The notes below the pieces were generated by a model, which searched no databases, had not been told where the DNA came from, and saw only the letters and a program-made list of their open reading frames with translations. Source: Candidatus Giovannonibacteria bacterium (lineage in GTDB: Bacteria; Patescibacteriota; Minisyncoccia; UBA11713; 2-01-FULL-45-33). Taken from it: 64,000 bases of DNA. The stretch spans positions 2,156 to 66,155 of the forward strand of contig JACOXN010000005.1 of the NCBI GenBank assembly GCA_016176295.1, given 5' to 3'. Shown here one piece after another: positions 1-64,000 of this stretch (its first letter is position 1; every line of letters begins with the position of its first letter). The translations under genes were made by a program, and so were the position numbers.

Positions 1-2132
1 TGAAAGGCGCTGATGCCATCGCGGGAACGATTCGTTCGGGAGGTAAAACCCGGCGCGCGGCCAAGATGGTAATTTTGAACGCTGACCATCCGGACGTGGA
101 GAGCTTTATCGCGAGCAAGTGGAAAGAAGAAGAAAAAGCGAAATCCTTGATCGAGCTGGGGTATGACGACGCTATCGACGGCGAAGTTTACAGCAATATT
201 TTTTTCCAGAACGCCAATAATTCCGTTCGCGCTACTGATGAGTTCATGCGCGCCGTGGAGAGCGGCAAAGATTGGGATTTGAAAGCGGTAACCACCGGAA
301 AAACCGTAAAGACCGTGAAAGCGAAGGAACTTATGAAAAGCATCGCAGAAGCCGCCTGGCGCTGTGCCGACCCGGGGATGCAATTCGATTCCATCATCAA
401 CAAATGGCACACCTGCCCGGAATCCGGGCGCATCAATGGTTCCAATCCGTGTTCGGAATACATGCATTTGGATAATTCCGCGTGCAATCTGGCATCGCTC
501 AATCTTTTGATGTTTTTAAAACCCACGGGGGAGTTCGATACGGAGTCTTACTACAAAGCCATACGCATTTTTATCATTGCCCAGGATATGGTGGTGGACC
601 ATTCTTCTTATCCCACCGCCAAAATCGAAGAAAACGCGCACGCTTTCCGTGAACTGGGGTTTGGGTACACAAACCTCGGCGCGCTGCTTATGCGCTGGGG
701 TTATCCTTACGATTCCGACGAGGCGCGTGCTAATGCCGGGGCTTTAACTTCCATACTTTCCGGCGCCGCGTACGAAACTTCGGTTGAAATAGCCAAAGCG
801 CTGGGACCATTTTCCGGATATGAAAAGAACCGGGACCCGATGCTGCAGGTGATAAAAATGCACGGAGAAGAGTCGCGCAAAATTAACAGGAATCTGGTGA
901 AGCCGGAATTATGGAATTTGTCGCAAACTGCGTGGCTCAAAGCTTACCAGGACGGGATCATTTACGGAGTGCGCAATTCCCAGGTCACGGTTTTAGCGCC
1001 CACGGGAACCATATCTTTCATGATGGACGCGGATACGACCGGTATCGAGCCGTCATTTTCACTTGTGGCCTACAAAAAAATGGTGGGCGGAGGATTTCTA
1101 AAGATAGTGAACAAGAGTGTGGAAGCGGCGCTTAGGAATTTGGGGTACGCCGAAAGTGAAATTAAGGAAATAGCGGATTATGTTTTGTCGAATGATACCA
1201 TTGAAGGCGCGCCACATCTTAAAGCGGGGGACCTCGCGGTTTTCGATTGCGCCACGGACACGGGTAAAGGTTCGCGCTCGATCCATTATTTGGGGCATAT
1301 CCGTATGATGGCCGCAGCGCAGCCTTTTATTTCCGGAGCCATTTCAAAGACCGTTAACCTTCCGGAATCGGTTACGGAAGAAGATATAATGAACACCTAC
1401 ATGGAGGCTTGGAGGCTCGGTTTAAAAGCTATCGCGGTCTACCGCAACAATTCCAAAGGAGCCCAGCCTTTGAACACGACAAAAGCCAAAGCTTCGAAAA
1501 GCGCGGCGGATCTCAACAAAGAGGGCCTTTACCAAAGAAAAAAACTTCCTTCGGACGTAAAATCTATCCGGCACAAGTTCGCTGTGGCCGGGCACGAGGG
1601 GTATATTCATTGCGGGATTTACGAGGATGGAACTTTGGGAGAGGTGTTCATCAGAATGTCCAAAGAAGGGTCAACCATAGCCGGGCTTTTGGAATCCATC
1701 GGCGTGCTGATGTCCATATCCCTCCAATCGGGAGTACCGGTGGAAACCATCGTGAGGAAATTCGTTCACTGGAGATTTGAGCCATCCGGTTATACGGAAA
1801 ACGGGGATATTTTGATAGCAAAATCGCTTTTGGATTATATCGCGCGCTATCTCGCCATTCAATTTTTATCGCCTGAAGCCAGGATGGAATTCGGCATATA
1901 TATTCCTTCCGATACTGATGCGAAAGAAACTGCGCATGCAAATCCGCCAGCTGGCGGAGCCGATGTGCCCGTGGCAGCTCCCAAGCTTTCGGAGGGACCA
2001 GCCTCTGGCTGGAAAGTTGTGACCGCTTCGTTCCAGGATGCTCCGGCCTGCCGCTGTGGCGCTATCATGATACGCACCGGCTCCTGCTACACCTGTTCCG
2101 CTTGCGGAAACAACATCGGCGGTTGTTCGTAA
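1..2132 (+). CDS. nrdJ: Class II (adenosylcobalamin-dependent) ribonucleotide reductase, N-terminus cut by window edge
   Basis: The frame is open from nt 3 (KGADAIAGTIRSGGKTRRAAKMVILNADHPD). Active-site block NPCSEYMHLDNSACNLASLNL is present. Cys-rich C-terminal tail CRCG...CYTCSACG. The ORF track lists 66..2132. Confidence 0.9.
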   Translation, partial: KGADAIAGTIRSGGKTRRAAKMVILNADHPDVESFIASKWKEEEKAKSLIELGYDDAIDGEVYSNIFFQNANNSVRATDEFMRAVESGKDWDLKAVTTGKTVKTVKAKELMKSIAEAAWRCADPGMQFDSIINKWHTCPESGRINGSNPCSEYMHLDNSACNLASLNLLMFLKPTGEFDTESYYKAIRIFIIAQDMVVDHSSYPTAKIEENAHAFRELGFGYTNLGALLMRWGYPYDSDEARANAGALTSILSGAAYETSVEIAKALGPFSGYEKNRDPMLQVIKMHGEESRKINRNLVKPELWNLSQTAWLKAYQDGIIYGVRNSQVTVLAPTGTISFMMDADTTGIEPSFSLVAYKKMVGGGFLKIVNKSVEAALRNLGYAESEIKEIADYVLSNDTIEGAPHLKAGDLAVFDCATDTGKGSRSIHYLGHIRMMAAAQPFISGAISKTVNLPESVTEEDIMNTYMEAWRLGLKAIAVYRNNSKGAQPLNTTKAKASKSAADLNKEGLYQRKKLPSDVKSIRHKFAVAGHEGYIHCGIYEDGTLGEVFIRMSKEGSTIAGLLESIGVLMSISLQSGVPVETIVRKFVHWRFEPSGYTENGDILIAKSLLDYIARYLAIQFLSPEARMEFGIYIPSDTDAKETAHANPPAGGADVPVAAPKLSEGPASGWKVVTASFQDAPACRCGAIMIRTGSCYTCSACGNNIGGCS

Positions 2133-2140
2133 TACCCATC

Positions 2141-2307
2141 AAAAAACATTAAGATCCGTTCCACGCGCTTCAGTTTAGGAAAATTATAGTCGCCTCGTTT
2201 GACGAAAAATATTAAATTCGCCTGTAGGCTCAAACAGAAATATTTTTCTGCTCATCTCCTTAATTTTCACTAAACTTACGCAAAAGTCACGGATTTTAAT
2301 GTTTTTT
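2141..2307. repeat. Long imperfect inverted repeat (arms about 70 nt) in the nrdJ/pepN convergent spacer; MITE-like element or long hairpin
   Basis: AAAAAACATTAAGATCCGT (2141-2159) matches the reverse complement of ACGGATTTTAATGTTTTTT (2289-2307) with 1 mismatch. Inner blocks AGTTTAG, AAAATTA and GAAAAATATT are also mirrored. Confidence 0.6.
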
Positions 2308-2328
2308 AAAAGTTGAAGGTTTCTTTCC

Positions 2329-2387
2329 AAAAATAAAAAAATCAGGATTCTTGATTCAAATTATTCTTGAATCTCGATTCCTGATTT
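2329..2387 (-). terminator. Rho-independent terminator of pepN
   Basis: On the minus strand, an imperfect hairpin AAATCAGGAATCGAGATTCAAG / loop / TTGAATCAAGAATCCTGATTT sits directly after the pepN stop (2388-2390). It is followed by a T-run (plus-strand A-run 2329-2340). Confidence 0.7.
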
Positions 2388-4976
2388 CTAATTCTTTTTG
2401 TTGTTTTTTAGCCACCGACCGAGGTTTTCCCGGTCGCGTTCCAGCCATCGGGCATTTATCCTTATCTTTTCTAGGGCCTGCCTTATGCTGCGCTCGGCTT
2501 CCGGAGCGGGGTTTACTTCAAAGAAAGTTCTTACATCCCGCTCATGCTCAAAAGTGGCAAGGAAGCTCGCGGAAGCCAGAATGACATATCTGATGAGCTT
2601 TCCTTTTTCGTACATCTTTCGGAACGCCTGCCAGTTCTCCTTTACGAAGAGCCAGGTAAGCTCGCCTCCCTCCGGATTTGAGCCGAATACGCTGAGACTC
2701 GTGTAAACGTCCTGCGAGCGGACTTTCCCGGAGATGAGGAATTCCAAAGACTTTTTCAGGAGTTCTTTTTCAGAAAAATCTCCCATCGCGCCCAAAAGCC
2801 GGTTCTGTTCCTCCTGGAGCGATGTCTTGCTGTAGAGCTCGATGAAAGTTTCGTGGTCTTTGTCGTTCCCGTGCGCCGCGATTATTCCGTGGACAGCCCG
2901 GCGGATGTTGGGGTGCAGCGTTTCCGGGTCTTTCAAGTACTCTGCAAATTTTTCTCTCGCGCGTTTTACTGTTGCTTCGTCGCCGCGCGTCCCCAAAGTA
3001 TGGAGCAATGTTCCTCTGAGAAGCTTATGTTGGTGTATTTCACCTTCTTTCTCTTCCCAGCCTAAATTTCGGGCCGTCGGAGCGATAAGCTCGCGGATGA
3101 ATCGATTGAATTCATTGGCGTAGCTCTCGCCGGCGAAAAGTCTTTGCGCCGCGTGGAGCCTGCCAAGCAGAGTGTTCCAGACGTTGTAGTCGGTCTCGTC
3201 CCGAAAGCTTGCGGCTATTTCCAGAAAAAGGTTCGTCGTATAATGGCCGGCTTGGGTTAATGCAAAAACGTCATCCAGTATTTCGATGCGGTTGGCAACA
3301 GACAGTTTCCGTTTTTCAATGGGTGCTTTGAATTTCAACAGGTCTTTGGGTTCATAATGGACCCGGAAAAGTCCGGTGAATTCGGTGTTCAGTTTGAACC
3401 ACTTTTTGCCGAGCGGTCCGGGTAATTCTATTCTGTCTTCCTTTTTTTCCATAAGCACCGACGTAATTTCCTTTTTGCCTTCCATAATGGCGCTTATCGG
3501 AATGCTCCAGAGAGTGCCGTCGGGTTCGTTCGTGGGTTCAAGTAAAAAACGTTCCTGGGAAAGCTTTAAAACTGCGGGTTTGCCTTTTCCTCCGCCGGTT
3601 TTCTTGACGCTGACCAAAGGATATCCAATCTGTTTTACCCAGTTGTCCAGCATATACCGCACCGGTTTCATGGAGGACTCTTCCAGAGCGTTCCACAGGT
3701 CTTCCGGTTCCGCGTTTCCATAGCTATGTTTCTTTAAGTAGGAAGAAACGCCTTGTCGGAACACTTCGAAACCCAGAAAATGCTGGAACATGCGGAGAAC
3801 CGAAGCGCCCTTGTCGTAAGTGATGGCGTCGAACGCTTCGTTGATCTGGTCGGGATGCGTTATTTCCGTGTGAATGGGACGGGAAGAACGGAGAGCATCG
3901 GCGGTAAGCGCGTTCAGCATGTCGCCCGACACAAATTGATCGTCGGGGTTCCATTCCGGATGCAGCTTGGAAGCGGCGATCAGTTCCATGAATGAGGCGA
4001 ACGATTCGTTCTGCCAGAGGCCGTTCCACGTGGCCATCGTGACGAGATCCCCGAACCACATATGCGCGGATTCGTGCGCCACGATTACGAAAACTCTTTC
4101 TTTCGTAGCGGCGGAGGAATTTTTTGGGTCAATCAAAAGCGAAGCTTCGCGGGAGGTGATAGCGCCCCAGTTTTCCATGGCGCCGGCAGCAAAATCGGGA
4201 ATGGCGATGAAGTCGAGCTTCTTTGCCGGGTAGGGAACACCGTAATAATCCGAGAGGTATTCGAGGACTTTTACTGCTTCCTCCAGAGCGAAATGGCCCA
4301 GTTCTTTCTTTCCGGGAGTGGTGTTAACCCCGATGAGAACTCCGTGTTTTGTCGTCTTTTCCACGCGCTCGAATTCTCCTACCTGCAGGTTGAACAAATA
4401 CGCCGACATTGGGGGAGTTTCTTCGAAGCGGATGCTTTTGGCTCCTGCTCTCGAAGATTCCGTCGATTTTACCGGCATGTTTGAGATTGCCGATAAATTT
4501 TCAGGAATGGTTATGTGCAGTTCCATGGGCGCTTTTACGCCAGGTTCGTCCCAGCAGGGGAAGATGCGGCGTGCGTCAATTGCTTCGCATTGGGTTGTTG
4601 CCATACTGCGTTTTTGCCCATCGGGCAGCTCATACTTCGCCTCGTAAAGGCCGCAAAGCTGGTCGTTTATCTTTCCCCGGAAATCCAGGCTTAGATAAAT
4701 ATGCCCTTTTTGCAACTTTACGGGAGAAATTAATTCCAGGGTTTCTTCTTTTTCATCCTGTTTTATATCCAAGGTGAATTGCTCCACATGCAAAGATGCG
4801 CGGTAAACGAGTAGGTCAGCGGCATGCATTTTGACTGAACTTACCGGCTCCAGGATGTCGAGCTCGATCATTTCGTGCCCGGAAAATGTTTTGTTTTCAA
4901 GGTCGGGTTCCAGCGAAATATAGTACTTTACCGGCTTTACGTTCGCCGGCAGCAGATAAGCGGGTCTTTTATTCAT
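2388..4976 (-). CDS. pepN: M1-family aminopeptidase N
   Basis: GAMENWG exopeptidase motif and HESAHMWFGD zinc motif (HExxH). The ORF track gives 2388..5009. The ATG at 4976 (MNKRPAYLL) is preferred because AAGGAG lies about 7 nt upstream. Confidence 0.92.
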   Translation of the reverse strand: MNKRPAYLLPANVKPVKYYISLEPDLENKTFSGHEMIELDILEPVSSVKMHAADLLVYRASLHVEQFTLDIKQDEKEETLELISPVKLQKGHIYLSLDFRGKINDQLCGLYEAKYELPDGQKRSMATTQCEAIDARRIFPCWDEPGVKAPMELHITIPENLSAISNMPVKSTESSRAGAKSIRFEETPPMSAYLFNLQVGEFERVEKTTKHGVLIGVNTTPGKKELGHFALEEAVKVLEYLSDYYGVPYPAKKLDFIAIPDFAAGAMENWGAITSREASLLIDPKNSSAATKERVFVIVAHESAHMWFGDLVTMATWNGLWQNESFASFMELIAASKLHPEWNPDDQFVSGDMLNALTADALRSSRPIHTEITHPDQINEAFDAITYDKGASVLRMFQHFLGFEVFRQGVSSYLKKHSYGNAEPEDLWNALEESSMKPVRYMLDNWVKQIGYPLVSVKKTGGGKGKPAVLKLSQERFLLEPTNEPDGTLWSIPISAIMEGKKEITSVLMEKKEDRIELPGPLGKKWFKLNTEFTGLFRVHYEPKDLLKFKAPIEKRKLSVANRIEILDDVFALTQAGHYTTNLFLEIAASFRDETDYNVWNTLLGRLHAAQRLFAGESYANEFNRFIRELIAPTARNLGWEEKEGEIHQHKLLRGTLLHTLGTRGDEATVKRAREKFAEYLKDPETLHPNIRRAVHGIIAAHGNDKDHETFIELYSKTSLQEEQNRLLGAMGDFSEKELLKKSLEFLISGKVRSQDVYTSLSVFGSNPEGGELTWLFVKENWQAFRKMYEKGKLIRYVILASASFLATFEHERDVRTFFEVNPAPEAERSIRQALEKIRINARWLERDRENLGRWLKNNKKN

Positions 4977-5092
4977 TTCTTTCTCCTTTTTCATTTTTTG
5001 TTTTCGCATAGGATACTGGAATTAAACTTAACAATTAAGCGCTTTTGTGTCAAAAAGATTGACAATTAAACTTTTTCAGTTATAATGATTAT

Positions 5093-5633
5093 GTTCTTTG
5101 CCGGATAGCTGCTCCGACGTTCGATTAACCTCGGCAGTCGGAGAGGAAAGTCCGAACACCGCCAATTTTGCTTGCAATTTTGGCAGAGACAGTGGCTAAC
5201 GGCCACGCTTTTCCGGAGAAATCCGGAAGGGACGGAAACTCCGACGTAAAAGTCGGAGCTCCGACTTCACTATTAAATTTTGATAGTGCGTCGGAGGTGC
5301 AACAGAAAATATACAGCCGCTTCACCCCTAAAGGGCAAAGAGGCAATGGTGAAATCGTGCGGTAAGAGCGCACGTCTTATGTACGCGAGTACATAAGGTT
5401 GAAAACACCTGTCCGGTGCAACCCTGTGATTCGCTTAGGCGGATAAAGGGGCTCGAGTCTGAGAGCAATCGAAGACCTAGACAGATGGCTATCGCCGCCA
5501 ATGCTTCGCATTGGCCGCAGATGGATGCGGATTAGAAAATATCTGCGCAGATCAGCGCTGATAAAATCTGCGTATATCTGCGAACCACTGCGGAGCAGTG
5601 GTGTGTACAGAATTCGGCTTATAGGCAGAGAAC
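5093..5633 (+). ncRNA. rnpB: RNase P RNA (bacterial type-A-like), unusually long (541 nt)
   Basis: Universal blocks GAGGAAAGTCCGAACAC (P4 5' strand), GGTGAAATCGTGCGGTAAGAGCGCAC and ACAGAATTCGGCTTATAGG (P4 3' strand) are present. The 5' GTTCTTTGCC (5093-5102) pairs fully with the 3' GGCAGAGAAC (5624-5633) as P1. GATAGC and GCTATC form P2. Confidence 0.93.
5611..5633 (+). repeat. Direct repeat copy 1 (AATTCGGCTTATAGGCAGAGAAC), the authentic 3' end of rnpB
   Basis: Exact 23-mer, repeated at 6311-6333. Confidence 0.95.
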
Positions 5634-5637
5634 GACA

Positions 5638-5672
5638 ACGGCCCCGACTTTAAATGTCGCGGGCCGTTTGGT
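5638..5672 (+). terminator. Hairpin terminator immediately after rnpB copy-1 3' end
   Basis: ACGGCCC(C)GAC-loop-GTCGCGGGCCGT followed by TTTGGTTT. Confidence 0.6.
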
Positions 5673-5805
5673 TTACCCCTCTAAATCTCCCCTTATAAAG
5701 GGGAGAAAAATAAATTTTTTCCCCCTTTAATAAAGAGGGGAGGTTAATTTCCCAAAACTTTGATAACCAGCTTTTTGGCGGGTTTCCCGACGCCCATTTT
5801 TTCAC

Positions 5806-5833
5806 TTGATTTTTATGAGTTTGAGAGTATAAT
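5806..5833 (+). promoter_or_regulatory. Putative sigma70-type promoter of hicB (leaderless layout)
   Basis: TTGATT (5806-5811), 16-nt spacer, TATAAT (5828-5833). The ATG at 5840 lies only 6 nt after the -10 box, and there is no SD sequence. Confidence 0.55.
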
Positions 5834-5839
5834 TAAGCC

Positions 5840-6073
5840 ATGAAAAAGCGCAAAGAAAATATATTGCAATATGAAGTTATTTTGGAGCCGAATGGAGCGG
5901 GCTATACTGTTACTGTGCCAAAATTGCCCGGCTTGATTACGGAAGGCAACAACATTAAAGAAGCCCGTGAAATGGCTAAGGATGCGATCAAATGTTATCT
6001 GGAGGCGCTGCTTAAAGACGGGCTGTCCGTGTTTGGTTCGGCCCGGCGCGAAAAAATTACTGTTGGCGGGTAG
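5840..6073 (+). CDS. hicB: HicB-family antitoxin (UPF0150-like)
   Basis: 77 aa. YEVILEPNGAGYTVTVPKLPGLITEGNNIKEAREMAKDAIKCYLEAL is the typical HicB N-terminal fold signature. It sits directly upstream of hicA. Confidence 0.8.
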   Translation: MKKRKENILQYEVILEPNGAGYTVTVPKLPGLITEGNNIKEAREMAKDAIKCYLEALLKDGLSVFGSARREKITVGG

Positions 6074-6079
6074 TTCAAT

Positions 6080-6307
6080 TTGCCCAAATTACCGCGTATA
6101 CCTTCTGCATTGGTTATAAAGGCTCTCAAACGAGCCGGTTTTTATGAATATCATCAAAGCGGCAGCCATATCCAGCTTCGTCATTCCGCTAAACAGCAAT
6201 TAAGAGTTACAATTCCTTTTCATCGAAAAGAACTTACGCCAAAAACTTTAAAATCCATCATAAAACAGGCAGGTTTAGCGGTGTACGAATTTATAAAATT
6301 GATTTAG
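6080..6307 (+). CDS. hicA: HicA-family mRNA interferase toxin
   Basis: 75 aa, TTG start. LKRAGFYEYHQSGSHIQLRH matches the HicA/YcfA GSH motif. It lies 6 nt after hicB. Confidence 0.8.
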   Translation: MPKLPRIPSALVIKALKRAGFYEYHQSGSHIQLRHSAKQQLRVTIPFHRKELTPKTLKSIIKQAGLAVYEFIKLI

Positions 6308-6310
6308 TAA

Positions 6311-6333
6311 AATTCGGCTTATAGGCAGAGAAC
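6311..6333 (+). repeat. Direct repeat copy 2 of the rnpB 3' end (orphan)
   Basis: Exact copy of 5611-5633. Upstream identity stops at the base before AATTC, and downstream identity stops after GAAC. Confidence 0.95.
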
Positions 6334-6334
6334 C

Positions 6335-6369
6335 ACAAAACCTGTCGCCATCTGGCGGATAGGTTTTGT
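6335..6369 (+). terminator. Strong hairpin after repeat copy 2 (probable original rnpB terminator)
   Basis: ACAAAACCT (6335-6343) pairs with AGGTTTTGT (6361-6369). An inner CGCC/GGCG stem is also present. Confidence 0.55.
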
Positions 6370-6391
6370 TAGGTTATGATATAGTATTGAA

Positions 6392-7714
6392 ATGTCGGAA
6401 AAACCCAAATTTGAGTATTCACAAAGCAAAAGCCCAGAAAATCGAGAAAAAACATATGGAGATTTGCAATCGAGAATGGAAGAATTTGTCGATCCGAAAA
6501 AAGCAGAATTAAAAGATATTACTGAAACGCACTGGTATATCCCAAGAAAGATTGATATTGAAAGATTGTGCAAAATAGCCGAACTATCTCAAAAAAATAG
6601 TGATGGCAACAATAAGCAGATTAAAATTCTTGATTTGGGAGGCGGAAAGGGTTTCTTATCAAAATTGATGGCAGACAGCATAAGCGAAAAAAACAGAGAA
6701 GGGATGGTTGTCGACCTTGATTTGGACCAAGAAACACTTCAAAATGCCGCAAAATTTTATAAAAAAACGCAAAACTTACATTTTGTAGCAAGTAATTCAG
6801 AATATGAGGCGGTTAATGTTTTTAATAAAAAATTTGATCTAATAATTAATTCATGGTCATATCCCAAAGAAGAGTATGGCGGACCTGATTATTCTTCGAC
6901 GATCAAAAAACTTAAACCGGCATATTTTGTAAATATTAGCGAAGAACGCCAGGATGATACGGCAGCATTTGATGCCGGCGAAGATTACATCAAAATCGGA
7001 GAATGGTCGGGACTGGATACGATGGAGGTTGTAACCGGCAATTTAGCACACATAGATAGTTATTATTCAGACAAAAGAAGGAAATTATTAAAACAAAACG
7101 GCAGTAATCTTTTTGAAATTTATGTAAGAAAAGACATCGGTGGTGATGAGCAGGATAAATTGCGGAAAGAGCTAGGCAGCGTACAAGTGAAGAAGAAATA
7201 CAAATGGGAAAGAACGCTTGAGAAGCTCTATCCCAATATTTCACCCGTTAATTTCGATAAAGAATCTTTTTTGCAAGAAGGACAACCAGAGGAAGACATA
7301 ATCAAAAAGATCGGCAGGCGGGTCGAAACTTCCAGAATCGGGAACACACTCATAGACGTCGAGGCTTTGAACAAATTTGCTGAAAATTTGCCGATTGAAA
7401 CTGTGTCGGTTGATTCACTTAAAGATTATGTGAGCGAAGGTAATACTTATTGGGCCGCTGAGGACAGTAGTAAATTAGGGCCTTACCAAATTTTACAAGA
7501 TTGGGAAGCTGCACAAAAAAATCCGCTTTGGGCAAAACATATAGAGAGCATAAAAAATGCCAATCTTGATAATCCAATCTGGATCTCACCCGACGGAATT
7601 GTTTTCGACGGCATGCACCGTCTTACCCGCGCGTTCATTGACGGTGCCAAAGAAATAAAAGTTCGCCGATTTAAAGAAATCCCCAAAGAGGCGATTATTG
7701 AGGAAGCTAAGTAG
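6392..7714 (+). CDS. Fusion protein: class I SAM-dependent methyltransferase (N-terminal) plus ParB/sulfiredoxin-like domain (C-terminal)
   Basis: Motif I is ILDLGGGKGF, with an acidic beta-2 end VVDLD and motif IV-like DLIINSW. The C-terminus PIETVSVDSL...HIESIKNANLDNPIWISPDGIVFDGMHRLTRAFIDGAKEIKVRRF carries the ParB-N-like DGxHR signature. Confidence 0.7.
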   Translation: MSEKPKFEYSQSKSPENREKTYGDLQSRMEEFVDPKKAELKDITETHWYIPRKIDIERLCKIAELSQKNSDGNNKQIKILDLGGGKGFLSKLMADSISEKNREGMVVDLDLDQETLQNAAKFYKKTQNLHFVASNSEYEAVNVFNKKFDLIINSWSYPKEEYGGPDYSSTIKKLKPAYFVNISEERQDDTAAFDAGEDYIKIGEWSGLDTMEVVTGNLAHIDSYYSDKRRKLLKQNGSNLFEIYVRKDIGGDEQDKLRKELGSVQVKKKYKWERTLEKLYPNISPVNFDKESFLQEGQPEEDIIKKIGRRVETSRIGNTLIDVEALNKFAENLPIETVSVDSLKDYVSEGNTYWAAEDSSKLGPYQILQDWEAAQKNPLWAKHIESIKNANLDNPIWISPDGIVFDGMHRLTRAFIDGAKEIKVRRFKEIPKEAIIEEAK

Positions 7715-7743
7715 CTCAACTTAGCGACCAGGTCGCCAAGTGG

Positions 7744-7962
7744 TCAATCCTCCAAAACTTTTACAATAAGTTTTTTTGTCGGTTTGGGCTGACCCATTTT
7801 TTTCATAAGGACTCCCACTTGTTCCAAAGTATATATTCTATAATTATTTATCGGATGGCGGGACGCGGCGAATTTCCCTGTTTTATCCCAGTTTCGGAGC
7901 GTTAGTTCCGTTACTCCTATCAATTCGGCTGCCTGGCTTATTGTGAGATATTGTTTGCTCAT
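7744..7962 (-). CDS. Small MerR/excisionase-type HTH DNA-binding protein
   Basis: 72 aa. LTISQAAELIGVTELTLRNWDKTGKFAASRHPINNYRIYTLEQV matches the MerR-type HTH pattern. It is convergent with the MTase-ParB gene. Confidence 0.7.
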   Translation of the reverse strand: MSKQYLTISQAAELIGVTELTLRNWDKTGKFAASRHPINNYRIYTLEQVGVLMKKMGQPKPTKKLIVKVLED

Positions 7963-8013
7963 TTTCTACAATAATATAGCATAGTTCAAAAGGTTAGGCT
8001 ATTATGAACTTAC

Positions 8014-8607
8014 ATGAATATCAGGAAATACGGCGCAATTTTAGGAGTGGCAGCGGCGCTTCTTTTGGTTTCCGGAGTCTGGTTTTTTGCCGGCAAAAAA
8101 GGTGAAAATTTCTCTCCGCGCCTTAATCTGGCTTCTTTCTTCTCATCAATAGTAGACTCGGGTGAGGATAGCGTGTCCGTTGAATCGCCGATAAAAGAGG
8201 AAGGCAGCCATTTCTCATACACCCATCCCGTTTACAAATATTCTTTTTTTTACCCCAAAGGTTTTATCGCCTCGCCCATGAAATATTCTGAAGATTCGGA
8301 AACGCTGGTGGTGGAAAAAGGCGATAGGCAGGGATTCCAGATATTCGCGGCGCCTTTTGAGGAAGAAAACGCCCTCACGGCGGAGAGGATAGCCCAAGAC
8401 CTCCCTGACCTTGTCATGAAAAATGCCGTAAAGGTTACTTTCGGCGGGAATAATATCCAGGGTGTGGCTTTTTCGAGCCATGATGAAGAAGTTGGGGACA
8501 CTTACGAAGTGTGGTTTACCTACGGAGGGAATTTGTACCAGGTGATGGCGTACAAGGAATTTGAAAAAGGATTGCAGGATATTTTGGCAACGTTTAAATT
8601 TGAATGA
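8014..8607 (+). CDS. Hypothetical membrane-anchored/secreted protein
   Basis: 197 aa with an N-terminal TM/signal segment (AILGVAAALLLVSGVWFFAG). No recognisable motif. Its last codons overlap a remnant of a NYN-gene 3' tail (see findings). Confidence 0.6.
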   Translation: MNIRKYGAILGVAAALLLVSGVWFFAGKKGENFSPRLNLASFFSSIVDSGEDSVSVESPIKEEGSHFSYTHPVYKYSFFYPKGFIASPMKYSEDSETLVVEKGDRQGFQIFAAPFEEENALTAERIAQDLPDLVMKNAVKVTFGGNNIQGVAFSSHDEEVGDTYEVWFTYGGNLYQVMAYKEFEKGLQDILATFKFE

Positions 8608-8651
8608 CCAAAAAGGTTATTTTACAAAAAAAAAAGAAAAAGCCCAATAAA

Positions 8652-8662
8652 CATGTCAAGTC
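8652..8662 (+). repeat. CATGTCAAGTC junction 11-mer, copy 1
   Basis: The same 11-mer occurs at 9200-9210 and 9960-9970, each time upstream of a LamG-gene 5' region. Confidence 0.8.
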
Positions 8663-8688
8663 GGGCCTAGTGGTTTTTTGGAGCTTCA

Positions 8689-9120
8689 ATGGAAAGAATA
8701 TGGCATAATGGAAATATGGAAAAAGATTTTCAAAATTGGCATAATAAAAAGTCTAATATTGATAAAATTGAGAAACGGCCGTTTTTTCACGAGCGGGAAA
8801 TTTGGTTTTGCTACCTGGGAGCAAATATCGGGTTTGAACAGGACGGAAGCGGAGAGGAGTTTTTAAGGCCGGTATTAATTGTCCGCAAGTTTAATAATGA
8901 GATTTTTTGGGGGATACCGCTTACTAAAGCCCATAAAAAACTTGCTAAAAAAGCGGAAAAATATTACTTTTCATTTTCGTTTATTTCTGATATAAAAAGT
9001 GCCGCAATTTTATCACAAATTAGATTGATAGACGCAAGGAGACTGAGTCGTCATATAGGTATTATGCCGGATGCCGAATTTATCAAGTTAATAGAAAAGC
9101 TCAAGGCGTTATTGCCGTGA
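8689..9120 (+). CDS. PemK/MazF-like toxin-fold protein
   Basis: EREIWFCYLGANIGFEQDGSGEEFLRPVLIVRKF fits the MazF/PemK N-terminal pattern (Iw..dlg...G.Eq.G..RPvlv). The alternative start ATG at 8716 is preceded by CATAAT plus 6 nt. Confidence 0.7.
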   Translation: MERIWHNGNMEKDFQNWHNKKSNIDKIEKRPFFHEREIWFCYLGANIGFEQDGSGEEFLRPVLIVRKFNNEIFWGIPLTKAHKKLAKKAEKYYFSFSFISDIKSAAILSQIRLIDARRLSRHIGIMPDAEFIKLIEKLKALLP

Positions 9121-9199
9121 GCTTTTCTCGTTTTTCCCCTGCCTTGCGGCAGAGTCGGGCCGAAGCCATTTGTCACTCCATTATAGCAAAACCACAAAC

Positions 9200-9210
9200 C
9201 ATGTCAAGTC
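9200..9210 (+). repeat. CATGTCAAGTC junction 11-mer, copy 2
   Basis: It is embedded in an approximately 45-bp block shared with 9940-9990 (TTATA.CA...AAACCATGTCAAGTC.AATTGTGAATAACA). Confidence 0.8.
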
Positions 9211-9215
9211 AAATT

Positions 9216-9362
9216 GTGAATAACAGATTAAGCCAAAATTTAATGCTCAAAATTTCACATTTTGCGTTGGCATTTTCTATTTTGATTTTTGTATTTTCCA
9301 TTTTTCCCGCAAAATCGGTCCATATCGGCTATTGGAGTTTTGATTGGAAAAATGCGGTATAA
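9216..9362 (+). pseudogene. Truncated 5' copy of a LamG-domain gene (start, signal peptide and GYWSFD motif only)
   Basis: VNNRLSQNLMLKISHFALAFSILIFVFSIFPAKSVHIGYWSFDWKNAV* parallels the N-terminus of the intact gene (MNNKLIQLPLFSLVFFVILF...GLVGYWSFDGSDMAV). It forms part of track ORF 9117..9362. Confidence 0.75.
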
Positions 9363-9385
9363 TAAGCATAAGGCATAATAAAGGA

Positions 9386-9928
9386 ATGAAAAATAAATCA
9401 AATAACTTTGTTTATATTGACGGCGCCAACTTGTACAAAGGCTTGGAAAGCTCAGGCTGGGCGATGGATTACGGGAGATTTAGGGTGTGGTTAACTGAAA
9501 AATACGGAATTAAGCATGCATATATTTTTATCGGGCTCATACCAAAATACAAAGATCTTTACAAATATTTACAGGAATCGGGTTTTACTTTGGTTTTCAA
9601 AGAAGTAATTTACGATGGAAACGGAAAACCAAAAGGAAATTGCGACGCCGATCTGGTTCTACAGGCTGCGTGCGATGCGTATGAAAATAAATTTGAAAAA
9701 GCGATTGTAGTTTCAAGCGATGGGGACTATGCTGGTTTGATAAAATTTCTTAGCGAACGCGGAAAATTGGAAATAATTTTATCGCCACACGCAAAAAATC
9801 TCTGCTCGATTCTTCTCAAAAGAACTGGCGCGCCGATCGCTTACTTGAATGATCAAAAGATTATTTTACAAAGCCAAAAAGAAAAAGCCCCCGGTGCGGA
9901 CGGAACCGCACAAGGGTCTTTCTCGTAA
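9386..9928 (+). CDS. NYN-domain (LabA-like) putative RNase
   Basis: NFVYIDGANLY, CDADLVLQA and IVVSSDGDYAGLIKFL match the NYN/LabA acidic motifs. The ATG at 9386 (MKNKSNNF) is preferred over the track start at 9344. Confidence 0.8.
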   Translation: MKNKSNNFVYIDGANLYKGLESSGWAMDYGRFRVWLTEKYGIKHAYIFIGLIPKYKDLYKYLQESGFTLVFKEVIYDGNGKPKGNCDADLVLQAACDAYENKFEKAIVVSSDGDYAGLIKFLSERGKLEIILSPHAKNLCSILLKRTGAPIAYLNDQKIILQSQKEKAPGADGTAQGSFS

Positions 9929-9959
9929 GTATTGCCTTTATTATACACCCCCCAAAAAC

Positions 9960-9970
9960 CATGTCAAGTC
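9960..9970 (+). repeat. CATGTCAAGTC junction 11-mer, copy 3
   Basis: It lies upstream of the intact LamG gene. It is followed by a 19-bp tandem duplication, TCGAATTGTGAATAACAAA x2 (9969-9987 and 9988-10006), that duplicates the GTG start. Confidence 0.85.
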
Positions 9971-9994
9971 GAATTGTGAATAACAAATCGAATT

Positions 9995-12031
9995 GTGAAT
10001 AACAAATTAATCCAGCTTCCGCTTTTTTCTTTGGTATTTTTTGTAATTCTTTTTCTAAATCCGCAAAAAGCGGAAGCCGACATAATTTTCAAAGTTCCCC
10101 CCAGCCTCGGCCTTATCTCCGGCCTCGTCGGCTATTGGTCTTTCGATGGCTCCGACATGGCCGTAAACACCGCCTTCGATCGCTCGGGGCAGGGAAACAA
10201 CGGCACCCTCACCGGAGGTCCTTCCCGCATCGAAGGCAAACTCGGTCAGGCGCTCTCTTTTGATGGGGTGGATGATTATGTGAGTTTTGGTGGCGGGGCA
10301 GGGACAGTTGCTTATGTTCAATCAAAAGATGCCAGAAACGCAGCTCAAGCAACTACCATAGCTGTAACATTCACTAGCGCCACAGTTTCGGGCAATGCTA
10401 TAGTCGGAGCCGTAACATGGGGTTGCGCTTTCGCCGATTTAACTTCGGTTACAGACAATAAAGGAAATTCATACACTCTAAAAACCAGGGCTGAAGACGC
10501 AGGCAACACACAATCAATTCAAGCTTTTTATGCAAAAAATATTACCGGCGGTGCTACTCATACCATCACCGCCAATATTAACGGAAGCTGCTCTTTTAGA
10601 GCCATTGCAGTTCATGAAGTAAGCGGGGTTGACACAACCGCTCCGGATGATGGCAGCAATCAGCAATTTCAAAGCGCTCCGGGGACAGGCACTAACGCGC
10701 TGACATCAGGTTCATTTACGACCAGCGCCAACGGCGATTATATTTTTAGCGCCACACAAGATACTAGTGCCAACACCGCATCCCATACCGCCGGTACAAC
10801 CATTAGCTATACGCGCGTTACAAATGGTTCATCGGCAGATGTGGATTTTGCTTCAGAATGGGGGACTCAAACAACAGCCGGCTCTGTGGCGGGGACTTGG
10901 ACAAGCAATGAGAATAACGGTCATGTAACTGCGGCGATAGGATTGAAACCCGCGGCGGGCGCCGGCCCCAGTTTAAGCACAAACAGTATTTCCTTCTGGA
11001 TGAAAGCTGCGACCAGCACGACGCAAAGCATAATTGATTTGAACGGCACCGCCACCATCACGGAATCGAGCGGCACCCTCTCCGCAAATAACTTCACAAG
11101 CCCGACTATTTATGTGGACGGAGTGTCGGGCGGGACGGCAAATGACACGAATTGGCATCATGTTGTGGTAACGACGAATTCGGCTATAACGGCGAATGCG
11201 ATTACTATCGGCAAAGCCAGCGGAAGTGTTTTCGGAGGCCGCATCGACGATATCCGCATCTACAACCGCGCCCTCTCTTCCGACGAAATCAAACGCCTCT
11301 ACCGCGTCGGGGCGACTTTGCATGTGAATACAAAAATAAATAATGATTCGCTTGCAAAAGGCCTTGTGGGCTGGTGGAGTTTCGACGGGCCCGACATGGC
11401 GATTAACACCGCTCTCGACCGCTCCGGCCAAGGAAACAACGGCACCCTCACCAACGGCCCCACTCGCACCATCGGCAAACTCGGCCAGGCTTTGAGTTTT
11501 GATGGGACATCATCGGGTGGAGGGAATGATGTTGTAGACCTTGGTGCGACAGCGATTTTAACGGGAAGAGAAAGCGCTTGGGCCATCTGCAGCTGGGTAA
11601 AGATCGATTCTATTCCGCCAACCAGTGGGTCATATATGATTTATAACAGGCGAACGGACAGCGGCGGAGGAGGAAATTTCTCTTTTTATGTGGGAGACTG
11701 GACACTAAGTGATCGACGATGGGCGGTAAGCACAAACAATGGCGCATGGACCGATATGTTCGCTTCATCGCTGATGCCTATTGGAGAGTGGACCTATTTG
11801 TGCGCAACTAGTAATGGTTCTAATATATTTTTTTACTTCAATGGGAGTCCGGACGGGTCTCAAACATATGTGTTGCCGTCAAATGTGGCCAATCTAAGGC
11901 AAACCCTCGGTGCTTTTTGGAACAGTGGCGTGCCAGATGATGTGTTGGACGGCATCATCGACGATGTCCGCGTCTACAACAGGGCGCTTTCCGCAGACGA
12001 AATCAAAAGGCTATATAATTTGGGGAGGTAG
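9995..12031 (+). CDS. Secreted LamG/concanavalin-A-like lectin-fold protein with two LamG modules
   Basis: GTG start with an N-terminal signal/TM segment. Two homologous modules are present: GLVGYWSFDGSDMAVNTAFDRSGQGNNGTLTGGPSRIEGKLGQALSFDG...IDDIRIYNRALSSDEIKRLYRVG and GLVGWWSFDGPDMAINTALDRSGQGNNGTLTNGPTRTIGKLGQALSFDG...IDDVRVYNRALSADEIKRLYNLGR. Confidence 0.85.
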   Translation: MNNKLIQLPLFSLVFFVILFLNPQKAEADIIFKVPPSLGLISGLVGYWSFDGSDMAVNTAFDRSGQGNNGTLTGGPSRIEGKLGQALSFDGVDDYVSFGGGAGTVAYVQSKDARNAAQATTIAVTFTSATVSGNAIVGAVTWGCAFADLTSVTDNKGNSYTLKTRAEDAGNTQSIQAFYAKNITGGATHTITANINGSCSFRAIAVHEVSGVDTTAPDDGSNQQFQSAPGTGTNALTSGSFTTSANGDYIFSATQDTSANTASHTAGTTISYTRVTNGSSADVDFASEWGTQTTAGSVAGTWTSNENNGHVTAAIGLKPAAGAGPSLSTNSISFWMKAATSTTQSIIDLNGTATITESSGTLSANNFTSPTIYVDGVSGGTANDTNWHHVVVTTNSAITANAITIGKASGSVFGGRIDDIRIYNRALSSDEIKRLYRVGATLHVNTKINNDSLAKGLVGWWSFDGPDMAINTALDRSGQGNNGTLTNGPTRTIGKLGQALSFDGTSSGGGNDVVDLGATAILTGRESAWAICSWVKIDSIPPTSGSYMIYNRRTDSGGGGNFSFYVGDWTLSDRRWAVSTNNGAWTDMFASSLMPIGEWTYLCATSNGSNIFFYFNGSPDGSQTYVLPSNVANLRQTLGAFWNSGVPDDVLDGIIDDVRVYNRALSADEIKRLYNLGR

Positions 12032-12063
12032 ATTTTTAGGACAAAATATGCTATAATTGGCGC

Positions 12064-12336
12064 ATGAACAAACCAACCGCGCCGATTAGAAAGCAAAAGT
12101 TACCCGTTTCGTTTAAACGGCTTTTGTGGTCGTACGATTTCAATGCTATTGATGCGGAGCAATATAAAAGAACTATAATAGTAAATGTAGTTAATTACGG
12201 CAATCTCTCGGAATGGCGTTGGATTAAAAAACATTACGGCCGCCTAGAAATAAAAAAAATATTACATGAAATAAAGCCTACGGAGATCAGGAACGGTGCC
12301 CGGAAATTAGCCTCTCTTATTTTAGCCGCAAATTAA
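12064..12336 (+). CDS. Small hypothetical protein, probable partner of the downstream AbiEii-like nucleotidyltransferase
   Basis: 90 aa. The LLWSYDFNAIDAEQYKRTIIVNVVNYGNLSEWRWIKKHYG pattern is one I have seen upstream of DUF1814-type genes. It ends 9 nt before the next gene. TATAAT (12052-12057) lies 6 nt before the ATG. Confidence 0.5.
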   Translation: MNKPTAPIRKQKLPVSFKRLLWSYDFNAIDAEQYKRTIIVNVVNYGNLSEWRWIKKHYGRLEIKKILHEIKPTEIRNGARKLASLILAAN

Positions 12337-12345
12337 GATTTATAT

Positions 12346-12963
12346 ATGCATTCAGAGGCACTTACCAAAGAAGGCGCGAAAGTTTTCAAGAAACTCAAAG
12401 CAATAAAGGGTTTTTATTTAGCCGGCGGTACAGCCCTGGCATTGCAAATCGGGCACCGGATATCCGTTGATTTTGATTTGTTCTCAAATAAAAAAATCAA
12501 AAAAACGCTTTTATCGCAAATAGAGAAATTACTTGCAGGCGATAAAATTGAAATCTCGGTTAATAACAGTGATGAACTCACTTTATTTATAAATGGCGTT
12601 AAGGTTACTTTTTTGCATTATCCGTTTCCTGTGCTTAAACCTTTTATCAAACACGACTCATTTCCTTTACTCAGCGTCGAGGAAATTGCCGCAACCAAGG
12701 CATATACTATCGGCCGGCGCGGATCCTACAAAGATTATGTAGACATTTTTTTTGTTTTAAGCGGCAAATATACGAATTTAGAAGATGTGTTAAGTTTTGC
12801 CAATCGTAAATACGGCGATGCGTTTAATGGGCGGCTTTTTTTGGAACAATTGGCGTATTGGGGCGATATTAAAGACGAAAAAATAGTGTTTTTGGGCAAA
12901 GAGACAGGCCTTCAAGCGGTAAAACAATTTTTTGAAAAAACAATAAAAACCATTAAACTGTAA
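12346..12963 (+). CDS. Nucleotidyltransferase AbiEii/AbiGii toxin family (DUF1814-like), short form
   Basis: FYLAGGTALALQIGHRISVDFDLF is the characteristic N-terminal NTase motif of this family. Confidence 0.75.
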   Translation: MHSEALTKEGAKVFKKLKAIKGFYLAGGTALALQIGHRISVDFDLFSNKKIKKTLLSQIEKLLAGDKIEISVNNSDELTLFINGVKVTFLHYPFPVLKPFIKHDSFPLLSVEEIAATKAYTIGRRGSYKDYVDIFFVLSGKYTNLEDVLSFANRKYGDAFNGRLFLEQLAYWGDIKDEKIVFLGKETGLQAVKQFFEKTIKTIKL

Positions 12964-13081
12964 AATCATCGCTGATGTCGAGGGATTAAAAGGCTTTACA
13001 ATTAGTACAGGTAGATTTGACTTTGTTGCCGATTCATATAAAATAAGGAGTATATTCCTATTATTTAATTTTTATTAAAAT

Positions 13082-13643
13082 ATGCTTATTATAAAGCGTT
13101 ATTTGGGAGAAAAGATTTCAAAAAATCTTGGAAAGAAGAAAATCCTGATCATTTATGGGGCAAGGCAAGTGGGTAAGACCACACTGGTCAAAGATTTCTT
13201 ATATGAGCTATTTGGATATTTTGGAAAAACTTTGTATTATTTTCCCCTTAAAGCCATTTTTTTCAAATAAAAGAAAATCAATTTCTAAGCTGAGGAAGTA
13301 TTATTTTTATGATCTTGGCGTAAGGAATGCCGTCGTTGACGACTTTACTCCCATAGAAAGCCGAAAGGACTCCGGGGCTTTGTGGGAGAATTTTTGTATT
13401 GTGGAAAGAATGAAGCGCAACGATACTGCCGGCCGCTTAGCCAATTATTATTTTTGGCGTTCTTACCAGAGGGAGGAAATTGATATGATTGAGGTTGAAA
13501 ATGAAAACATATACGGTTTTGAGTTTAAGCGGGAAATGCAATCGTTAGATAAAAAAATAAAAGAAATTTATACGCAAGATTTGGCAGGGAAGGGTGATTT
13601 GGAAGTGATTTCCTCTGAAAATTTTCGTAACTTTGTAACATGA
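13082..13643 (+). pseudogene. Decayed AAA+ ATPase (AAA_14/DUF4143 type): internally deleted and frameshifted
   Basis: The N-terminal fragment carries Walker A (ILIIYGARQVGKTTLVKDFL; ORF 13082..13270). The C-terminal DUF4143-like fragment (KYYFYDLGVRNAVV...YYFWRSYQREEIDMI; ORF 13155..13643) is in another frame. The ATPase core between them is missing. Confidence 0.75.
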
Positions 13644-13688
13644 TTTTCGGCGGCGGAAATCAAACGGCTTTACAATTTGGGACGCTAA
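13644..13688 (+). pseudogene. Orphan 3' stub of a LamG-domain gene
   Basis: TTTTCGGCGGCGGAAATCAAACGGCTTTACAATTTGGGACGCTAA translates to FSAAEIKRLYNLGR*. The intact gene ends LSADEIKRLYNLGR*. Confidence 0.8.
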
Positions 13689-13744
13689 TATGTTGCGCTC
13701 TTCGTATCAATATGATACGATAAACCTATCTAAATGATACGAAT

Positions 13745-14800
13745 ATGCTTAAGATAAACCAAAAGGAACAAAGAATTATCGAGCTTTTCCTTAAAAAAGG
13801 CAAAATGTCGTCGTCCACGGCGTATAGTGAATTGGCCGGTTTAGGAGAAGAAATTTCCCTTGTAACAGTCAAGCGAATTTTATCCAAAATGGCGGTGAAA
13901 AGCCTTCTGAAGGTGCATGGGTCGGGGCGGGCGACTTCATACGACATCTCGACGCTGGGAAGAATGTTTGCAGATATCGTAGCCCGGGATTATTGCGCCA
14001 CAGAACCAGACAGGAGGTATGGCATGAGCAGTTTTAATTTTGAGTTTTTCCCCACATTGCCCGGAGAGATATTTGCGGATAAAGATTTAAAAACTTTGAA
14101 CAGCGCAACCCTGGAATACAAAAGAAAAACCACGAATTTGCCCAGGACCATCCAAAAAAAAGAATTGGAACGACTTATCATTGAACTCTCATGGAAGTCA
14201 TCGAAAATTGAAGGCAACACCTATACTCTTTTGGATACGGAAAAATTGATCTTAGAAAACAAAGAGGCTCCGGGCCACGATAAAAAAGAGGCTATTATGA
14301 TCTTGAACCATAAAGATGCGTTTAATTTTATTCATAAGAATAAAGCATTATTTAAAACGTTCAACCGCGCCAATCTGGAAAAATTGCACGCAATTTTAGT
14401 TAAAAATTTAAGCGTAGGTTTGGGTTTTCGGAAAAGGCTTGTCGGCGTTGTCGGGTCAAAATACAGGCCACTTGATAATATCCATCAAATTGAGGAAGCG
14501 GCTAGCCAGCTTTTCCTGGCGGTGGCGCGCGTAGAATCGATTTACGCCAAAGCGCTAATCGCTCTATTGGGTATTAGCTATATCCAGCCTTTTGAAGACG
14601 GCAATAAGCGTACATCAAGGTTGATGGCTAATGCCTTGCTTTTTGCGCATGGATTGGCTCCGCTTTCTTACAGAAGCGTGGAAGAAAAAGAATATCGCGA
14701 AGCAACTTTGGTATTTTATGAATTAAACTCAATCGTGCCGTTAAGAAATATTTTCGTGGATCAATATAATTTTGCAGCGAATAACTATGTTGTAAAGTAA
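13745..14800 (+). CDS. Fic/DOC-family protein with N-terminal wHTH, alpha-inh motif and a degenerate active-site motif
   Basis: Inhibitory-helix motif SSKIEGN ((S/T)xxxE(G/N)). The Fic-motif position reads QPFEDGNKRTSR (14585-14620) instead of HxFx(D/E)GNGRxxR. Confidence 0.8.
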   Translation: MLKINQKEQRIIELFLKKGKMSSSTAYSELAGLGEEISLVTVKRILSKMAVKSLLKVHGSGRATSYDISTLGRMFADIVARDYCATEPDRRYGMSSFNFEFFPTLPGEIFADKDLKTLNSATLEYKRKTTNLPRTIQKKELERLIIELSWKSSKIEGNTYTLLDTEKLILENKEAPGHDKKEAIMILNHKDAFNFIHKNKALFKTFNRANLEKLHAILVKNLSVGLGFRKRLVGVVGSKYRPLDNIHQIEEAASQLFLAVARVESIYAKALIALLGISYIQPFEDGNKRTSRLMANALLFAHGLAPLSYRSVEEKEYREATLVFYELNSIVPLRNIFVDQYNFAANNYVVK

Positions 14801-14822
14801 TACTGTCTATTCAAATAATTTT

Positions 14823-15002
14823 TATATCGGAGCATGGGATAATGGCACCGGTGTGGTAAACGGCACAATTGACGAGGCTAGAATCTACCCTCCTACGCCA
14901 AGCCTGCCTGTCGCCTGCCTGCCGGTAGGCAGGGCTACGGAAGGGCAAGCACCCGCGCGCTGTCGGTGGGATGAAATTAAGAGGCTATATAGTTTGGGGC
15001 GC
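14823..15002 (+). pseudogene. Orphan 3' portion of a LamG-domain gene, interrupted by a 62-bp palindromic insertion
   Basis: YIGAWDNGTGVVNGTIDEARIY[insert]DEIKRLYSLGR aligns to LGAFWNSGVPDDVLDGIIDDVRVYNRALSADEIKRLYNLGR of the intact gene. The stop codon is lost, so the track ORF 14853..17468 reads through it. Confidence 0.8.
14889..14950. repeat. Small palindromic insertion element (core CCTGCCTGCCGGTAGGCAGG, 14914-14933)
   Basis: It interrupts the conserved ...RIY | NRALS.DEIKRLY coding stub. The core recurs, reverse-complemented with 1 mismatch, at 62715-62734. Confidence 0.65.
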
Positions 15003-15050
15003 TGCTGTGTTACAATATCTCTATTAACTTATCAGCGTAATTTATCACAA

Positions 15051-17468
15051 ATGTTTATTTTTAATATTTTAAAAGGATTAGCAGGAAGTTTGTCTTGGAG
15101 GATGGAAGCCTCGGTTTTTTCCGAAGATGATGCGGTTTCTGATGAACCAACCGTCTTTTATAAACTTTCCCAATGGTGCATTCTCGCCGTGGCGTTTCTC
15201 TTGCCGGTGTGGTTCCTGCCACTCACCATTTCGCCTCTGATGTTCAACAAGGCGCTTCTCGTCTCGGTGCTGGTGATCCTTGCGTTTTTACTTTTTATCG
15301 TCCACGCGGTAATGCGCGGCGGAATAAAAACCGGAAAACATTGGATATTTTGGGCGGGTTTCGCAGTTGTGTTACTTTGGCTTGCCTCGGCTTTGACGAC
15401 CTCACAGAGCGGCTTCAGTATTTGGGGTTTGGGCGCGGAAACTTCCACGCTTTTTTCGCTGATTATCTTTTTGGTTTTGGCTTGGCTCGTGTCCGCGCTT
15501 TTTGCGGAGCCTGCGGCTTTGGGGCGACTGCTTATGTTTTCCGCTACCGGTTTGGGAATTTTTGTAGTGCTCTCGCTGCTTTCGGTTTTGGGAGCCTTGC
15601 AGTGGCTGGGCGGGCCGCTTACTCAGCGAACTTTCAGCACCATGGGTTCCTGGAACGGAGCGGGAATTGCCGCCGGTCTTTTTGCGGTGATGCTTTATCC
15701 TTTTATTCTGGCTGCTTCCGGTTTTTGGCGCTGGGTCGTGTACGCGTTGTTCGGGCTTTCGATGCTTTTAATGTTGATGGTGAATTTTTCACTTGCCTGG
15801 CTGATCCTCGGGCTTTTCGCTCTGCTTATACTTTGCTATGGGGTTTGGAGCGGCACTTTGCGGGGCGCTGCGATGGTGACGGTGGTTTTGTTGCTCGCTT
15901 TTTCTCTTTTGGGTTATTTCTTTGAAAAACCAATAGCGAACACCGTCGAAGCTTTGGGCGTAGTTCCGCCTTTGGAAGTTGGTGTTAACCATCCGACGAC
16001 TTTCGGCATAATAAAAAGCACTCTTTCCAAAGACATGTTTTTGGGCAACGGTCCGGCAACTTTCGGCTATCTTTGGGACCAGGAAAAGCCGGTCGCTGTT
16101 AACCAAACGCCTTTTTGGGGCGTGCGGTTCGCATCCGGTTCGTCTTATTTCCTGACATTACTGGCCGAGCTTGGGGTTCTCGGTTGGCTCGTTTTTATGA
16201 CGTTCGTTTTGGGGCTTTGGTATCTTAGTTTGCGCGCAGTCACTTCGCACGCGGCCTCGGAGTATGGGCTCTTGGTGCTGGCGCCGTTCCTGCTTCTTTC
16301 CTATACCGTATTTATGTGGGCTCTTTATCCGATCAATTTTGCATTGGCGGCCTTAGGATTTTTGTTCCTGGGGATCGCTCTCGCGGCGCTTCGCGCCTCC
16401 GGGCTGATGAAGTCCAGGAGCTTTACGCTCTTTAGCGAGGGGACCCGTGGGTTCGTTTCGGCAATATTCATCGTGATATTCGTGATAGCGAGCTTGGGTG
16501 GTCTGTACGTTACCGTTACCCGTTACATGGGCCAGCTTGCGTATTCGAAGGGAATCGAGATATTCAACGAGTCCGGAGATTTGAATGCCACGGAACAGAA
16601 ATTGCTTTCGGCCGTCAAATTTGATTCACAAAACGACCTTTATTACAGAACTCTTTCAGATGTTTATCTTTTAAGAGCGAGGCTTCTTCTGCAAAACCAG
16701 CAGACGACGGCGGACCTTCTGGCATCGCAATTCAAGGATGTTTTGGATGCTTCCCTGGCGGCGGCTCAAAACGCGGAGAAAGTTTCACCAATGGACTTCC
16801 TGAATTTCGAGTCGATGGGCAAGATCTACGAATTCCTGGTGCCTTTAGGGACGGAGGGAGCGGCCGAAGCGGCGCTGGCCCAGTATGACCTCGCGATAAA
16901 ATTGGCGCCGGTAAATCCAGCGCTTCTGCGCGACAAAGCCCTGGTTTATTTCGGACGCTACGGCATTTCTCAAAAGAAGGACGACTTGAAACAGGCCGAA
17001 GCGCTGCTGGTCAAATCCACGGAGCTTAAGCCGGATTATGCGGCGGCCCATTATCTTCTGGCACAGGTATTGGTGGCTGAAGGCAATGAAAAGGATGCTA
17101 TCGCGAGAAGTGAAGCGGCGGCGTTACTTGCCCCCAACGATATAGGCGCGCTCTTCCAGCTTGGTCTTCTTTACTACCGCAATCAAAGATATGCCGATTC
17201 GGAAGCGGTCTTCACCCGCGCGGTCACACTGAACGATAATTATGCGAATGCCCGCTACTTCCTTGGATTAATCTATGATAAAAACGGCAACAAGCAGCGC
17301 GCCATCGAAGAATTCAAGAAAGTGGCGGCTTTGAACCCCTCTAACGAAGAAGTGAAAAAGATCCTTGTGAACCTGCAGGGCGGCAAAAGCGCTCTCGCCG
17401 GCATATCTCCCCCTTCGCAGCTTCCGGAAAAGAGAATAGAACCACCGGTAAAGGAACAGGGAAACTGA
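15051..17468 (+). CDS. Polytopic membrane protein (O-antigen ligase/Wzy-like) with C-terminal TPR repeats
   Basis: More than 10 hydrophobic segments are followed by TPR-like repeats (AHYLLAQVLVAEGNEKDAI..., ARYFLGLIYDKNGNKQRAIEEFKKVAALNP). The start at 15051 (MFIFNILKG) was chosen because upstream codons are LamG-stub sequence. A TACAAT box lies upstream. Confidence 0.7.
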   Translation: MFIFNILKGLAGSLSWRMEASVFSEDDAVSDEPTVFYKLSQWCILAVAFLLPVWFLPLTISPLMFNKALLVSVLVILAFLLFIVHAVMRGGIKTGKHWIFWAGFAVVLLWLASALTTSQSGFSIWGLGAETSTLFSLIIFLVLAWLVSALFAEPAALGRLLMFSATGLGIFVVLSLLSVLGALQWLGGPLTQRTFSTMGSWNGAGIAAGLFAVMLYPFILAASGFWRWVVYALFGLSMLLMLMVNFSLAWLILGLFALLILCYGVWSGTLRGAAMVTVVLLLAFSLLGYFFEKPIANTVEALGVVPPLEVGVNHPTTFGIIKSTLSKDMFLGNGPATFGYLWDQEKPVAVNQTPFWGVRFASGSSYFLTLLAELGVLGWLVFMTFVLGLWYLSLRAVTSHAASEYGLLVLAPFLLLSYTVFMWALYPINFALAALGFLFLGIALAALRASGLMKSRSFTLFSEGTRGFVSAIFIVIFVIASLGGLYVTVTRYMGQLAYSKGIEIFNESGDLNATEQKLLSAVKFDSQNDLYYRTLSDVYLLRARLLLQNQQTTADLLASQFKDVLDASLAAAQNAEKVSPMDFLNFESMGKIYEFLVPLGTEGAAEAALAQYDLAIKLAPVNPALLRDKALVYFGRYGISQKKDDLKQAEALLVKSTELKPDYAAAHYLLAQVLVAEGNEKDAIARSEAAALLAPNDIGALFQLGLLYYRNQRYADSEAVFTRAVTLNDNYANARYFLGLIYDKNGNKQRAIEEFKKVAALNPSNEEVKKILVNLQGGKSALAGISPPSQLPEKRIEPPVKEQGN

Positions 17469-17470
17469 GG

Positions 17471-19168
17471 ATGCGACTATTTCCGGTGAGGCTCCCCAAA
17501 ATATTTCATGTGGATATTTCCAACGTCCACCACGCCGCTTTTTGGCTGTCCATTTTCGCCCTTATTTCGGGGATATTGGGACTTTTCCGAGACCGGCTGT
17601 TGGCGGGGATGTTTGGAGCTTCGAGGTCGCTTGACCTTTACTATGCCGCGTTCCGAGTGCCTGATTTTGTTTACACAATGATGCTTTTTTTTGCCGCTTC
17701 CACGGCAATCATCCCGATCTTTTTGTCCGTAAAAAAAGATTCGGGAGAGGATGGAAAAAGCGGAGACCTTCTTGGTTCATTGATATTATTTTTCGGGCTT
17801 TTGGTTTCGCTCTCAAGCTTGCTCGTTTTTTTCCTTATGCCGAAATTTGCTTCGTTCCTTTTCCCCGGGTTTACCCCCGACGAGCAGGGGACGGTTATAC
17901 TGCTTTCCCGGGTTCTCCTGCTGTCGCCGATATTTTTGGGGCTTTCAAATATATTATCCAGCGTTACCCAGACCTTCGGCAGGTTTTTTGTATACGCTTT
18001 AAGCCCCGTAGTTTATAATCTGGGGATAATCATAGGCGTATTATTTTTATATCCTTTGATGGGGTTTCAAGGATTGGGCTGGGGGGTAGTATTGGGAACT
18101 TTTTTGCATATGGCGGTACAGGTGCCTTCGGTGATAAAGATAGGCGTGAGGCCAAGTTTTAAAAATTTGTGGAGCCGCGAGCTTAAAAAGGTAATTGCCT
18201 TGTCGGTACCGCGGACCCTGGGCCTTGCCACTACGCAGATTTCTCTTACGGTTTTTACTTCCATCGCATCGGTTTTCGCGCAAGGCTCGATATCCGTTTT
18301 CAATTTCGCGACCAATCTGGAGTATCTTCCAGTGACTTTAATAGGACTTTCCTACAGCGTGGCCGTATTTCCGCGCCTCGCCGCGCTCTCCATATCTAAA
18401 GCGAAAGACGGTTTTAAAGAAAATTTTTCCGTGGCTTTCCGGCATATTGTTTTTTGGGCGCTTCCCAGCGCCGTCCTCATTTTGGTTCTGCGCGCGCAGA
18501 TAGTGCGCGTCATCCTTGGAAGCGGGAAGTTCAGCTGGGCGGATACGCGGCTTACGGCAGCGGTTCTTTCTTTGCTGGCTTTTGCGGTGGTACTGCAAAG
18601 TCTTTTTATGCTTCTGGTGCGTGCTTTTTACGCTGAAGGAGAAACCTATAAGCCGCTTATCGTAAATATTATTTCCGCCTTTCTTTCCGCCGGAAGCGCT
18701 TTTTGGCTTTCAAAAATAATTTTACCGGGAAGCGCGCCCGCGGATTTTTTGGGGAGTTTGCTTCGGATATCGGATATTTCGGATATCCGGGTCATAGCGC
18801 TTCCTTTGGGAGTATTGATAGGAAATATTTTTAATCTCGTTTTTCTTTTTCTTTTATTTAAAAAAGTTTTCGGTTGGTATCCGGATGACGGGTCAAGGCC
18901 GTCTTTTTTACAGGTTCTTTCCGCGTCGCTTATTTCCGGGGTTACCGCATACGCGTCCCTCGCCTTTTTTACGAATTTTTTCGACCTTGATACGTTTCCG
19001 GGTATTTTCATGCAGGGTCTTTTTTCGGGTCTGCTGGGTCTCGTCGCCTTGATATTCGCTTTGTGGGCCTTGGGCAACCGCGAGCTGTTTGAACTGCATG
19101 CGAGCCTTGTCAGCAAATTCTCCCGGAAGGAGCAAGTACCTGCCCCGGAGCCGGAAAAACTTCCTTAA
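17471..19168 (+). CDS. murJ: Lipid II flippase MurJ/MviN
   Basis: RDRLLAGMFGASRSLDLYYAAFRVPDFVYTMML is the conserved MurJ N-terminus. About 14 TM segments. Confidence 0.88.
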   Translation: MRLFPVRLPKIFHVDISNVHHAAFWLSIFALISGILGLFRDRLLAGMFGASRSLDLYYAAFRVPDFVYTMMLFFAASTAIIPIFLSVKKDSGEDGKSGDLLGSLILFFGLLVSLSSLLVFFLMPKFASFLFPGFTPDEQGTVILLSRVLLLSPIFLGLSNILSSVTQTFGRFFVYALSPVVYNLGIIIGVLFLYPLMGFQGLGWGVVLGTFLHMAVQVPSVIKIGVRPSFKNLWSRELKKVIALSVPRTLGLATTQISLTVFTSIASVFAQGSISVFNFATNLEYLPVTLIGLSYSVAVFPRLAALSISKAKDGFKENFSVAFRHIVFWALPSAVLILVLRAQIVRVILGSGKFSWADTRLTAAVLSLLAFAVVLQSLFMLLVRAFYAEGETYKPLIVNIISAFLSAGSAFWLSKIILPGSAPADFLGSLLRISDISDIRVIALPLGVLIGNIFNLVFLFLLFKKVFGWYPDDGSRPSFLQVLSASLISGVTAYASLAFFTNFFDLDTFPGIFMQGLFSGLLGLVALIFALWALGNRELFELHASLVSKFSRKEQVPAPEPEKLP

Positions 19169-19175
19169 AAAGAAA

Positions 19176-19205
19176 AAACCCTTTTTGCCATATGGCGAAG
19201 GGTTT
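19176..19205. terminator. Bidirectional hairpin between convergent murJ and lipoprotein genes
   Basis: AAACCCTT (19176-19183) pairs with AAGGGTTT (19198-19205). The inner palindrome is GCCATATGGC. A-run and T-run flanks are present. Confidence 0.65.
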
Positions 19206-19208
19206 GGG

Positions 19209-19787
19209 CTATTTGATGCGTTTGATGCCTTGGGACATTCCGCCTGTGAGAGCCCCGGAAAGCATGTCGGAAATATAGAATGTTTCTTTTTCTTTTTTCT
19301 GGAAGTTCTCCGGTTTAGCAACCCGCAACAGTTTGCCTTGGTAAAAAATGAGATAGCCCACGAATTCGGGGCCTTCCTGTGTTACCGATGCGCTCCAAGG
19401 AAGTACGTTCGCGAGTTTTTTCGCTTTTTCAGTAAAAATGATCTCGATGACGTCTTGGTCTTCCAGAAGTTTTCTGAAGTCTTCGATATCCTTTACTGTT
19501 GCCATCTGAGGCACGATGTTGCCGTAAATGGCTTTCTGCTTTTCTTCCGGATTGACGATGTCTCTGACCCCTGAAGTCTTGGCTTTAATTCCCAGAGTTT
19601 TGCGCACTTCCTCGATGTCCGTTCCTTTCTGCAGCTGTTCCAATTTCTTTATGAGTTTTTCGGGAGTGTTGGCGATGCTCTCGGGAATGATGGTTTTACT
19701 GGCGAGTGGCATTCCTCCGCAGCCGGCGGCGAAAATGAGCAGCGAGATCCCCGCAACAAAACTATATAGTTTCAAGGTATCCTCCAA
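19209..19787 (-). CDS. Hypothetical lipoprotein
   Basis: Signal peptide with a lipobox-like LLIFAAGCGG. No other motif was recognised. Confidence 0.65.
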   Translation of the reverse strand: MEDTLKLYSFVAGISLLIFAAGCGGMPLASKTIIPESIANTPEKLIKKLEQLQKGTDIEEVRKTLGIKAKTSGVRDIVNPEEKQKAIYGNIVPQMATVKDIEDFRKLLEDQDVIEIIFTEKAKKLANVLPWSASVTQEGPEFVGYLIFYQGKLLRVAKPENFQKKEKETFYISDMLSGALTGGMSQGIKRIK

Positions 19788-19847
19788 AGTATCAACAAAA
19801 ACAAGGTACTGGTTTTAAGCGTATCATACGGGTATGATATTACAATA

Positions 19848-21656
19848 ATGTATAAACAGGGGTTTCCCACAGAAAATATAAGAAATTTCTGCATTATTGC
19901 CCACATTGACCACGGCAAATCCACGCTTGCCGACCGCATGCTGGAAGTGACAGGGACGGTGGAAAAGCGGCGCATGCGCGAGCAATTTTTAGACATGCAT
20001 CCTTTGGAGCGGGAGCGGGGCATTACAATCAAGATGCAACCCGTCAGAATGGCCTACAGGCCAAAATTTCCAATTTCCAATTCAGAATATATTTTGAATT
20101 TAATAGATACTCCGGGCCACATAGATTTTAATTACGAAGTTTCCCGGGCGCTGGCCGCGGTTGAAGGAGCTATTTTGCTGGTGGACGCGACCCAGGGCGT
20201 GGAGGCGCAAACGATATCCAATGTCGAGATAGCGAAATCTTTGAAGCTCGTCATCGTTCCGGTGGTGAACAAAATCGACCTGCCGCATGCCCGCGTTCCC
20301 GAAACAAAAAAAGAGATCATGAGCCTTTTAAATTGCCGCGAAGAAGATATTCTGGAAGTTTCGGCCCGCACGGGCGAGGGGGTGGAGAAGCTTATTGTGG
20401 AAACGGTAAAAAAAGTGCCTCCTCCCAAGCCGGGGTCCGGAGAACCGCGAGCTCTTATTTTTGATTTTGAATTTTCCCAGCATCGCGGCATAATCGCGCA
20501 CATCAGATTGTTTGAAGGCGGAATAAAAAAAGGCGATCAGTTGAAGCTTTTCGAGGCGCGCAGGAATTTTATTGTTGGCGGAACCGGTATTTTCATTCCG
20601 GAACTTAAGGAAGCGGAATCTTTGGGCACGGGAGAGATAGGCTATGTGATCACAAACATAAAAGAAGCTAAAGTGGTGCGTGTCGGGGACACTATTTTAA
20701 AAAATAATTCCGCGCTTCCTCCTCTTGAAGGGTACAAGGAAATCAAACCGGTCGTTTTTTCAAGTATTTTTCCGGATAGTCAAGATCAGTTCGAGGACCT
20801 GGAAAAGGCTTTCGGACGCATAAAATTGATAGATAGCGCATTCTTTTACGAAGAGGAATCCAGCGGGGTTTTGGGGCGGGGTTTTAGATGCGGATTTTTG
20901 GGAATGCTCCATTTGGAGATAGTGGCGGAAAGATTGGAGAGGGATTTTGGGATCGGCGTGGTCGTGGCAACGCCGACGGTTAAGTATCATATCAAGACCA
21001 AAAAGGGCATTGAGGAAGTTTACACTCCTTCAAAATTTCCCGAAGACAGTGAAATTCTGGAAATTTCCGAGCCGTATCTCAAGCTAGAAATATTAACTCA
21101 CCACGACCGACTTTCGTCCGTCGTGAAATTGCTTCAGGAACACAGGGCCGAGATAGGCGAAACGGAACAATTTTCCCAGACCCGGGTAAAATTGAAAGCC
21201 GGCCTCCCGCTCCGGGAACTGATGAAAGATTTTTTCGATGAATTAAAAAGCGTTTCGTCCGGCTACGCTTCTTTAAATTACGAATTTTCCGAGATGCGCG
21301 CGGCTGACCTGGTGCGGCTTGATATTTTGGTGAATGACGAACCGGTTCCGGCGTTTGCAAGAATAATTCCGAGGGATGCCGCAGGCAGGGAAGCGGAAGC
21401 CACAGTGGAAAAGCTTCATAAGTTCCTGCCGCCCGCTCTCTTTACCATCAAGATACAGGGGAAAGCTTTGGGAAGAATTTTGGCTTCGAGATCGCTTAAG
21501 CCGTCGTCCAAAGACGTCACCCAGCATATGTATGGGGGCGACCGCACCCGAAAAATGAAACTTTGGAAAAAACAGAAAGAAGGAAAAAAGCGCCTGAAAG
21601 CCCACGGCGAAGTGGAAATACCCCCGGACGTCTACCTCAAGATGATAAAGAAATAA
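19848..21656 (+). CDS. lepA: Elongation factor 4 (LepA)
   Basis: NFCIIAHIDHGKSTLADR G1 motif, DTPGHIDF and NKIDL. The LepA-specific C-terminus is present. Confidence 0.95.
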   Translation: MYKQGFPTENIRNFCIIAHIDHGKSTLADRMLEVTGTVEKRRMREQFLDMHPLERERGITIKMQPVRMAYRPKFPISNSEYILNLIDTPGHIDFNYEVSRALAAVEGAILLVDATQGVEAQTISNVEIAKSLKLVIVPVVNKIDLPHARVPETKKEIMSLLNCREEDILEVSARTGEGVEKLIVETVKKVPPPKPGSGEPRALIFDFEFSQHRGIIAHIRLFEGGIKKGDQLKLFEARRNFIVGGTGIFIPELKEAESLGTGEIGYVITNIKEAKVVRVGDTILKNNSALPPLEGYKEIKPVVFSSIFPDSQDQFEDLEKAFGRIKLIDSAFFYEEESSGVLGRGFRCGFLGMLHLEIVAERLERDFGIGVVVATPTVKYHIKTKKGIEEVYTPSKFPEDSEILEISEPYLKLEILTHHDRLSSVVKLLQEHRAEIGETEQFSQTRVKLKAGLPLRELMKDFFDELKSVSSGYASLNYEFSEMRAADLVRLDILVNDEPVPAFARIIPRDAAGREAEATVEKLHKFLPPALFTIKIQGKALGRILASRSLKPSSKDVTQHMYGGDRTRKMKLWKKQKEGKKRLKAHGEVEIPPDVYLKMIKK

Positions 21657-21657
21657 T

Positions 21658-21759
21658 CTAGAAGAGATAGGGCACTATCGAAAAAAGCACCATGCTTACA
21701 ACCACTATTACGGATATCACGGTCCAGACTATTTGGATTTTTTTCGATTTGGATTTCAT
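21658..21759 (-). CDS. Possible 33-aa single-TM micro-protein
   Basis: MKSKSKKIQIVWTVISVIVVVSMVLFSIVPYLF*, read by hand from the minus strand. It is below the ORF-track cutoff and has no other support. Confidence 0.25.
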   Translation of the reverse strand: MKSKSKKIQIVWTVISVIVVVSMVLFSIVPYLF

Positions 21760-21776
21760 GTTATAAGTATTATAAG

Positions 21777-22172
21777 ATGGCGATGCGTGATTTTCAAGAA
21801 AAGAAGCGGATAGAGCGCATTATGTCTTCGGGGCCGGTGTTATTTTGCCTCTTAATAATACTGCTGGCGGCCCTTTGGGGAACCGGCAAAATGTGGAGAA
21901 TAAGGCTCGGCATTGGCAATGAAATATCGGGTCTTGAAGCGAAATTAGCAAAGACACACTCGGAACGGATGGAATTCGAAAAAAAGTTCCGCGCTTTAAG
22001 CTCGCCCGAGGGTCTTGAAAAAGAGAGCAGAGAGAGGTTTAATTTCAGAAAGCCGGGAGAGAAGGTTGTGGTGTTCCTGGACGACGAATCGCAGGCTTCC
22101 GCGTCAGGAAAAGCGGGTCCCAATTTTTTTATCAGTTTTTTTAATAAAATTATTAAATATTTCGACGAGTAA
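21777..22172 (+). CDS. FtsB/DivIC-like septum formation initiator
   Basis: N-terminal TM segment and a coiled coil, then the conserved tail LEKESRERFNFRKPGEKVVVF. Confidence 0.65.
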   Translation: MAMRDFQEKKRIERIMSSGPVLFCLLIILLAALWGTGKMWRIRLGIGNEISGLEAKLAKTHSERMEFEKKFRALSSPEGLEKESRERFNFRKPGEKVVVFLDDESQASASGKAGPNFFISFFNKIIKYFDE

Positions 22173-22176
22173 TCCT

Positions 22177-22734
22177 ATGAAAAAAATTCAAAAAATATTA
22201 AAAGGAAAATATCTGGCCGTTGGCGCCGTTGTAGTTATCTTGGTGGCGGTATTTTTTTCCTGGGGTTATCTTCCGGTCATGAAAGTGAACGGGGAAATGG
22301 TGAGCTACCGTACGTTTTCAAAAATTTTGGACGCGATGAATACTTACGATAAAGCTGCGGGGAAGGCTCCGCTTGCGGAGGCGGAAATGAAAAGAAAAGT
22401 TTTTTCGGACCTCGTGGAGCAGAAATTTCTGGATGAAACTATAGCAAAAACCGATCCGGCCATGGAGAAAGAAGCCGAAGCGCTGGTGGAGCAGGCCATC
22501 AAGGATACTCCGGGGCTCAACACTAAGGACGCTTCCCGCTTGCTTTTTTCCCTTTCCGAAAAAGATTTCAAACATCTGGTCCTGCTTCCTCAGGCCAAGA
22601 GAGACGTTGTCATGAAGCGTTTTGAAACCAATCCGGATTTTCCGAACATGTGGAGTGAGCTCTACAAAAACGCACAGGTCTCGGTTTACTATCCGGGATT
22701 TTACTGGGAAGAGGGGGAGATAAAGTCAAAGTAA
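22177..22734 (+). CDS. Membrane-anchored hypothetical protein (SurA/PpiD N-terminal chaperone-like?)
   Basis: Start MKKIQKILKGKYLAVGAVVVILV at 22177 (the track ORF starts at 22015, inside the previous gene). The helical region resembles SurA_N-type domains, but the assignment is weak. Confidence 0.6.
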   Translation: MKKIQKILKGKYLAVGAVVVILVAVFFSWGYLPVMKVNGEMVSYRTFSKILDAMNTYDKAAGKAPLAEAEMKRKVFSDLVEQKFLDETIAKTDPAMEKEAEALVEQAIKDTPGLNTKDASRLLFSLSEKDFKHLVLLPQAKRDVVMKRFETNPDFPNMWSELYKNAQVSVYYPGFYWEEGEIKSK

Positions 22735-22744
22735 TCACGCGCGG

Positions 22745-22778
22745 GCGGGATTAGTTTAGTGGCAGAATGGCTGCTTCC
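22745..22778 (+). pseudogene. Orphan 5' half of tRNA-Gly (acceptor, D-arm, anticodon stem up to the anticodon)
   Basis: Exact 34-nt copy of 23121-23154 (GCGGGATTAGTTTAGTGGCAGAATGGCTGCTTCC). It diverges inside the anticodon. Confidence 0.9.
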
Positions 22779-22857
22779 TCCGCCAAAAGTCGCCTGGGGC
22801 GACATTTAGGCGGACCCGTCAAAATGGCCTTCGGCCTTTTGTCGGGCAAGCAAAAAA

Positions 22858-23130
22858 ATGTTTTACACTTACGTATTATTATGCATTGATAAGCAGCGGT
22901 CGCGAAGTAAATTTTATATTGGTTCAACTGAAGATTTGCGTGAAAGGTTGAGGCAGCATAAGAGTGGAAGTGTGGATACTACAAAAAGTTTTGATGAGGT
23001 CTTGTTAATTTATTTTGAAGCTTGTCTAAATAAAACAGACGCAAGAAAAAGAGAGTTGCAATTAAAAACAAGTTTTGGCAGAGGCTATTTAAAAAAGAGA
23101 TTAGAAGGTTATTTCGATAAGCGGGATTAG
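22858..23130 (+). CDS. Small GIY-YIG nuclease-superfamily protein (YhbQ/UPF0213-like)
   Basis: FYTYVLLC...KFYIGSTEDLRERLRQH...RELQLK provides the GIY, YIG, Arg and Glu motifs. The stop TAG (23128-23130) lies inside the first 10 nt of tRNA-Gly. Confidence 0.85.
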   Translation: MFYTYVLLCIDKQRSRSKFYIGSTEDLRERLRQHKSGSVDTTKSFDEVLLIYFEACLNKTDARKRELQLKTSFGRGYLKKRLEGYFDKRD

Positions 23131-23191
23131 TTTAGTGGCAGAATGGCTGCTTCCCAAGCAGCAGGTACGAGTTCGATTCTCGTATCCCGCA
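23121..23191 (+). tRNA. tRNA-Gly (anticodon CCC)
   Basis: Cloverleaf folded by hand. Acceptor GCGGGAT/ATCCCGC, anticodon stem GCTGC/GCAGC with loop TTCCCAA, T-arm ACGAG-TTCGATT-CTCGT. CCA is not encoded. Confidence 0.9.
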
Positions 23192-23211
23192 CAGAAGCTT
23201 CAAATTTAATT

Positions 23212-23236
23212 AAAAAACGGCTCATATAAATGAGCC
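23212..23236 (-). terminator. Terminator of the minus-strand hypothetical gene
   Basis: GGCTCAT-ATAA-ATGAGCC hairpin followed on the minus strand by TTTTTT. Confidence 0.7.
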
Positions 23237-23237
23237 A

Positions 23238-23768
23238 TTAAGAATCTTCCTCGTCATACTCGCTTTGTTGTTTTAAGATGCTTTCTTGAATGCTGCCGGG
23301 TTTATCAATTGCCCAGTATTTCCAGTGCGGCTTAACCCACCAAGAATGAAATTTTAGATTTATTCTCCCTTTGAAAAAAATTTCCATTAGGTGATGATCT
23401 AAAACTGTTGTTAAGAAGGACATTCTTGGCTCCGGAAGACCGGGGTCATAAGGATCAGTTCCGTGGCTTAGCATCACCAATCTTCCAATGCCGTCATCTG
23501 TCGGCCTAATTCTTTCATACCCAAGTGAAAAACCTTTTTGATAATCTTTCAGGAGAAAGTGAAATACCTCTTTTTCATCAATAATCATGTATAGGCCGGA
23601 TTTGTTTTTTTTGAAGTCAAGTATTCGGCCTTTTAATTTTTCATTTATTTTTACAGTGCCTCCCATTGAACCAACCAATCTAATGTACAGGAAATCTGCG
23701 GAATAACTATCTAGGCACAACCTTAAATTCTTAAAATCCAATTTCTTGGGCATCCAATATTGTTCCAT
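23238..23768 (-). CDS. Hypothetical protein (no recognisable domain)
   Basis: 176-aa ORF with AAGGAG upstream of the ATG and its own terminator. The sequence is visibly AT-rich. Confidence 0.65.
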   Translation of the reverse strand: MEQYWMPKKLDFKNLRLCLDSYSADFLYIRLVGSMGGTVKINEKLKGRILDFKKNKSGLYMIIDEKEVFHFLLKDYQKGFSLGYERIRPTDDGIGRLVMLSHGTDPYDPGLPEPRMSFLTTVLDHHLMEIFFKGRINLKFHSWWVKPHWKYWAIDKPGSIQESILKQQSEYDEEDS

Positions 23769-24048
23769 TGCGGGGGGCTCCTTAGGTTGTTAAACAACTA
23801 AGCTATCCTCACCTTAACAATATCGGTTATTTTTGCAATGTAAAAAGCGGCATTATAAATTAGATTTATAAAAAATTTAGCGCCAAAAATATTAAGGCAG
23901 CGCCTGGTTATCGAGGGGATTGCCCATAAAAAAATAACGGCTCTTAGTCTATAAAAGCGTTTGAAGTGGTATTTTTTTACCTTGTTTTGCAAATATTTAT
24001 TAATCCGATATCCTCAAGTAAGATGAACTTGCTTGAAAAAGGTGATAT

Positions 24049-25038
24049 GTGAAGAAAATTATCGCTCTGTTCCTGTTTTTCGGTTTTCTCTGTTTTGAGG
24101 CGGCAGCTTATCCGGCAACACCCGTGCCGAGCGCAAGAAAAATGCAACCGGCCAAAAAAACGGTTCCGGCAAAAAAAGTGGCGGTTAAAAAAAAGGCGCT
24201 GGCTAAGTCCAAACCTTCTGCTAAGGCCGTGAACCCGAAAGCGGAATTAAAGAAACTTCTCATATCCAAACTTTCCCGCAGTTTCTCCAAAAAAAACGTG
24301 GAAGAAATTTTCAGCGACAAAAGGATCTTTTTAGACAGAAGCATTTTTACCACTATAGATCCCATGTGCGAGCTGCCGGACGGTACCAAGCGTAAGTATC
24401 AGGGGTACTTTGATCCGGAATGTGGAACTTTCACTCGTAAATCTTTAGACCGCGGGAGGAGTTTTTTGAAGAATTATGCCGCAGATTTTGATGCGGTAGA
24501 AAATAAATATGGTGTAGACAGAGAAATAATCGCAGCCGTGCTCCGGGTGGAAACTAACTTCGGCGCTTACCTCGGCAGTCGTTCCGCGTTCAATACTCTC
24601 TATACGCTTTATGCGCTTCCGCCTGTTCCCAGTTGGCGAGATCTGGCGCTTGAACATCTGGAATATTTATTACGTTTGAAAGATTCCAATCAGTGGGCGG
24701 ACATTTTGGAAGTAAAGGGCTCGTCGCGCGGCGCGATAGGAATGCCTCAATTTATGCCGTTTTCCTACTGGCATTATGCGGTGGACGGGGACGGTGACGG
24801 TAAAAGGGATCTTTTTGTGCCTGTAGACTCCATTCACAGTGTAGGAAATTATCTTCTTGAGCACAGTTGGTCGGACGATTCGGCAGATCGCAAAAAAGCT
24901 CTTTTGAGTTACAACTTCGATTGCATGTACGTACAGGCGATAATGCTCTATGCCCGGGAAATCAAAAACTCTCCGGAAACTGTTTCCAATTACGACGTTT
25001 TGAAACAGGAAGCCGTAAAAAATTGTTCAAAACGTTGA
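24049..25038 (+). CDS. Lytic murein transglycosylase (MltB/SLT_2-like)
   Basis: GTG start, signal peptide and a Lys/Ala-rich linker. Catalytic region RVETNFG, GAIGMPQFMPFSY and DGDGDGKRD. Confidence 0.8.
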   Translation: MKKIIALFLFFGFLCFEAAAYPATPVPSARKMQPAKKTVPAKKVAVKKKALAKSKPSAKAVNPKAELKKLLISKLSRSFSKKNVEEIFSDKRIFLDRSIFTTIDPMCELPDGTKRKYQGYFDPECGTFTRKSLDRGRSFLKNYAADFDAVENKYGVDREIIAAVLRVETNFGAYLGSRSAFNTLYTLYALPPVPSWRDLALEHLEYLLRLKDSNQWADILEVKGSSRGAIGMPQFMPFSYWHYAVDGDGDGKRDLFVPVDSIHSVGNYLLEHSWSDDSADRKKALLSYNFDCMYVQAIMLYAREIKNSPETVSNYDVLKQEAVKNCSKR

Positions 25039-25056
25039 TGAAAAAAAGTATTCATG

Positions 25057-25087
25057 CCCGCCAAACCAATAGGCGGGATTTTTATTT
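25057..25087 (+). terminator. Rho-independent terminator
   Basis: CCCGCC-AAACCAATA-GGCGGG followed by ATTTTTATTT. Confidence 0.75.
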
Positions 25088-25109
25088 GTGATAAACTATA
25101 GTTAATAAA

Positions 25110-25763
25110 ATGATTAACAGAGAAAAACCAGGCGAACATCTTGGCACCGGCGCAGAGAAAGAGGTTTATACCGATCCCAATAACAGGGATCGGGTCGTGG
25201 CATATTTTAGAGAGCACGTGGATGAAACTCCAAATCAAATCAAAGCCAGATTTTACCTAACAAAGATCCTTCACCTTTTGATGCCTAAGAATATTCCTGA
25301 CATGCATTGGGCAGGGAGCGACCCGCATGCTTATCAGACGGATAAAATTGAAGTGGATGAAAATCATAAAATTATGCAGGAATATGTCGACCTTGCCCGT
25401 GAAGCTCACCATAAAAAATATAAAATTAATGAAGAATTATCTGACAAAATTTTTGAAATAGGAGATAAAGTATTCTCCGATAATGACGTAATCGCTTTTA
25501 AAGATCGGGTAAAGGAGATCGGTGTAAACAGTCTAGATCATGCTTCGATAAATTTCAGTAAGAACAGCGAAGGTAATGTCCAATATTTGGACAGTTTTTA
25601 TGCCTGGAAATTCAGGAACGACGGGTCTCCTAAACTGTTTTTTGATTTTGACATATTGGAAGCCGCAATTAAAGAATTGCCGGAAAAAGACCAAAAATCC
25701 GCATCAAATTTTCTGAGGCGCCTTAAGGAACTTTACGAGGAAGAAAAGAAACAAGTATTTTGA
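25110..25763 (+). CDS. Hypothetical protein
   Basis: 217-aa ORF. TATAGT (25097-25102) lies 7 nt before the ATG. No firm motif. Confidence 0.6.
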   Translation: MINREKPGEHLGTGAEKEVYTDPNNRDRVVAYFREHVDETPNQIKARFYLTKILHLLMPKNIPDMHWAGSDPHAYQTDKIEVDENHKIMQEYVDLAREAHHKKYKINEELSDKIFEIGDKVFSDNDVIAFKDRVKEIGVNSLDHASINFSKNSEGNVQYLDSFYAWKFRNDGSPKLFFDFDILEAAIKELPEKDQKSASNFLRRLKELYEEEKKQVF

Positions 25764-25835
25764 GCCGCCTCCGAGATTCGAACTCGGGACCCCAGCTTTA
25801 CGAAAGCTGTGCTCTACCAACTGAGCTAAGGCGGC
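25763..25835 (-). tRNA. tRNA-Thr (anticodon CGT)
   Basis: The reverse complement is GCCGCCTTAGCTCAGTTGGTAGAGCACAGCTTTCGTAAAGCTGGGGTCCCGAGTTCGAATCTCGGAGGCGGCT. All four stems are canonical. Confidence 0.93.
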
Positions 25836-26018
25836 GCTTATATTTTTGTAGCATAAATACAGCTTTCAGACAAAACTGCTTGAGATTTGCTATTTCGAAA
25901 AATTCAGCATTACAACAGATCATACAGAAGCATTTTATCGAAAATTTGTGATTTTCATCCAGACCTTTGGATAACCAGAGGTCTTTTTATTTTTTGCGTT
26001 TTTTGCTATCATTACAAA

Positions 26019-27096
26019 ATGGAACCCAGGGACAGGGCTGCCATATCCGAGTTAGTAGATAAGATCCGCCGTACGGCGGACCGTCTTTGACTTGCGCCAA
26101 AAGAAAGAAGATCTTTTGAAATTAGAATACCTGACCGAATCTCCGGATTTTTGGAATAATAATCTGGAAGCTCAGAAGATAACAAGCCGCATATCTTCGT
26201 TGAAATCGGAGATAAACTCCTGGGAGGAGCTGACGGCGGATGCCGGCAGTTTGTTGGATCTGTCGCAGGGCGACTTCAAGGAAAGCGCTGAACTTCTGGA
26301 GGAGGCGCGGCAGTTGGAAAATAAATTCGCGAAACTGGAGAAATTGGCCCTTTTTACCGGGAAATACGACCGCGGAAACGCCGTGCTGGCGCTTTACTCG
26401 GGAGCGGGAGGGGACGATGCGGAAGACTGGGCGAAAATATTATTTTCGATGTACGAGAAATTTGCGGCTTCCAAAGGCTGGAAATTCAGCGTCGTGCACA
26501 CGCACCCCAATGAGTTCGGCGGGCTGAAGAACGCTTCGGCTGTTATTGAAGGGGAGTTCGCATATGGTTATTTAAAAAAAGAATTCGGAGTGCACAGGCT
26601 GGTCCGCATTTCGCCTTATGACGCGAATAAAAGAAGACACACTTCCTTCGCACTGGTGGAGGTGCTGCCCGAAATAACCGATCCGGTGGACGCGGAATTA
26701 AACCCCGACGACCTGGAAATAACTTTCGCGCGTTCGGGAGGAGCGGGCGGTCAGAATGTGAACAAGCGTGAAACGGCGGTGAGGATACTTCACAAGCCCA
26801 CGGGTATTTCAGTCCATGCGTCCGCACAAAGGACCCAGCAGGCGAACCGGCAGGCCGCGCTTTCCATATTGAGAGCTAAGATTTACGAACTTGAGATAAA
26901 AAAGACCGCCGCAGAAAAAAAAGAAGCCCGGGGTGGAACTTTGCCCCAGGCGGAATGGGGGCATCAGATAAGGTCTTACGTTTTTCACCCTTATCACTTG
27001 GTAAAAGACCACAGAACTAATTACGAAACTGCGAATGTGGAAAAAGTACTAGACGGCGACCTGGATAAATTTATAGATGCGGAACTATCCATTTAA
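26019..27096 (+). CDS. prfB: Peptide chain release factor 2, requires programmed +1 frameshift (26019..26087 joined to 26089..27096)
   Basis: Frame 0 gives [23 protein letters not shown] and then CTT TGA C. Frame +1 continues [10 protein letters not shown]... and includes GGQ ([11 protein letters not shown]) and the tripeptide region [15 protein letters not shown]. Confidence 0.92.
26075..26091 (+). promoter_or_regulatory. prfB +1 frameshift site
   Basis: GGCGGA (SD-like), then CCGT, then CTT TGA C at 26085-26091. Confidence 0.85.
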
Positions 27097-27101
27097 TTTT
27101 T

Positions 27102-27782
27102 ATGATCTATTTCGACAACGTTTCAAAAGTATATTCTCCGACTTCCATCGCTTTGGAGGATGTTTCTTTTTCGATAGCGCCCAAAGAATTCGTTTCCATC
27201 GTGGGGCGCTCTGGAGCCGGGAAATCCACTTTGCTTAAACTTTTATTGGCGGAAGAGAGTCCTTCTTCCGGCTCCGTTTTTTTTGAGTCTCATAATATCC
27301 ATAAATTATCCCGGAAAGAGCTGCCGTTTCTTCGGAGAAAAATGGGCGTGGTTTTCCAGGATTACCGCTTGTTGCCGCACAGGACCGCTTACGAAAATGT
27401 GGCTTTCGCTTTGGAAGCCGCCGGAAAATCCGAGGATGATATCGCGCATGACGTCCAGCAGGTTCTGGAACTTGTGGGCTTGATGGACAAAGCCTGGCAT
27501 TTTCCGCACGAGCTTTCGGGAGGGGAAAAGCAAAGGGCGGCCATCGCCCGCGCTTTGGTGGTGGCTCCGGAAGTCGTTATTGCGGACGAGCCCACCGGCA
27601 ATCTGGATCCGATGAATACTTGGGAAATAGTGCGTCTTTTGGAAAAAATAAACGACTTGGGAACTACCGTTATCCTCGCGACCCATGACAAAGAAATAAT
27701 CAATTATCTCAAGCGCCGGGTTCTCACTATTGAAAAAGGAAAACTGGTCCGCGACGAAGCCGAGGGAAGGTACGTCCTGTAG
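27102..27782 (+). CDS. ftsE: Cell-division ABC ATPase FtsE
   Basis: Walker A GRSGAGKST, signature LSGGEKQR and Walker B VVIADEPTGNLD. Confidence 0.9.
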   Translation: MIYFDNVSKVYSPTSIALEDVSFSIAPKEFVSIVGRSGAGKSTLLKLLLAEESPSSGSVFFESHNIHKLSRKELPFLRRKMGVVFQDYRLLPHRTAYENVAFALEAAGKSEDDIAHDVQQVLELVGLMDKAWHFPHELSGGEKQRAAIARALVVAPEVVIADEPTGNLDPMNTWEIVRLLEKINDLGTTVILATHDKEIINYLKRRVLTIEKGKLVRDEAEGRYVL

Positions 27783-27853
27783 CGCTTGACTTTTTTTCTA
27801 AAAAAGTTATATTATTGCCAGATTAAATTGGCTTTTTTGTATGGAGGAAAGCG

Positions 27854-28627
27854 ATGTCAAAAATACCTGAAGCTTCGGAATTGAAGCGCGGACAAACCGT
27901 CATGATGGAGATAGCGTATTTCAAAGGGTCTCCTTCTCCTAAGCCTGATTTTATTGAAAAGGACCTGGAAGTTAAGAAGGATGCTCATATGGTGGACAAG
28001 GAATGGTGCAATCACCGCCATGCCTCGGCCAGATTTTATTTCATTTCCTGGATTAAAGCCTGGGACGGACAGAAAAAAATGTGGGCCGGCGAAGCCATCC
28101 GGGCTGATGTCGCAGCCTGGCATTTCGGGCGGAAAAAAACTGTCGATGGGCGAGTCATGCTCTATGTGAACTTGGTAAACCCGAGGCGAGCCTACAGTTG
28201 GGAACGCGAAGAAGATTGGGAAGAGAACATCAGAGACCCGAAAGCGCCGGTTTATCTGCTTATCTCTTTGAAATGCGGGGGCAGATTACTTCGGCAAAAG
28301 CGTTTTCCGCTGGTTCTTCAAAAGGGCGACTTCCGTTGCGGAGCTAAAGTGTATGATGGCGCACAAGTGCTCCGGTTAGCCGACGGCTCCATTTTGAACG
28401 TGCGTCGCTGCAGGGCATATACCGGCAATTACGCTCAAATGAAAAGGGCGGAACTGAAAGGGTTGGCGTCGGTGGAAAGCGTAATCAGAATGGTAAAAAA
28501 TTTGCCTGAAATTGCCGACATCAATTTCGACCGCTGTGAGCGCAGAAAGGCGCACGTGCGCGCCGCGAATCACAGGTCCAATAAACGTTTGCTGGACCAG
28601 TACAAAAAAGAGAGGGTTCAAAGTTGA
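27854..28627 (+). CDS. Orphan basic, Trp/Arg-rich hypothetical protein inserted between ftsE and ftsX
   Basis: 257-aa ORF with a GGAGGA SD, its own TTGACT-type promoter region and a weak hairpin plus T-run after the stop. No motif recognised. Confidence 0.65.
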   Translation: MSKIPEASELKRGQTVMMEIAYFKGSPSPKPDFIEKDLEVKKDAHMVDKEWCNHRHASARFYFISWIKAWDGQKKMWAGEAIRADVAAWHFGRKKTVDGRVMLYVNLVNPRRAYSWEREEDWEENIRDPKAPVYLLISLKCGGRLLRQKRFPLVLQKGDFRCGAKVYDGAQVLRLADGSILNVRRCRAYTGNYAQMKRAELKGLASVESVIRMVKNLPEIADINFDRCERRKAHVRAANHRSNKRLLDQYKKERVQS

Positions 28628-28677
28628 CCCTTTTTTATTTTGCCTAAAGGCAGTTTTTCTGCTAATATTTTTTATAA

Positions 28678-29610
28678 ATGGATAGAGTCACTTTTGGCAG
28701 GATAATAAAGGGCGGATTCGTTAATTTTTTCAGGAACGGCGTTGTCAGCCTGGCCACTGTTTTGGTCATTTCGCTTACTATGTTTATGTTGGGCAGCGTG
28801 CTGGTGGGCGGTATTTTTCTAAACGGGGTGATTTCAAATTTGGAAGAAAAGGTGGATATAACCGCTTATTTCAAACTGGATACGGATGAAAGGGACATTT
28901 TGGAGGTTAAATCGAACCTCGAAAAGCTTCCGGACGTAAAAGGGGTGGTATTTGTTTCGCGCGACGAAGCTCTCAATAAATTTTTAGAGCGCCACAAGGG
29001 CGACGAGTTATATATGAAGACCATAGAAATAGTGGGGGATAATCCGTTTCCCGCGAGTTTGGAGATACAGGCGGTGGACCCGTCGCGTTTTGAAGCGATA
29101 AGCGTATTTCTTGAGTCCGGACGTTTCCAAAACCTAATTGATGAAAAAAGCCCGGGTATTAAAAACATCTCATACCGCCTGAATCAATCGGTGATCGACC
29201 GGCTTTCGGTCATATTGCGCACCATAAAATTGGTCGGCTTCGGGATAAGCTTGATACTGGCTTTGATAGCGCTGATGGTGGCCTATAATACTGTGCGCCT
29301 GGCAATCTACAGTTCCAAAGACGAAATTTCCGTCATGCAGCTTGTCGGAGCTTCACGTTCTTTTATTCGCGGCCCGTTCCTGGTGGAAGGAGTGATACAC
29401 GGCGTAATTTCGGCATTATTTACAATAGTCGCTTTCTACCCGCTTCTTTTGTGGGCCGGAAAAAGGACAGCCGGGATTTTTGGCGGCATAGATATTTACG
29501 GGTACTACGTGTCTTACATTTGGCAGATATCCTTCATTTTGCTTCTGGTGGGAATCGCTATCGGAGTTCTCTCTTCCGCTCTTGCGATGAGAAGATATCT
29601 AAAAGTCTAA
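28678..29610 (+). CDS. ftsX: Cell-division permease-like protein FtsX
   Basis: FtsX topology: one TM segment, a periplasmic domain and three C-terminal TM segments. The conserved MQLVGASRSFIRGPF block is present. Confidence 0.88.
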   Translation: MDRVTFGRIIKGGFVNFFRNGVVSLATVLVISLTMFMLGSVLVGGIFLNGVISNLEEKVDITAYFKLDTDERDILEVKSNLEKLPDVKGVVFVSRDEALNKFLERHKGDELYMKTIEIVGDNPFPASLEIQAVDPSRFEAISVFLESGRFQNLIDEKSPGIKNISYRLNQSVIDRLSVILRTIKLVGFGISLILALIALMVAYNTVRLAIYSSKDEISVMQLVGASRSFIRGPFLVEGVIHGVISALFTIVAFYPLLLWAGKRTAGIFGGIDIYGYYVSYIWQISFILLLVGIAIGVLSSALAMRRYLKV

Positions 29611-30248
29611 ATATCGGCCGATTGTTTAAGCGTGTATGCGGCGGCCGCTATAATAGCGAGCCCGGCGATGCTTAAAGTTGCGACTATTTGCCAACTGTTG
29701 GAAACCAGGGCTCCGCTCGTATATATAATGAACATGGCGAATGGTAGTTCTGCTGGAACGGCTATCGCGAGAAATTTAAAAAAATTGTAGCGCAGCATCC
29801 CAAAAACATAACTTACCTCGGAAGGAGCGGCGAGCCGGAAAAGGAATAATAGCTTGTAATCCGCTTTTTTGGAAAGGAAATCTATCCATTTATTGAGCTT
29901 GCTTTCGGGAGCTATGTTGCTTAATATCGGATGCCCGAGATAATAGCCGATTGCGTAAGAAGCGCTATTCCCAAGAAGCCAACCCGAAAAAAGGAGAGCT
30001 AAAGAAATATCCATGCCCCAGAGCGCCACGGCAAATGGCACAAGCGGCGCGCTGGTGAAAGGTCCGAGCATGACTGATGCCGCGGCCAGCGCCACGAACA
30101 TAAAAGCCGCGAGCAGAGGATGGCTGGAAGCGTAAAAATTTACGATGTCCACAGCTCTCAAAAAATACTCCTGCAGAAAAAAAGACGCGCCGAGCAGTAC
30201 GCCGACAAAAGCTGCTAAAAAAATAAGATAGTGATGTTCTTTCCACAT
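29607..30248 (-). CDS. VTT-domain membrane protein (DedA/TVP38-like)
   Basis: Multi-TM protein. The start MWKEHHYLIF at 30248 avoids overlap with the upstream gene (the track ORF extends to 30380). Family assignment is tentative. Confidence 0.6.
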   Translation of the reverse strand: MWKEHHYLIFLAAFVGVLLGASFFLQEYFLRAVDIVNFYASSHPLLAAFMFVALAAASVMLGPFTSAPLVPFAVALWGMDISLALLFSGWLLGNSASYAIGYYLGHPILSNIAPESKLNKWIDFLSKKADYKLLFLFRLAAPSEVSYVFGMLRYNFFKFLAIAVPAELPFAMFIIYTSGALVSNSWQIVATLSIAGLAIIAAAAYTLKQSADI

Positions 30249-30249
30249 A

Positions 30250-30696
30250 TTAAAACCCCGCTGCGTAAAATAATGATAGAACGGCCCCGGCTCCAAAAAG
30301 GCATCCAGCCATTTTTCCGATGGAGGACCCAAGAATCGTTCTCGTGTCCAAAGTTGAGCGTTCAGCCCAATAACCTTCAAAGATGCCGGCGATACCGTCC
30401 GTGATAGCGTTTCCCACTACTCCTCCGATGACCGCTCCCGCCACCCCCGCAACTTCCCCGCCGAATATTGCGAATGCCGCCAAAAAGCCATTGTCTATAA
30501 TTCCAAAAATAATATCAGGAGTTATTGAATGCTTTTGAGAAGAAAAAACTCTAAAAGACACAACCGATAAAATTGCGAGAATTATCAAAACAGGGCCGAT
30601 ATATGCGTCTGAATGAATAAAGCGCGCTGCAATAAAAAAAATAATCAGGGACAAAATCAATACATGTGCTATAGAATAGAAACGTCTTAATCTCAT
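30250..30696 (-). CDS. Gly-rich small integral membrane protein
   Basis: 148 aa with TM segments and the GGEVAGVAGAVIGGVVGNAITDGIAGIFEGYW region. Confidence 0.6.
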   Translation of the reverse strand: MRLRRFYSIAHVLILSLIIFFIAARFIHSDAYIGPVLIILAILSVVSFRVFSSQKHSITPDIIFGIIDNGFLAAFAIFGGEVAGVAGAVIGGVVGNAITDGIAGIFEGYWAERSTLDTRTILGSSIGKMAGCLFGAGAVLSLFYAAGF

Positions 30697-30779
30697 GTTT
30701 TTATTTTAGCACGAGAAATAATTTCAGGCCGTCCGGGTTTACAGGAAGACAATTTTTCAGTAAAGTGAATCTGAAACAT

Positions 30780-30850
30780 TCCGGGATCGTCTAGTGGTAG
30801 GACGCCGCGCTCTGGACGCGGAAACTGGGGTTCGAATCCCTGTCCCGGAG
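30780..30850 (+). tRNA. tRNA-Gln (anticodon CTG)
   Basis: Acceptor TCCGGGA/TCCCGGA, anticodon stem CCGCG/CGCGG with loop CTCTGGA, T-loop TTCGAAT. The T-stem has two G-U pairs. Confidence 0.85.
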
Positions 30851-30963
30851 CATTGATTATTGGCGGATTCGAATCACTGTCTTGAGGTCGCGCCATCGCT
30901 AAATTGTATTACGGCTTCACCCCATGTTCACCACTTGACCGATATCATATTTTCAAGTAAACT

Positions 30964-31710
30964 ATGCCCATAAAGCGGAGCCACATGGATAAAGCATACA
31001 CAAACCTGAAAGACATCAAAGAAAGAGCGCTAAAAATTACTGAGGCTCTTTATCGTACAACGGAACTTTTTTTTGACGGCGAACCGCTCAAATGGTCTCT
31101 CAGGCAAAACGCCCTGGAAATTTTAAATATCATATCCGCTACCCGGGAAGGCGCTTCCCACGAACAAACTCAGCAATTGAGAAAACTGGAAGGTTTGATC
31201 AACGATCTCTTTATAAAGTTGGAGTTGGCATCTTCCGGCTCGTTCATTTCCGGAAAGAATTTTGAGGTTCTTCATCGTGAATATTTGGCGTTGCACGACC
31301 GGGTTTCTGCTCATAGAAATGATAACGGACAATTGTTGCTATCGGACTTTATAACGGACAAAGCTATATCAGACAGCATAAAAAAAGAACTTGAGGCAAA
31401 AATTGAAATCCCGGAAGAGAGAGAAAAAAATGTAGAGAAAAAAATTGAGGCAAAGATCGAGGCTAAGTATATAAAACCAGTTCACGAAAATGGTGTGCCG
31501 GCTGATTTTGGCCAGCGAAACGTGGAGCGGCGGGGTACTATTTTAACCGCATTGAAGGCCAATGGGCCTTCCAGTGTAGGGGATTTGTCTAAGCTATTCC
31601 AGGGCGCAATTTCTGAGAAAACTGTCCAAAGGGAGCTAAACTCCATGGTTACGGGAAATATACTTAAAATGAGCGGCGAGAAACGCTGGAGGAGGTATTT
31701 TGTGGGTTAG
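30964..31710 (+). CDS. Hypothetical protein with C-terminal winged-helix DNA-binding-like domain
   Basis: C-terminus ILTALKANGPSSVGDLSKLFQGAISEKTVQRELNSMVTGNILKMSGEKRWRRY. Helical N-terminal half. Confidence 0.6.
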   Translation: MPIKRSHMDKAYTNLKDIKERALKITEALYRTTELFFDGEPLKWSLRQNALEILNIISATREGASHEQTQQLRKLEGLINDLFIKLELASSGSFISGKNFEVLHREYLALHDRVSAHRNDNGQLLLSDFITDKAISDSIKKELEAKIEIPEEREKNVEKKIEAKIEAKYIKPVHENGVPADFGQRNVERRGTILTALKANGPSSVGDLSKLFQGAISEKTVQRELNSMVTGNILKMSGEKRWRRYFVG

Positions 31711-32181
31711 CTGCCAAGCTTGCCAGGGGAGGCCTTTGCATTTTTTTTAGCTTTATTTTAAGCTAAAGTGTTATCCACAATAGCTTGCTTTCAATAAGCC
31801 TGCCTATTGTATAATATTATAGTAAGCTGATGACTGGGTTGAAGTAGATTGTGAAAGGGGATTAAGCCATTTTTTTGGCTTAGTTGTTGGCTTATGGCAA
31901 CCGCACCTCGCGGGAATCAAGAAAAAAGGGGTGGTTGCCAGAAGCGAATAGCTTCTGAGCTGAACGAACTTTGAAAAAAAAATATTAATTGTTGGACGGT
32001 TGATTATTGTTGCTGAAAAAATTAATTAGCAAAAAACGGAGTTTGATGCCCGGTCGACTATGGTTAGGGCTCATGCTCCTAGACGGAAAAAATTATTAGA
32101 ACAGTTTTGTAAAGAGCCGGCGAAAAATAATTTTGTCGAAAATATTTATCGCCGGAATTAAATTAACAGAAAAAATTAATC

Positions 32182-35100
32182 ATGAATAAACGACACAAAA
32201 TGGGAAGAAAAGTAACTTCTATTGTGTTGAGTTTGACAACCGGTCTTTGGTTGGTAGGCGGATCGCTTATGCCTTTCGTGGCACAAGCGCAGACTACGGC
32301 TGATCTTCAGGCGCAGATCACCGCTTTGCTTGCCCAGATCGCTGCACTTCAAGCTCAATTATCCGGTGGCGGAACAGTTTCATCAGCAGCTTGCACTTTC
32401 ACTCGCAACCTCACGGTAGGCTCAACGGGTGATGATGTGATGTGCTTGCAGAAATATTTGAACTCTGCCGGACATCAAGTTGCCGCAAGCGGAGCCGGTT
32501 CACCCGGCAGTGAGTCAAAATATTTTGGCTCTTTGACCAAAGCGGCAGTTGCGAAATGGCAGGCGGCCAACGGTGTTGCGCCGGCAGTCGGATATTTCGG
32601 CGCTATTTCACAAGCAAAATACGGTTCATTAGTGGCATCAGTTCCCGGAACTCCGGGCGTACCAGGCACACCAGCTCCGGTACCGGCTCCAGCCGGCACT
32701 TTGGCGGTAGCGGCGGGCACACAGCCTTCAGCTAGCTTGTTCCCGGGAAACGGAACTGCGACAGCCTCAAATGTTCCTTTCACAGTTTTGAGATTCACCG
32801 CTCCGGCCGCTTCGGACGTGACGGTCAACTCATTGGTTGTTGAAAGAACAGGTTTGTCCAGTGATGCGGCTTTCTCCAGCGTTGTTCTCTTGGACGAAAT
32901 GGGAGCACAGGTTGGAAACAGCAAAACTTTGAACTCGACTCACCAGGCAACTCTTACCGAGCCATTCGTAGTAAAAGCGGGCACAACCCGCACGATGACT
33001 TTGGCAGGAAACGCCGCGGATGAATCCAACTACGCAGGACAGGTTGCGTTCCTCACTTTGGTGAGCGTGAACTCTTCCCTTCCGGTAACGGGTTCATTAC
33101 CGATAACTGGCGCGGGCCACACGGTCAACGCTTCAGTGACTATCGGTTCAGTAACCATGGGAAGAGGTCCTCTCGACCCGGGTGACGCGAGCCCTTCAAA
33201 GAAAGTAGGCGACACGGCATACATTTTCTCGTCAGTTAAAATCACTGCCGGTTCAGCCGAGAAAGTTTACTTGAAATCGATCAGATGGAACCAGACCGGT
33301 TCCGCTTCCGCTTCGGACTTGGCTAACATCAAGACCTACGTGGACGGAACGGCCTATGACGCCGTAGTAAGTTCAGACGGCAAATATTACACTTCAGTTT
33401 TCGGTGACAACGCCGGAAAGGGAATCCTTATCGACAAAGGTTACTCAAAAGAAGTGTACATAAAGGGTGATATTGCCGGAGGTTCCGGACGTACCATCGA
33501 CTTCGACCTTGCGAAAAGGAGAGACATTCAGGTCGTGGGTGAAACCTACGGATACGGAATTACTCCTCCGCAAACCGGACTCACCGACCCGACTGACGAC
33601 ACAGCGGCTTTCAGCTCGACAGAAGACCCCTGGTACGATGCCGATGAGGTATCAGTGACCGGTGGTTCGATAACAGTTGCGAACTCCAACACAGTTCCGG
33701 CTCAGAACATTTCATCCAACTTGGCTGACCAGCCGTTGGGTGCCATGTTGGTAACCGTAAAAGGTGAGCCTATCTCAGTAGGAAGAATTGGATTCAACGT
33801 ATCCATCTTAAACGGTACAGCGGATGGAACAACTGGAAATGCTGATGTTAACGACTTAACCAATGTTACTTTGGTTAACTCTTCGGGAGCAGTCGTAGCC
33901 GGACCGGTTGACGGTTCAGCTGCCGATAGCGCTAATACTACTAGTGCCGGGCATGGTTCCGTAGTGTTCAGCGATACTATTACTTTCCCGGTGGGAGAGA
34001 ATATTTACTACCTGAAATCGAAGTTTGGTACAGACATTCCAAACAACTACACAATCCAAGCTTCCACAACCCCGAGTGCTGACTGGGCAACCGTAACGGG
34101 TACCGTTACGGGAGTCACCAGGACTCCTTCACCGACATCCGCTATCACTCTTAACCTGATGACCTTAAAGACCGGCGCATTGACGGTGAGCGTATCCTCA
34201 AACCCGATCGCTCAGAACGTTGTAGCCGGAAACCAAGGATTTACGTTTGCCAACTACATCTTCGACACGACTGCTTCAGGAGAAGATGTGAGAATGACCA
34301 GCGTACCGTTGGTTAACGGAGTAGCGGTGGGTTCCGCGACAGATCTTACGAGTTGTGCCCTCTATGACGGTGCGTCCACTGTAACTTCTTCCAAAGACCC
34401 GTCTTCAGCAGCTTCCACAACTTTGTTTACATTCACTAGCGGTGGATACACCTTTGCAAAGGGAACTTCCAAGACGCTTGCTCTGAAATGTAACATCGCA
34501 AGCGGCGCTACCGGTAAATACCTCTGGGGTATCGATGCTGCCCAGAATGCCGACTTCACGGGCGCTACCGGCCTTACTAGCGGACAGACAATTACCGAAA
34601 CGTTCAATGACGCCAACGGTCAATTGATGACTGCCACGAGCGGTGGTTCACTGGCTGTAGTGATTGACGCCGGAAGCCCGACATACACCATAGTAGCTCC
34701 CGGTCAAACTGTTGAATTGGCGAGAATAAAATTCTCGGCAACCAATGAAGACATTGATCTGAAGCGCGTGGCGTTTGAATTGAACGGTGTTGCCTCAAAT
34801 ACACCTGATAACTTGGTTAATCGCCAGATCACCTTACACACGACTGATGGAACCCAGATTGGAACCGCGGTCTTCCCGACGGGAGACTACGCGACTTCCT
34901 CGCTCTTGTCTACTGGCGCATTTTCAGTGCCGAGAGACGGTTCCAAAGTGCTAGTCGTGAAAGGTGTTATCGGAGGAATCTCAGTATCCGGCCCAATTAC
35001 CCGTTCCGGAGAGTTCCTCAAGGTTGACTACGATGCCGATTCCGATGGTCTTACCGACGGAACATACGGATCCGGGCTTTCATCGGGAACCAACATTACT

Positions 35101-35787
35101 CCTACCGGTTCTGACACAGCTTCAGACGGAGTCAGGATAATGAAGGCTTACCCGACAATGGCCAGGCTCAACATGACTTCCAGCTTGGTTAACGGTATCA
35201 ATCAGGTAATGCGCTGGAGTGTGACGGCAAACAACGGTGACGTTTCAGTTGCCAGGTTTACTATCCGCATGTCCACTACTTCGGTTAACGCAGCATCTCT
35301 GAACGTTTATGCTTTCTCCGACTCAGGATTTGGAAACCCAATAACCGTGTCTGGAAGAGCTGACGGTAGGTTGATGGAGACTGATAAGGATTTGAACACG
35401 AATAATGAGCCTACGACAGGAGACTTGGTTGTTGAGCCTACCACTTCCGCTAATGCAACAACGACTTTGACAATCTCATCAGGTCAAACGTTGTACTTTG
35501 CGGCGCAGGTCAACTTGACTAACGTTGACGCGACAGGTGATGCTACTTCGTTCCAGTTGCAAGGTGATGCGGCTTTCCCGGTTGCACACCAGGCTTATTT
35601 GCCAGGTGGAGGCCAGGTTGGAGAAATGACCCGGTATGCCAGCTTGCGTGGAATAACGGATGATGACTTCCTATGGTCACCGCTTTCCACAACAACTGCT
35701 GACTTGCTGACGAATGACTGGACCAACGGATTCAGAGTGACAGGTCTACCGACCTCGAACATGACTCCTCAAGTCTTGAATAAATAA
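32182..35787 (+). CDS. Large cell-surface protein with N-terminal anchor, coiled segment and peptidoglycan-binding domain (S-layer-like candidate)
   Basis: Signal/TM segment, then LQAQITALLAQIAALQAQL. The PG_binding_1-like motif is GDDVMCLQKYLNSAGHQV...YFGSLTKAAVAKWQAANGV. This is followed by a PGTPGVPGTPAP linker and about 1000 aa of Thr/Ser/Gly/Ala/Val-rich beta-type sequence. Confidence 0.8.
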   Translation: MNKRHKMGRKVTSIVLSLTTGLWLVGGSLMPFVAQAQTTADLQAQITALLAQIAALQAQLSGGGTVSSAACTFTRNLTVGSTGDDVMCLQKYLNSAGHQVAASGAGSPGSESKYFGSLTKAAVAKWQAANGVAPAVGYFGAISQAKYGSLVASVPGTPGVPGTPAPVPAPAGTLAVAAGTQPSASLFPGNGTATASNVPFTVLRFTAPAASDVTVNSLVVERTGLSSDAAFSSVVLLDEMGAQVGNSKTLNSTHQATLTEPFVVKAGTTRTMTLAGNAADESNYAGQVAFLTLVSVNSSLPVTGSLPITGAGHTVNASVTIGSVTMGRGPLDPGDASPSKKVGDTAYIFSSVKITAGSAEKVYLKSIRWNQTGSASASDLANIKTYVDGTAYDAVVSSDGKYYTSVFGDNAGKGILIDKGYSKEVYIKGDIAGGSGRTIDFDLAKRRDIQVVGETYGYGITPPQTGLTDPTDDTAAFSSTEDPWYDADEVSVTGGSITVANSNTVPAQNISSNLADQPLGAMLVTVKGEPISVGRIGFNVSILNGTADGTTGNADVNDLTNVTLVNSSGAVVAGPVDGSAADSANTTSAGHGSVVFSDTITFPVGENIYYLKSKFGTDIPNNYTIQASTTPSADWATVTGTVTGVTRTPSPTSAITLNLMTLKTGALTVSVSSNPIAQNVVAGNQGFTFANYIFDTTASGEDVRMTSVPLVNGVAVGSATDLTSCALYDGASTVTSSKDPSSAASTTLFTFTSGGYTFAKGTSKTLALKCNIASGATGKYLWGIDAAQNADFTGATGLTSGQTITETFNDANGQLMTATSGGSLAVVIDAGSPTYTIVAPGQTVELARIKFSATNEDIDLKRVAFELNGVASNTPDNLVNRQITLHTTDGTQIGTAVFPTGDYATSSLLSTGAFSVPRDGSKVLVVKGVIGGISVSGPITRSGEFLKVDYDADSDGLTDGTYGSGLSSGTNITPTGSDTASDGVRIMKAYPTMARLNMTSSLVNGINQVMRWSVTANNGDVSVARFTIRMSTTSVNAASLNVYAFSDSGFGNPITVSGRADGRLMETDKDLNTNNEPTTGDLVVEPTTSANATTTLTISSGQTLYFAAQVNLTNVDATGDATSFQLQGDAAFPVAHQAYLPGGGQVGEMTRYASLRGITDDDFLWSPLSTTTADLLTNDWTNGFRVTGLPTSNMTPQVLNK

Positions 35788-35836
35788 CCCGCCTCAGGCG
35801 GACAGGTCTAGCTTGCTTGTGACTTGCTAGCTTGAA

Positions 35837-35870
35837 TCAAAAGCCCCCTTTAAAGGGGGCTTTTGATATT
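35837..35870 (+). terminator. Strong rho-independent terminator of the surface-protein gene
   Basis: Perfect 30-bp palindrome TCAAAAGCCCCCTTTAAAGGGGGCTTTTGA followed by T-rich sequence. Confidence 0.85.
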
Positions 35871-35906
35871 GTGTTTAAAAAAACTCCGGTTTATAATTCA
35901 TCTACT

Positions 35907-36686
35907 ATGGAAACTGAGAAAAAAGAAGAAATATTGATGCTGGTTTCGGCATTAATGATAAGTTTTTTGGCTTTTTCTGCCGGTTACTTCATTTGGGGCG
36001 GTGGCAGACTATATTCGCCGAAGAATGCTGAGAGAACCGCAGAGGAACAAGAATTAGTGGAGACAATAAACGAAAACGGAGAATTGATCCTGGAAGAGGT
36101 AGAAAAGGCCGATTTACCGGTTCCGGATTTGGATAGAAAAGTGACAATAACGGCAAATCTTCCGGAAGATCAGAAAATAAAGATGACAGACAAAATAAAA
36201 GAAATATCCGGTATTTTGAAAAAAGATCCAACTTTGGCGGATTCATGGATAGAATTGGGAGGTCTTTATCAAGTGGCAGGAGATTACGAAGGCGCAGCTT
36301 TGGTCTGGGAATACGCCGGCGCCATCAAGCCGAAAAATTACATCTCGTTCAATAATTTGGGGTTTCTTTACCGCTATTATCTGAAGAATCCGCAGTTGGC
36401 GGAGAAGAACTTTTTGCGGGCGAGCGCCAACAAGCCGGATCTGGTGGCTAGTTATCGCGAACTTAGCGACCTCTACAGATATGATTTCAAGGCAAAATCC
36501 GGAGAGGCCGATGATATATTGCTGGCGGGCCTGGAAAAGAATCCGAACAACCTTGATCTGCTCATTTATCTGGCAGGCTACTATAGAGACACTGGAAACA
36601 ACGCAAAAGCCAGGAAATACTACGAAAAAGCCTTGTCATTGGACCCTGGCAATAGCGCGATTGCTAGGGAACTCCAGGAGCTATAA
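35907..36686 (+). CDS. Membrane-anchored TPR-repeat protein
   Basis: The start METEKKEEIL at 35907 is used because the track start 35832 would include the terminator. One TM segment, then TPR repeats (WIELGGLYQVAGDYEGAALVWEYA..., ARKYYEKALSLDPGN). Confidence 0.75.
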   Translation: METEKKEEILMLVSALMISFLAFSAGYFIWGGGRLYSPKNAERTAEEQELVETINENGELILEEVEKADLPVPDLDRKVTITANLPEDQKIKMTDKIKEISGILKKDPTLADSWIELGGLYQVAGDYEGAALVWEYAGAIKPKNYISFNNLGFLYRYYLKNPQLAEKNFLRASANKPDLVASYRELSDLYRYDFKAKSGEADDILLAGLEKNPNNLDLLIYLAGYYRDTGNNAKARKYYEKALSLDPGNSAIARELQEL

Positions 36687-36744
36687 TGTCCTAAACTAAG
36701 TTTAGGACATTTGAAGGCTCGCATGGATAGAGTAAAATTAACGC

Positions 36745-36870
36745 ATGGGCTTATTGGGCAGACATTTTTGGAAATTCTTTGTCGGTTTGGTAGCTTTGAT
36801 AGCGGTGGGGCTTGCGGTAATTTACGCCACAGATTATTTAGGCGCGATTGATACCGTAACCGGTTTGTGA
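36745..36870 (+). CDS. Possible 41-aa single-TM micro-protein upstream of secF
   Basis: MGLLGRHFWKFFVGLVALIAVGLAVIYATDYLGAIDTVTGL*, read by hand. It is below the ORF-track cutoff. Confidence 0.3.
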   Translation: MGLLGRHFWKFFVGLVALIAVGLAVIYATDYLGAIDTVTGL

Positions 36871-36883
36871 TAATCTAATTTCG

Positions 36884-37789
36884 ATGACAATAATCGGTTC
36901 AAGAAAAATAAGTTACGCCGTTTCCGGTGCCCTGATAGCACTAAGTTTGGTAAGTCTTGCTCTCTGGGGCCTTAAGCTTGGGATTGATTTTACCGGGGGC
37001 TCCCTGATCGAAGCTGAGTTTGCCGCGGAACGCCCCGCCAATGAAGACATTATTTTGGCTCTTAAATCAAAAGGGCTTGAAAACATCGTGGCGCAGCCTA
37101 CTGGCGAAAAAGGCGTTATTTTGAAACTGAAAGATCTTAACGAGAACGAGCATCAGGAAGTTCTTTCGGGGCTTAAATCCTTGGGCGATGTAACCGAAAA
37201 AAGGTTCAGTTCGATAGGCCCGACTATAGGCTCCGAATTAAGAAAAAGGTCCATGTGGTCAGTAGCGCTTGTTATTTTAATGATAGTTATTTATCTTTCG
37301 TGGGCTTTTAGAAAAGTATCCCGCCCGATGGCTTCATGGAAGTACGGCATCGCGGCGATTGTCGCCTTAATTCACGACATCACCATCCCGATGGGGCTAT
37401 TTTCCGTTCTGGGGCATTTCTACGGCATTGAAGTAGATACGCTTTTTGTGACGGCGCTCCTTACCATTCTAGGTTTTTCAGTGCACGATACCATCGTCGT
37501 CTTTGATCGGATAAGGGAAACGTTGAACAGGTCGGGAGCGGGAAGCGCTGATTTTGAGAATGTTGTGGAAAAAAGCATCCGATCCACTATATTGCGTTCG
37601 ATTAATACCTCGTTTACAGTAGTCCTGGTCTTGGCATTCCTGTTCTTTCTGGGGGGAGAGTCGGTCAAATACTTCACATTGGCCATGCTGGTAGGAGTTT
37701 TCTTTGGTACATATTCCTCCATCTTCGTGGCGAGCGCGCTTTTAGTCAGCTGGTTTAATTTTGAGCGTAAACCGGCCCGGGCAGCCTAA
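36884..37789 (+). CDS. secF: Protein translocase subunit SecF
   Basis: GIDFTGGSLIE motif and a 6-TM layout with the conserved LIHDITIPMG / VHDTIVVFDRIRE blocks. Confidence 0.9.
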   Translation: MTIIGSRKISYAVSGALIALSLVSLALWGLKLGIDFTGGSLIEAEFAAERPANEDIILALKSKGLENIVAQPTGEKGVILKLKDLNENEHQEVLSGLKSLGDVTEKRFSSIGPTIGSELRKRSMWSVALVILMIVIYLSWAFRKVSRPMASWKYGIAAIVALIHDITIPMGLFSVLGHFYGIEVDTLFVTALLTILGFSVHDTIVVFDRIRETLNRSGAGSADFENVVEKSIRSTILRSINTSFTVVLVLAFLFFLGGESVKYFTLAMLVGVFFGTYSSIFVASALLVSWFNFERKPARAA

Positions 37790-37795
37790 AGCCTA

Positions 37796-37823
37796 TTGAC
37801 ATTATTAGCAGGGGTGCTACACT
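37796..37823 (+). promoter_or_regulatory. Putative sigma70-type promoter in the secF-rpoB spacer
   Basis: TTGACA (37796-37801), 16-nt spacer, TACACT (37818-37823). Confidence 0.45.
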
Positions 37824-38095
37824 TACCCCGCAGTGGATAACTGCCCCTTGTAAAAAGCATCGGGTGATGTAAAATAAAGCCCAACGCCTTGAATGCGAAA
37901 AAGCATTTAGCTATATAGATTTTTTGGATGGTTAAGCCCCAATTGTTTTGTTAAATTTTAGAGCAAAATAGGGGAGGGGTTCTTTTTTGTTACTTTTTCC
38001 AGTAAAAGCTGGTCAGCCTCGCGCTGAAAAAATTATTTATTAATTTTAATAATAAAAAAAGTTTTGCGATTCTCCAAGCAAAACTAACCCGCGCC

Positions 38096-41000
38096 ATGAT
38101 ACAAAAAAAATACTTCTCTAAGTATAGAGAACCCTCCGTACCTTTACCGGATCTCGTCAGGATGCAGACCGCGTCTTACGAATGGCTTTTGAAGACAGGT
38201 ATGAAGGAGATATTTGAAGAAATATCTCCAATTTCGGATTATACGGGAGCGGAACTTTCGCTTGATTTTTTGGATTTTTCTTTCGACGAACCAAGATACG
38301 ACGAAGAGCATGCCAGGGTCAACAATTTGTCCTATGAAGCTCCTCTTAGGGTAAAAGTTAGATTGAATTCAAAAAGCACCGGAGAAAAAAAAGAGCAGGA
38401 AATTTTTCTTGCCGACTTTCCGTTAATGACCCCGCGAGGGACTTTCATAATAAACGGCATTGAGCGGGTGGTGGTCTCGCAGCTTGCGCGTTCTTTCGGG
38501 GTTTATTTCATGCCCGGTTCTTCTTTCAGGACGAAGCGGAACTTCGGAGCAAAAATAATTCCCATGCGCGGTGTCTGGCTGGAATTTGATACCGAGCAGG
38601 ACGGCGCAATTTACGTCCGCATTGACCGGAAACGCAAAATAGCCGTTACGGCGCTTTTCCGGATATTCGACCTGGAAAAGAATGAAGATATTTTGGAGGC
38701 TTTCAAGAACGCCGATACCGGCGAAGTCAAATACATAAAGCAGACGTTGGAAAAAGATGCAACCAAAAACGCGGATGAAGCCTATGTTGAGATTTTCAAA
38801 AGAATAAGGCAGGGTGAGCTCGCTTCCATAGATAATGCTCGCGAGCTAGTCAGCTCCCTTTTTAAGCCCGAAAGGTATGATATTTCTCCGGTGGGGAGGT
38901 ATAAACTAGTCCAGCGCATTCCGCAGTTGGCGGATAAAAAAACAGGGAATCCCAGGCAGCTGGATACTGAGGACCTTATCGCCATCATTTCGGAAATAAT
39001 CAACCTTAACAACAATTCACACGCCCAGCCCGATGATATCGATCACTTAGGGAACCGCCGTATCCGTTCCGTCGGGGAAATGCTTCAGCAGAGGCTGAGG
39101 GTAGGGCTTACGCGCATGAAGAGAACGATTCAGGATCGAATGTCCACTCTGGACGTGACGACCCTTACTCCCGTTCAGCTTATCAACGCCAGGCCGTTTT
39201 CAGCGATACTTTCCGAGTTTTTCATGACGAACCAGCTCTCGCAGTTCATGGATCAGATAAACATCCTTTCGGAGCTCGAGCACAAAAGAAGGGTGTCCGC
39301 TTTGGGCCCCGGAGGCCTGACCCGCGAGCGCGCGGGGTTTGAGGTCAGAGATGTGCATCCTTCATATTACGGAAGGCTTTGCCCCATTATGACCCCTGAA
39401 GGTCCGAATATCGGGTTAATCAACCATTTGGCGGGGTATGCCACTATTAATGAATATGGAATTTTGGAAACCCCGTATATAAAAGTTGTAAACGGAAAAG
39501 CCACCAAAGAAATTCATAGTCTTACGGCTTTTGAAGAGGCGAGGCACAAGATAGCTCATGCCGGAATTGCCATAGATAAAGAAGGGAATATCTTAGATGA
39601 AGAAGTAGAAGGAAGATCAAAGGGGCAACCTTCCATCATTTCCCGGAACGAAGTGGACTATATGGATGTGTCTCCCCAGCAGGCCTTCAGTATTGCGACT
39701 TCACTCATCCCATTTTTGGAGCACGACGATGCGACCCGCGCCATGATGGGTTCCAACATGCAACGACAGGCGGTTCCCTGCATAAAACCGCAGGTTCCTT
39801 TGGTTGGGACGGGTTTTGAAGAGAAAGCGGCCCGGGATTCGGGAAGGCTGATAATTACGGAAGAAGACGGTGTGATAAGCGCGGTTGATGCGAGTTCAAT
39901 AACCGTAAAAAGCGGAAGAAAAGAAAAGACCTGGCCTTTGATCAATTTTGCGAGGTCCAACCAGACCACGGTTATTCACCAGCGCCCCATTGTGCAGCTC
40001 GGAGATAAAGTGAAAAAAGGCGACGTTCTGGCCGATACTTCTCTCACGGACAGGGGGCATCTTGCGCTTGGGCAAAATTTGCTTGTGGCGTTCCTTTCCT
40101 GGGGAGGCTCGAATTTTGAGGACGCGATCATCCTTTCGAACCGCCTCGTAAAAAATGATATTTTCACCTCGATCCACGCGGAAGATTTTACCGTGGAAGT
40201 AAGAGACACTAAACTCGGGCCGGAAATAACGACCCATGACATTCCGAACGTCGGCGAGGAAAAATTAAAAGATCTGGATGAGGACGGCATCGTTCGCATC
40301 GGCGCGGAAGTGAGAAGCGGCGACATCCTCGTCGGCAAAATCTCTCCCAAAGGAGAGTCTGATCTGACTCCTGAAGAAAGACTGCTGCGCGCCATCTTCG
40401 GGGAAAAAGCACGCGACGTAAAAGACACATCGCTCCGGATGCCTCACGGCAAGCGGGGCCGTGTGGTGGGGATAAAAGTATTTTCACGGGAAAAAGGCGA
40501 TAAATTGGAAACCGGCGTGATAAAACAGGTCCGGGTAGAAGTGGCCGAAATGAGGAAGATATCGGTGGGAGACAAACTGGCCGGAAGGCATGGAAATAAA
40601 GGCGTCATTTCCCGTATTTTGCCGGAGGAAGACATGCCTTTTCTCGAGGACGGCACTCCGGTTGATATAATTCTGAATCCGCTGGGGGTTGCTTCACGTA
40701 TGAATATCGGGCAGATCCTGGAAACCCATTTGGGCTGGGCCGCCGAGAAACTCGGATATCACGCCATAACTCCCGCGCTTTTGGGCGCCACCGAAACCGA
40801 AATAAAGGCGGAATTGGCCAAAGCCGGCATTCCTTCGAGCGGAAAGGTTAAGCTTTTTGACGGACGCACCGGAAAGGAATTCGAGCAGAAAGTTGCGGTT
40901 GGTCAAATTTACATGTTGAAACTTTCGCACATGGTGGAGGACAAGATTCACATGCGCTCCATTGGTCCGTACTCATTGATCACTCAGCAGCCTTTGGGAG

Positions 41001-41362
41001 GAAAAGCCCAGGGAGGGGGGCAGAGATTCGGAGAAATGGAAGTATGGGCGCTTGAAGGCTATGGAGCCGCCCATACTTTGCAGGAAATGTTGACCATAAA
41101 ATCAGATGATGTTCTGGGAAGAGCCGCTGCTTACGACGCCATCGTGCGCGGCGAGCCTTTCAGAGCTCCAAACGTGCCGGCGAGTTTTCACGTGCTTTTA
41201 AATGAGCTTAAGGGCTTGGCTATGGACATTGATCTTAAAGGCGTCGAGGCGCAGCCGGAAGATTTCGAAGATTTAGAAGAAGAGGATGTGAAGAAGAAAA
41301 AGAAATTGAAACAAAGAGAAAGACTTGTGGTCGAGGAATTTATTGAAGAGCCTACTGCTTAA
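38096..41362 (+). CDS. rpoB: DNA-directed RNA polymerase beta subunit
   Basis: GDKLAGRHGNKGVIS, NPLGVASRMNIGQILE and GEMEVWALEGYGAAHTLQE. Confidence 0.97.
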   Translation: MIQKKYFSKYREPSVPLPDLVRMQTASYEWLLKTGMKEIFEEISPISDYTGAELSLDFLDFSFDEPRYDEEHARVNNLSYEAPLRVKVRLNSKSTGEKKEQEIFLADFPLMTPRGTFIINGIERVVVSQLARSFGVYFMPGSSFRTKRNFGAKIIPMRGVWLEFDTEQDGAIYVRIDRKRKIAVTALFRIFDLEKNEDILEAFKNADTGEVKYIKQTLEKDATKNADEAYVEIFKRIRQGELASIDNARELVSSLFKPERYDISPVGRYKLVQRIPQLADKKTGNPRQLDTEDLIAIISEIINLNNNSHAQPDDIDHLGNRRIRSVGEMLQQRLRVGLTRMKRTIQDRMSTLDVTTLTPVQLINARPFSAILSEFFMTNQLSQFMDQINILSELEHKRRVSALGPGGLTRERAGFEVRDVHPSYYGRLCPIMTPEGPNIGLINHLAGYATINEYGILETPYIKVVNGKATKEIHSLTAFEEARHKIAHAGIAIDKEGNILDEEVEGRSKGQPSIISRNEVDYMDVSPQQAFSIATSLIPFLEHDDATRAMMGSNMQRQAVPCIKPQVPLVGTGFEEKAARDSGRLIITEEDGVISAVDASSITVKSGRKEKTWPLINFARSNQTTVIHQRPIVQLGDKVKKGDVLADTSLTDRGHLALGQNLLVAFLSWGGSNFEDAIILSNRLVKNDIFTSIHAEDFTVEVRDTKLGPEITTHDIPNVGEEKLKDLDEDGIVRIGAEVRSGDILVGKISPKGESDLTPEERLLRAIFGEKARDVKDTSLRMPHGKRGRVVGIKVFSREKGDKLETGVIKQVRVEVAEMRKISVGDKLAGRHGNKGVISRILPEEDMPFLEDGTPVDIILNPLGVASRMNIGQILETHLGWAAEKLGYHAITPALLGATETEIKAELAKAGIPSSGKVKLFDGRTGKEFEQKVAVGQIYMLKLSHMVEDKIHMRSIGPYSLITQQPLGGKAQGGGQRFGEMEVWALEGYGAAHTLQEMLTIKSDDVLGRAAAYDAIVRGEPFRAPNVPASFHVLLNELKGLAMDIDLKGVEAQPEDFEDLEEEDVKKKKKLKQRERLVVEEFIEEPTA

Positions 41363-41373
41363 AACAAAAAACA

Positions 41374-44300
41374 ATGGATCAAAACATAAAAGATTTTAAA
41401 GCGCTGGTGATCAAACTCGCTTCCCCCGAGCGAATCTTATCATGGTCCAGAGGCGAGGTTACGAAACCCGAAACCATTAATTACCGCACGCAAAGGCCCG
41501 AAAAGGACGGCCTCTTTTGCGAGCGCATTTTCGGTCCTCAAAAAGATTTCGAATGTTATTGCGGCAAGTATAAGCGCGTAAGGTACAAGGGTATTGTTTG
41601 CGACAAATGCGGAGTGGAAGTTACACGTTCGGTCGTCAGGCGAGAACGGATGGGGCATATAAGTCTAGCTTCGCCGGTTTCGCATATCTGGTTCTTAAGA
41701 GGCGTTCCTTCGAGGATAGGAATGATGCTGGATATCGCGGCACAGGACCTGGAACAGGTGATATATTTCGGAGGATACATAATAATTACTGTTGACGAAA
41801 AAGCTAAAGAAGCCGCGCTCAAGTCTTTGGATAAGGAATTCAAATTAAAATCCGCGTCGATAAAGGGCAGCAAGGACGCTTTGAAAACCGCACTGGAAAA
41901 TGCGAGAGGGGAGCTTAAAAATTTGGCCCCGCGGAAGATAATTTCAGAGCTTGAATACAGGAAGCTCAGCATGAAGTACGCTAACTTATTCGAAGCCGGT
42001 ATCGGCCCGGAAGCCTTAAGAAAGATTTGCGGTGAAGTAAATCTTTCCCTGCTTGCAGAAAAATTGAAGACGCAGCTCGGGGAAGAATTGGCTCCGCTTG
42101 TGAAGAAAAAAGTTATGACGCGCCTTCGTCTCGTGCAGTCTTTCATCCGGTCCGGTGTAAAACCGGAATGGATGTTTTTGACGGAAATACCCGTAATTCC
42201 TCCGGCGCTTCGCCCCATGGTGCAGCTTGAAGGCGGTCGGCATGCAACTTCTGACGTGAACGATCTCTATAGGCGCGTCATTAACCGCAATAACCGGCTC
42301 AAAAAATTATTGGAACTGCGCGCTCCGGAAGTCATCGTGAGGAACGAAAAAAGAATGCTTCAGGAAGCCGTTGATTCACTTTTGGATAATTCAATAAAAA
42401 GAAGCCAGGGGCCGGCCGCTACGTCCCAGGCACAAAAAAGGCCTTTGAGGTCTATAGCCGATATGCTCAAAGGAAAACAGGGCAGATTCCGCCAGAACCT
42501 CCTGGGTAAGCGCGTGGACTATTCAGGACGCTCCGCTATCGTCGTCGGTCCCGATCTCAAAATGCACCAGTGCGGTCTTCCGAAGCATATGGCTTTGGAG
42601 CTTTTTCGCCCGTTTGTCATACATAAATTGATGGCAAGGGAATTGGCCCACACCATAAAAGGAGCGGGAAGGCTCATTGACGACCTGATTCCGGAAGTTT
42701 GGGAATGTCTTGAAGAAGTTATTCAGCATAAATATGTGCTTCTAAACCGCGCCCCGACCTTGCACAGGCTGGGTATCCAGGCTTTCCAGCCGATACTGAT
42801 TGAAGGCAATGCCATACAATTGCATCCTTTGGTCTGCTCGGCCTTCAACGCTGACTTTGACGGAGACCAGATGGCTGTCCACGTGCCTCTCACCGAAGAA
42901 GCGCAGGGAGAAGCGCGCGACATTATTGCGTCGGTAAAGAATTTGCTGAAGCCCGGAAGCGGTACTCCGGTAGTCACTCACACGCAGGATATGGTTATGG
43001 GGATTTCTTACCTTACCCGGGTGCACGAAGGAGCCAAAGGGGAGGGAAAGTTTTTTGCGAGTCCCAATGAAGCAATTTTGGCTTTTGATTACGACCTGGT
43101 TAACTTGAACGCTCAAATATCGGTGAAAATAACCAAAACCCCGAAGTACCAGCTGGTGGCGAAAGACGCTCTTGAAACTACGGTCGGAAGGCTTATTTTC
43201 AACAGCGTTATCCCCAGCGATTATCCCTATCTAAACAAAGAAATAAAGAAGAAAGATATCGAACGGATAATCTCAGACCTTATCCAAAAATACGGCATTG
43301 ACGCCACTCCACCCATCCTGGATCACATCAAGAATTTGGGATTCAAATACGCCACATATTCGGGCATCAGCTGGGGTATGGATGACATTAAAACTCCCGC
43401 CGAAAAAACGGAAATAGTGGAGGAAGGGAAAAAAGCGGCTCACGTGGTTGAAGAGCAGTTCAATGACGGTCTTTTGACCGACCGTGAACGGTATGAAAAA
43501 ATCATTACGATCTGGACGAGCGTTAAAAAAGAGGTGGACGAAAAAACTCCGTCGGTTCTGGATAATTACGGGCCTATCCATTATATGGTGGGATCCGGGG
43601 CAAGAGGCAATTGGAACCAGATAAACCAGATAGCGAGCATGAAAGGACTCGTAGTGAACCCTTCCGGAAGAACCATCGAGCTTCCTATTCTCTCAAGTTT
43701 TAAAGAGGGTTTAAACGTACTTGAGTACTTTATTTCCACTCACGCCGCCCGTAAAGGTACGGCCGACACCGCTTTGAAAACAGCCGTTGCTGGGTATCTC
43801 ACCAGGCGTTTGGTTGATGTTTCCCAGGACATTATTATCACGGAGCCGGATTGCAAGGATGAAAAAGGGCTGATCGTGCTCCGGTCCGATTCTGAAAAAT
43901 TGGGTAAAAGTTTCGGTGACAGGATAGTCGGACGCGTTCTCGCGGAAGATGTAGTAGATGCTGTTGTTGAAAAGATTATTTTTAAGAAAAGGCATCTTCT
44001 CTCCTTTGCGGACGCGGAAGTTATTGCGGCCGCCAATGTTTCCAGTGTTGTGCTTCGTTCGCCGGTCTCGTGTAAATCTGCCCAGGGCATCTGCCAGCTT
44101 TGCTACGGTTACGACCTGGGGTCAAATACGCCGGTAAAACTCGGTGAGGCTGTGGGGGTAGTTGCTGCGCAGGCCATCGGGGAGCCGGGAACCCAGCTTA
44201 CCATGAGAACTTTCCATGTCGGAGGTATAGCGGGAGCCGCTGACATCACGATGGGTCTTCCCCGTGTGGAAGAAATCTTTGAAGCGCGTACGCCGAAAGT

Positions 44301-45003
44301 TCCAGCCGTGATTTCGACCGTTGCCGGAACAGTTTTGGATATAGTTGAGGCTGATGACGAAAGTCGCGACAAGATAGTTAAAGTGCTTCCGGATAAAGAA
44401 GGCGAGAAAACGGTTTCCGAATTCCTGATACCTTTCGGCAAAACTTTGCTAGTTGCCGTTGGAGAAAAAGTTGCAGCCGGAGCTTTGCTTACCGAAGGAG
44501 CGGCGGACGTAAAACCTTTGCTTGGAATAGCGGGAGTGAAAGCGGTGCAGAATTATATTTTGCTTGAAGTACAAAAATTGTACACTTTCCAGGGAGTTAC
44601 CATCAACGACAAACATATTGAAGTGGTTGTTCGTCAGATGTTCTCCAGAGTAAGGGTAAAAGACTCAGGCTCGACAAATCTAACCATGGGGGAAATAGTC
44701 GAAAAAGGAAGGCTTTTGGAAGAGAACGGCAAGGCGAGGAGAGAAGGAAAAACACCGGCTAAAGCGGTCCAGCTCATCATGGGCATCACTAATGTCGCTT
44801 TAACTTCCGATAGTTTTCTTTCGGCGGCATCTTTCATGCAGACCATGCGCGTGCTTACTTCCGCGGCCGTGGAAGGGAAAGAGGACAGGTTGCGCGGCCT
44901 TAAAGAGAATGTCATCATCGGGCGCTTGATACCGGCTGGCACTGGATACCGGAAAGAATATCTCAAAAAAATCGAAGCTCTTGCGGAGCCCGAAGAAGAA
45001 TAG
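41374..45003 (+). CDS. rpoC: DNA-directed RNA polymerase beta' subunit
   Basis: Zn motif [20 protein letters not shown], catalytic [12 protein letters not shown] and the trigger-loop region. Confidence 0.97.
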   Translation: [1209 protein letters not shown]

Positions 45004-45074
45004 CATAACTTATTTGACTTCATCTTTACCTCTGCTAGGCTGATAATAGAGCGTAACTTGATTTGAGGTAACAT

Positions 45075-46772
45075 ATGAAGTTGTCTAGTTTTGCTGTTTT
45101 TGCGGTTATGTTTTGTGTTCTTAGCTATACCGGAATCGCTTATTCGTCTGAAAAACCGGTCGAACTTTCGCTCGACATCGCAAAAGTGCAGTCGCGCCTT
45201 CCGGCTAAAGTTTTCGATGAGATATCCAAAATACCTTCCAAACCCCATTTTTTGCTGGGGCTGGAGCAGAAAACCGATGAATACGAGCAGATGCTTGAGC
45301 ATCGTAAGCTCTGGTCTACGGCTATGGAATTCTACGGCGATAATTACGCCGGAGTTATGGACAAGTCCGCTCCGGATTATCGGCTGGTTGGCAACAGGGC
45401 GCTACAGACCGTGCTTGAGGTTTCGGGAAAGAAAATTTCGATATTTTATACCCACCACATTTTTTCTGTCGACCAAATGTATACTTTTTGGTCGAGGCAA
45501 GGCGAGAAGAATTTGGCAGAATTTTCACCCTTTCACGATAAATTCAAAGCGCAGTGGGGAGTGGGCTCTTTGTCGGATTCCCAATGGGCCGATGTGAAAA
45601 GAGTGCTGGGTTGGGCTCAGTTCGAAGCGGTGAAGGAATACGTTAAATACACCATCGAAACCGCGGCCGCCAAAAACGTCCGAGACTACGCCAAAATTAA
45701 TCTTACTGAAGGCGTTTTACGCGCACGCGAAAAGCTTCTGGATGATCCCGATTACGGCAAAAAGCTCGACCAGCCACTGGCCGGTTCGGCGCAACTCAAA
45801 GTGAGCGATATTCTGCCCGTTCCTTACGCGCGTGCGAAAGATTTTTTGCCCGATGTTTTTATGGTGGGGCCCCACGGTTTCGGCGGAGGATTTGCCAACT
45901 GGAAAACTCCCGGAGCGGAGAGGTACGTGTCCGTGGATCTTTTGGGCATGATGTATGAGTACGTGGCCGGAGGAACATCAATTACTTCCCATGAATTTGT
46001 CCACACGAATCCCTATCTTCAGGGAACGCCCTTGGACATTTACTACGATCTTGAGATGTTCGCCAATTTGACCACAAGCGGTGTGCTAGGTTATCTTTTT
46101 CATCCGTACGATGCCGTGCTTCGTGACGAGGTTGATACATATTGGGGATACGATTTCAAAGAAGCCATCAGAAGAATGCGTCCCGGCGAATTTGGATTAA
46201 TTGATATCAGCCGCGCGGAATACCTGGCGCAGATCAAAACCGTTAAAGCAATAAAGGAAGAGCTCCTGCGATTCATAATGGACCCGAATGACGGATTTCT
46301 GATGCAATTCTATTCAGACCCGTATTTTTGGATCACGGTGAACACGAAATTTTGCGATACGTCCGCGGCTTTCAGAATAATGTTCGCTCTGCGCTATGAG
46401 CCTGCAGGTATTTTTGATCCGAACAAGAAGGATGAAAATGGCAACGTTATCTCTGCGTCTGTTCAGACAAAGCAGTGGCTGGACAAGGAAGAGGACGCGG
46501 GTCGCATTGCTCTTCTCGCCAAAAAAACTCTGGAAAAAACTGGAAGCCCTACAAAGTTTTTCAGTGATCTTTCAAAGGTGGAAGACATCGGCGGCATGTC
46601 CGTATGTCCGGTTAATTCGAGACTTTTCGAAATGAATGAAGCGGAACGGAAGCAATTTATCGCGACCGTGAATCCCGTCATCGAAAGTGCTAAAAGCGGA
46701 GATTGGGAAGCCAAGTTCACCCTGCTTCGAATATTCGGAAGTTCTCACGCGTTATTAAAGAGTGTGCATTGA
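45075..46772 (+). CDS. Secreted hypothetical protein with zincin-like HExxH...E motif
   Basis: Signal peptide MKLSSFAVFAVMFCVLSYTGIAYS. HEFVH at 45990-46004, followed about 20 aa later by DLEMFANL (a possible third ligand). Confidence 0.65.
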   Translation: MKLSSFAVFAVMFCVLSYTGIAYSSEKPVELSLDIAKVQSRLPAKVFDEISKIPSKPHFLLGLEQKTDEYEQMLEHRKLWSTAMEFYGDNYAGVMDKSAPDYRLVGNRALQTVLEVSGKKISIFYTHHIFSVDQMYTFWSRQGEKNLAEFSPFHDKFKAQWGVGSLSDSQWADVKRVLGWAQFEAVKEYVKYTIETAAAKNVRDYAKINLTEGVLRAREKLLDDPDYGKKLDQPLAGSAQLKVSDILPVPYARAKDFLPDVFMVGPHGFGGGFANWKTPGAERYVSVDLLGMMYEYVAGGTSITSHEFVHTNPYLQGTPLDIYYDLEMFANLTTSGVLGYLFHPYDAVLRDEVDTYWGYDFKEAIRRMRPGEFGLIDISRAEYLAQIKTVKAIKEELLRFIMDPNDGFLMQFYSDPYFWITVNTKFCDTSAAFRIMFALRYEPAGIFDPNKKDENGNVISASVQTKQWLDKEEDAGRIALLAKKTLEKTGSPTKFFSDLSKVEDIGGMSVCPVNSRLFEMNEAERKQFIATVNPVIESAKSGDWEAKFTLLRIFGSSHALLKSVH

Positions 46773-46832
46773 CACTCTTTTTTATATTCTTTAAGCTGGA
46801 TATAGGCACGAGTACTTTGAAAGGGCACATTT

Positions 46833-48395
46833 ATGTTTAAAGTATGGGCGTTTTTTTGGCTTGCTATTACTTTGGTTTTTGGCAGCTCCTGCGCGCTTCC
46901 ATTTGTCATCGCGGGGCGTGAGATTGCGACTGATCAGAAAGGCGAATTTAAATACACGAGGCGCCAGGCTAAAGTCGCGGTTGCGAGGGCACAACTTCAT
47001 ATAATCGGCAAATTCGACAAGGAAAAAGGTATGTGGACATTGCACCCCGAATCTATCGGAGTTGAGGATGCCAAAAAAGTGTTGGAAAACCAGGCAAAAT
47101 CGGCCGACGCTCTCCTTAGCTATCGGAATATGCAGGATTCTGATTTTATCGACTGGTTTAAAGGTTTCCGAGAGGGTCTGCTTAAGGAAGAGCAGATAGC
47201 CTTGTGGATCCTGCGGCGTCTCCAATATGTCAGTTCGTACAACCAGTTCGTGGATATGGTAGGCGAAATGCCGCCGGAAATGCGCGGCAAAGAATACGAA
47301 TATTTCTTTGCGTCCGGCAGGAAATCCTACTCGATTCGCATGATCTATCCTCTGGCAGACATCACCAAGATTCCGTTTTCCGCCGCGTATGTGGAAAACG
47401 CGAAACGTGACGGTACACTCAAACTGGTGGATTCATTCACTGTCACGAGCGATCGCAAATTCGGCAAGAAAGAGGTTAATATCCACGACCCGAACGATTT
47501 TTCGTGGAAAGAAGTGCAGAACGGATGGGTTATCAATTCTTACCGCATTCTTCCGGATAAAGAAAAACCACTCGAGAACAATGTGCATTATATTGAAGTG
47601 TTCAGAACTGACGGCAGCCGCGCGCTTGAACCAAAACCCGCTGTTAAAGGTTTTATGGCCTCCGGCGAGTCCAAGGTTTCTGTGTTTGTCATAGATTACG
47701 ACAGGTCAGGAAAGGACGGTTTTGGAAGTCCGGACGAGATTTATAAAATTTTTTCCGGAATTTCGACCGGGTCTGAGATCTACGACCTCACATTTTACCG
47801 TGGAAAAGTCTTGTTGTCTTTGTTTGACCCGCCCAATGCCAGTATGAAACCGGAGCGGCGCAAGCCTCCGGAACGTCCCGTTTACACGGAGATCGTGAAA
47901 ATGGGAGAACTCCAACTGGACATGTGGGAAAAAGGCTCCTGGGCACTGCCGGCTGTCGATTTCCGTTCCTTGAAGGAGAATGTTTCGCTTGTTTTTGACA
48001 AAGCCAAAACTCCCGCGGAAATGCAGCTTGAAAAAGAAGGCTTAAGCCGGGTGAAGAGCATCAAGCAGGAGTACAGCAAGGACAATCAGACGGTCGTCAT
48101 CAAGTACTGGCTCCCGAAGCAGGAGTATGCTGAAAGGAATATCACCTATAATAACAGCGCTTTTGGGGATACTATCCGCTTGCGTAGGCGAGGCGGTCAG
48201 GAGGAAACCGGCGAAGCGGGGTACTTCGGAAAACGAGTAACCGCCATTGATTATTTTTTTGCCGGACGATGGTTCAGGATAGTTGATGAGGACGGGGATG
48301 GCGTTTTCGAAAAGCGGAAGACCATTTCTTCTCCCGTCGAGGTTTCTTTCGAACCTGAGTCCGTCAAATTAAATTTTGACATGTACGATGAATAA
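46833..48395 (+). CDS. Secreted/lipoprotein-like hypothetical protein with DxDxDG-type loops
   Basis: Signal peptide ending LVFGSSC. Acidic loops DYDRSGKDGFGSPDE and DEDGDGVFEKRK. No other motif. Confidence 0.65.
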   Translation: MFKVWAFFWLAITLVFGSSCALPFVIAGREIATDQKGEFKYTRRQAKVAVARAQLHIIGKFDKEKGMWTLHPESIGVEDAKKVLENQAKSADALLSYRNMQDSDFIDWFKGFREGLLKEEQIALWILRRLQYVSSYNQFVDMVGEMPPEMRGKEYEYFFASGRKSYSIRMIYPLADITKIPFSAAYVENAKRDGTLKLVDSFTVTSDRKFGKKEVNIHDPNDFSWKEVQNGWVINSYRILPDKEKPLENNVHYIEVFRTDGSRALEPKPAVKGFMASGESKVSVFVIDYDRSGKDGFGSPDEIYKIFSGISTGSEIYDLTFYRGKVLLSLFDPPNASMKPERRKPPERPVYTEIVKMGELQLDMWEKGSWALPAVDFRSLKENVSLVFDKAKTPAEMQLEKEGLSRVKSIKQEYSKDNQTVVIKYWLPKQEYAERNITYNNSAFGDTIRLRRRGGQEETGEAGYFGKRVTAIDYFFAGRWFRIVDEDGDGVFEKRKTISSPVEVSFEPESVKLNFDMYDE

Positions 48396-48478
48396 AAAGG
48401 GAACACCAGTTCCCCTTTTTTATTTTTTCTCCCCCTGTGTTATGCTGATTTCAGCGTATTTTGAAATAGGGTTGCGTT

Positions 48479-49267
48479 ATGAAGCTTTTATTTTTGCTTC
48501 TTATAAGTGTTTTGTTGGCGGTTTTTGCCGCGCATGCGTTCGCAGGAAAGCGCGAAGACGGCATGAAGCAGGTCGACCGCGCCCTGGTAGAAGTGAAATC
48601 CACCTGCCTCTATACGGTAAAGTCGGTCGGCGAGGAAGGATCGGTTGTCCTCTATTCCGAAATAGCCACAAAATTAGGAATGGGATTTTTCACGGATTAT
48701 GCGATAAACGCCCCCGGTGAAGACAGCTATACCTTGTTTTCTTCCGCTCATATTTTTGTTTGTGACCGTGAATATTTTTCACAGATATTGTTGGAAAACC
48801 AATTTACCGAGGGGGCCATCCAGCTTGAAAATAAACTGGAAAAGGTCGAGATAAAATACGGCGCGGTCTGGTACGAAGCCGTTGTTAGTAAATTTGACTC
48901 TGAAAAAGAATTTGCCTGTCTTTCCATGGCTCTTCCCTCCGGCATCAAGCCTTATTCTCTGCCTCTTCTTCCTCAGAACAACGGATTATATGCCGTTGAC
49001 ACCGAAGTGAGGGCCAGAGGTAAAATGAGTTTCAAAGAAAACGGCTTGATGCGTCTTGTAAAAGGGCCCATCGAACATTTTCAGGATAATTTTTTCCGCT
49101 TTGCGGCCCCCGGTTACCACGGAATGTCGGGATCTCCGGTGGTTCTCTGGCGTAAAGACAAATATTATGTCATCGGTATCGTGGCCCGGAAATTCCAAAA
49201 AGATGATGAAACCATTAATACGACTCTTGTCACTGATCTGGATTTTTTAAATAAACTCCCAAAATAA
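48479..49267 (+). CDS. Secreted trypsin-like (S1/Trypsin_2-type) serine peptidase candidate
   Basis: Signal peptide MKLLFLLLISVLLAVFAAHAFA. His block FSSAHIFV. Ser block GYHGMSGSPVV (49121-49138). Confidence 0.65.
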   Translation: MKLLFLLLISVLLAVFAAHAFAGKREDGMKQVDRALVEVKSTCLYTVKSVGEEGSVVLYSEIATKLGMGFFTDYAINAPGEDSYTLFSSAHIFVCDREYFSQILLENQFTEGAIQLENKLEKVEIKYGAVWYEAVVSKFDSEKEFACLSMALPSGIKPYSLPLLPQNNGLYAVDTEVRARGKMSFKENGLMRLVKGPIEHFQDNFFRFAAPGYHGMSGSPVVLWRKDKYYVIGIVARKFQKDDETINTTLVTDLDFLNKLPK

Positions 49268-49339
49268 TCCCTTAACGGGGTTTTTTCTTTACACGCCTAA
49301 ATTTTGTGTAACCTGAAAATTATGATAAAATACGTTTAA

Positions 49340-51523
49340 ATGTCTCGAAAGAAAAAACAGAAAGAATCATGGTCGAGGGACCTCTCTGACGAAACCAAAC
49401 ACTCCATTTGGGCGATATTAGCTTTTGTGGTTTCTTTGATATTGGCACTGGCCTATTTCGGGAAAGCGGGTCTAGTGGGGGACTCAATTCAGCGAGCTCT
49501 TGAGTACGTTTTTGGCAAAGGTTTTTTTCTGGTTCCACTAATCTTTTTTTTGGGTGGGCTTTCTTTTTTGGTCTCTTCGGGGGCGCATCTTGTGGCCACC
49601 ACTATTTTCGGCGGCCTTTTTTTTCTTTTGGGGTCGCTCGGGTTCGTGGACGTGCTTTTCGGTTCGTACACCGCCGGACGGGCGGGTTTTTTGATGTCCT
49701 ACCCTTTTATGAAGCTTTTTGATTTTTGGCCCAGTGTCATCGTTTTTTCGGCCCTTATTGTAGTGTCGCTCCTGATAATGCTCAATGCTTCTCTTAAATT
49801 TAAACGGTCCGAAAAGGAAGAAAAACTTAAGATAAATGAAAAGCTTGGCGCGCAGTCGCCACGGGAAAATGAGGAGAATAAGGAAGAGGAAGATGAAGAG
49901 AACGAAGAAGAAAAAGATGATGAGGAAGAAAAACCGGAAAAGATGCCGGCGCTGATGCCTAAGCTGCCTTTCGGCTCGAAAAAACAAGCGCCGAAACTTC
50001 CCAAGCCGGTCTTTGCCAACTATACTCCGCCGCCTCTTGATCTTCTGGAAGACGACCGCGGCAAGCCCTCCTCCGGCGACATCAAAGCCAATGCTAATAT
50101 TATCAAGCGTACGCTCGGCAATTTCGGGATTGATGTCGAGATGGCCGAAGTGAATGTGGGGCCTTCCGTGACGCAGTATACTTTGCGGCCGGCTGAGGGC
50201 ATCAAGCTCTCAAGAATTCTCGCGCTGCAGAATGACCTTGCTCTCGCATTGGCGGCACATCCGTTGCGTATTGAAGCACCAATACCGGGGAAATCGTTGG
50301 TGGGTATCGAGATACCGAACCGGTCCATAGCGCTCGTGGGTTTGAGGTCGCTTTTATCTTCCGAGGACTTCGCGCATGCGCCTCCGCTCACCTTTACTTT
50401 AGGAAAGGACGTCGCCGGAAAGTCGGCTTTCACGGACCTTGCGAAAATGCCCCATCTTTTGATAGCTGGAGCCACGGGGTCCGGAAAATCTATCGCCATG
50501 CATGTTATCATTACGAGCTTTCTTTTTAAAAACTCTCCGGAGTTTTTAAGATTTCTGATAATAGACCCCAAACGCGTGGAGCTCACGGTTTATAACGACA
50601 TCCCGCATTTATTGACGCCGGTCATTATCGACGCGAAAAAGACCGTGCACGCATTGAACTGGGCCGTAAAAGAGATGGAAAGAAGATATATCAAACTTTC
50701 CGAGTTGGGGACGCGTGATATAGGCTCTTACAATACCGAGGTTGCAGAGCGCAAAGATGAGGAATTGAGCCCCTTGCCAAACATTGTGATCGTTATAGAC
50801 GAGCTGGCCGACCTTATTGCGTCGTACCCCAGGGAAATAGAAAGCTCGATAGTGAGACTTGCCCAGATGTCGCGCGCGGTCGGAATTCATTTAATCGTCG
50901 CTACGCAAAGGCCGTCGGTCGAGGTTATCACAGGTTTGATAAAAGCGAACATAACCGCAAGAATGGCTCTTCAAGTCGCATCACTGGTTGATTCACGCAC
51001 TATATTGGATATGTCGGGAGCGGAGAAACTTCTCGGCAACGGAGACATGCTTTATGTGGCCGGAGATACTTCGAAACCCAGGCGTGTGCAGGGCGCCTTT
51101 ATAACAGAAAAAGAAATAAAGAGAATAGTTTCTCATGTGTCGCACCAGGCGGAAGGCGTGACGCTCGAATCCATTGATCTTGCAGCCCAGAAGAATTCCG
51201 GCGGGGGAGACGACGGAGAGGAGGTTGATGATGACCTTTACGAAGAGGCCAAGGAATTGGTCATGGAGACGCAGAAAGCCTCGGCTTCTTATTTGCAGAG
51301 GCGTTTAAGAGTAGGATACGCGAGAGCCGCCAGGCTTCTGGACATTTTGGAAGAGAATGGAATTATCGGCCCGGGAAGTGGCGCAAAACCGCGCGAAGTT
51401 TATGCTCGGCCGGATCCCACCAAGGAGAAATTCGCCACAATCGCAAAAGAGAACGAGTTGAATAGCAATAACGATGACGACGAGGACGATGACACAAAAA
51501 CCCCTTACACCAATTTCGGTTAA
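49340..51523 (+). CDS. ftsK: DNA translocase FtsK/SpoIIIE
   Basis: N-terminal TM segments and an acidic/Lys-rich linker. Walker A IAGATGSGKS. Gamma-domain wHTH ASASYLQRRLRVGYARAARLLDILEENGIIG. Confidence 0.93.
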   Translation: MSRKKKQKESWSRDLSDETKHSIWAILAFVVSLILALAYFGKAGLVGDSIQRALEYVFGKGFFLVPLIFFLGGLSFLVSSGAHLVATTIFGGLFFLLGSLGFVDVLFGSYTAGRAGFLMSYPFMKLFDFWPSVIVFSALIVVSLLIMLNASLKFKRSEKEEKLKINEKLGAQSPRENEENKEEEDEENEEEKDDEEEKPEKMPALMPKLPFGSKKQAPKLPKPVFANYTPPPLDLLEDDRGKPSSGDIKANANIIKRTLGNFGIDVEMAEVNVGPSVTQYTLRPAEGIKLSRILALQNDLALALAAHPLRIEAPIPGKSLVGIEIPNRSIALVGLRSLLSSEDFAHAPPLTFTLGKDVAGKSAFTDLAKMPHLLIAGATGSGKSIAMHVIITSFLFKNSPEFLRFLIIDPKRVELTVYNDIPHLLTPVIIDAKKTVHALNWAVKEMERRYIKLSELGTRDIGSYNTEVAERKDEELSPLPNIVIVIDELADLIASYPREIESSIVRLAQMSRAVGIHLIVATQRPSVEVITGLIKANITARMALQVASLVDSRTILDMSGAEKLLGNGDMLYVAGDTSKPRRVQGAFITEKEIKRIVSHVSHQAEGVTLESIDLAAQKNSGGGDDGEEVDDDLYEEAKELVMETQKASASYLQRRLRVGYARAARLLDILEENGIIGPGSGAKPREVYARPDPTKEKFATIAKENELNSNNDDDEDDDTKTPYTNFG

Positions 51524-51527
51524 TTTT

Positions 51528-51878
51528 ATGATAAAACGTGTATCGGCAGTGACGCTTCGCAATTGGATATTTATCGGACTTTTTGTAATTGCTGCGGCGT
51601 ATTTCTCGTATCAAGCGGGAGATGTGCTTTTTTCTCCGGCTCTCGTCATATTTGAGCCGCAAAACGGCGTATTATTCAACAGGACCGAGATAGAAGTGGC
51701 GGGACGCACTGACCCCGGGCTTGAGGTACGGGTAATGGGCAAAGAAATGAAAGCGGATGAGAACGGCAATTTTAAAGTGATTGTATTTTTATCTCCAGGT
51801 TACAACGCCATCGGAGTCTCGGTTAAAGACCATTTTGATAACGAAACCAGGAAAGTGCTGAAAGTGGTAGTGAAATGA
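51528..51878 (+). CDS. Membrane-anchored hypothetical protein with Ig-like beta domain
   Basis: Start MIKRVSAVTL at 51528, just after the ftsK stop. One TM segment, then EIEVAGRTDPGLEVRVMGKEMKADENGNFKVIV. Confidence 0.6.
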   Translation: MIKRVSAVTLRNWIFIGLFVIAAAYFSYQAGDVLFSPALVIFEPQNGVLFNRTEIEVAGRTDPGLEVRVMGKEMKADENGNFKVIVFLSPGYNAIGVSVKDHFDNETRKVLKVVVK

Positions 51879-51931
51879 TTTTAATATGTGTCAAGCTTCC
51901 ATTTTAATAAATAAGGAATTAATATAAATTC

Positions 51932-52984
51932 ATGGCAAAACAAAAAGAAGTCAGCCCGAGGCTGACCAGCCCTGGGCTGGAAAAAATGACAAAAGAAAAT
52001 CGTTGGAAAGAAGTCGATGCGGCGGTAAAAGACATTCAGTCGCGTTTCGGCGAAGGTATTCTGATGAAAATGGGTGAGATGCCCAAAGTAGACGTGGATG
52101 TAATACCCACGGGTTCACTGGGTCTTAACATGGCGCTGGGCGTAGGCGGTGTTCCCCGCGGAAGAATAATCGAAATTTACGGTCCTGAATCTTCGGGAAA
52201 AACCACGTTGGCGCTCCACATTGTTTCCGAAGCGCAGAAGAAAGGCGGTATTTGCGCTTTCGTTGACGCGGAGCATGCGCTGGACCCGGAGTACGGCAGG
52301 CGCCTCGGAGTAAAGATCGATGATCTGTTGATCTCGCAGCCCGATACCGGAGAACAGGCATTGGATGTAGTGGAATCACTGGTGCGGTCCGGACGGATAG
52401 ATGTTATCGTTGTGGATTCGGTTGCGGCTCTCACCCCCAAAGCTGAAATAGAGGGCGATATGGGCCAGCAGCACATGGGGCTGCAAGCGCGCCTTATGTC
52501 CCACGCATTGCGGAAACTGACGGCCATAGTCGCCAAATCAAAAACAGTGGTCATATTCATAAACCAGGTGAGGATGCAGATCGGAATAATGTTCGGAAAC
52601 CCCGAGACGACCACAGGAGGAAAAGCGCTTAAATTTTATTCTTCCGTGAGGATAGAGGTGCGCCGCGCGGCACAGATAAAAAAAGGCGAAGAAATAATCG
52701 GGAATCGCGTAAAAGCCAAAGTGGTAAAAAATAAAGTTGCCCCGCCTTTCCGGGCGACAGAGTTCGATATTCTTTACAATCAGGGAATTTCCTACGAAGG
52801 TGAACTTCTGGGGCTGGGAGAAAAGTACGAAGTAATCAAAAAATCAGGCGCCTCATATGCTTTTGGCAGCGTATCACTGGGGAGGGGTTATGACTCCGCG
52901 AGGGCCAAGCTTCAGGAAGACAAAAAATTAGCGCACGAATTGGAAGCTGCCATCAGAGAGGCGGCTAACAAAGCAACGGAGTAA
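51932..52984 (+). CDS. recA: Recombinase RecA
   Basis: [15 protein letters not shown] Walker [10 protein letters not shown] and the L2 region [21 protein letters not shown]. Confidence 0.97.
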
Positions 52985-52989
52985 ATAAC

Positions 52990-53199
52990 TTATCTCGTGG
53001 TGTAAGGGGCGAGACCCAGAAACCGGGCGCGTTTTATCGCTTCCGCGAGTTTTCTTTGGTGCAAAGCGCAAACGCCCGAGCGGCGTTTTTTCACAATCTG
53101 CGCCTGGGGTGTCATGAACTTGCGGATAACTTCCTGCGATTTGTAATCTATCGCCTTAATGTTAGCCGCGCAAAAGTAGCATTGTTTTGATAGTTCCAT
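52990..53199 (-). CDS. rpsR: 30S ribosomal protein S18
   Basis: CYFCAANIKAIDYKSQEVIRKFMTPQAQIVKKRRSGVCALHQRKLAEAIKRARFLGL. Confidence 0.93.
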   Translation of the reverse strand: MELSKQCYFCAANIKAIDYKSQEVIRKFMTPQAQIVKKRRSGVCALHQRKLAEAIKRARFLGLAPYTTR

Positions 53200-53204
53200 A
53201 TGTT

Positions 53205-53657
53205 TTAAAAAGGTATATCTTCTGGTTTAATTTCGTCTTCGGGGTATTCGACCGTAGCTATTTCCTCCTCCGCCTGGCTGCCAGCGGTGCTCCCGGCGTG
53301 TTCGGGCGGTTTGTAATTTCCGGCGCCTGAGTTTCTGGGGCCCATCTGCATTTTTTCTCCAACTATTTCAGTTTTATATTTCTTGACCCCATCTTGCCCC
53401 TGCCATGAACGGGTTTGTATCCTTCCCTCAACCATTACGAGAGAACCTTTTTGCAGGTATTGTTTGGTGATTTCCGCCAATTTTCCGAACATTACTACAT
53501 TGTGAAATTCCGTTTGTTTTTGCTGCGAGCCGTCGTTTCCTTTCCACATGCGGTTCGTTGCCATCCCAAAATTAACTACCGGCTGGCCCGAGGGGAGGGA
53601 ACGCAGCTCCGGGTCGCGTGTCATGTTGCCGATAAGGATAACTTTATTCAGATTCAT
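53205..53657 (-). CDS. ssb: Single-stranded DNA-binding protein
   Basis: MNLNKVILIGNMTRDPELR OB-fold start and an acidic C-terminal tip EDIPF. Confidence 0.93.
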   Translation of the reverse strand: MNLNKVILIGNMTRDPELRSLPSGQPVVNFGMATNRMWKGNDGSQQKQTEFHNVVMFGKLAEITKQYLQKGSLVMVEGRIQTRSWQGQDGVKKYKTEIVGEKMQMGPRNSGAGNYKPPEHAGSTAGSQAEEEIATVEYPEDEIKPEDIPF

Positions 53658-53658
53658 G

Positions 53659-54180
53659 TTATTTACCTAGTATTTCTTCTAATTTTTTATCAATTTCGGC
53701 CATATCCGCATTTGAAGTTTCCGTCTGTTTTTCGGCTTTGGTTTCCGTTTCAGGTTCGACGTCCGAAAGCGGAGTTTCAGCTTTTATTGTTCTAGTCCGC
53801 AAATTTTTGGGGGGCGTGCGCTTGGTTTCCACAATAAGCGAACGAAGCACTTTTTGTTCAGCTTCTATTTTTGTTCTGAATTCAGCTATCTTTTCTGGGT
53901 TCAGAGCAAATTTAAAATGAGCAAGATAAGCTTCCCTTACTTTCTTTATTTCGAAGCTCAGGCGGCGTTTGAAAAGGCCGCCTTCTTCTTCAATAAGACT
54001 GCCTAATTCCTGAGCCATATTTTTTACGGTTTGCTGGACGTTCTGAGCCTCCTCCAAAGACAAAATCGGACTTATTAAATAGGCCACTTCATAAATTTTA
54101 TTTTGTCCCAGGTTTTGCCGGGATGTTTCTGCCGTTGGTTCCATTGGGCTCATGGTAGCATAAGCCCTTTTCGGCTTCAA
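53659..54180 (-). CDS. rpsF: 30S ribosomal protein S6 with C-terminal extension
   Basis: YEVAYLISPILSLEEAQNVQQTV core. The exact start is uncertain, with candidate Met residues at 54180, 54153 and 54144. Confidence 0.85.
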   Translation of the reverse strand: MKPKRAYATMSPMEPTAETSRQNLGQNKIYEVAYLISPILSLEEAQNVQQTVKNMAQELGSLIEEEGGLFKRRLSFEIKKVREAYLAHFKFALNPEKIAEFRTKIEAEQKVLRSLIVETKRTPPKNLRTRTIKAETPLSDVEPETETKAEKQTETSNADMAEIDKKLEEILGK

Positions 54181-54188
54181 GAGCCCAT

Positions 54189-55223
54189 TTATATCTTAAA
54201 TTCAATAACATCCCCATCTTTCACAATATACTCTTTGCCTTCCGAGCGGAGCCAGCCAAGATCGCGGGCCTTGGACCAGGAACCCGCTTCTAAAAGTTTT
54301 TCCCAAAAAATAATATCGGCACGGATGAATTTATCCTCGAAATCACTGTGAATGGCGCGGCCGGCTCTTTTTGCGGTGGATCCTTGCGGGATGGTCCAGG
54401 CGCGAGATTCGTCTTCGCCCGTCGTAAAAAAAGTCATTAGTCCCAGAAGTTTGTAAGCCGCTTTGATAAGCTGGGGGAGTTCCGAAACGAGTCCCAGTTC
54501 TTTTTTTTCCTCCTCCGACATTGAGGCAATGTCGTTTTCCTGCCCGATATCAATAGGCAAGGAATTGGGGATGTCGGGGAGCGGAAGATTGTCTTTGCTT
54601 GAAATATTAAAAACCGTAAGCGAAGGCTTGAATGAAAGAAGCTGGAGACTGTTTGCTGTTTTTGTTATTTCCTCGGAAACTTCGGAAAAGGTTCCGAGCT
54701 TTTCCGGGTCCTGAAGCAATTTTTCTATTTCTTCCAAATATTGCACCAGCTGGGTAGCTTCCTTTTTACCGCTTTTGGCATCCCGATGTGCGTTTTCCCG
54801 CGCCTTGGCCACCGTTTCCAGATCTTTTAAGGCAAGCTCGGTTTTGATGGTCTCAAGATCGGAAAGCGGGTTTGGTTTTCCGGAAACATGAACGATATTT
54901 TCATTCTCAAAAGCGCGCACAATGTGGCAGACGGTATTCACCTCGCGGATATGGGTGAGAAATTTGTTCCCCAGCCCTTCTCCAGCGGCGGCTCCTTTAA
55001 CTAATCCCGCAATGTCCACGAATTCAACAATGGCCGGGACTATTTTTTTTGACTTGGAAAGTTCCGTTAATTTATACAAACGTTCGTCGGGTACGCTGAC
55101 CACGCCCACATTTGGATCGATGGTAGCAAAAGGATAGTTTGACGTATCCACCTGTTTTTTGGTGAGCGCCTGGAAGAGGGTTGATTTACCCACATTCGGC
55201 AGCCCGACGATTCCTATTTTCAT
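54189..55223 (-). CDS. ychF: Ribosome-binding ATPase YchF (Obg family)
   Basis: MKIGIVGLPNVGKSTLFQALT, with the TGS-like C-terminus DGDVIEFKI. Confidence 0.93.
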   Translation of the reverse strand: MKIGIVGLPNVGKSTLFQALTKKQVDTSNYPFATIDPNVGVVSVPDERLYKLTELSKSKKIVPAIVEFVDIAGLVKGAAAGEGLGNKFLTHIREVNTVCHIVRAFENENIVHVSGKPNPLSDLETIKTELALKDLETVAKARENAHRDAKSGKKEATQLVQYLEEIEKLLQDPEKLGTFSEVSEEITKTANSLQLLSFKPSLTVFNISSKDNLPLPDIPNSLPIDIGQENDIASMSEEEKKELGLVSELPQLIKAAYKLLGLMTFFTTGEDESRAWTIPQGSTAKRAGRAIHSDFEDKFIRADIIFWEKLLEAGSWSKARDLGWLRSEGKEYIVKDGDVIEFKI

Positions 55224-55289
55224 AAAGTAATATTTTAGCTGGTTTGCTAAATAATCAAATTTATCAGCTATAGCGGATAAATTGTACCA

Positions 55290-55889
55290 TTATAATAAGT
55301 CGAAATATTGCTTAAGATGTAATTCATTATCAATTGTATCGGCAACGATGTAACGCACATACGGTCGCAATGAAAAGAATTCTATCACAAAATCAACCTC
55401 ATCTCTACATTCGAATGGATGCACAAAAACACTTTTTTGAAATTTATAACAGCCCATGTTTTTAAGCAGTTTGGCTATCGCATCGCGTGCCTTTTTGTGT
55501 TTTTCAGGAATATCAAAAAGTATTATGCGCCACTTTTTATCCCAATTTTCCATTTTTTTGATTCTTATGTTTTCAAGATCGTAAGTCAAAGCTTTATTTT
55601 TACCATTGCTTGTAAGAATAATGGTGACTGTTCCGTCTTTGTTGTTCTTAATGTCCAACAACCTGTTTTCGTATAAATTTCTGATGCAATTGTACAAAAT
55701 CCGCCGGTTTATTTTTTCCCACTCTTTTGGCAGATCTTTAAGCACACGCAGTTTCTTTTTGGGGGAGTAAGCTAGAGTTAGTGAAGCGCCAGCCAGAAGC
55801 AGTAGTAAAATTTTTTGAGACGTGGTGCCCAATGAACCAAAATTTCTCATAATTATTAAAAATGTAACTCTATACTTTAAATTAGTCAA
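55290..55889 (-). CDS. PaaX-like regulator candidate (N-terminal wHTH-like region plus Cas2-like ferredoxin-fold domain)
   Basis: WDKKWRIILFDIPEKHKKARDAIAKLLKNMGCYKFQKSVFVHPF matches the PaaX_C/Cas2-like W..W.lv.fDIPe...R..lr..L...Gf..lq.Svw..P pattern. Confidence 0.55.
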   Translation of the reverse strand: MTNLKYRVTFLIIMRNFGSLGTTSQKILLLLLAGASLTLAYSPKKKLRVLKDLPKEWEKINRRILYNCIRNLYENRLLDIKNNKDGTVTIILTSNGKNKALTYDLENIRIKKMENWDKKWRIILFDIPEKHKKARDAIAKLLKNMGCYKFQKSVFVHPFECRDEVDFVIEFFSLRPYVRYIVADTIDNELHLKQYFDLL

Positions 55890-55921
55890 ATTAAACAGCT
55901 ATAGCTGTTTAATTTGACTAA
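55882..55921. repeat. 40-bp perfect palindrome at the 5' boundary of the IS30 remnant
   Basis: TTAGTCAAATTAAACAGCTA|TAGCTGTTTAATTTGACTAA, exact. Confidence 0.95.
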
Positions 55922-56832
55922 AAATTAGAAAGCGAGAATGTGAAATGGGAATGAATCGGTCGAGCATTTCAAGAGAAATTAACCAAAACAAAGATTCTGA
56001 CGGAATTTACCGGGGCGGCCATGCGCATAAACGGGCAATGGAGAGGAGAAAACAAGGAAAGGCGGCTTTCAAAAAGATCGGGAAAGATCCTAAACTTCGC
56101 AAGTATATTATCCGCAAACTCAAAAAGTATTGGTCTCCGGAACAGATTGCCGGCAGGCTAAAACGGAAATATAAAACAACCGTGGTATGCCAGGAAACAA
56201 TATACCAATTCATCTACGAAGAGCATCCGGATTTGGTGAAGTATTTGAGGCGTCAGAAAAATAAATATAGGAGAAAAAGAGGCACTAAAGCTCGTATGCA
56301 ATGGAGTAAGGCCTTGAAAATCAGAAGAATTGGGGAAAGACCGGGGGTTGTTGAGACAAGAAAACGCATTGGAGACTGGGAGGGCGATACCGTTGTCGGA
56401 AAAGAAAAGAAGCAAAGGATACTCACATATGTAGAGAGGAAGAGCGGTTTTGGCATGGCAAACAAACTTGATGTGGTCACTGCGGAAATTGTGCAAGAAA
56501 AAACCGCAATGCGATTTAGGGCATTGCGGTCGAAGGCAAGACGAACATTGACGAGAGATAACGGTCCGGAATTTGGAGATTACGATCAAGATCTCGAAGA
56601 GCGTACCAAAATGAAAGTATACAGAGCAACCCCTTATCGATCATGCGAACGCGGCACGAATGAAAACTGGGATGGTCTGCTCAGGCAATTCTTTCCGAAG
56701 GGTATGGTGTTTGCTACTATTACTCAGTACCGTGTTGATCAAGTTGTCCGCTTGCTCAACAACCGGCCGAGGAAACGGCTGGACTATGCAACGCCGCGAG
56801 AGAGATTTAGAGAATGTTGCAATTCAGACTAG
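55902..56832 (+). mobile_element. IS30-family insertion sequence remnant (5'-truncated; no matching right inverted repeat found)
   Basis: It contains the transposase ORF below. The sequence downstream of 56832 shows no reverse-complement match to the left-end sequence. Confidence 0.6.
55945..56832 (+). CDS. IS30-family DDE transposase, lacking the first N-terminal HTH
   Basis: RSSISREINQN (HTH_38 remnant), DWEGDTVVGK, LTRDNGPEF and ERGTNENWDGLLRQFFPKG (DDE triad context). The in-frame upstream sequence runs only to a stop at 55915-55917, inside the palindrome. Confidence 0.85.
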   Translation: MGMNRSSISREINQNKDSDGIYRGGHAHKRAMERRKQGKAAFKKIGKDPKLRKYIIRKLKKYWSPEQIAGRLKRKYKTTVVCQETIYQFIYEEHPDLVKYLRRQKNKYRRKRGTKARMQWSKALKIRRIGERPGVVETRKRIGDWEGDTVVGKEKKQRILTYVERKSGFGMANKLDVVTAEIVQEKTAMRFRALRSKARRTLTRDNGPEFGDYDQDLEERTKMKVYRATPYRSCERGTNENWDGLLRQFFPKGMVFATITQYRVDQVVRLLNNRPRKRLDYATPRERFRECCNSD

Positions 56833-56870
56833 AACTCGCGAAAAAGTTTTAAAAATACTACAATTAATTA

Positions 56871-58283
56871 ATGCACAAAATTGCGGAAAAAAAGTGGAGC
56901 GAGAAGATTTTCAAGGCCTATGACATTAGGGGCGTTTATCTGGAGGAGATAAACGAGGACGCGGCCTACAAGATAGGGCGTGCCTATGCTGATTATATCC
57001 ATCTTTCAAAGAACGAGCCTCAAAAAATAACTATTCTGGTCAGCTTCGACGCAAGGAGTTCTTCTCCGTCATTGAAAGCGGCTTTCGTGAACGGACTTTT
57101 GGCTGAGGGAGCCGATGTCATAGATGCCGGCCTGACGACCACACCGATGCATTATTACGCGGTGAATGTATCGGGTGCGGACGGGGGAGCGATGATAACC
57201 GCTTCCCACAATCCCGCGAAATTCAACGGCATTAAACTTACGAGAAAAATGGCCGTGCCGATTGGCGAAGGGACCGGCATGGAGGAAATAAAGAATTCTG
57301 CTCTCCGGGGCATTTTTTCGGAAAAGGAAACCGGTGTATCGGTGAAAAAAGATTATTTAGATGAGTATTTGGATTTTTTTGCGGAAAAATTTTCCAGACT
57401 TAAACCTTTTAGTATGCGTCTTACCGCATGCGCGGCTAACGGCATGACATCCATTTTACTTAAAAAGCTATTCGACAAGTTCCCGCAAATGGAAGTTCAG
57501 TATCTGCATAATGAGCTGGATATGACATTTCCGAACCACGAAGCTAATCCTCTTAACTACGATAATCTGAAAGATGTCCAAGAAGAGGTCCGCAAGAACG
57601 ATTCTTCGCTTGGTATCTCTTTCGACGGAGACGGAGACAGAGTAGGTTTTGTGGATGAAAAAGGAAAAATTATACCCGGGGATATTATTACGGCGCTTTT
57701 GGTAAGATATTTTGCAGAAGGCCAAGCTGTCACAGATGGAAATCACAATGCAAATCCCGATAAGATAGTTTATGATCTGCGCTCAAGCCGGGTGATCAGA
57801 GAAGAAGCGGGAAAGTATGGCATGAGGCTGGTTGAGGGGCGCGTCGGGCATGTTTTTATGAAAGCGCTTATGAAAAAAGAGAACGCGGTCTTCGGCGGAG
57901 AAGTTTCCGGTCATTATTATTTCAGGGATTTTTTCTTTTGTGAATCTGGGGTATTTGCGGCGCTGGCAATTATAGATTTGTTGTGCGTAAAAAAAAGGCC
58001 TATAAGCGAGTTGATTGCGGGGCTTTCGAAATATTATAAAACAGAAGAAATAAATTTTGTCATAAAAAATAAAGACCTTGTTTTGGATAAAGTGGCATCG
58101 TGTTTTCCTGATGCCATGGTGTCATATTTGGACGGGATAAAGGTTGAGTACGACGACTGGTGGTTCAGCCTGCGCTTATCGAACACGGAGGATTTGGTGC
58201 GTCTCAATTTAGAGGCTTCAAGTTCTCGGCTTTTGGAGGAAAAAAATAAGCTCATTACTGAGCTTGTGACAAAATTTGGATAA
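56871..58283 (+). CDS. Phosphomannomutase/phosphoglucomutase (alpha-D-phosphohexomutase family)
   Basis: Active-site TASHNPAKFNGIK and the metal loop FDGDGDRVGFVD. Confidence 0.9.
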   Translation: MHKIAEKKWSEKIFKAYDIRGVYLEEINEDAAYKIGRAYADYIHLSKNEPQKITILVSFDARSSSPSLKAAFVNGLLAEGADVIDAGLTTTPMHYYAVNVSGADGGAMITASHNPAKFNGIKLTRKMAVPIGEGTGMEEIKNSALRGIFSEKETGVSVKKDYLDEYLDFFAEKFSRLKPFSMRLTACAANGMTSILLKKLFDKFPQMEVQYLHNELDMTFPNHEANPLNYDNLKDVQEEVRKNDSSLGISFDGDGDRVGFVDEKGKIIPGDIITALLVRYFAEGQAVTDGNHNANPDKIVYDLRSSRVIREEAGKYGMRLVEGRVGHVFMKALMKKENAVFGGEVSGHYYFRDFFFCESGVFAALAIIDLLCVKKRPISELIAGLSKYYKTEEINFVIKNKDLVLDKVASCFPDAMVSYLDGIKVEYDDWWFSLRLSNTEDLVRLNLEASSSRLLEEKNKLITELVTKFG

Positions 58284-58908
58284 GCGGGGCGGTCAGGTGC
58301 AGGGTGCTGTTTAAAAGAACGACTTTTAGTTTGCAGTTCTCTTCTTCAATCACGTTAAGGCAGGCATTATCTTGTCTAATGGTCCTTAAGTTCTCGGTAC
58401 ACTGCACATCAGCAAGGATGAAAGTGTTCGTGACGACATGGCCTATCACTATTATGTCGTCGTCTGTTTCCCGGAGCAGTTTTCTCCAGGCCATAATGGT
58501 GCGCTGCCTTGCTTCGATGGTGGATTCTCCGCCGGGGAATTTGACCTTGATGGGGTCTTCCATCCATAGGCGGTAAAGTTCCGGATAAAGCTCCGGCACT
58601 TTTTTGTGGGGGGTATTTTCCCATTCTCCGTGCCGCATTTCGTGAAGTTCCGGCATGCTGATAACCGGCCTGCGGTCATCGCCGAATATTTCGTATGACA
58701 AAATGCATGCAGTTTGAAGGGCCCGCGTATCCGACGAAGAATAAATCACAGAAGGCGGCGGATAAGCTTCTTTGAAAACTTTAAAAAAACGGGCTAGAAG
58801 CCGGCATTGCTCTTTGCCTTCTTCGGTGAGCAAATTTTTACGTCCCTGGTAGTAACCTTCTTTATTGCCGAGCGTTTTTCCGTGTCTTATTATATATACT
58901 CGTCTCAC
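58255..58908 (-). CDS. Histidine phosphatase (phosphoglycerate-mutase-like) family protein
   Basis: IIRHGKTLGN RHG motif, with the GHVVTN second-His region. Its 3' end overlaps the convergent PMM gene by 29 nt. Confidence 0.8.
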   Translation of the reverse strand: MRRVYIIRHGKTLGNKEGYYQGRKNLLTEEGKEQCRLLARFFKVFKEAYPPPSVIYSSSDTRALQTACILSYEIFGDDRRPVISMPELHEMRHGEWENTPHKKVPELYPELYRLWMEDPIKVKFPGGESTIEARQRTIMAWRKLLRETDDDIIVIGHVVTNTFILADVQCTENLRTIRQDNACLNVIEEENCKLKVVLLNSTLHLTAPLIQILSQAQ

Positions 58909-58920
58909 TTGGCACTCCTT

Positions 58921-59922
58921 TCAGTCTATGTTCATCAAAAGGCCGATCTTTTGGCGCACGATCTTCATCGTGGCTTCGCTTTTTCCCAGCGCTTTTTTGG
59001 CCCCTTTCTGCAGAATTTTTAGCACACTCTCAGGTTCATTGGCAAGCTCGTTGTATTTTTTACGGATAGGGGAGAGTTTTTGCACTAAAATATCAGCGAG
59101 CATGTTCTTAAATTCACCGTAGTTTTTGCCCGCAAATTTTTCTTCCAGATCTTTTAAGGGCTCGTTACTCATCTGGCTCATGATCACAAGCAGATTAGAG
59201 ACCGCGGGTTTAGTTGCGGGGTCGTATTTAATTTCTTTGCCGGAGTCGGTGACCGCTATTTTTATTTTTTGCCTGATTTCGTCTTCAGAATCGAGTATCC
59301 CTATGTAGTTATTTTTGCTGGCGGCCGATTTGGACATTTTTTTTGCGGGGTCGTCCAGACCCATTATTCTGGCTCCTTCCTTCTGAACCAAGTCTTTCGG
59401 TTCTTTGAAAGTTTCGCCGAAACGAGAATTGAATTTTCTGGCCAGGGTTCTCGTAAGTTCTATGTGTTGAATTTGGTCTTCTCCCACAGGCACGACGTCC
59501 GGACCATAAAGCAAAATATCGGCGGCCATTAAAGTCGGGTAATTGAAAAGACCTGCCAGACTTCCTTCTTTGTTCGATTTTTCCTTAAATTGAGTCATTC
59601 GCTCAAGTTCTCCCATGGGAGTTAGCGTATTCAAGATCCAGCCAAGCTCCGTATGGGTTGGAACGTGGGATTGCACGAATATTGTGGTTTTGGCGGAGTC
59701 CAAACCGCATGCCAAATAAAGATACACGGCGTCTAGTGTGTTCTTTCGAAGTTTATCGGGCTCTTGCGGGACAGTTATCGCGTGCAGATCCGCGACAAAA
59801 GCATACATATCGTACTGGTCTTGCAGTTCAACAAATTGCTTTATTGCCCCGATATAATTGCCGATATGCAGGTTGCCTGAAGCTTGGATTCCGCTTATCG
59901 CAATTTCTTTTTCTTTTGCCAT
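58921..59922 (-). CDS. trpS: Tryptophan--tRNA ligase
   Basis: GIQASGNLHIGNYIG (HIGH-type) and KMSKS. Confidence 0.95.
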   Translation of the reverse strand: MAKEKEIAISGIQASGNLHIGNYIGAIKQFVELQDQYDMYAFVADLHAITVPQEPDKLRKNTLDAVYLYLACGLDSAKTTIFVQSHVPTHTELGWILNTLTPMGELERMTQFKEKSNKEGSLAGLFNYPTLMAADILLYGPDVVPVGEDQIQHIELTRTLARKFNSRFGETFKEPKDLVQKEGARIMGLDDPAKKMSKSAASKNNYIGILDSEDEIRQKIKIAVTDSGKEIKYDPATKPAVSNLLVIMSQMSNEPLKDLEEKFAGKNYGEFKNMLADILVQKLSPIRKKYNELANEPESVLKILQKGAKKALGKSEATMKIVRQKIGLLMNID

Positions 59923-60044
59923 TTCAATATTGTAAGCTTTTTAGGCCTGATTCTCAAGTCTGCCGTCAGGCTTGCCTGAGAGTCAGGGGACGTGCTAACA
60001 TTTGGCCAGGATTGAAAAATAAACGTGGAATTTAAGGAGAAATT

Positions 60045-61667
60045 ATGATCTCTTGGACTAAGTTTTGTGAAGGTTTTTTCAGCGAATATTTCCACATCTA
60101 TCCCGAGCAGGCGATAGAGTACGGAGTGCCGGGTTTTGACGACAAAGCTCAAGAATTCAGCGATGAAGCTTACCGGCGGGAAAAGTCTTTCTGGAAAAAA
60201 TCGCAGAAGCGCCTGCATAATGTGAATCGAAAAAATTTAACGGCCGATGAAGATATAGATTTTCAGCTGATGAAGGGTAAAATCATCATCGCCAATTACG
60301 AGTTTTCAAAATTTGATTACCGGTTTCGCGAACCGCATGTCTATCTTCCTTTTGCCCACATTCACGCTCTGACAGTAAAACCTACTAATGACGTTGCCGG
60401 GAATGTTCTTGGCCAACTGAAGCAGTTTCCGCGCACGGTTGCCGAGGCCATGGCCCTCTACAACACAAAGATCAAACATTATCCGCCGGCGGTTTGGACC
60501 GAGATGGCAATAGAGGAAGCAATGAGCGGTATTGCTTTTTTGGACACTCTGGCCGCAAATCCGCGTGTACGGAATTCCGTGAAAGACCGGCATGAGTTCA
60601 GCCGGGCCGTGTACTGGGCTAAACGCTCTTCCAGGATTTTCGCCGATTTTCTGCGGACTGAAATTTTGCCCAAAAGCGGGGATTCGTACGCAGTAGGCGA
60701 GGAACACTATCAGCTTTTGTTGGAGAACTTTCACTTTCTCAAAATGGATGCCGACGGCCTTTTGGCTCTGGGAGAAAAACTTTTTGCCAAGACCAAATAC
60801 GAGTTGGGGAAATTAGCGGATGAGTTAAGCCCGGGCCGGACTGTGCGCGAAGTGGCCGACCGGATATACGCAAATCATCCTTCCAATGGCGAACTGCTAG
60901 AGGCTTATAAAAATGTAATGTTGGCCGCCCGGGAGTTCGTAAAGGAAAAAAGGCTGGTCACGTTCCCTCCGGTGGAAGAGCTGGATGTCGTCTGGACGCC
61001 GGAATTTTTGCTCCATGAGATTCCCATCGCGGCCTATGAAAACCCGCCTTTATCCGATCCTAGGCAAACCGGTTTGTATTATGTGACTCCTACCGAAGAC
61101 GAAGAGTCACTAAAAGCACATAACTGGTCCGGGTTGCAAAACACTACCGTTCACGAGAGTTACCCGGGGCACCATTTGCAGTTCACGGTCGCAAATTCCA
61201 TTCCTGCCGCCTGCACTTTTCCCAGATTAATGTGCGTCACCACTGTGATGTACGAAGGCTGGGCGCTTTACTGCGAAGAGCTTATGATGGAACTGGGATT
61301 TTTGGGAACTAAAGAGCACCGCTTCGTGATGTTGAAAGACCGGCTCTGGAGAGCGCTCCGCATTATTATCGACGTGGAAACGCAACGAGGGCGGATGACT
61401 TACGAACAGGCCGCCGATCTTATGGAAAGGGAGCTTTTCTTTCCGCGACAGCAGGCTTACGCGGATCTCAATTGGTATAGCCAAGCGCCTTCCGAACCGA
61501 TGGGTTATGCTCTTGGCTGGCATATTATTAAAGATCTTCGACACCGCGAAATGGAAAAGCTTGGTCCGGAATTCAGCCTCCGAGAATTTCACGACAAATA
61601 CTTAAGCTGCGGGAGCATTGCTCCGCCCCTCATCATCAAAAGATGTTTTTCCCATCAGGCCTCCTAA
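60045..61667 (+). CDS. DUF885-family protein (metallopeptidase-like)
   Basis: HESYPGHHLQF block and overall length and layout typical of DUF885. The assignment is from memory of the family signature. Confidence 0.7.
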   Translation: MISWTKFCEGFFSEYFHIYPEQAIEYGVPGFDDKAQEFSDEAYRREKSFWKKSQKRLHNVNRKNLTADEDIDFQLMKGKIIIANYEFSKFDYRFREPHVYLPFAHIHALTVKPTNDVAGNVLGQLKQFPRTVAEAMALYNTKIKHYPPAVWTEMAIEEAMSGIAFLDTLAANPRVRNSVKDRHEFSRAVYWAKRSSRIFADFLRTEILPKSGDSYAVGEEHYQLLLENFHFLKMDADGLLALGEKLFAKTKYELGKLADELSPGRTVREVADRIYANHPSNGELLEAYKNVMLAAREFVKEKRLVTFPPVEELDVVWTPEFLLHEIPIAAYENPPLSDPRQTGLYYVTPTEDEESLKAHNWSGLQNTTVHESYPGHHLQFTVANSIPAACTFPRLMCVTTVMYEGWALYCEELMMELGFLGTKEHRFVMLKDRLWRALRIIIDVETQRGRMTYEQAADLMERELFFPRQQAYADLNWYSQAPSEPMGYALGWHIIKDLRHREMEKLGPEFSLREFHDKYLSCGSIAPPLIIKRCFSHQAS

Positions 61668-61698
61668 AAAGGGGTTTTTTTGCTCTCAGTTTTTTTCA

Positions 61699-62424
61699 TT
61701 ATTTTTTACTTGCGAAGACCTGCGTTTTCGTTGCCGCGGTTTTTTCTTCGCTCATTAAGAAATCAACGAAGATCATAATGTAAAGCATCAAAAATCCGAA
61801 AGCCATGGTTATGTAAGACGCAAGCAGCGGCATGAAACCATGCGCCCAGATTACGCCGATTCCGCCCGTCAAGCCTCCAATTACGAATGTTACTGAGAAT
61901 AGGGTTTTTTTAACAACTGCTTTTTGACTTTCCGTTTTGGATATGAAAAGAAAAATTCCGGTGATGACGGCCAGGGGCGTTATAAGCAGCGAAAAGAATA
62001 AATTGAACGGAAATAAAATATTCCAATTTATTACTCCGTATTGCAGAATATCGGGCATGGGCAAATACATGAGTTGCGCCGTTACATAGAAGATAGTCAG
62101 AGCGGGCATCAAGTAAAAAATTACCCTCTCAGCTCGCATCGCGCCCCATGCCCTCAAGGCTACCCTTGATGATTGAACCAATCCCCACACAGTGAATACT
62201 ATGCCAACTACCACAGAAAATCCTAAAACAGAGCTCTTTGTTGTTATGAGCACAGGCACGCCATCCCATAAGAAACCAAGTCCAGCCCCAAATCCAACAT
62301 GCACAAACATAAGGCTGTATTCATTGCCTGTTTTTTTATAACTTTTGAGTGCCCGAAAACCGAACCATATGCATGCTATGGCATTAAAAACGTATAGCGC
62401 TGAAGATACCGGAATATAGCCCAT
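61699..62424 (-). CDS. Polytopic integral membrane protein, function unknown
   Basis: About 7 TM segments. The start MGYIPVSS at 62424 is preferred over the track start 62493, because a TTGAGA-18-TATAAT promoter lies on the minus strand with the -10 box 6 nt before this ATG. Confidence 0.65.
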   Translation of the reverse strand: MGYIPVSSALYVFNAIACIWFGFRALKSYKKTGNEYSLMFVHVGFGAGLGFLWDGVPVLITTKSSVLGFSVVVGIVFTVWGLVQSSRVALRAWGAMRAERVIFYLMPALTIFYVTAQLMYLPMPDILQYGVINWNILFPFNLFFSLLITPLAVITGIFLFISKTESQKAVVKKTLFSVTFVIGGLTGGIGVIWAHGFMPLLASYITMAFGFLMLYIMIFVDFLMSEEKTAATKTQVFASKK

Positions 62425-62430
62425 AAAACT

Positions 62431-62460
62431 ATTATACCTCAATTTAAAAAAAACTCTCAA
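62431..62460 (-). promoter_or_regulatory. Putative promoter (leaderless layout) of the membrane-protein gene
   Basis: Minus strand: TTGAGA (62460-62455), 18 nt, TATAAT (62436-62431), 6 nt, ATG (62424). Confidence 0.5.
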
Positions 62461-62701
62461 CGCGACTTTGGTCTTAATTATTATGAATGGCAAAAGCGCG
62501 GACGGAACTAACTACCGAATTCTATAGATAAAAATAGACAACCCACCCCGAGCAATCGGGGGTTTTGTTTTTACCCGAATAAGTCACTTGGCGGCTAAGC
62601 CGCCAAGTGCTGTAAATATGCAAATAAATACTATGTGCTATAAATCGCGAACATAACGGCTAAAATTCAACCCTGAAGCGCATCACTCGCCTTTGAACTA
62701 A

Positions 62702-62778
62702 ACATACCCGCAGGCCTGTCTACCGGCAGGCAGGTACGCTAGGAATATTAACAGCCTAGATTACCAAAACGGGTATGT
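62702..62778. repeat. Structured palindromic element (outer 9-bp stem enclosing two hairpins)
   Basis: ACATACCCG (62702-62710) pairs with CGGGTATGT (62770-62778). The inner stems are GCCTG...CAGGC and CTAGG...CCTAG. The core 62715-62734 is related to 14914-14933. Confidence 0.6.
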
Positions 62779-62805
62779 ACCACCACATTACACGCAGAAG
62801 GGAAA

Positions 62806-62985
62806 ATGGAGATTACCCTTAGAGATGGAGTATTGTATATCTTTGCTCAAGCAACTGATATGAATACGCACGAAGATCACAATGCACTAATGAAAATCAT
62901 CAGAGAAATAAAAGGGCGATCATATCAAGTAGAAGTAGGAGTGTTATCTGATTTTGCGCTAATATTGACCAGTAAAAATTCTTAA
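62806..62985 (+). CDS. Possible 59-aa hypothetical protein
   Basis: MEITLRDGVLYIFAQATDMNTHEDHNALMKIIREIKGRSYQVEVGVLSDFALILTSKNS*, read by hand. GAAGGG lies upstream, and a hairpin plus T-run follows the stop. Confidence 0.35.
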   Translation: MEITLRDGVLYIFAQATDMNTHEDHNALMKIIREIKGRSYQVEVGVLSDFALILTSKNS

Positions 62986-63301
62986 TCGTTATACAAGCGG
63001 CCCTAAAACGCCCGCTTTTTTATTTACTTCGGTAATTCCACGGTCGTCTGAGATACTGTAGTAGATTTTTTCGGCAAATTTGACATAAGCATATGGCCAT
63101 GCAAAAACAATCGTGCATGAGGCCGAAAAGGTCTTATTGGGGAAATTCCGTAAACATTTGGGAAAAAATGATTTCTTGAAAATTATTGCCAATTTGTCGC
63201 CGGGCTCGCTGGAGTCCCGATTTTTTTATATCTCAATAATCACGGGCAGCGCCACCCAGTAAAGCGCAGACGCCACGGGGCAAGTCGGTTGGGCATTCGG
63301 A

Positions 63302-64000
63302 TTACTTATCAGATGTAACTTTATCGTATAAGTCTTCGTCTTTTTCTTCACTTAAAATGCCTTTTTTTACAAAGAATTCAAATTTATTCGTAGCTTCCTG
63401 TATCATAGATTTGCTATATTCTTTCTCATGGCCCAGCCAACTATAATCTGTATGATCTTGACCATGCGGTCCTCTTGCCGCTTTTTTCAGCAGAACATCT
63501 ATATAATCACGTGCTACTTGTCTTAAATAATCTAAATGAGCATCGTCGATCGGGAAATAATTATATTTTTTCAGATAGTATAAAATTGATATTGATTCTT
63601 CAAACACTCGGCGATCTGATTCCGATGTGCGGCTATAATCTTTTAACATTGCGTCCAAAATTTCCGGCGGCGAGCCGATTCTATATCGATCGTAGAGTTC
63701 TAAGTTGTGTTTTAAATGCCTGGTGCGCAAAATATAATCTTTCGATTCAAGATTTTCTTTATATTTATTTTTGAGATTCGTTAAAATTTGTTTTAACGCT
63801 TCCGGATTCACTTTGAATTCTCGCGGGTAAGATTTCATATCCATTTCTATATCATCTATTTTTATACCAGTATCTATTTCGAAATTATCTCGCAGATTGC
63901 CGTGCGCGCGAGTTGATTTCACAAATTGCTCAATCTTTACTAAAGATTCTTGGTCTTGTTCTTCCGGAGATTTTAACTTATTATCTATTTCTGATTTCAG
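63302..64000 (-). CDS. Hypothetical protein, N-terminus beyond window end
   Basis: The track gives 63302..63922 from a GTG, but the frame stays open on the minus strand to nt 64000 (LKSEIDNKLKSPEEQDQESLVKIEQF-VKSTRAHG...). AT-rich, with no motif recognised. Confidence 0.6.
   Translation of the reverse strand: MKSEIDNKLKSPEEQDQESLVKIEQFVKSTRAHGNLRDNFEIDTGIKIDDIEMDMKSYPREFKVNPEALKQILTNLKNKYKENLESKDYILRTRHLKHNLELYDRYRIGSPPEILDAMLKDYSRTSESDRRVFEESISILYYLKKYNYFPIDDAHLDYLRQVARDYIDVLLKKAARGPHGQDHTDYSWLGHEKEYSKSMIQEATNKFEFFVKKGILSEEKDEDLYDKVTSDK

Follow-up and report, generated by a model that had tools for sequence, protein, structure and literature searches.

A GIY-YIG nuclease gene, a conserved double-hairpin module and a duplicated tRNA-Gly(CCC) 5' half: a probable tRNA-gene cassette of CPR bacteria

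In a 64,000-nt stretch of a Candidatus Giovannonibacteria contig (the window), a gene for a 90-aa GIY-YIG nuclease lies between a partial and a complete copy of tRNA-Gly(CCC). We consider it probable (roughly 60%) that this locus is the occupied site of a small selfish tRNA-gene cassette, homing-type and tRNA-restoring, that is widespread in CPR/Patescibacteria. Under this reading the cassette would consist of a double-hairpin module (M), a few nucleotides of tRNA, a GIY-YIG gene of about 90 aa, and tRNA sequence fused to the 3' end of the ORF. A resident tRNA gene would be broken at a loop position, in tRNA-Gly between the second and third anticodon bases and otherwise within the D-arm or D-loop and in rare cases the T-loop, with the GIY-YIG protein as the presumed maker of the break, and would be repaired from a cassette-bearing copy, the tRNA halves acting as homology arms. 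The 5' part of the host gene would stay upstream as a relic interrupted by M, and the tRNA would be rebuilt 3' of the ORF, so that the cell keeps a working tRNA-Gly. The ORF would probably be transcribed from the tRNA's own upstream signals and would terminate on U8-A9-G10 of the tRNA.

Results

Organization of the tRNA-Gly(CCC) locus

The nuclease gene is bracketed by two exact copies of a 34-nt sequence, GCGGGATTAGTTTAGTGGCAGAATGGCTGCTTCC, spaced 376 nt apart (Table 1). The repeat ends at the second anticodon base of tRNA-Gly(CCC), and its upstream copy spans the 5' strand of the acceptor stem, the D-arm, the 5' strand of the anticodon stem, and the loop through that base. There is no third occurrence in the window; a search with the 24-nt prefix of the repeat, allowing up to three mismatches, returned only these two window sites, with 0 expected in shuffles, and the window holds no other copy of the 5' or 3' parts of this tRNA, a 3' relic included. 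The relic starts 10 nt past the stop codon of a SurA-like gene, and this is probably the original start of the host tRNA.

The tRNA sequence does not stop at the hairpins. Six further nucleotides, CAAGCA, directly follow M and match the corresponding stretch of the downstream tRNA. Because CAAGCA resumes after the hairpins, the upstream copy covers tRNA nt 1-40, interrupted by 68 nt behind nt 34, and M has thus been inserted cleanly between the second and third anticodon bases of the relic, without target duplication or loss. The whole inserted unit is accordingly composed of M, 6 nt of tRNA, a spacer, the ORF, and tRNA nt 1-34. Under the insertion reading, the first 34 nt of the downstream tRNA would have been brought by, or copied with, the cassette; the exact identity of the two 34-nt copies could also stem from gene conversion between them instead of recent insertion.

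The ORF runs into the downstream tRNA: its 3'-terminal 10 nt are tRNA nt 1-10, and its stop codon TAG (23128-23130) is tRNA nt 8-10. If RNase P cut at 23121, the mRNA would lose this stop codon. The ORF is the only gene inside the unit. No recombinase gene was found in or beside the unit in the ORF list or with Pfam, and no GIY-YIG paralogue elsewhere in the window. An Rfam search of positions 22000-24000 at E <= 1 returned tRNA only, with no intron or ribozyme match.

Most of this layout had been proposed from the letters of the window beforehand. The repeat ending at the second anticodon base, the complete downstream tRNA-Gly(CCC), the two hairpins, and the 90-aa GIY-YIG ORF with its stop in the first 10 nt of the tRNA stood up to sequence comparison, ARAGORN and Rfam, single-stranded DNA folding, and Pfam, respectively, as did the statement that this is not an intron, with an intact tRNA present and Rfam showing tRNA only. 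What the original prediction overlooked was the resumption at CAAGCA: the upstream copy is not simply nt 1-34. New here, then, are this resumption of the relic tRNA after M and the recognition of the hairpins as a conserved module.

Table 1. Features of the cassette locus in the window.
Feature	Positions	Strand	Evidence or sequence
Relic tRNA-Gly(CCC), nt 1-34	22745..22778	+	34/34 identity to 23121-23154; relic type in 32 anticodon-type loci
Hairpin H1 of module M	22779..22814	.	TCCGCC-A-AAA-G[apical stem-loop]C-A-TTT-A-GGCGGA
Hairpin H2 of module M	22815..22846	.	CCCGTC-A-AAA-T-G[apical]C-T-TTT-GTCGGG
Relic tRNA resumption, nt 35-40, CAAGCA	22847..22852	+	identity to 23155-23160
A-rich spacer AAAAA, 5' of start codon	22853..22857	+	
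GIY-YIG nuclease gene, 90 aa	22858..23130	+	Pfam PF01541, E = 7.6e-14
Functional tRNA-Gly(CCC)	23121..23192	+	ARAGORN; Rfam RF00005, 68.5 bits; identical cassette-free 72-nt tRNA in locus L087
Inserted unit, 376 nt, one of several equivalent registers	22779..23154	+	repeat spacing 376; empty sites; composite loci

The GIY-YIG nuclease

The 90-aa protein matches Pfam PF01541 with 52.2 bits against a cut-off of 22.6 over residues 1-75. Thirty homologues with 61-74% identity all share residues Y5, Y20, R30, H34, E54 and E66, and an alignment to UPF0213 BH0048 retains Y, Y, R, H and E; with its catalytic-type residues invariant, the nuclease looks active. The GC content of the ORF (~33-38%) is foreign to the window (46%).

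An AlphaFold2 model (pLDDT 90.1) predicts the elements E2-11, E16-24, H27-36, H40-43, E47-56, H59-69 and H72-89, which correspond to the beta-beta-alpha-alpha-beta-alpha core fold of the GIY-YIG superfamily. When the model was compared to the PDB with Foldseek, all top matches were GIY-YIG domains, with 1zg2, 7wme (HIGLE) and Slx1 occupying ranks 1-7 and I-TevI ranking under Slx1 and UPF0213. The fold relatives 1zg2, 7wme, 7cq2 and 4xm5 are weak ones, with 22-28% identity over the alignments and TM-scores of 0.47-0.64, and profile matches to solved structures were likewise weak (1zg2, E 0.002; 1ywl, E 0.016; Slx1, E 0.2-0.8). The NCBIfam model "group I intron endonuclease" gave 20.3 bits against a cut-off of 56. 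Judging from sequence and predicted structure, the nuclease resembles the structure-specific enzymes Slx1/UPF0213, not I-TevI.

No DNA-binding domain is recognizable in the 90-aa protein, whose whole length is taken up by the catalytic domain. Furthermore, although M interrupts the relic, the ORF is followed by a complete and identical tRNA gene. Since the presumed target, an intact tRNA gene, has thus been regenerated there, the cassette would lack the self-immunity usual for a homing endonuclease gene, unless targeting depends on something else. We therefore infer, rather than observe, classical sequence-specific homing, since the protein is a bare catalytic domain and its presumed target is present again.

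The double-hairpin module M

In the window M occupies 22779-22846 (68 nt; 55-80 nt among the loci) and is dyad-symmetric. Folded as single-stranded DNA, it reached -25.7 kcal/mol on the + strand (z = -6.8) and -26.4 kcal/mol on the - strand (z = -7.6). H1 contains a conserved A.A mismatch, and its 3' strand bears a 1-nt bulge; the consensus of H2 is the reverse complement of that of H1, with a T.T mismatch and a bulge on its 5' strand. A covariance model (R1) scored 65.8 bits (+) and 66.9 bits (-) on the window copy, and M scores equally on both strands in the window and in relatives. The covariance model detected M in 76/80 homologous CPR loci, and in nearly all cases 10-30 nt separate its end from the start codon. 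When 48 copies were aligned, 97.4% of the cells were paired, 15 of the 21 pairs showed double-sided changes, and compensatory cells numbered 109 versus 21 in shuffles; in a control in which the 3' partners were slid by 1-3 columns, the signal collapsed. M is under structural selection and is the most conserved non-coding part of the element.

The tRNA sequence is contiguous across M in other loci as well, with 2-16 nt of tRNA resuming after it. Of the tRNA-Gly loci, 32 have the break after nt 34 and 18 have it after nt 12, 14 or 17; for tRNA-Val and tRNA-Ile it lies after nt 20-22. Most loci, the window included, have one M only. Some have M also 3' of tRNAs, beside 3' relics; the relics of L028, L066 and L010 carry two Ms, in the D-loop and in the anticodon loop; and in L001, L005, L071, L073 and L067 copies of M are nested in the apical loops of other M hairpins. 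The apical loops of M are often of the GCGNAGC type; as a DNA mini-hairpin, d(GCGAAGC) has unusual stability. Composite loci have an M at each end, the two in direct order, and the two ends of a locus often carry near-identical Ms or Ms with one hairpin in common (L063, L072, L008, L069). Outside cassette neighbourhoods, the covariance model found one solo copy in 364 kb of flanks, adjoining a DivIC-like gene in L007, and in the rest of the 64-kb window a search with filters off gave one weak 30-nt mini-match (51951-51980). Our best guess is that M serves as a cis site of the nuclease and/or as a disruptor that shields the relic from re-cutting and from repeat-mediated deletion.

Recurrence in CPR genomes

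The protein has 232 homologues, and a pattern scan of 185,579 species genomes led to 109 confirmed matching stretches, so few that the distribution is sporadic. We fetched 80 genome loci encoding homologues, of which the ORF end could be scored in 77, and counted as downstream any + strand tRNA whose start lay between 30 nt upstream and 300 nt downstream of the stop codon. Such a tRNA directly follows the ORF in 71/77 loci, the opposite of the missing tRNA association that the original prediction had said would point to a simple local duplication. The stop codon falls inside the tRNA in 54 of the 71, and exactly on tRNA nt 8-10 in 41. The abutting tRNAs are mostly Gly, with Val, Ile, Asn, Thr and others also represented. 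The same design recurs in >70 independent assemblies, each on its own tRNA sequence, and this recurrence on the genome's own tRNA excludes an assembly artefact and chance duplication.

An exact 33-37-nt copy of the locus's own tRNA 5' half is present in 13/32 anticodon-type loci. Identity between relic and functional tRNA is bimodal, either 100% or 65-82%, and the second class consists of well-formed different alleles, which fits spread both within species and between species. Several genomes have two copies at different tRNAs, and in L010, L045, L028 and L066 the functional tRNA is enclosed by nested relics. M placement, in the D-arm or at the anticodon, was also compared to protein similarity in an 86-residue alignment, giving a nearest-neighbour concordance of 30/48 and a 1.5-point identity difference (p ~0.004). 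This weak link is not what protein-encoded site specificity predicts, and since M position follows protein lineage only weakly, we claim no protein-encoded cut site.

A tblastn search against 50,697 phage records returned no match, and a search of IMG/VR with the M-core pattern gave six matches, all of them chance matches that came without hairpins, GIY-YIG genes or tRNAs.

Insertion, empty sites and transfer

Insertion into host tRNAs is precise. In L008, L005 and L004 the outermost 5' and 3' tRNA pieces differ from the tRNA in the middle, and when joined in silico they form tRNA-Gly(CCC) cloverleaves (ARAGORN); here a host tRNA was split by an M-ORF-complete tRNA-M unit. In addition, 11 metagenomic loci (L085-L095) have a tRNA-Gly(CCC) core identical or near-identical to that of the window, and the ORF is present in 0/11; L087 has a 72-nt tRNA identical to that of the window and lacks the cassette. 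In six contigs of this cassette-free set, a DivIC-like gene ends 6 nt before the tRNA. These cassette-free genes are empty sites, and together with the occupied loci they give the presence/absence pattern of a homing endonuclease gene.

The idea that a cassette bringing its own tRNA 5' half entered the anticodon and thereby restored the gene gains from the split host tRNAs and the empty sites, the search for which among tRNA-Gly(CCC) genes was successful, but it describes only the window form: fuller cassettes carry a whole replacement tRNA and a second M, whereas that of the window carries the 5' half only. Likewise, a free-standing homing-type cassette agrees with the tRNA linkage and the empty sites, while the sequence-specific homing that the term implies goes beyond what a protein lacking a DNA-binding domain suggests. 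Partial tRNA copies without a GIY-YIG gene, which had been named as a sign of simple local duplication, do exist in relatives (L083, L091 and L089); these ORF-less relics resemble elements that have decayed more than simple local duplications.

The SurA-like neighbour gene, as a route to a strain-level empty site, led to only three homologues. Two same-organism Logan contigs break off within the upstream repeat and are therefore uninformative on the empty site. In the one syntenic relative, L083/L084 (39% identity), an ORF-less relic accompanies a tRNA encoded on the other strand, and this locus was rejected as a clean empty site.

With regard to transfer, the L078/L079 pair shares a unit that is 91% identical between unrelated flanks, and in L016/L018 the unit is 87.5% identical versus 64-77% for the flanks and is inverted relative to them. 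Other genome pairs (L027/L032, L069/L070 and L031/L054) have collinear flanks, so much of the distribution of the cassette could be vertical.

Discussion

Alternative explanations

It is conceivable, though we would wager against it, that mobility resides primarily in M, which would be a miniature double-hairpin DNA element entering the loops of single-stranded or cruciform stem-loops, with the Slx1-like enzyme acting structure-specifically in trans and the ORF plus tRNA duplication persisting because it rescues cells whose tRNA has been hit. M and M-like hairpins do occur at the D-arm/D-loop, the anticodon loop, the T-loop, and the apical loops of other Ms, and the two-M relics and the solo copy beside the DivIC-like gene point the same way. 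The dyad symmetry and the covarying apical stems argue for intra-strand hairpins on both DNA strands, GCGNAGC-type apical loops are frequent, the nearest structural relatives, Slx1 and HIGLE, are structure-specific nucleases, and M site type is weakly tied to protein lineage, although the alignment behind that weak association is of 86 residues. On the other hand, M is almost absent outside cassette neighbourhoods, with its single solo copy in the flanks and one weak mini-match in the window, and so is unlike an abundant miniature transposable element; moreover, a GIY-YIG nuclease copying a hairpin element corresponds to no known mechanism. Were this tentative idea correct, the GIY-YIG protein would be a structure-specific nuclease cutting the loops of DNA stem-loops, with M as its cognate element, and the pair would represent a new class of bacterial mobile element. 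tRNA genes, being highly transcribed, would extrude stem-loops as cruciforms or single-stranded folds, and the system would choose its targets (D-, anticodon- and T-loops as well as the tips of its own hairpins) by nucleic-acid shape and not by sequence, spreading by break repair while the spare tRNA keeps the host alive. Such a system could underlie the non-intron insertions encoding GIY-YIG proteins that have been reported in CPR rRNA genes (PMC11270868).

A vertically inherited, domesticated operon, in which a GIY-YIG host factor is co-transcribed with tRNA-Gly and the relic plus M form an RNA-level regulatory or processing leader, would account for the ORF-tRNA overlap fixed across distant CPR lineages, the purifying selection on the protein, the collinear flanks in several related genome pairs, and the position of M immediately 5' of the start codon in most loci. 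We find it unlikely in view of the empty sites with near-identical tRNA, the second, different tRNA enclosed by split host tRNA halves, the 91%-identical unit between genomes with unrelated flanks, and the sporadic occurrence among species genomes; M also lies downstream of tRNAs beside 3' relics, and there is no reason for an RNA element to have the same consensus on both strands with mirrored A.A and T.T mismatches. By analogy with Xer/dif and the folded attC sites of integrons, M might instead be a site for a host tyrosine recombinase, with M-ORF-tRNA-M units moving as small circles and the GIY-YIG gene as cargo. Its dyad symmetry, conserved arms, and extrahelical or mismatched bases would suit such a site, as would the direct-order pairs of near-identical or hairpin-sharing Ms that bound composite loci, but the absence of a recombinase gene in or beside the window unit and the single M of most loci make this improbable, and it leaves the several M positions within the tRNA and the invariable GIY-YIG partner unexplained. 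We give hardly any credence to an unconventional tRNA intron or a split tRNA resolved at the RNA level, or to plain local duplication or an assembly artefact. The M position in tRNA-Gly is the 35/36 position at which group I introns are known in Patescibacteria tRNA-Asn and tRNA-Asp, and two same-organism Logan contigs do end inside the upstream repeat; however, Rfam finds tRNA only, M has 68 nt versus 184-894 bp for the tRNA group I introns reported in PMC13011429, and an intact copy always adjoins the M-bearing one. We reject M as a spliceable intron because almost all tRNA copies with an M are truncated and M is symmetric between the strands, and simple duplication or artefact because of the recurrence of the design.

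Comparison with known systems

We found no earlier description of the selfish tRNA-gene cassette in the literature on GIY-YIG proteins, on tRNA-gene insertions and introns, or on CPR/Patescibacteria. The Seg family of T4-like phages (e.g., SegB in the tRNA gene cluster) comprises free-standing GIY-YIG homing endonuclease genes that are thought to spread by break and repair into alleles without them, and the cassette is similar in having a GIY-YIG nuclease gene outside introns, among or next to tRNA genes. In contrast, Seg proteins have ~200+ aa with DNA-binding domains, compared to 90 aa of catalytic domain only and nearer to UPF0213/Slx1; Seg elements are not known to have a double-hairpin module, a duplicated tRNA half or an ORF-tRNA overlap; and they reside in phages, whereas the cassette resides in cellular CPR genomes and gave no phage match. 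With the single-domain or core GIY-YIG enzymes UPF0213 (YhbQ-like) and Slx1/HIGLE the cassette shares its type of protein, but we know of no reported link of these to tRNA genes or hairpin modules, and Slx1 requires Slx4 and has a RING domain.

In the mitochondrial atp6 of Allomyces macrogynus, Paquin and colleagues reportedly described in 1994 a GIY-YIG ORF that carries a replacement piece of the gene it has invaded. The cassette is like such mitochondrial endonuclease ORFs in that an essential gene is entered, the displaced part is supplied as a copy, the gene stays intact, and the original fragment is left beside it as a relic. The mitochondrial ORFs replace the 3' end of a protein-coding gene, whereas the cassette replaces the 5' part of a tRNA or a whole tRNA and marks its breakpoint with a conserved hairpin module; domain of life and genome type also differ. 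Integrase-mediated islands and prophages are said (by Williams, in 2002) to integrate into tRNA genes and restore them, and they share with the cassette the tRNA target, the loop break, the carried tRNA segment that rebuilds the gene, and the direct repeat left behind. They duplicate the 3' part and use a tyrosine integrase, whereas the cassette duplicates the 5' part and, at 376 nt, holds only a GIY-YIG gene.

Two further systems resemble M itself. Group I introns of Patescibacteria tRNAs lie at the unusual position 35/36 in the anticodon loop (PMC13011429) and thus share phylum, gene class and position with M; these are self-splicing ribozymes in the only copy of the gene, whereas M has no Rfam match and sits in truncated relics beside an intact tRNA. 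The double-hairpin elements (DHEs) of chytrid and fission-yeast mitochondria are described as short, GC-rich, potentially mobile elements with two adjacent hairpins that occur between genes as well as within rRNA genes and vary hardly at all from one species to another (PMC10085805). M is likewise short and GC-rich with two adjacent hairpins, a likeness in shape. Unlike the DHEs as described there, M is bacterial, goes together with a GIY-YIG gene and tRNA breakpoints, is strictly dyad-symmetric down to its mirrored mismatches, and is essentially confined to cassette neighbourhoods; the description names no nuclease partner and no tRNA-gene sites for the DHEs.

Implications and variant loci

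If the cassette reading is correct, a selfish nuclease gene would live inside an essential RNA gene without an intron, sparing the host by carrying the displaced tRNA segment or a whole tRNA, taking its stop codon from U8-A9-G10 of the tRNA, and leaving a double hairpin at the breakpoint. tRNA genes would then be a route of horizontal exchange and allele replacement in CPR bacteria, whose genomes are small and poorly understood. The cassette would also account for the tRNA fragments of CPR metagenome-assembled genomes and for the breaks in these assemblies at tRNA-Gly loci; its relic halves and M modules are currently invisible to gene callers. A minimal 90-residue nuclease and a 68-nt candidate DNA partner would make an attractive pair for biochemistry, and tools are possible if the enzyme recognizes DNA shape.

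We would like to note two variants of the layout among the relatives: in L060 the cassette occurs without M, and in L031 and L054 the ORF lies downstream of an intact tRNA and is followed by no tRNA.

A partial copy of tRNA-Gly(CCC) precedes the GIY-YIG ORF

The exact 34-nt duplication of tRNA-Gly(CCC) with its break inside the anticodon, as given in the original prediction, was recovered at the same coordinates; the second anticodon base is the last one repeated. No further copy of the repeat occurs in the 64-kb window, where even its 24-nt prefix with up to 3 mismatches is found at 2 sites only (0 expected), and by simple arithmetic a sequence of 64 kb should contain about 1e-11 exact 34-mer repeats by chance. 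The predicted 90-aa ORF matches the Pfam GIY-YIG family, and its TAG stop, claimed to lie within the first 10 nt of the tRNA, is tRNA nt 8-10. The GC content of the ORF is 33-38%, vs. 46% for the window. DNA folding bore out the two predicted hairpins, which together make up a 68-nt module (M). The description of the upstream copy needs one amendment: nt 1-34 are exact and the hairpins follow, as had been stated, but the tRNA continuation past the hairpins had been overlooked, with CAAGCA resuming the tRNA sequence right after the second hairpin. No 3' tRNA relic (a leftover tRNA piece beside the functional tRNA) is present in the window; the locus holds the left part only.

Two Logan contigs from the same organism, L081 (at 3560-3598) and L082, both stop within the first 34-nt tRNA copy. 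Short-read assemblies break at the repeat, and metagenome-assembled genomes may therefore contain too few cassettes of this kind, or truncated ones.

Features of the window and of homologous loci (window coordinates unless a locus is named; L001-L080, genome loci encoding GIY-YIG homologues; L085-L095, metagenomic tRNA-core loci)
Feature	Location	Strand	Remarks
34-nt repeat, upstream copy	22745-22778
34-nt repeat, downstream copy	23121-23154
First hairpin of M	22779-22814		DNA folding energy of the two hairpins about -26 kcal/mol for each strand
Second hairpin of M	22815-22846		fold z of both hairpins -6.8 and -7.6 on the two strands
tRNA continuation	22847-22852		tRNA nt 35-40
GIY-YIG ORF, 90 aa	22858-23130	+	Pfam GIY-YIG, E 7.6e-14
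tRNA-Gly(CCC)	23121-23192	+	ARAGORN; Rfam tRNA 68.5 bits; opens with second repeat copy
Mini double hairpin	51951-51980		TCAGCC-cga-GGCTGA + CCAGCC-ctg-GGCTGG
Break in tRNA-Gly	after nt 34		32 loci
Break in tRNA-Gly	after nt 12, 14, or 17		D-arm; 18 loci
Break in tRNA-Val, tRNA-Ile	after nt 20-22		5 loci
Composite loci	L008, L005, L004, L007, L010, L063, L067, L072, L077
Third hairpin type	L003 2434-2470; L005 2420-2480; L007 2680-2720; L067 2403-2440; L073 2393-2484
Solo M	L007 774-838		1.4 kb from cassette
Variant without M	L060 2325-2360		relic 5' part fused to ORF start codon
tRNA-Pro, then M, then ORF	L031 2350-2500; L054 2335-2500		no tRNA past ORF
tRNA-Val, one hairpin, ORF	L075 2350-2800		followed by 3'-end relic
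Cassette-free tRNA-Gly(CCC)	L091 ~1081-1146		upstream 38-nt 5'-half relic without M
Cassette-free tRNA-Gly(CCC)	L089 ~1075-1131		downstream 3'-half relic, ..CGGGG before relic

Association of the nuclease gene with tRNA genes

A genome scan confirmed 109 stretches encoding relatives of the nuclease, from which 80 loci were fetched, with the ORF end scorable in 77. The claimed association with tRNA holds beyond the window, as a plus-strand tRNA starts between 30 nt before and 300 nt after the stop codon in 71 of the 77 loci. Of these 71 ORFs, 54 terminate within the tRNA itself, and 41 stop exactly on nt 8-10 (e.g., window 23121-23130), where the near-universal tRNA U8-A9-G10 is read as TAG. 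The homologue C-termini (..RD, ..AGVVQW) are in many cases translated tRNA 5' ends. The GIY-YIG mRNA would then lose its stop codon when RNase P cuts at tRNA nt 1.

Closer homologues are partnered with tRNA-Gly (CCC, TCC, or GCC), and distant homologues and second copies with Val, Ile, Asn, Thr, Ala, Leu, Gln, or Ser tRNAs; in 72 of 73 cases, a protein and its nearest neighbour are linked to tRNAs of one class. Two cassette copies at different tRNAs are found on one contig in L007, L047, L056, and L057 each, and within one assembly at L073 and L077.

The window protein is 100% identical to a protein of a Candidatus Giovannonibacteria assembly. Its 232 homologues at 60-74% identity come nearly all from the Candidate Phyla Radiation (CPR, Patescibacteria), and a library of 50%-identity cluster representatives yielded 530 proteins at E <= 1e-10, almost all of 85-130 aa. 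Residues Y5, Y20, R30, H34, E54, and E66 are invariant across 30 homologues (61-74% identity). The AlphaFold2 model (pLDDT 90) is nearest to UPF0213 BH0048, At-HIGLE, and Slx1. I-TevI and UvrC rank below these. The nuclease thus belongs to the Slx1/UPF0213 branch and consists of the catalytic domain alone, with no recognisable DNA-binding domain.

The double-hairpin module

At almost all loci, the consensus xCCGCC-N-AAAG[stem-loop]C-ATT-N'-n-GGCGGx, then xCCGCC-n-N-AATG[stem-loop]C-TTT-N'-GGCGGx, separates the ORF from the tRNA copy upstream of it. A covariance model of M (R1) detects it in 76 of the 80 loci, where it usually ends 10-30 nt before the start codon; no Rfam family resembles it. 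Among 48 copies, pairing is kept in 97.4% of cells, 15 of 21 pairs have double-sided changes, and compensatory cells number 109 vs. 21 in shuffles, while in slid controls the signal collapses. All four Watson-Crick pairs are seen at N/N', and the sequence of the apical stems is free to vary. The hairpins mirror each other: an A.A mismatch is conserved in the first, with a bulge on the 3' strand, and a T.T mismatch in the second, with a bulge on the 5' strand. The R1 score of the window's M is 65.8 vs. 66.9 bits on the two strands, with strand-equal scores in other loci too. Because M has two-fold symmetry and is under selection to pair within a strand, it probably acts as DNA (hairpins/cruciform, both strands) rather than as RNA. 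The heptamer d(GCGAAGC) is an unusually stable DNA mini-hairpin, and the apical loops of the second hairpin are often GCGAAGC, GCGGAGC, GCGTAGC, or GCGCAGC, with the complement frequent in the first (L003, L023, L027, L028, L032, and others; columns 59-64 of our alignment A2), which would fit DNA-level folding. A third recurrent hairpin type, CCCGCC-ACAAC(T/A)TC(T)GCAGA(T/A)GTTG-GGCGGG, is nested in or appended to M, and M-like units also occur inside apical loops of other M hairpins (L001, L005, L071).

A mini double hairpin just upstream of the probable recA start of the window (ATG 51987) resembles M reduced to its outer stems and scores weakly with R1 (20.8 and 18.8 bits on the two strands, E 0.006 and 0.017); its stem variants recur in the M copies of L024, L028, and L031. 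The solo M of L007 extends into the 3' end of a DivIC-like ORF, and a hairpin resembling a terminator comes after it. Judging from gene order, it may mark a former tRNA site, because tRNA-Gly directly follows the DivIC-like gene in related contigs (L085 type).

The tRNA sequence runs contiguously across M, without duplication or loss, at the break positions listed in the table, so that M is a clean insert in a tRNA copy; in one case, L002, M lies in the T-loop. Past M, 2-16 nt of tRNA continue before the ORF leader. Right-hand modules occur in about 16 loci, and the left part alone in about 60, the window among them. In composite loci, a tRNA 5' part is followed by M, a few nt, the ORF, and a complete tRNA, after which another few nt and a second M lead to a tRNA 3' part; the left and right modules within a locus are often near-identical or have one hairpin in common. 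In L008, L005, and L004, the outer tRNA parts are unlike the middle tRNA, have mutually complementary acceptor strands, and when joined in silico yield tRNA-Gly(CCC) cloverleaves in ARAGORN; such rejoinable halves indicate a host tRNA precisely split by an insert carrying its own tRNA. In L008, the nucleotides past the left M agree with the middle (incoming) tRNA and not with the host half.

Empty sites, relics, and transfer

Cassette-free, near-identical tRNA-Gly(CCC) genes were found in relatives, as one would look for under the original prediction. Metagenomes were scanned with the tRNA core; none of the 11 loci obtained has the ORF, and L087 has the identical 72-nt tRNA with unrelated upstream sequence and no cassette. 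In six metagenomic contigs, a DivIC-like gene ends 6 nt before the tRNA, and two cassette-free loci (L091, L089) retain relics. The only syntenic relative, L083 (LepA-DivIC-SurA-like), has its tRNA-Gly on the strand opposite to the window's, relative to the SurA-like gene, and an ORF-less, hairpin-containing 5' relic similar to the window tRNA.

An M-ORF-tRNA-Asn-terminator unit is 91-93% identical between L078 (56-509) and L079 (2408-2964) within unrelated flanks, in assemblies that bear the deposited labels Elusimicrobia and Clostridia. Past the tRNA, L079 has 67 extra nt, in which one hairpin and 13 nt of a relic tRNA 3' end are found. In two related genomes (L016 and L018, both 2386-2840), the unit from relic 5' part to tRNA end is 87.5% identical, vs. 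64-77% for the flanks, and is inverted relative to these syntenic flanks. Vertical inheritance evidently also occurs, because other genome pairs are collinear. No cassette was found in phage and viral collections.

When the upstream 5' part was compared to the functional tRNA at 32 anticodon-type loci, identity was 100% in 13 (window included), 91-97% in 3, and 65-82% in 16, where the relic is a well-formed but different tRNA-Gly allele. These classes would fit two modes of spread, within a population (same allele) and between lineages (a foreign tRNA brought in); alternatively, the 100% class could reflect gene conversion between copies.

Proposed mechanism and related systems

The comparisons show a compact unit, made up of M, the ORF, and a tRNA segment, that sits in the loops of tRNA genes. 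It is flanked by pieces of the host tRNA on one side or both, an intact tRNA is always left, and the unit is present or absent among relatives and sometimes common to unrelated contexts. It is most likely a homing-type selfish cassette. A break in a resident tRNA gene would be repaired from a cassette-bearing copy: the left end would pair with the relic 5' part (in conspecifics, this part and the upstream flank form one uninterrupted stretch), synthesis would proceed through M, the ORF, and then the cassette tRNA sequence, and the right end would pair with the tRNA 3' half, giving the structure of the window. Drive could be asymmetric despite the regenerated target, in that an occupied allele, when cut, would keep its ORF through repair, whereas an empty one could gain the ORF by copying. 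M would protect the relic copy from re-cutting and from collapse with the downstream repeat, and is a candidate binding site for the nuclease.

The main rival to simple homing, or a refinement of it, is an enzyme that recognises the loops of hairpins, with M as the mobile hairpin element cognate to it. It stands foremost because the nuclease appears to lack a DNA-binding domain, its relatives are structure-specific enzymes, and the position of M is tied weakly to protein lineage. There is a realistic chance that hairpin-loop targeting, if true, represents a new mechanism.

In its logic, the homing-type cassette has parallels in T4-like phages, with their free-standing GIY-YIG homing genes, in mitochondria, where endonuclease ORFs carry a substitute for a gene segment, and in integrative elements that restore tRNA genes. 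Mitochondrial double-hairpin elements (PMC10085805) have a shape like that of M, and the group I introns that interrupt Patescibacteria tRNAs at 35/36 (PMC13011429) have its position but differ in nature. We found no account of a tRNA/GIY-YIG/double-hairpin cassette in the literature, with subscription papers covered in part and an earlier account thus possible. Non-intron insertions with GIY-YIG genes are described in CPR rRNA genes (PMC11270868) and may be related to the tRNA cassette.

Follow-up and report, generated by a model that had tools for sequence, protein, structure and literature searches.

Do the three genes for exported proteins that lie between rpoC and ftsK in a Candidatus Giovannonibacteria genome (CPR/Parcubacteria) form one secreted proteolytic system, or is only a part of the cluster a functional unit? 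Surface enzymes of CPR/Parcubacteria are barely known, though these bacteria need other cells and scavenged nutrients. We analysed the cluster within a stretch of 64,000 nucleotides (hereafter the window, from whose first letter all positions are counted), together with related loci. The genes are arranged as follows.

45075-46772, + strand: ORF1 (HYT01_01345), 565 aa, exported zincin-like protein and putative catalytic subunit of a pair
46833-48395, + strand: ORF2 (HYT01_01350), 520 aa, predicted lipoprotein partner of ORF1
48479-49267, + strand: ORF3 (HYT01_01355), 262 aa, predicted secreted trypsin-fold (Trypsin_2-like) protein, facultative neighbour

No other long ORFs occur across 45075-49267, and the intergenic gaps, in order along the cluster and its flanks, are 71, 60, 83 and 72 nt. 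Upstream lie rpoB/rpoC, homologous to Pfam-annotated genes in locus L001, and FtsK and RecA are encoded downstream according to Pfam. The three ORFs, their motifs, their export signals and the rpoC/ftsK flanks given in the original prediction were all recovered by ORF, motif and homolog checks.

Comparison of the related loci demonstrated that ORF1 followed by ORF2, adjacent and on the same strand, is present in 16 of 16 non-redundant cellular loci and in one phage, and that ORF2 is directly 3' of ORF1 in every related locus recovered. The pair is located in at least four genomic contexts, for example after rpoBC, beside dprA (L005, L013, L015) or beside comEC (L003, L008, L012); ftsK-recA-ssb adjoins it in the window, L010 and L011. 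Sec signal peptides and lipoboxes are found throughout the ORF1 and ORF2 families. The conserved and previously undescribed unit is ORF1+ORF2 and not all three genes. Co-occurrence of the three as a block in relatives, as originally predicted, did not hold: the pair is constant, and a Trypsin_2 gene is directly 3' of it in 5 of ~16 lineages. ORF1 and ORF2 overlap by 4 nt in L005, L008, L010 and L027, by 1 nt in L009 and by 7 nt in the phage, and translational coupling is therefore suggested for the loci with an overlap. Such coupling is not evident in the window, because the two genes are 60 nt apart there, with a hairpin and a T-run between them. The hairpins of the cluster are listed below; the third is indistinguishable from shuffled sequences, since its z-score is only -0.9.

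46757-46790, + strand: terminator- or attenuator-like hairpin plus T-run across the ORF1 stop codon, MFE -11.8 kcal/mol, z -3.8
48399-48424, + strand: intrinsic-terminator-like hairpin (GGGAAC-ACCA-GTTCCC) plus T-run just 3' of the ORF2 stop, MFE -10.3 kcal/mol, z -3.2
49266-49290, + strand: weak hairpin plus T-run 3' of the ORF3 stop, MFE -6.6 kcal/mol, z -0.9

For the larger member of the pair, ORF1, 47 homologs of full length were found (38-58% identity), none of which has a name or a Pfam family. Its signal peptide was assigned by inspecting the N-termini of these homologs.

45075-45146, + strand: predicted Sec-type signal peptide of ORF1 (MKLSSFAVFAVMFCVLSYTGIAYS), with basic n-region, hydrophobic core and AxA-type cleavage site in the N-termini of 47 homologs
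45990-46055, + strand: ORF1 signature HEFVHTNPYLQGTPLDIYYDLE with H306, E307, H310, N312, L315, Q316 and E327, putative zinc site and general base

The HEFVH string (residues 306-310) and downstream Glu (E327) noted in the original prediction are present and belong to a block, HExxH-x-N-xx-LQ-x10-E, that is invariant in the 47 homologs and in two paralogs at 22-25% identity. H306, E307, H310, L315, Q316 and E327 are invariant in sets of 17-49 homologs, down to 18-25% identity and with the phage copy included, so the motif is not a chance occurrence and this zincin-type signature is under strong constraint. Seven of the 12 residues invariant across 49 ORF1 sequences make up HExxHxNxxLQ...E, and two cysteines, C427 and C511, are invariant in the family and retained in the phage copy. 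These cysteines, like the Sec signal peptides and lipoboxes of the two families, speak for an extracytoplasmic location. In the AF2 model (pLDDT 82, pTM 0.80), HExxH sits in a predicted helix (302-311; 10-residue pLDDT blocks of ~94-95), preceded by strands at 238-288, and E327 starts a further predicted helix (326-334); this order of secondary-structure elements is compatible with a zincin fold. Searches with ORF1 gave nothing at E≤1 in Pfam, NCBIfam and PHROGs, nothing relevant among PDB sequence profiles, and no fold match to the PDB in full-length Foldseek (best E 0.23). Zincins were seen below threshold, namely IRAP (E 2.2) and SPRTN (E 9.4) in the PDB, and a poxvirus metalloprotease, a phage AR9 zincin and enhancin VEF-2 (E 2-4) in BFVD; hhalign with the catalytic domain of E. 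coli PepN gave a probability of 2.6%, which is not significant. Because no characterised zincin was matched significantly, the putative zincin-like assignment is confined to the motif and the predicted secondary structure. ORF1 probably represents a new zincin-like family of peptidases. That neither ORF1 nor ORF2 belongs to a named family, as had been supposed, was upheld by the Pfam, NCBIfam, PHROGs, PDB profile and PDB fold searches.

The partner, ORF2, has 32 homologs at 42-56% identity, with no Pfam assignment, and its main features are the following.

46881-46892, + strand: predicted lipobox G-S-S-C of ORF2, Cys20 being the predicted lipid-attachment residue, invariant in 32 homologs
47694-47735, + strand: acidic loop 1 of ORF2 (DYDRSGKDGFGSPD); D288, Y289 and G296 invariant, D290, P300 and D301 at least 90% conserved
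48285-48314, + strand: acidic loop 2 of ORF2 (DEDGDGVFEK), strict DxDxDG-xx-E, candidate Ca2+ site in a beta-hairpin

Typical cleavable signal peptides had been proposed for all three proteins; export signals are present in all, but the N-terminus of ORF2 is a lipoprotein signal with the lipobox GSSC. Lipoboxes of the homologs read [LVF]-[SAG]-[AG]-C, and forms such as LSAC, LGGC, VAGC and LTGC are found in 31 of 32 homologs as well as in the phage and diverged copies (FGSSC in the window, LTGC in the phage, VAGC and LAGC in diverged copies); the L027 copy gives a weak LPAM_1 match. The AF2 model of ORF2 (pLDDT 79.5, pTM 0.55) is helical at the N-terminus and then beta-rich in two regions, and a fold search against the PDB returned no match. 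Two DxDxDG-type loops had been described in this protein. The second (D485-E-D-G-D-G490) is indeed strict and conserved, with D485 and F492 invariant and G488, D489, G490, E493 and K494 at least 90% conserved, and lies between predicted strands 479-484 and 492-498, but the first is not strict, reading DYDRSG in the window and DxDxEG in the family consensus, and is only DxDx[ES]G-like. The corresponding phage loops are DTDKPEDYGFGLPD and DSDGDGTFDK. Among the roles first suggested for the middle protein (inhibitor, chaperone or adaptor), we infer a stoichiometric membrane-anchoring or adaptor subunit rather than an inhibitor, because of the strict co-occurrence with ORF1, the frequent 4-nt overlap and the lipobox.

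The phage copy was found in Thermus phage YS40_Isch, the only phage record with a match among 50,697, where PGDDIFCJ_00065/00066 (AZU97695.1, AZU97696.1) are annotated as hypothetical proteins. Hhalign related them to ORF1 with 99.8% probability (E 7e-30) and to ORF2 with 98.8% probability (E 1.2e-16), and Foldseek with ORF1 gave a single strong viral match (E 1.4e-17). Gene order, overlap, signal peptide and lipobox are kept, as are HExxH...LQ...E, both ORF1 cysteines and both ORF2 acidic loops. In contrast, the phage proteins are shorter (474 and 445 aa), the first ~150 residues of ORF1 are left unaligned by hhalign and may be missing in the phage, N312 is replaced by Gln while the rest of the signature is retained, and there is no trypsin-like neighbour. 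The phage pair is a two-gene insertion, and all other genes of that stretch carry a 'similar to YS40_xxx' note. Pattern scans of IMG/VR did not find the pair, nor was it found in plasmids.

ORF3 shows a different distribution. Its putative catalytic residues are as follows.

48749-48751, + strand: H91 of the putative ORF3 triad
48908-48910, + strand: E144 of the putative triad, Glu in place of Asp
49127-49129, + strand: S217 of the putative triad

H91 is carried by SSAHIF and S217 by GMSGSP. Across the family, His and Ser are each conserved in 19 of 20 sequences and the Asp column is D in 17 of 20, the window protein having Glu144; C43 and C95 are invariant. Pfam Trypsin_2 matches 19 of 20 relatives at E≤0.01 (best E 6.8e-10), and the His and GMSGSP blocks of a trypsin fold read in the original prediction are thereby supported at the family level, with the window protein itself at 19.8 bits, under the gathering cut-off of 27.6. 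With 24 representatives among 1.84 billion, the family is small, and its sequences diverge strongly. Trypsin_2 genes scoring over the gathering threshold are directly 3' of the pair in L010, L013, L017 and L027; true ORF3-family orthologs follow the pair only in the window and L010/L020, and ORF3-family genes without the pair are present in L031, L033 and L034. Judged by these similarities, ORF3 appears to be a member of a divergent Trypsin_2 family, a presumably ordinary trypsin-like protease that is only sometimes beside the pair.

Taken together, we consider it somewhat more probable than the contrary (about 0.55) that ORF1 and ORF2 together make up a metallohydrolase of two subunits, located outside the cytoplasm and tethered to the membrane, and that ORF3 is a separate secreted serine protease. 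ORF1 would be exported by Sec and its signal peptide then removed; H306, H310 and E327 would bind a metal, most likely Zn2+, with E307 acting as general base, and the most likely reaction would be cleavage of peptide bonds. ORF2 would be exported and, through a lipid on Cys20, tethered to the outside of the cell membrane. There it may bind ORF1 at ~1:1, so that the otherwise soluble ORF1 stays at the cell surface, or it may present substrate, or both; Ca2+ is the probable ligand of its two conserved acidic loops. The pair would be a self-contained module that has moved horizontally, because it is also present in a lytic Thermus phage. ORF3, a trypsin-fold serine protease possibly with a Ser-His-Glu triad, would be secreted separately and stand outside the core module, linked to the pair perhaps by the same theme of exported proteolysis. 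The secreted proteolytic module first proposed survives in the export signals, the zincin motif and the trypsin-fold family, but not as one conserved block of three genes. As for its role, our leading guesses are cell-envelope or host-surface proteins as substrate, and peptide scavenging. A bolder version, which we regard as speculative and improbable in its full form, makes the pair a previously unknown mobile system of surface proteolysis with two components: a zincin family not described before, plus a lipoprotein subunit that binds Ca2+ and is obligatory. Shared between a Thermus phage and episymbiotic CPR bacteria, it would attack proteins of the envelope or of the host surface (pili, S-layer, receptors) and so govern contact between cells or between phage and cell.

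Other explanations place the boundary of the unit elsewhere. All three genes might constitute one secreted proteolytic operon, in which a metallo- and a serine protease act jointly or in a cascade and ORF2 serves as inhibitor, chaperone or adaptor. The Trypsin_2 gene directly 3' of ORF2 on the same strand in five lineages and three different flanking contexts, even in L027 where the pair is only ~25% identical, points in this direction; no Trypsin_2-like gene lies elsewhere within +/-6 kb of any pair, and an S41 peptidase occupies the same slot in the closest relative. However, ~10 lineages and the phage carry the pair with no protease next to it, and orthology among the five downstream proteases is not recognisable. 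ORF3-family genes are also found where the pair is missing, and there they are often accompanied by a small secreted partner of their own and by S41 peptidases. Moreover, a terminator-like hairpin separates ORF2 from ORF3, and the near-identical contigs L010 and L019 part ways 17 nt into the ORF3-family gene; we consider such an operon doubtful. At the other extreme, the cluster might be a mere juxtaposition of unrelated exported-protein genes, as the rpoC-ftsK slot of Giovannonibacteria relatives is variable and mixes the pair, the ORF3 family, an S41 peptidase, an MFS transporter and a small secreted protein. For ORF1+ORF2 this is refuted by their constant pairing, also outside the slot and in the phage; the explanation is viable for ORF3 alone, and as an account of the cluster it is very improbable.

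The chemistry and the origin of the pair may also be read differently. ORF1 lacks homology to any peptidase family, and the location of the pair beside dprA, comEC or ftsK-recA-ssb in different lineages would be in line with a metal-dependent hydrolase or binding protein for a non-protein target (peptidoglycan or another envelope polymer), active in envelope remodelling and possibly tied to DNA uptake; an envelope-directed activity would also suit a lytic phage carrying the pair. We find this unlikely: gluzincin peptidases classically have HExxH with a Glu 17 residues past the second His, neither a nuclease nor a muramidase motif was recognised, and the neighbour pattern is post hoc and comprises only about three independent synteny events. 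Still less probable is that the pair is mainly an accessory module of phages or mobile elements (superinfection exclusion, receptor destruction) with domesticated or prophage-borne CPR copies. The two-gene insertion in YS40_Isch would fit it, and phage-encoded lipoproteins are known exclusion factors, but the single phage record and the lack of matches in IMG/VR and plasmids speak against it. The CPR copies are embedded in core genes (rpoBC, ftsK, recA, hisS), their synteny is conserved and their GC content is unremarkable; integrases, att sites and phage structural genes are so far consistently absent around them. It is more economical to assume that a bacterium passed the pair to the phage.

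Under the two-subunit reading that we favour, the pair is a surface module, conserved but restricted to certain lineages, whose catalytic signature is clear and which has no relatives among characterised proteins. It probably represents a new peptidase family and offers a concrete, testable candidate for a role in scavenging nutrients or interacting with a host, and the copy in a cultivable Thermus phage provides a tractable route to a pair otherwise confined to uncultured bacteria.

Several known systems resemble parts of the cluster. The extracellular protease cascade of Staphylococcus aureus runs from aureolysin through SspA (V8) to SspB, with the inhibitor SspC. Like the three-gene model, it combines a zinc metalloprotease with a serine protease of trypsin fold and a small accessory protein outside the cell; it differs in that it is not homologous, ORF3 is linked to the pair only facultatively, and ORF2, with 520 aa, is a lipoprotein and not a small inhibitor. 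ORF3 resembles Pfam Trypsin_2 (PF13365) and the PA clan in its TAGHV-like SSAHIF, GxSGxP, signal peptide and Cys four residues past the His, and departs from them in its sub-threshold score and in Glu144 for the triad Asp. The gluzincins (MEROPS clan MA(E), including thermolysin M4 and aminopeptidase N M1) share with ORF1 a helical HExxH, a Glu on the next helix and a preceding beta-sheet, and hhalign places GGFAN of ORF1 against the PepN edge-strand motif GAMEN and HEFVH against HEYFH, though not significantly. In contrast to them, ORF1 has 16 intervening residues between the second His and the Glu (~18-19 in M1/M4), no significant sequence or fold similarity in any test, and its own signature HExxHxNxxLQ, ~565 aa, large unique helical regions and an obligatory adjacent lipoprotein partner. 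The Mycoplasma MIB-MIP system is a tandem surface system of a binder and a protease, MIP being a serine protease with immunoglobulin as substrate; it is not homologous to the pair and its substrate is irrelevant to groundwater CPR bacteria, but like ORF1+ORF2 it is a two-gene surface module of reduced genomes with a non-catalytic partner encoded beside the protease.

In the window, three genes for exported proteins lie between rpoC and ftsK, all on the forward strand and all exact matches to annotated proteins of Candidatus Giovannonibacteria:

45075-46772, + strand: ORF1 (HYT01_01345), zincin-like protein, 565 aa
46833-48395, + strand: ORF2 (HYT01_01350), predicted lipoprotein, 520 aa
48479-49267, + strand: ORF3 (HYT01_01355), trypsin-fold protein, 262 aa

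The intergenic gaps along the cluster and its flanks are 71, 60, 83 and 72 nt; SecF, rpoB and rpoC are found on the 5′ side, and FtsK, a small Ig-like membrane protein and RecA on the 3′ side. The placing of the three genes between rpoC and ftsK was described in the original prediction, and every motif quoted there was recovered at its position. The prediction had further read the cluster as a secreted proteolytic module. The metal-site-like motif of ORF1 and the Trypsin_2 family of ORF3 supported this reading, whereas the idea of the three genes as an obligate unit had to be given up: when co-occurrence was checked in relatives, only ORF1 and ORF2 were constant, and approximately 10 lineages as well as a phage carried them without a trypsin-like gene. 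The interesting object is the pair ORF1 and ORF2, an undescribed module, mobile and lineage-restricted, with a predicted place at the cell surface and a strong catalytic signature. Literature searches on proteases of Parcubacteria and Giovannonibacteria yielded nothing relevant.

Full-length homologs formed 47 clusters for ORF1 and 32 for ORF2, with 38-58% identity, from Giovannonibacteria, Lloydbacteria, Tagabacteria and other Parcubacteria; all were unnamed and none contained a Pfam domain. Pairing was strict, as an ORF2 homolog was located directly 3′ of the ORF1 homolog on the same strand in every related locus retrieved (16 non-redundant cellular loci, labelled here with L numbers). The pair occupied the following contexts:

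After rpoBC, before ftsK: window, L001, L010
Divergent from dprA, before pth, signal peptidase and hisS: L005, L013, L015, L017
Downstream of comEC: L003, L008, L012
Other: L021, L024, L027

The two genes frequently overlapped, by 4 nt in L005, L008, L010 and L027 and by 1 nt in L009; subunits whose translation is coupled typically show such overlaps. In the window they stand 60 nt apart, and a hairpin with a T-run extends across the ORF1 stop codon (-11.8 kcal/mol, z -3.8). Genes of DNA uptake and recombination recur around the pair, with dprA divergently upstream (L005, L013, L015), comEC upstream (L003, L008, L012) and ftsK-recA-ssb downstream (window 49340-53657, L010, L011); these represent about three independent synteny events, which may be chance or may point towards a connection with competence. 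In L009 (9953-15133), a long-form ORF1 (570 aa, 56% identity) without its own ORF2 lies ahead of two diverged genes, first a short-form ORF1 (497 aa, 22% identity) and then an ORF2 (539 aa, 30% identity); this locus thus seems to have a single ORF2 for two ORF1 paralogs.

Sec signal peptides with AxA-type cleavage sites were observed in the ORF1 homologs. Among 49 ORF1-family sequences, a set that takes in two paralogs of only 22-25% identity (L009 12021-13514 and L027 923-2383), only 12 residues were invariant, and seven of them constitute the block H306-E307-x-x-H310-x-N312-x-x-L315-Q316-x10-E327. The AlphaFold model, built with the family alignment as input, was confident (pLDDT 82, pTM 0.80) and placed HExxH inside a helix (302-311) and E327 at the opening of another (326-334), with beta-strands (238-288) preceding them; this predicted order is the one that characterises gluzincin active sites. 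A pair of invariant cysteines, C427 and C511, would fit an extracytoplasmic, disulfide-bonded protein. Scans of ORF1 and all 47 homologs against Pfam, NCBIfam and PHROGs gave nothing at E ≤ 1, and for ORF2 as well as the diverged and phage copies these scans produced noise only. PDB profile searches with three ORF1 profiles (full, core only with residues 232-372, and broadened with phage and diverged copies) found no match; Foldseek of the ORF1 model against PDB reached a best E of 0.23, with none at E ≤ 0.001, and known zincins appeared among the fold matches (PDB and viral structures) only below threshold. The ORF1 core aligned to the catalytic domain of E. coli PepN with an hhalign probability of 2.6%. 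Because none of these tests links ORF1 to a known family, its zincin assignment rests on the motif, its invariance and the predicted secondary structure.

The N-termini of the ORF2 family are textbook lipoprotein signals ([LVF]-[SAG]-[AG]-C, with Cys20 invariant), and by sequence ORF2 meets the definition of a bacterial lipoprotein. It is thus predicted to be membrane-anchored instead of freely secreted, so that the typical cleavable signal peptides originally ascribed to the cluster hold for ORF1 and require revision for ORF2. In most ORF2 homologs a second Cys occurs 9-10 residues past the lipobox Cys (consensus SACAxPFxxACR); the window ORF2 has Gly at this position (CALPFVIAGRE, residues 20-31, window 46833-46925). 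The ORF2 model (pLDDT 79.5, pTM 0.55) is helical in its N-terminal region and rich in beta structure in two others; it had no fold match in PDB at E ≤ 0.001 by Foldseek, and the ORF2 profile found nothing among PDB sequences. Two acidic loops are conserved in the family: DEDGDGVFEK (residues 485-494), a strict DxDxDG within a predicted beta-hairpin, and DYDRSGKDGFGSPD (residues 288-301), for which the family consensus is DxDxEG.

Horizontal mobility of the pair was revealed by a phage. When predicted viral structures were searched with the ORF1 model by Foldseek, one strong match was returned (A0A3Q9R5M1, E 1.4e-17, TM 0.54/0.63). Of 50,697 phage records, tblastn matched just one, Thermus phage YS40_Isch, which encodes a homolog. 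The phage protein PGDDIFCJ_00065 (474 aa) is an ORF1 homolog (hhalign probability 99.8%, E 7e-30) that keeps the signal peptide, HEMMHAQPTLQ...DVE and both cysteines; the overlapping gene PGDDIFCJ_00066 (445 aa) encodes an ORF2 homolog (probability 98.8%, E 1.2e-16) in which a lipobox (LTGC) and the two acidic loops are present. The phage, a lytic myovirus, is approximately 87% identical to YS40 (PMC6452258), and these two are the sole genes in their stretch without a noted counterpart in that reference phage; the pair is therefore a self-contained, horizontally transferred module. IMG/VR, scanned with the phage protein as well as the ORF1 alignment, yielded no relatives, and none were found in a plasmid search. 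The CPR copies are surrounded by core genes, keep their synteny and do not stand out in GC content; since they have this setting and the pair is very rare in phages, transfer from bacterium to phage is the likelier direction. The homolog in a cultivable phage makes the pair testable.

ORF3 was recovered alone by a word-indexed search; with an exhaustive HMMER search, 24 remote relatives emerged, the majority about 260-300 aa long. Pfam Trypsin_2 was matched by 19 of 20 aligned family members (best E 6.8e-10), with ORF3 itself scoring 19.8 bits, below the cut-off of 27.6; ORF3 thus belongs to Trypsin_2 at the family level, and the earlier view that no protein of the cluster resembles a well-known family stands for ORF1 and ORF2, which had no match. 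The catalytic His and the GxSGxP Ser are each conserved in 19/20 members, the Asp in 17/20, and two Cys are invariant. As His and Ser are kept and the Asp column holds Glu144 in ORF3, we regard ORF3 as a predicted trypsin-fold protein with plausible, though not assured, activity. A weak TIGR04549 match (E 0.028) and V-ATPase matches to the signal peptide were dismissed as noise. Separately, eight stretches of a giant 'calcium-binding protein' of Pseudomonas tructae (WP_165392183.1, 2883 aa; P0091 in our searches) match ORF3 residues 76-137 (E 1.2e-10), which suggests a repeat unit resembling the N-terminal half-barrel of the ORF3 family.

Several loci favour a link between ORF3 and the pair: in the window, L010/L020, L013, L017 and L027, the gene immediately 3′ of ORF2, in the same orientation, encodes a Trypsin_2 protein with a signal peptide, the copies outside the window scoring above the Pfam gathering threshold. 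These loci represent three flanking contexts, with pairs down to 25% identity. Within 6 kb of each pair, no other Trypsin_2-like gene was detected. Against an obligate link, the five adjoining proteases are mutually barely or not alignable. In the closest relative, an MFS transporter and an S41 peptidase occupy the slot of ORF3, and L031, L033 and L034 carry an ORF3-family gene but not the pair. A terminator-like hairpin, rated good, is located directly 3′ of ORF2. L019 (1-4793) and L010 (8407-13199) are 99.98% identical until 17 nt into the ORF3-family gene and then unrelated; the cause is either a chimeric metagenome assembly or strain variation whose breakpoint falls exactly at the ORF2/ORF3 junction. 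We conclude that ORF3 is a facultative neighbour that shares the exported-proteolysis theme and stands outside the core machine.

Directly 5′ of the ORF3-family gene, L030 (1-435), L033 (6619-7050) and L034 (4479-4880) encode small secreted proteins (about 133-144 aa, no Pfam match, mutual identity 31-39%), absent from the window, which could be partners or inhibitors of this protease family; S41 peptidases also adjoin the gene in L033 and L034. HMM searches ruled out the 144-aa gene of L030 and a 536-aa gene of L031 as relatives of ORF1 or ORF2.

Several other features of the window were recorded:

5093-5637: RNase P RNA (class A), match covering the whole 367-position model over 545 nt, so sizeable insertions are implied
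32182-35787: 1201-aa protein with PG_binding_1 near the N-terminus as its sole Pfam match, which may be another large uncharacterised envelope protein
35832-36686: TPR protein, following the 1201-aa protein
51474-51878: small membrane-anchored protein with a Glucodextran_B-like (Ig-like) domain, directly 3′ of ftsK, its annotated start overlapping the ftsK end; this gene order is also kept in L001, L010, L011, L030 and L031
55290-56832: PaaX_M/Cas2-like domain protein (- strand) beside an HTH and rve integrase-like gene; may be what remains of a mobile element, 6 kb downstream of the cluster
6001-10000, 12001-14000 and 62001-64000: low-GC patches (0.37-0.40 vs about 0.47 elsewhere)

In the mechanism that we propose, Zn2+ would be held by H306, H310 and E327 of ORF1, and E307 would act as the general base in peptide-bond hydrolysis. 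ORF2, lipid-anchored via Cys20 and with its loops possibly holding Ca2+, may bind ORF1, resulting in retention at the cell surface and/or substrate presentation. Candidate substrates are proteins from the environment or a host, which would mean scavenging, and proteins of the envelope, which would mean remodelling or, for the phage, exclusion. ORF1 would work as gluzincins do, yet homology and fold searches did not place it among them, and it is therefore best treated as a candidate new zincin-like family. As functional analogies to the pair and its neighbour, and not as relatives, we consider the MIB-MIP system of Mycoplasma, a two-gene binder-plus-protease module, and the metalloprotease/serine-protease cascade of S. 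aureus.
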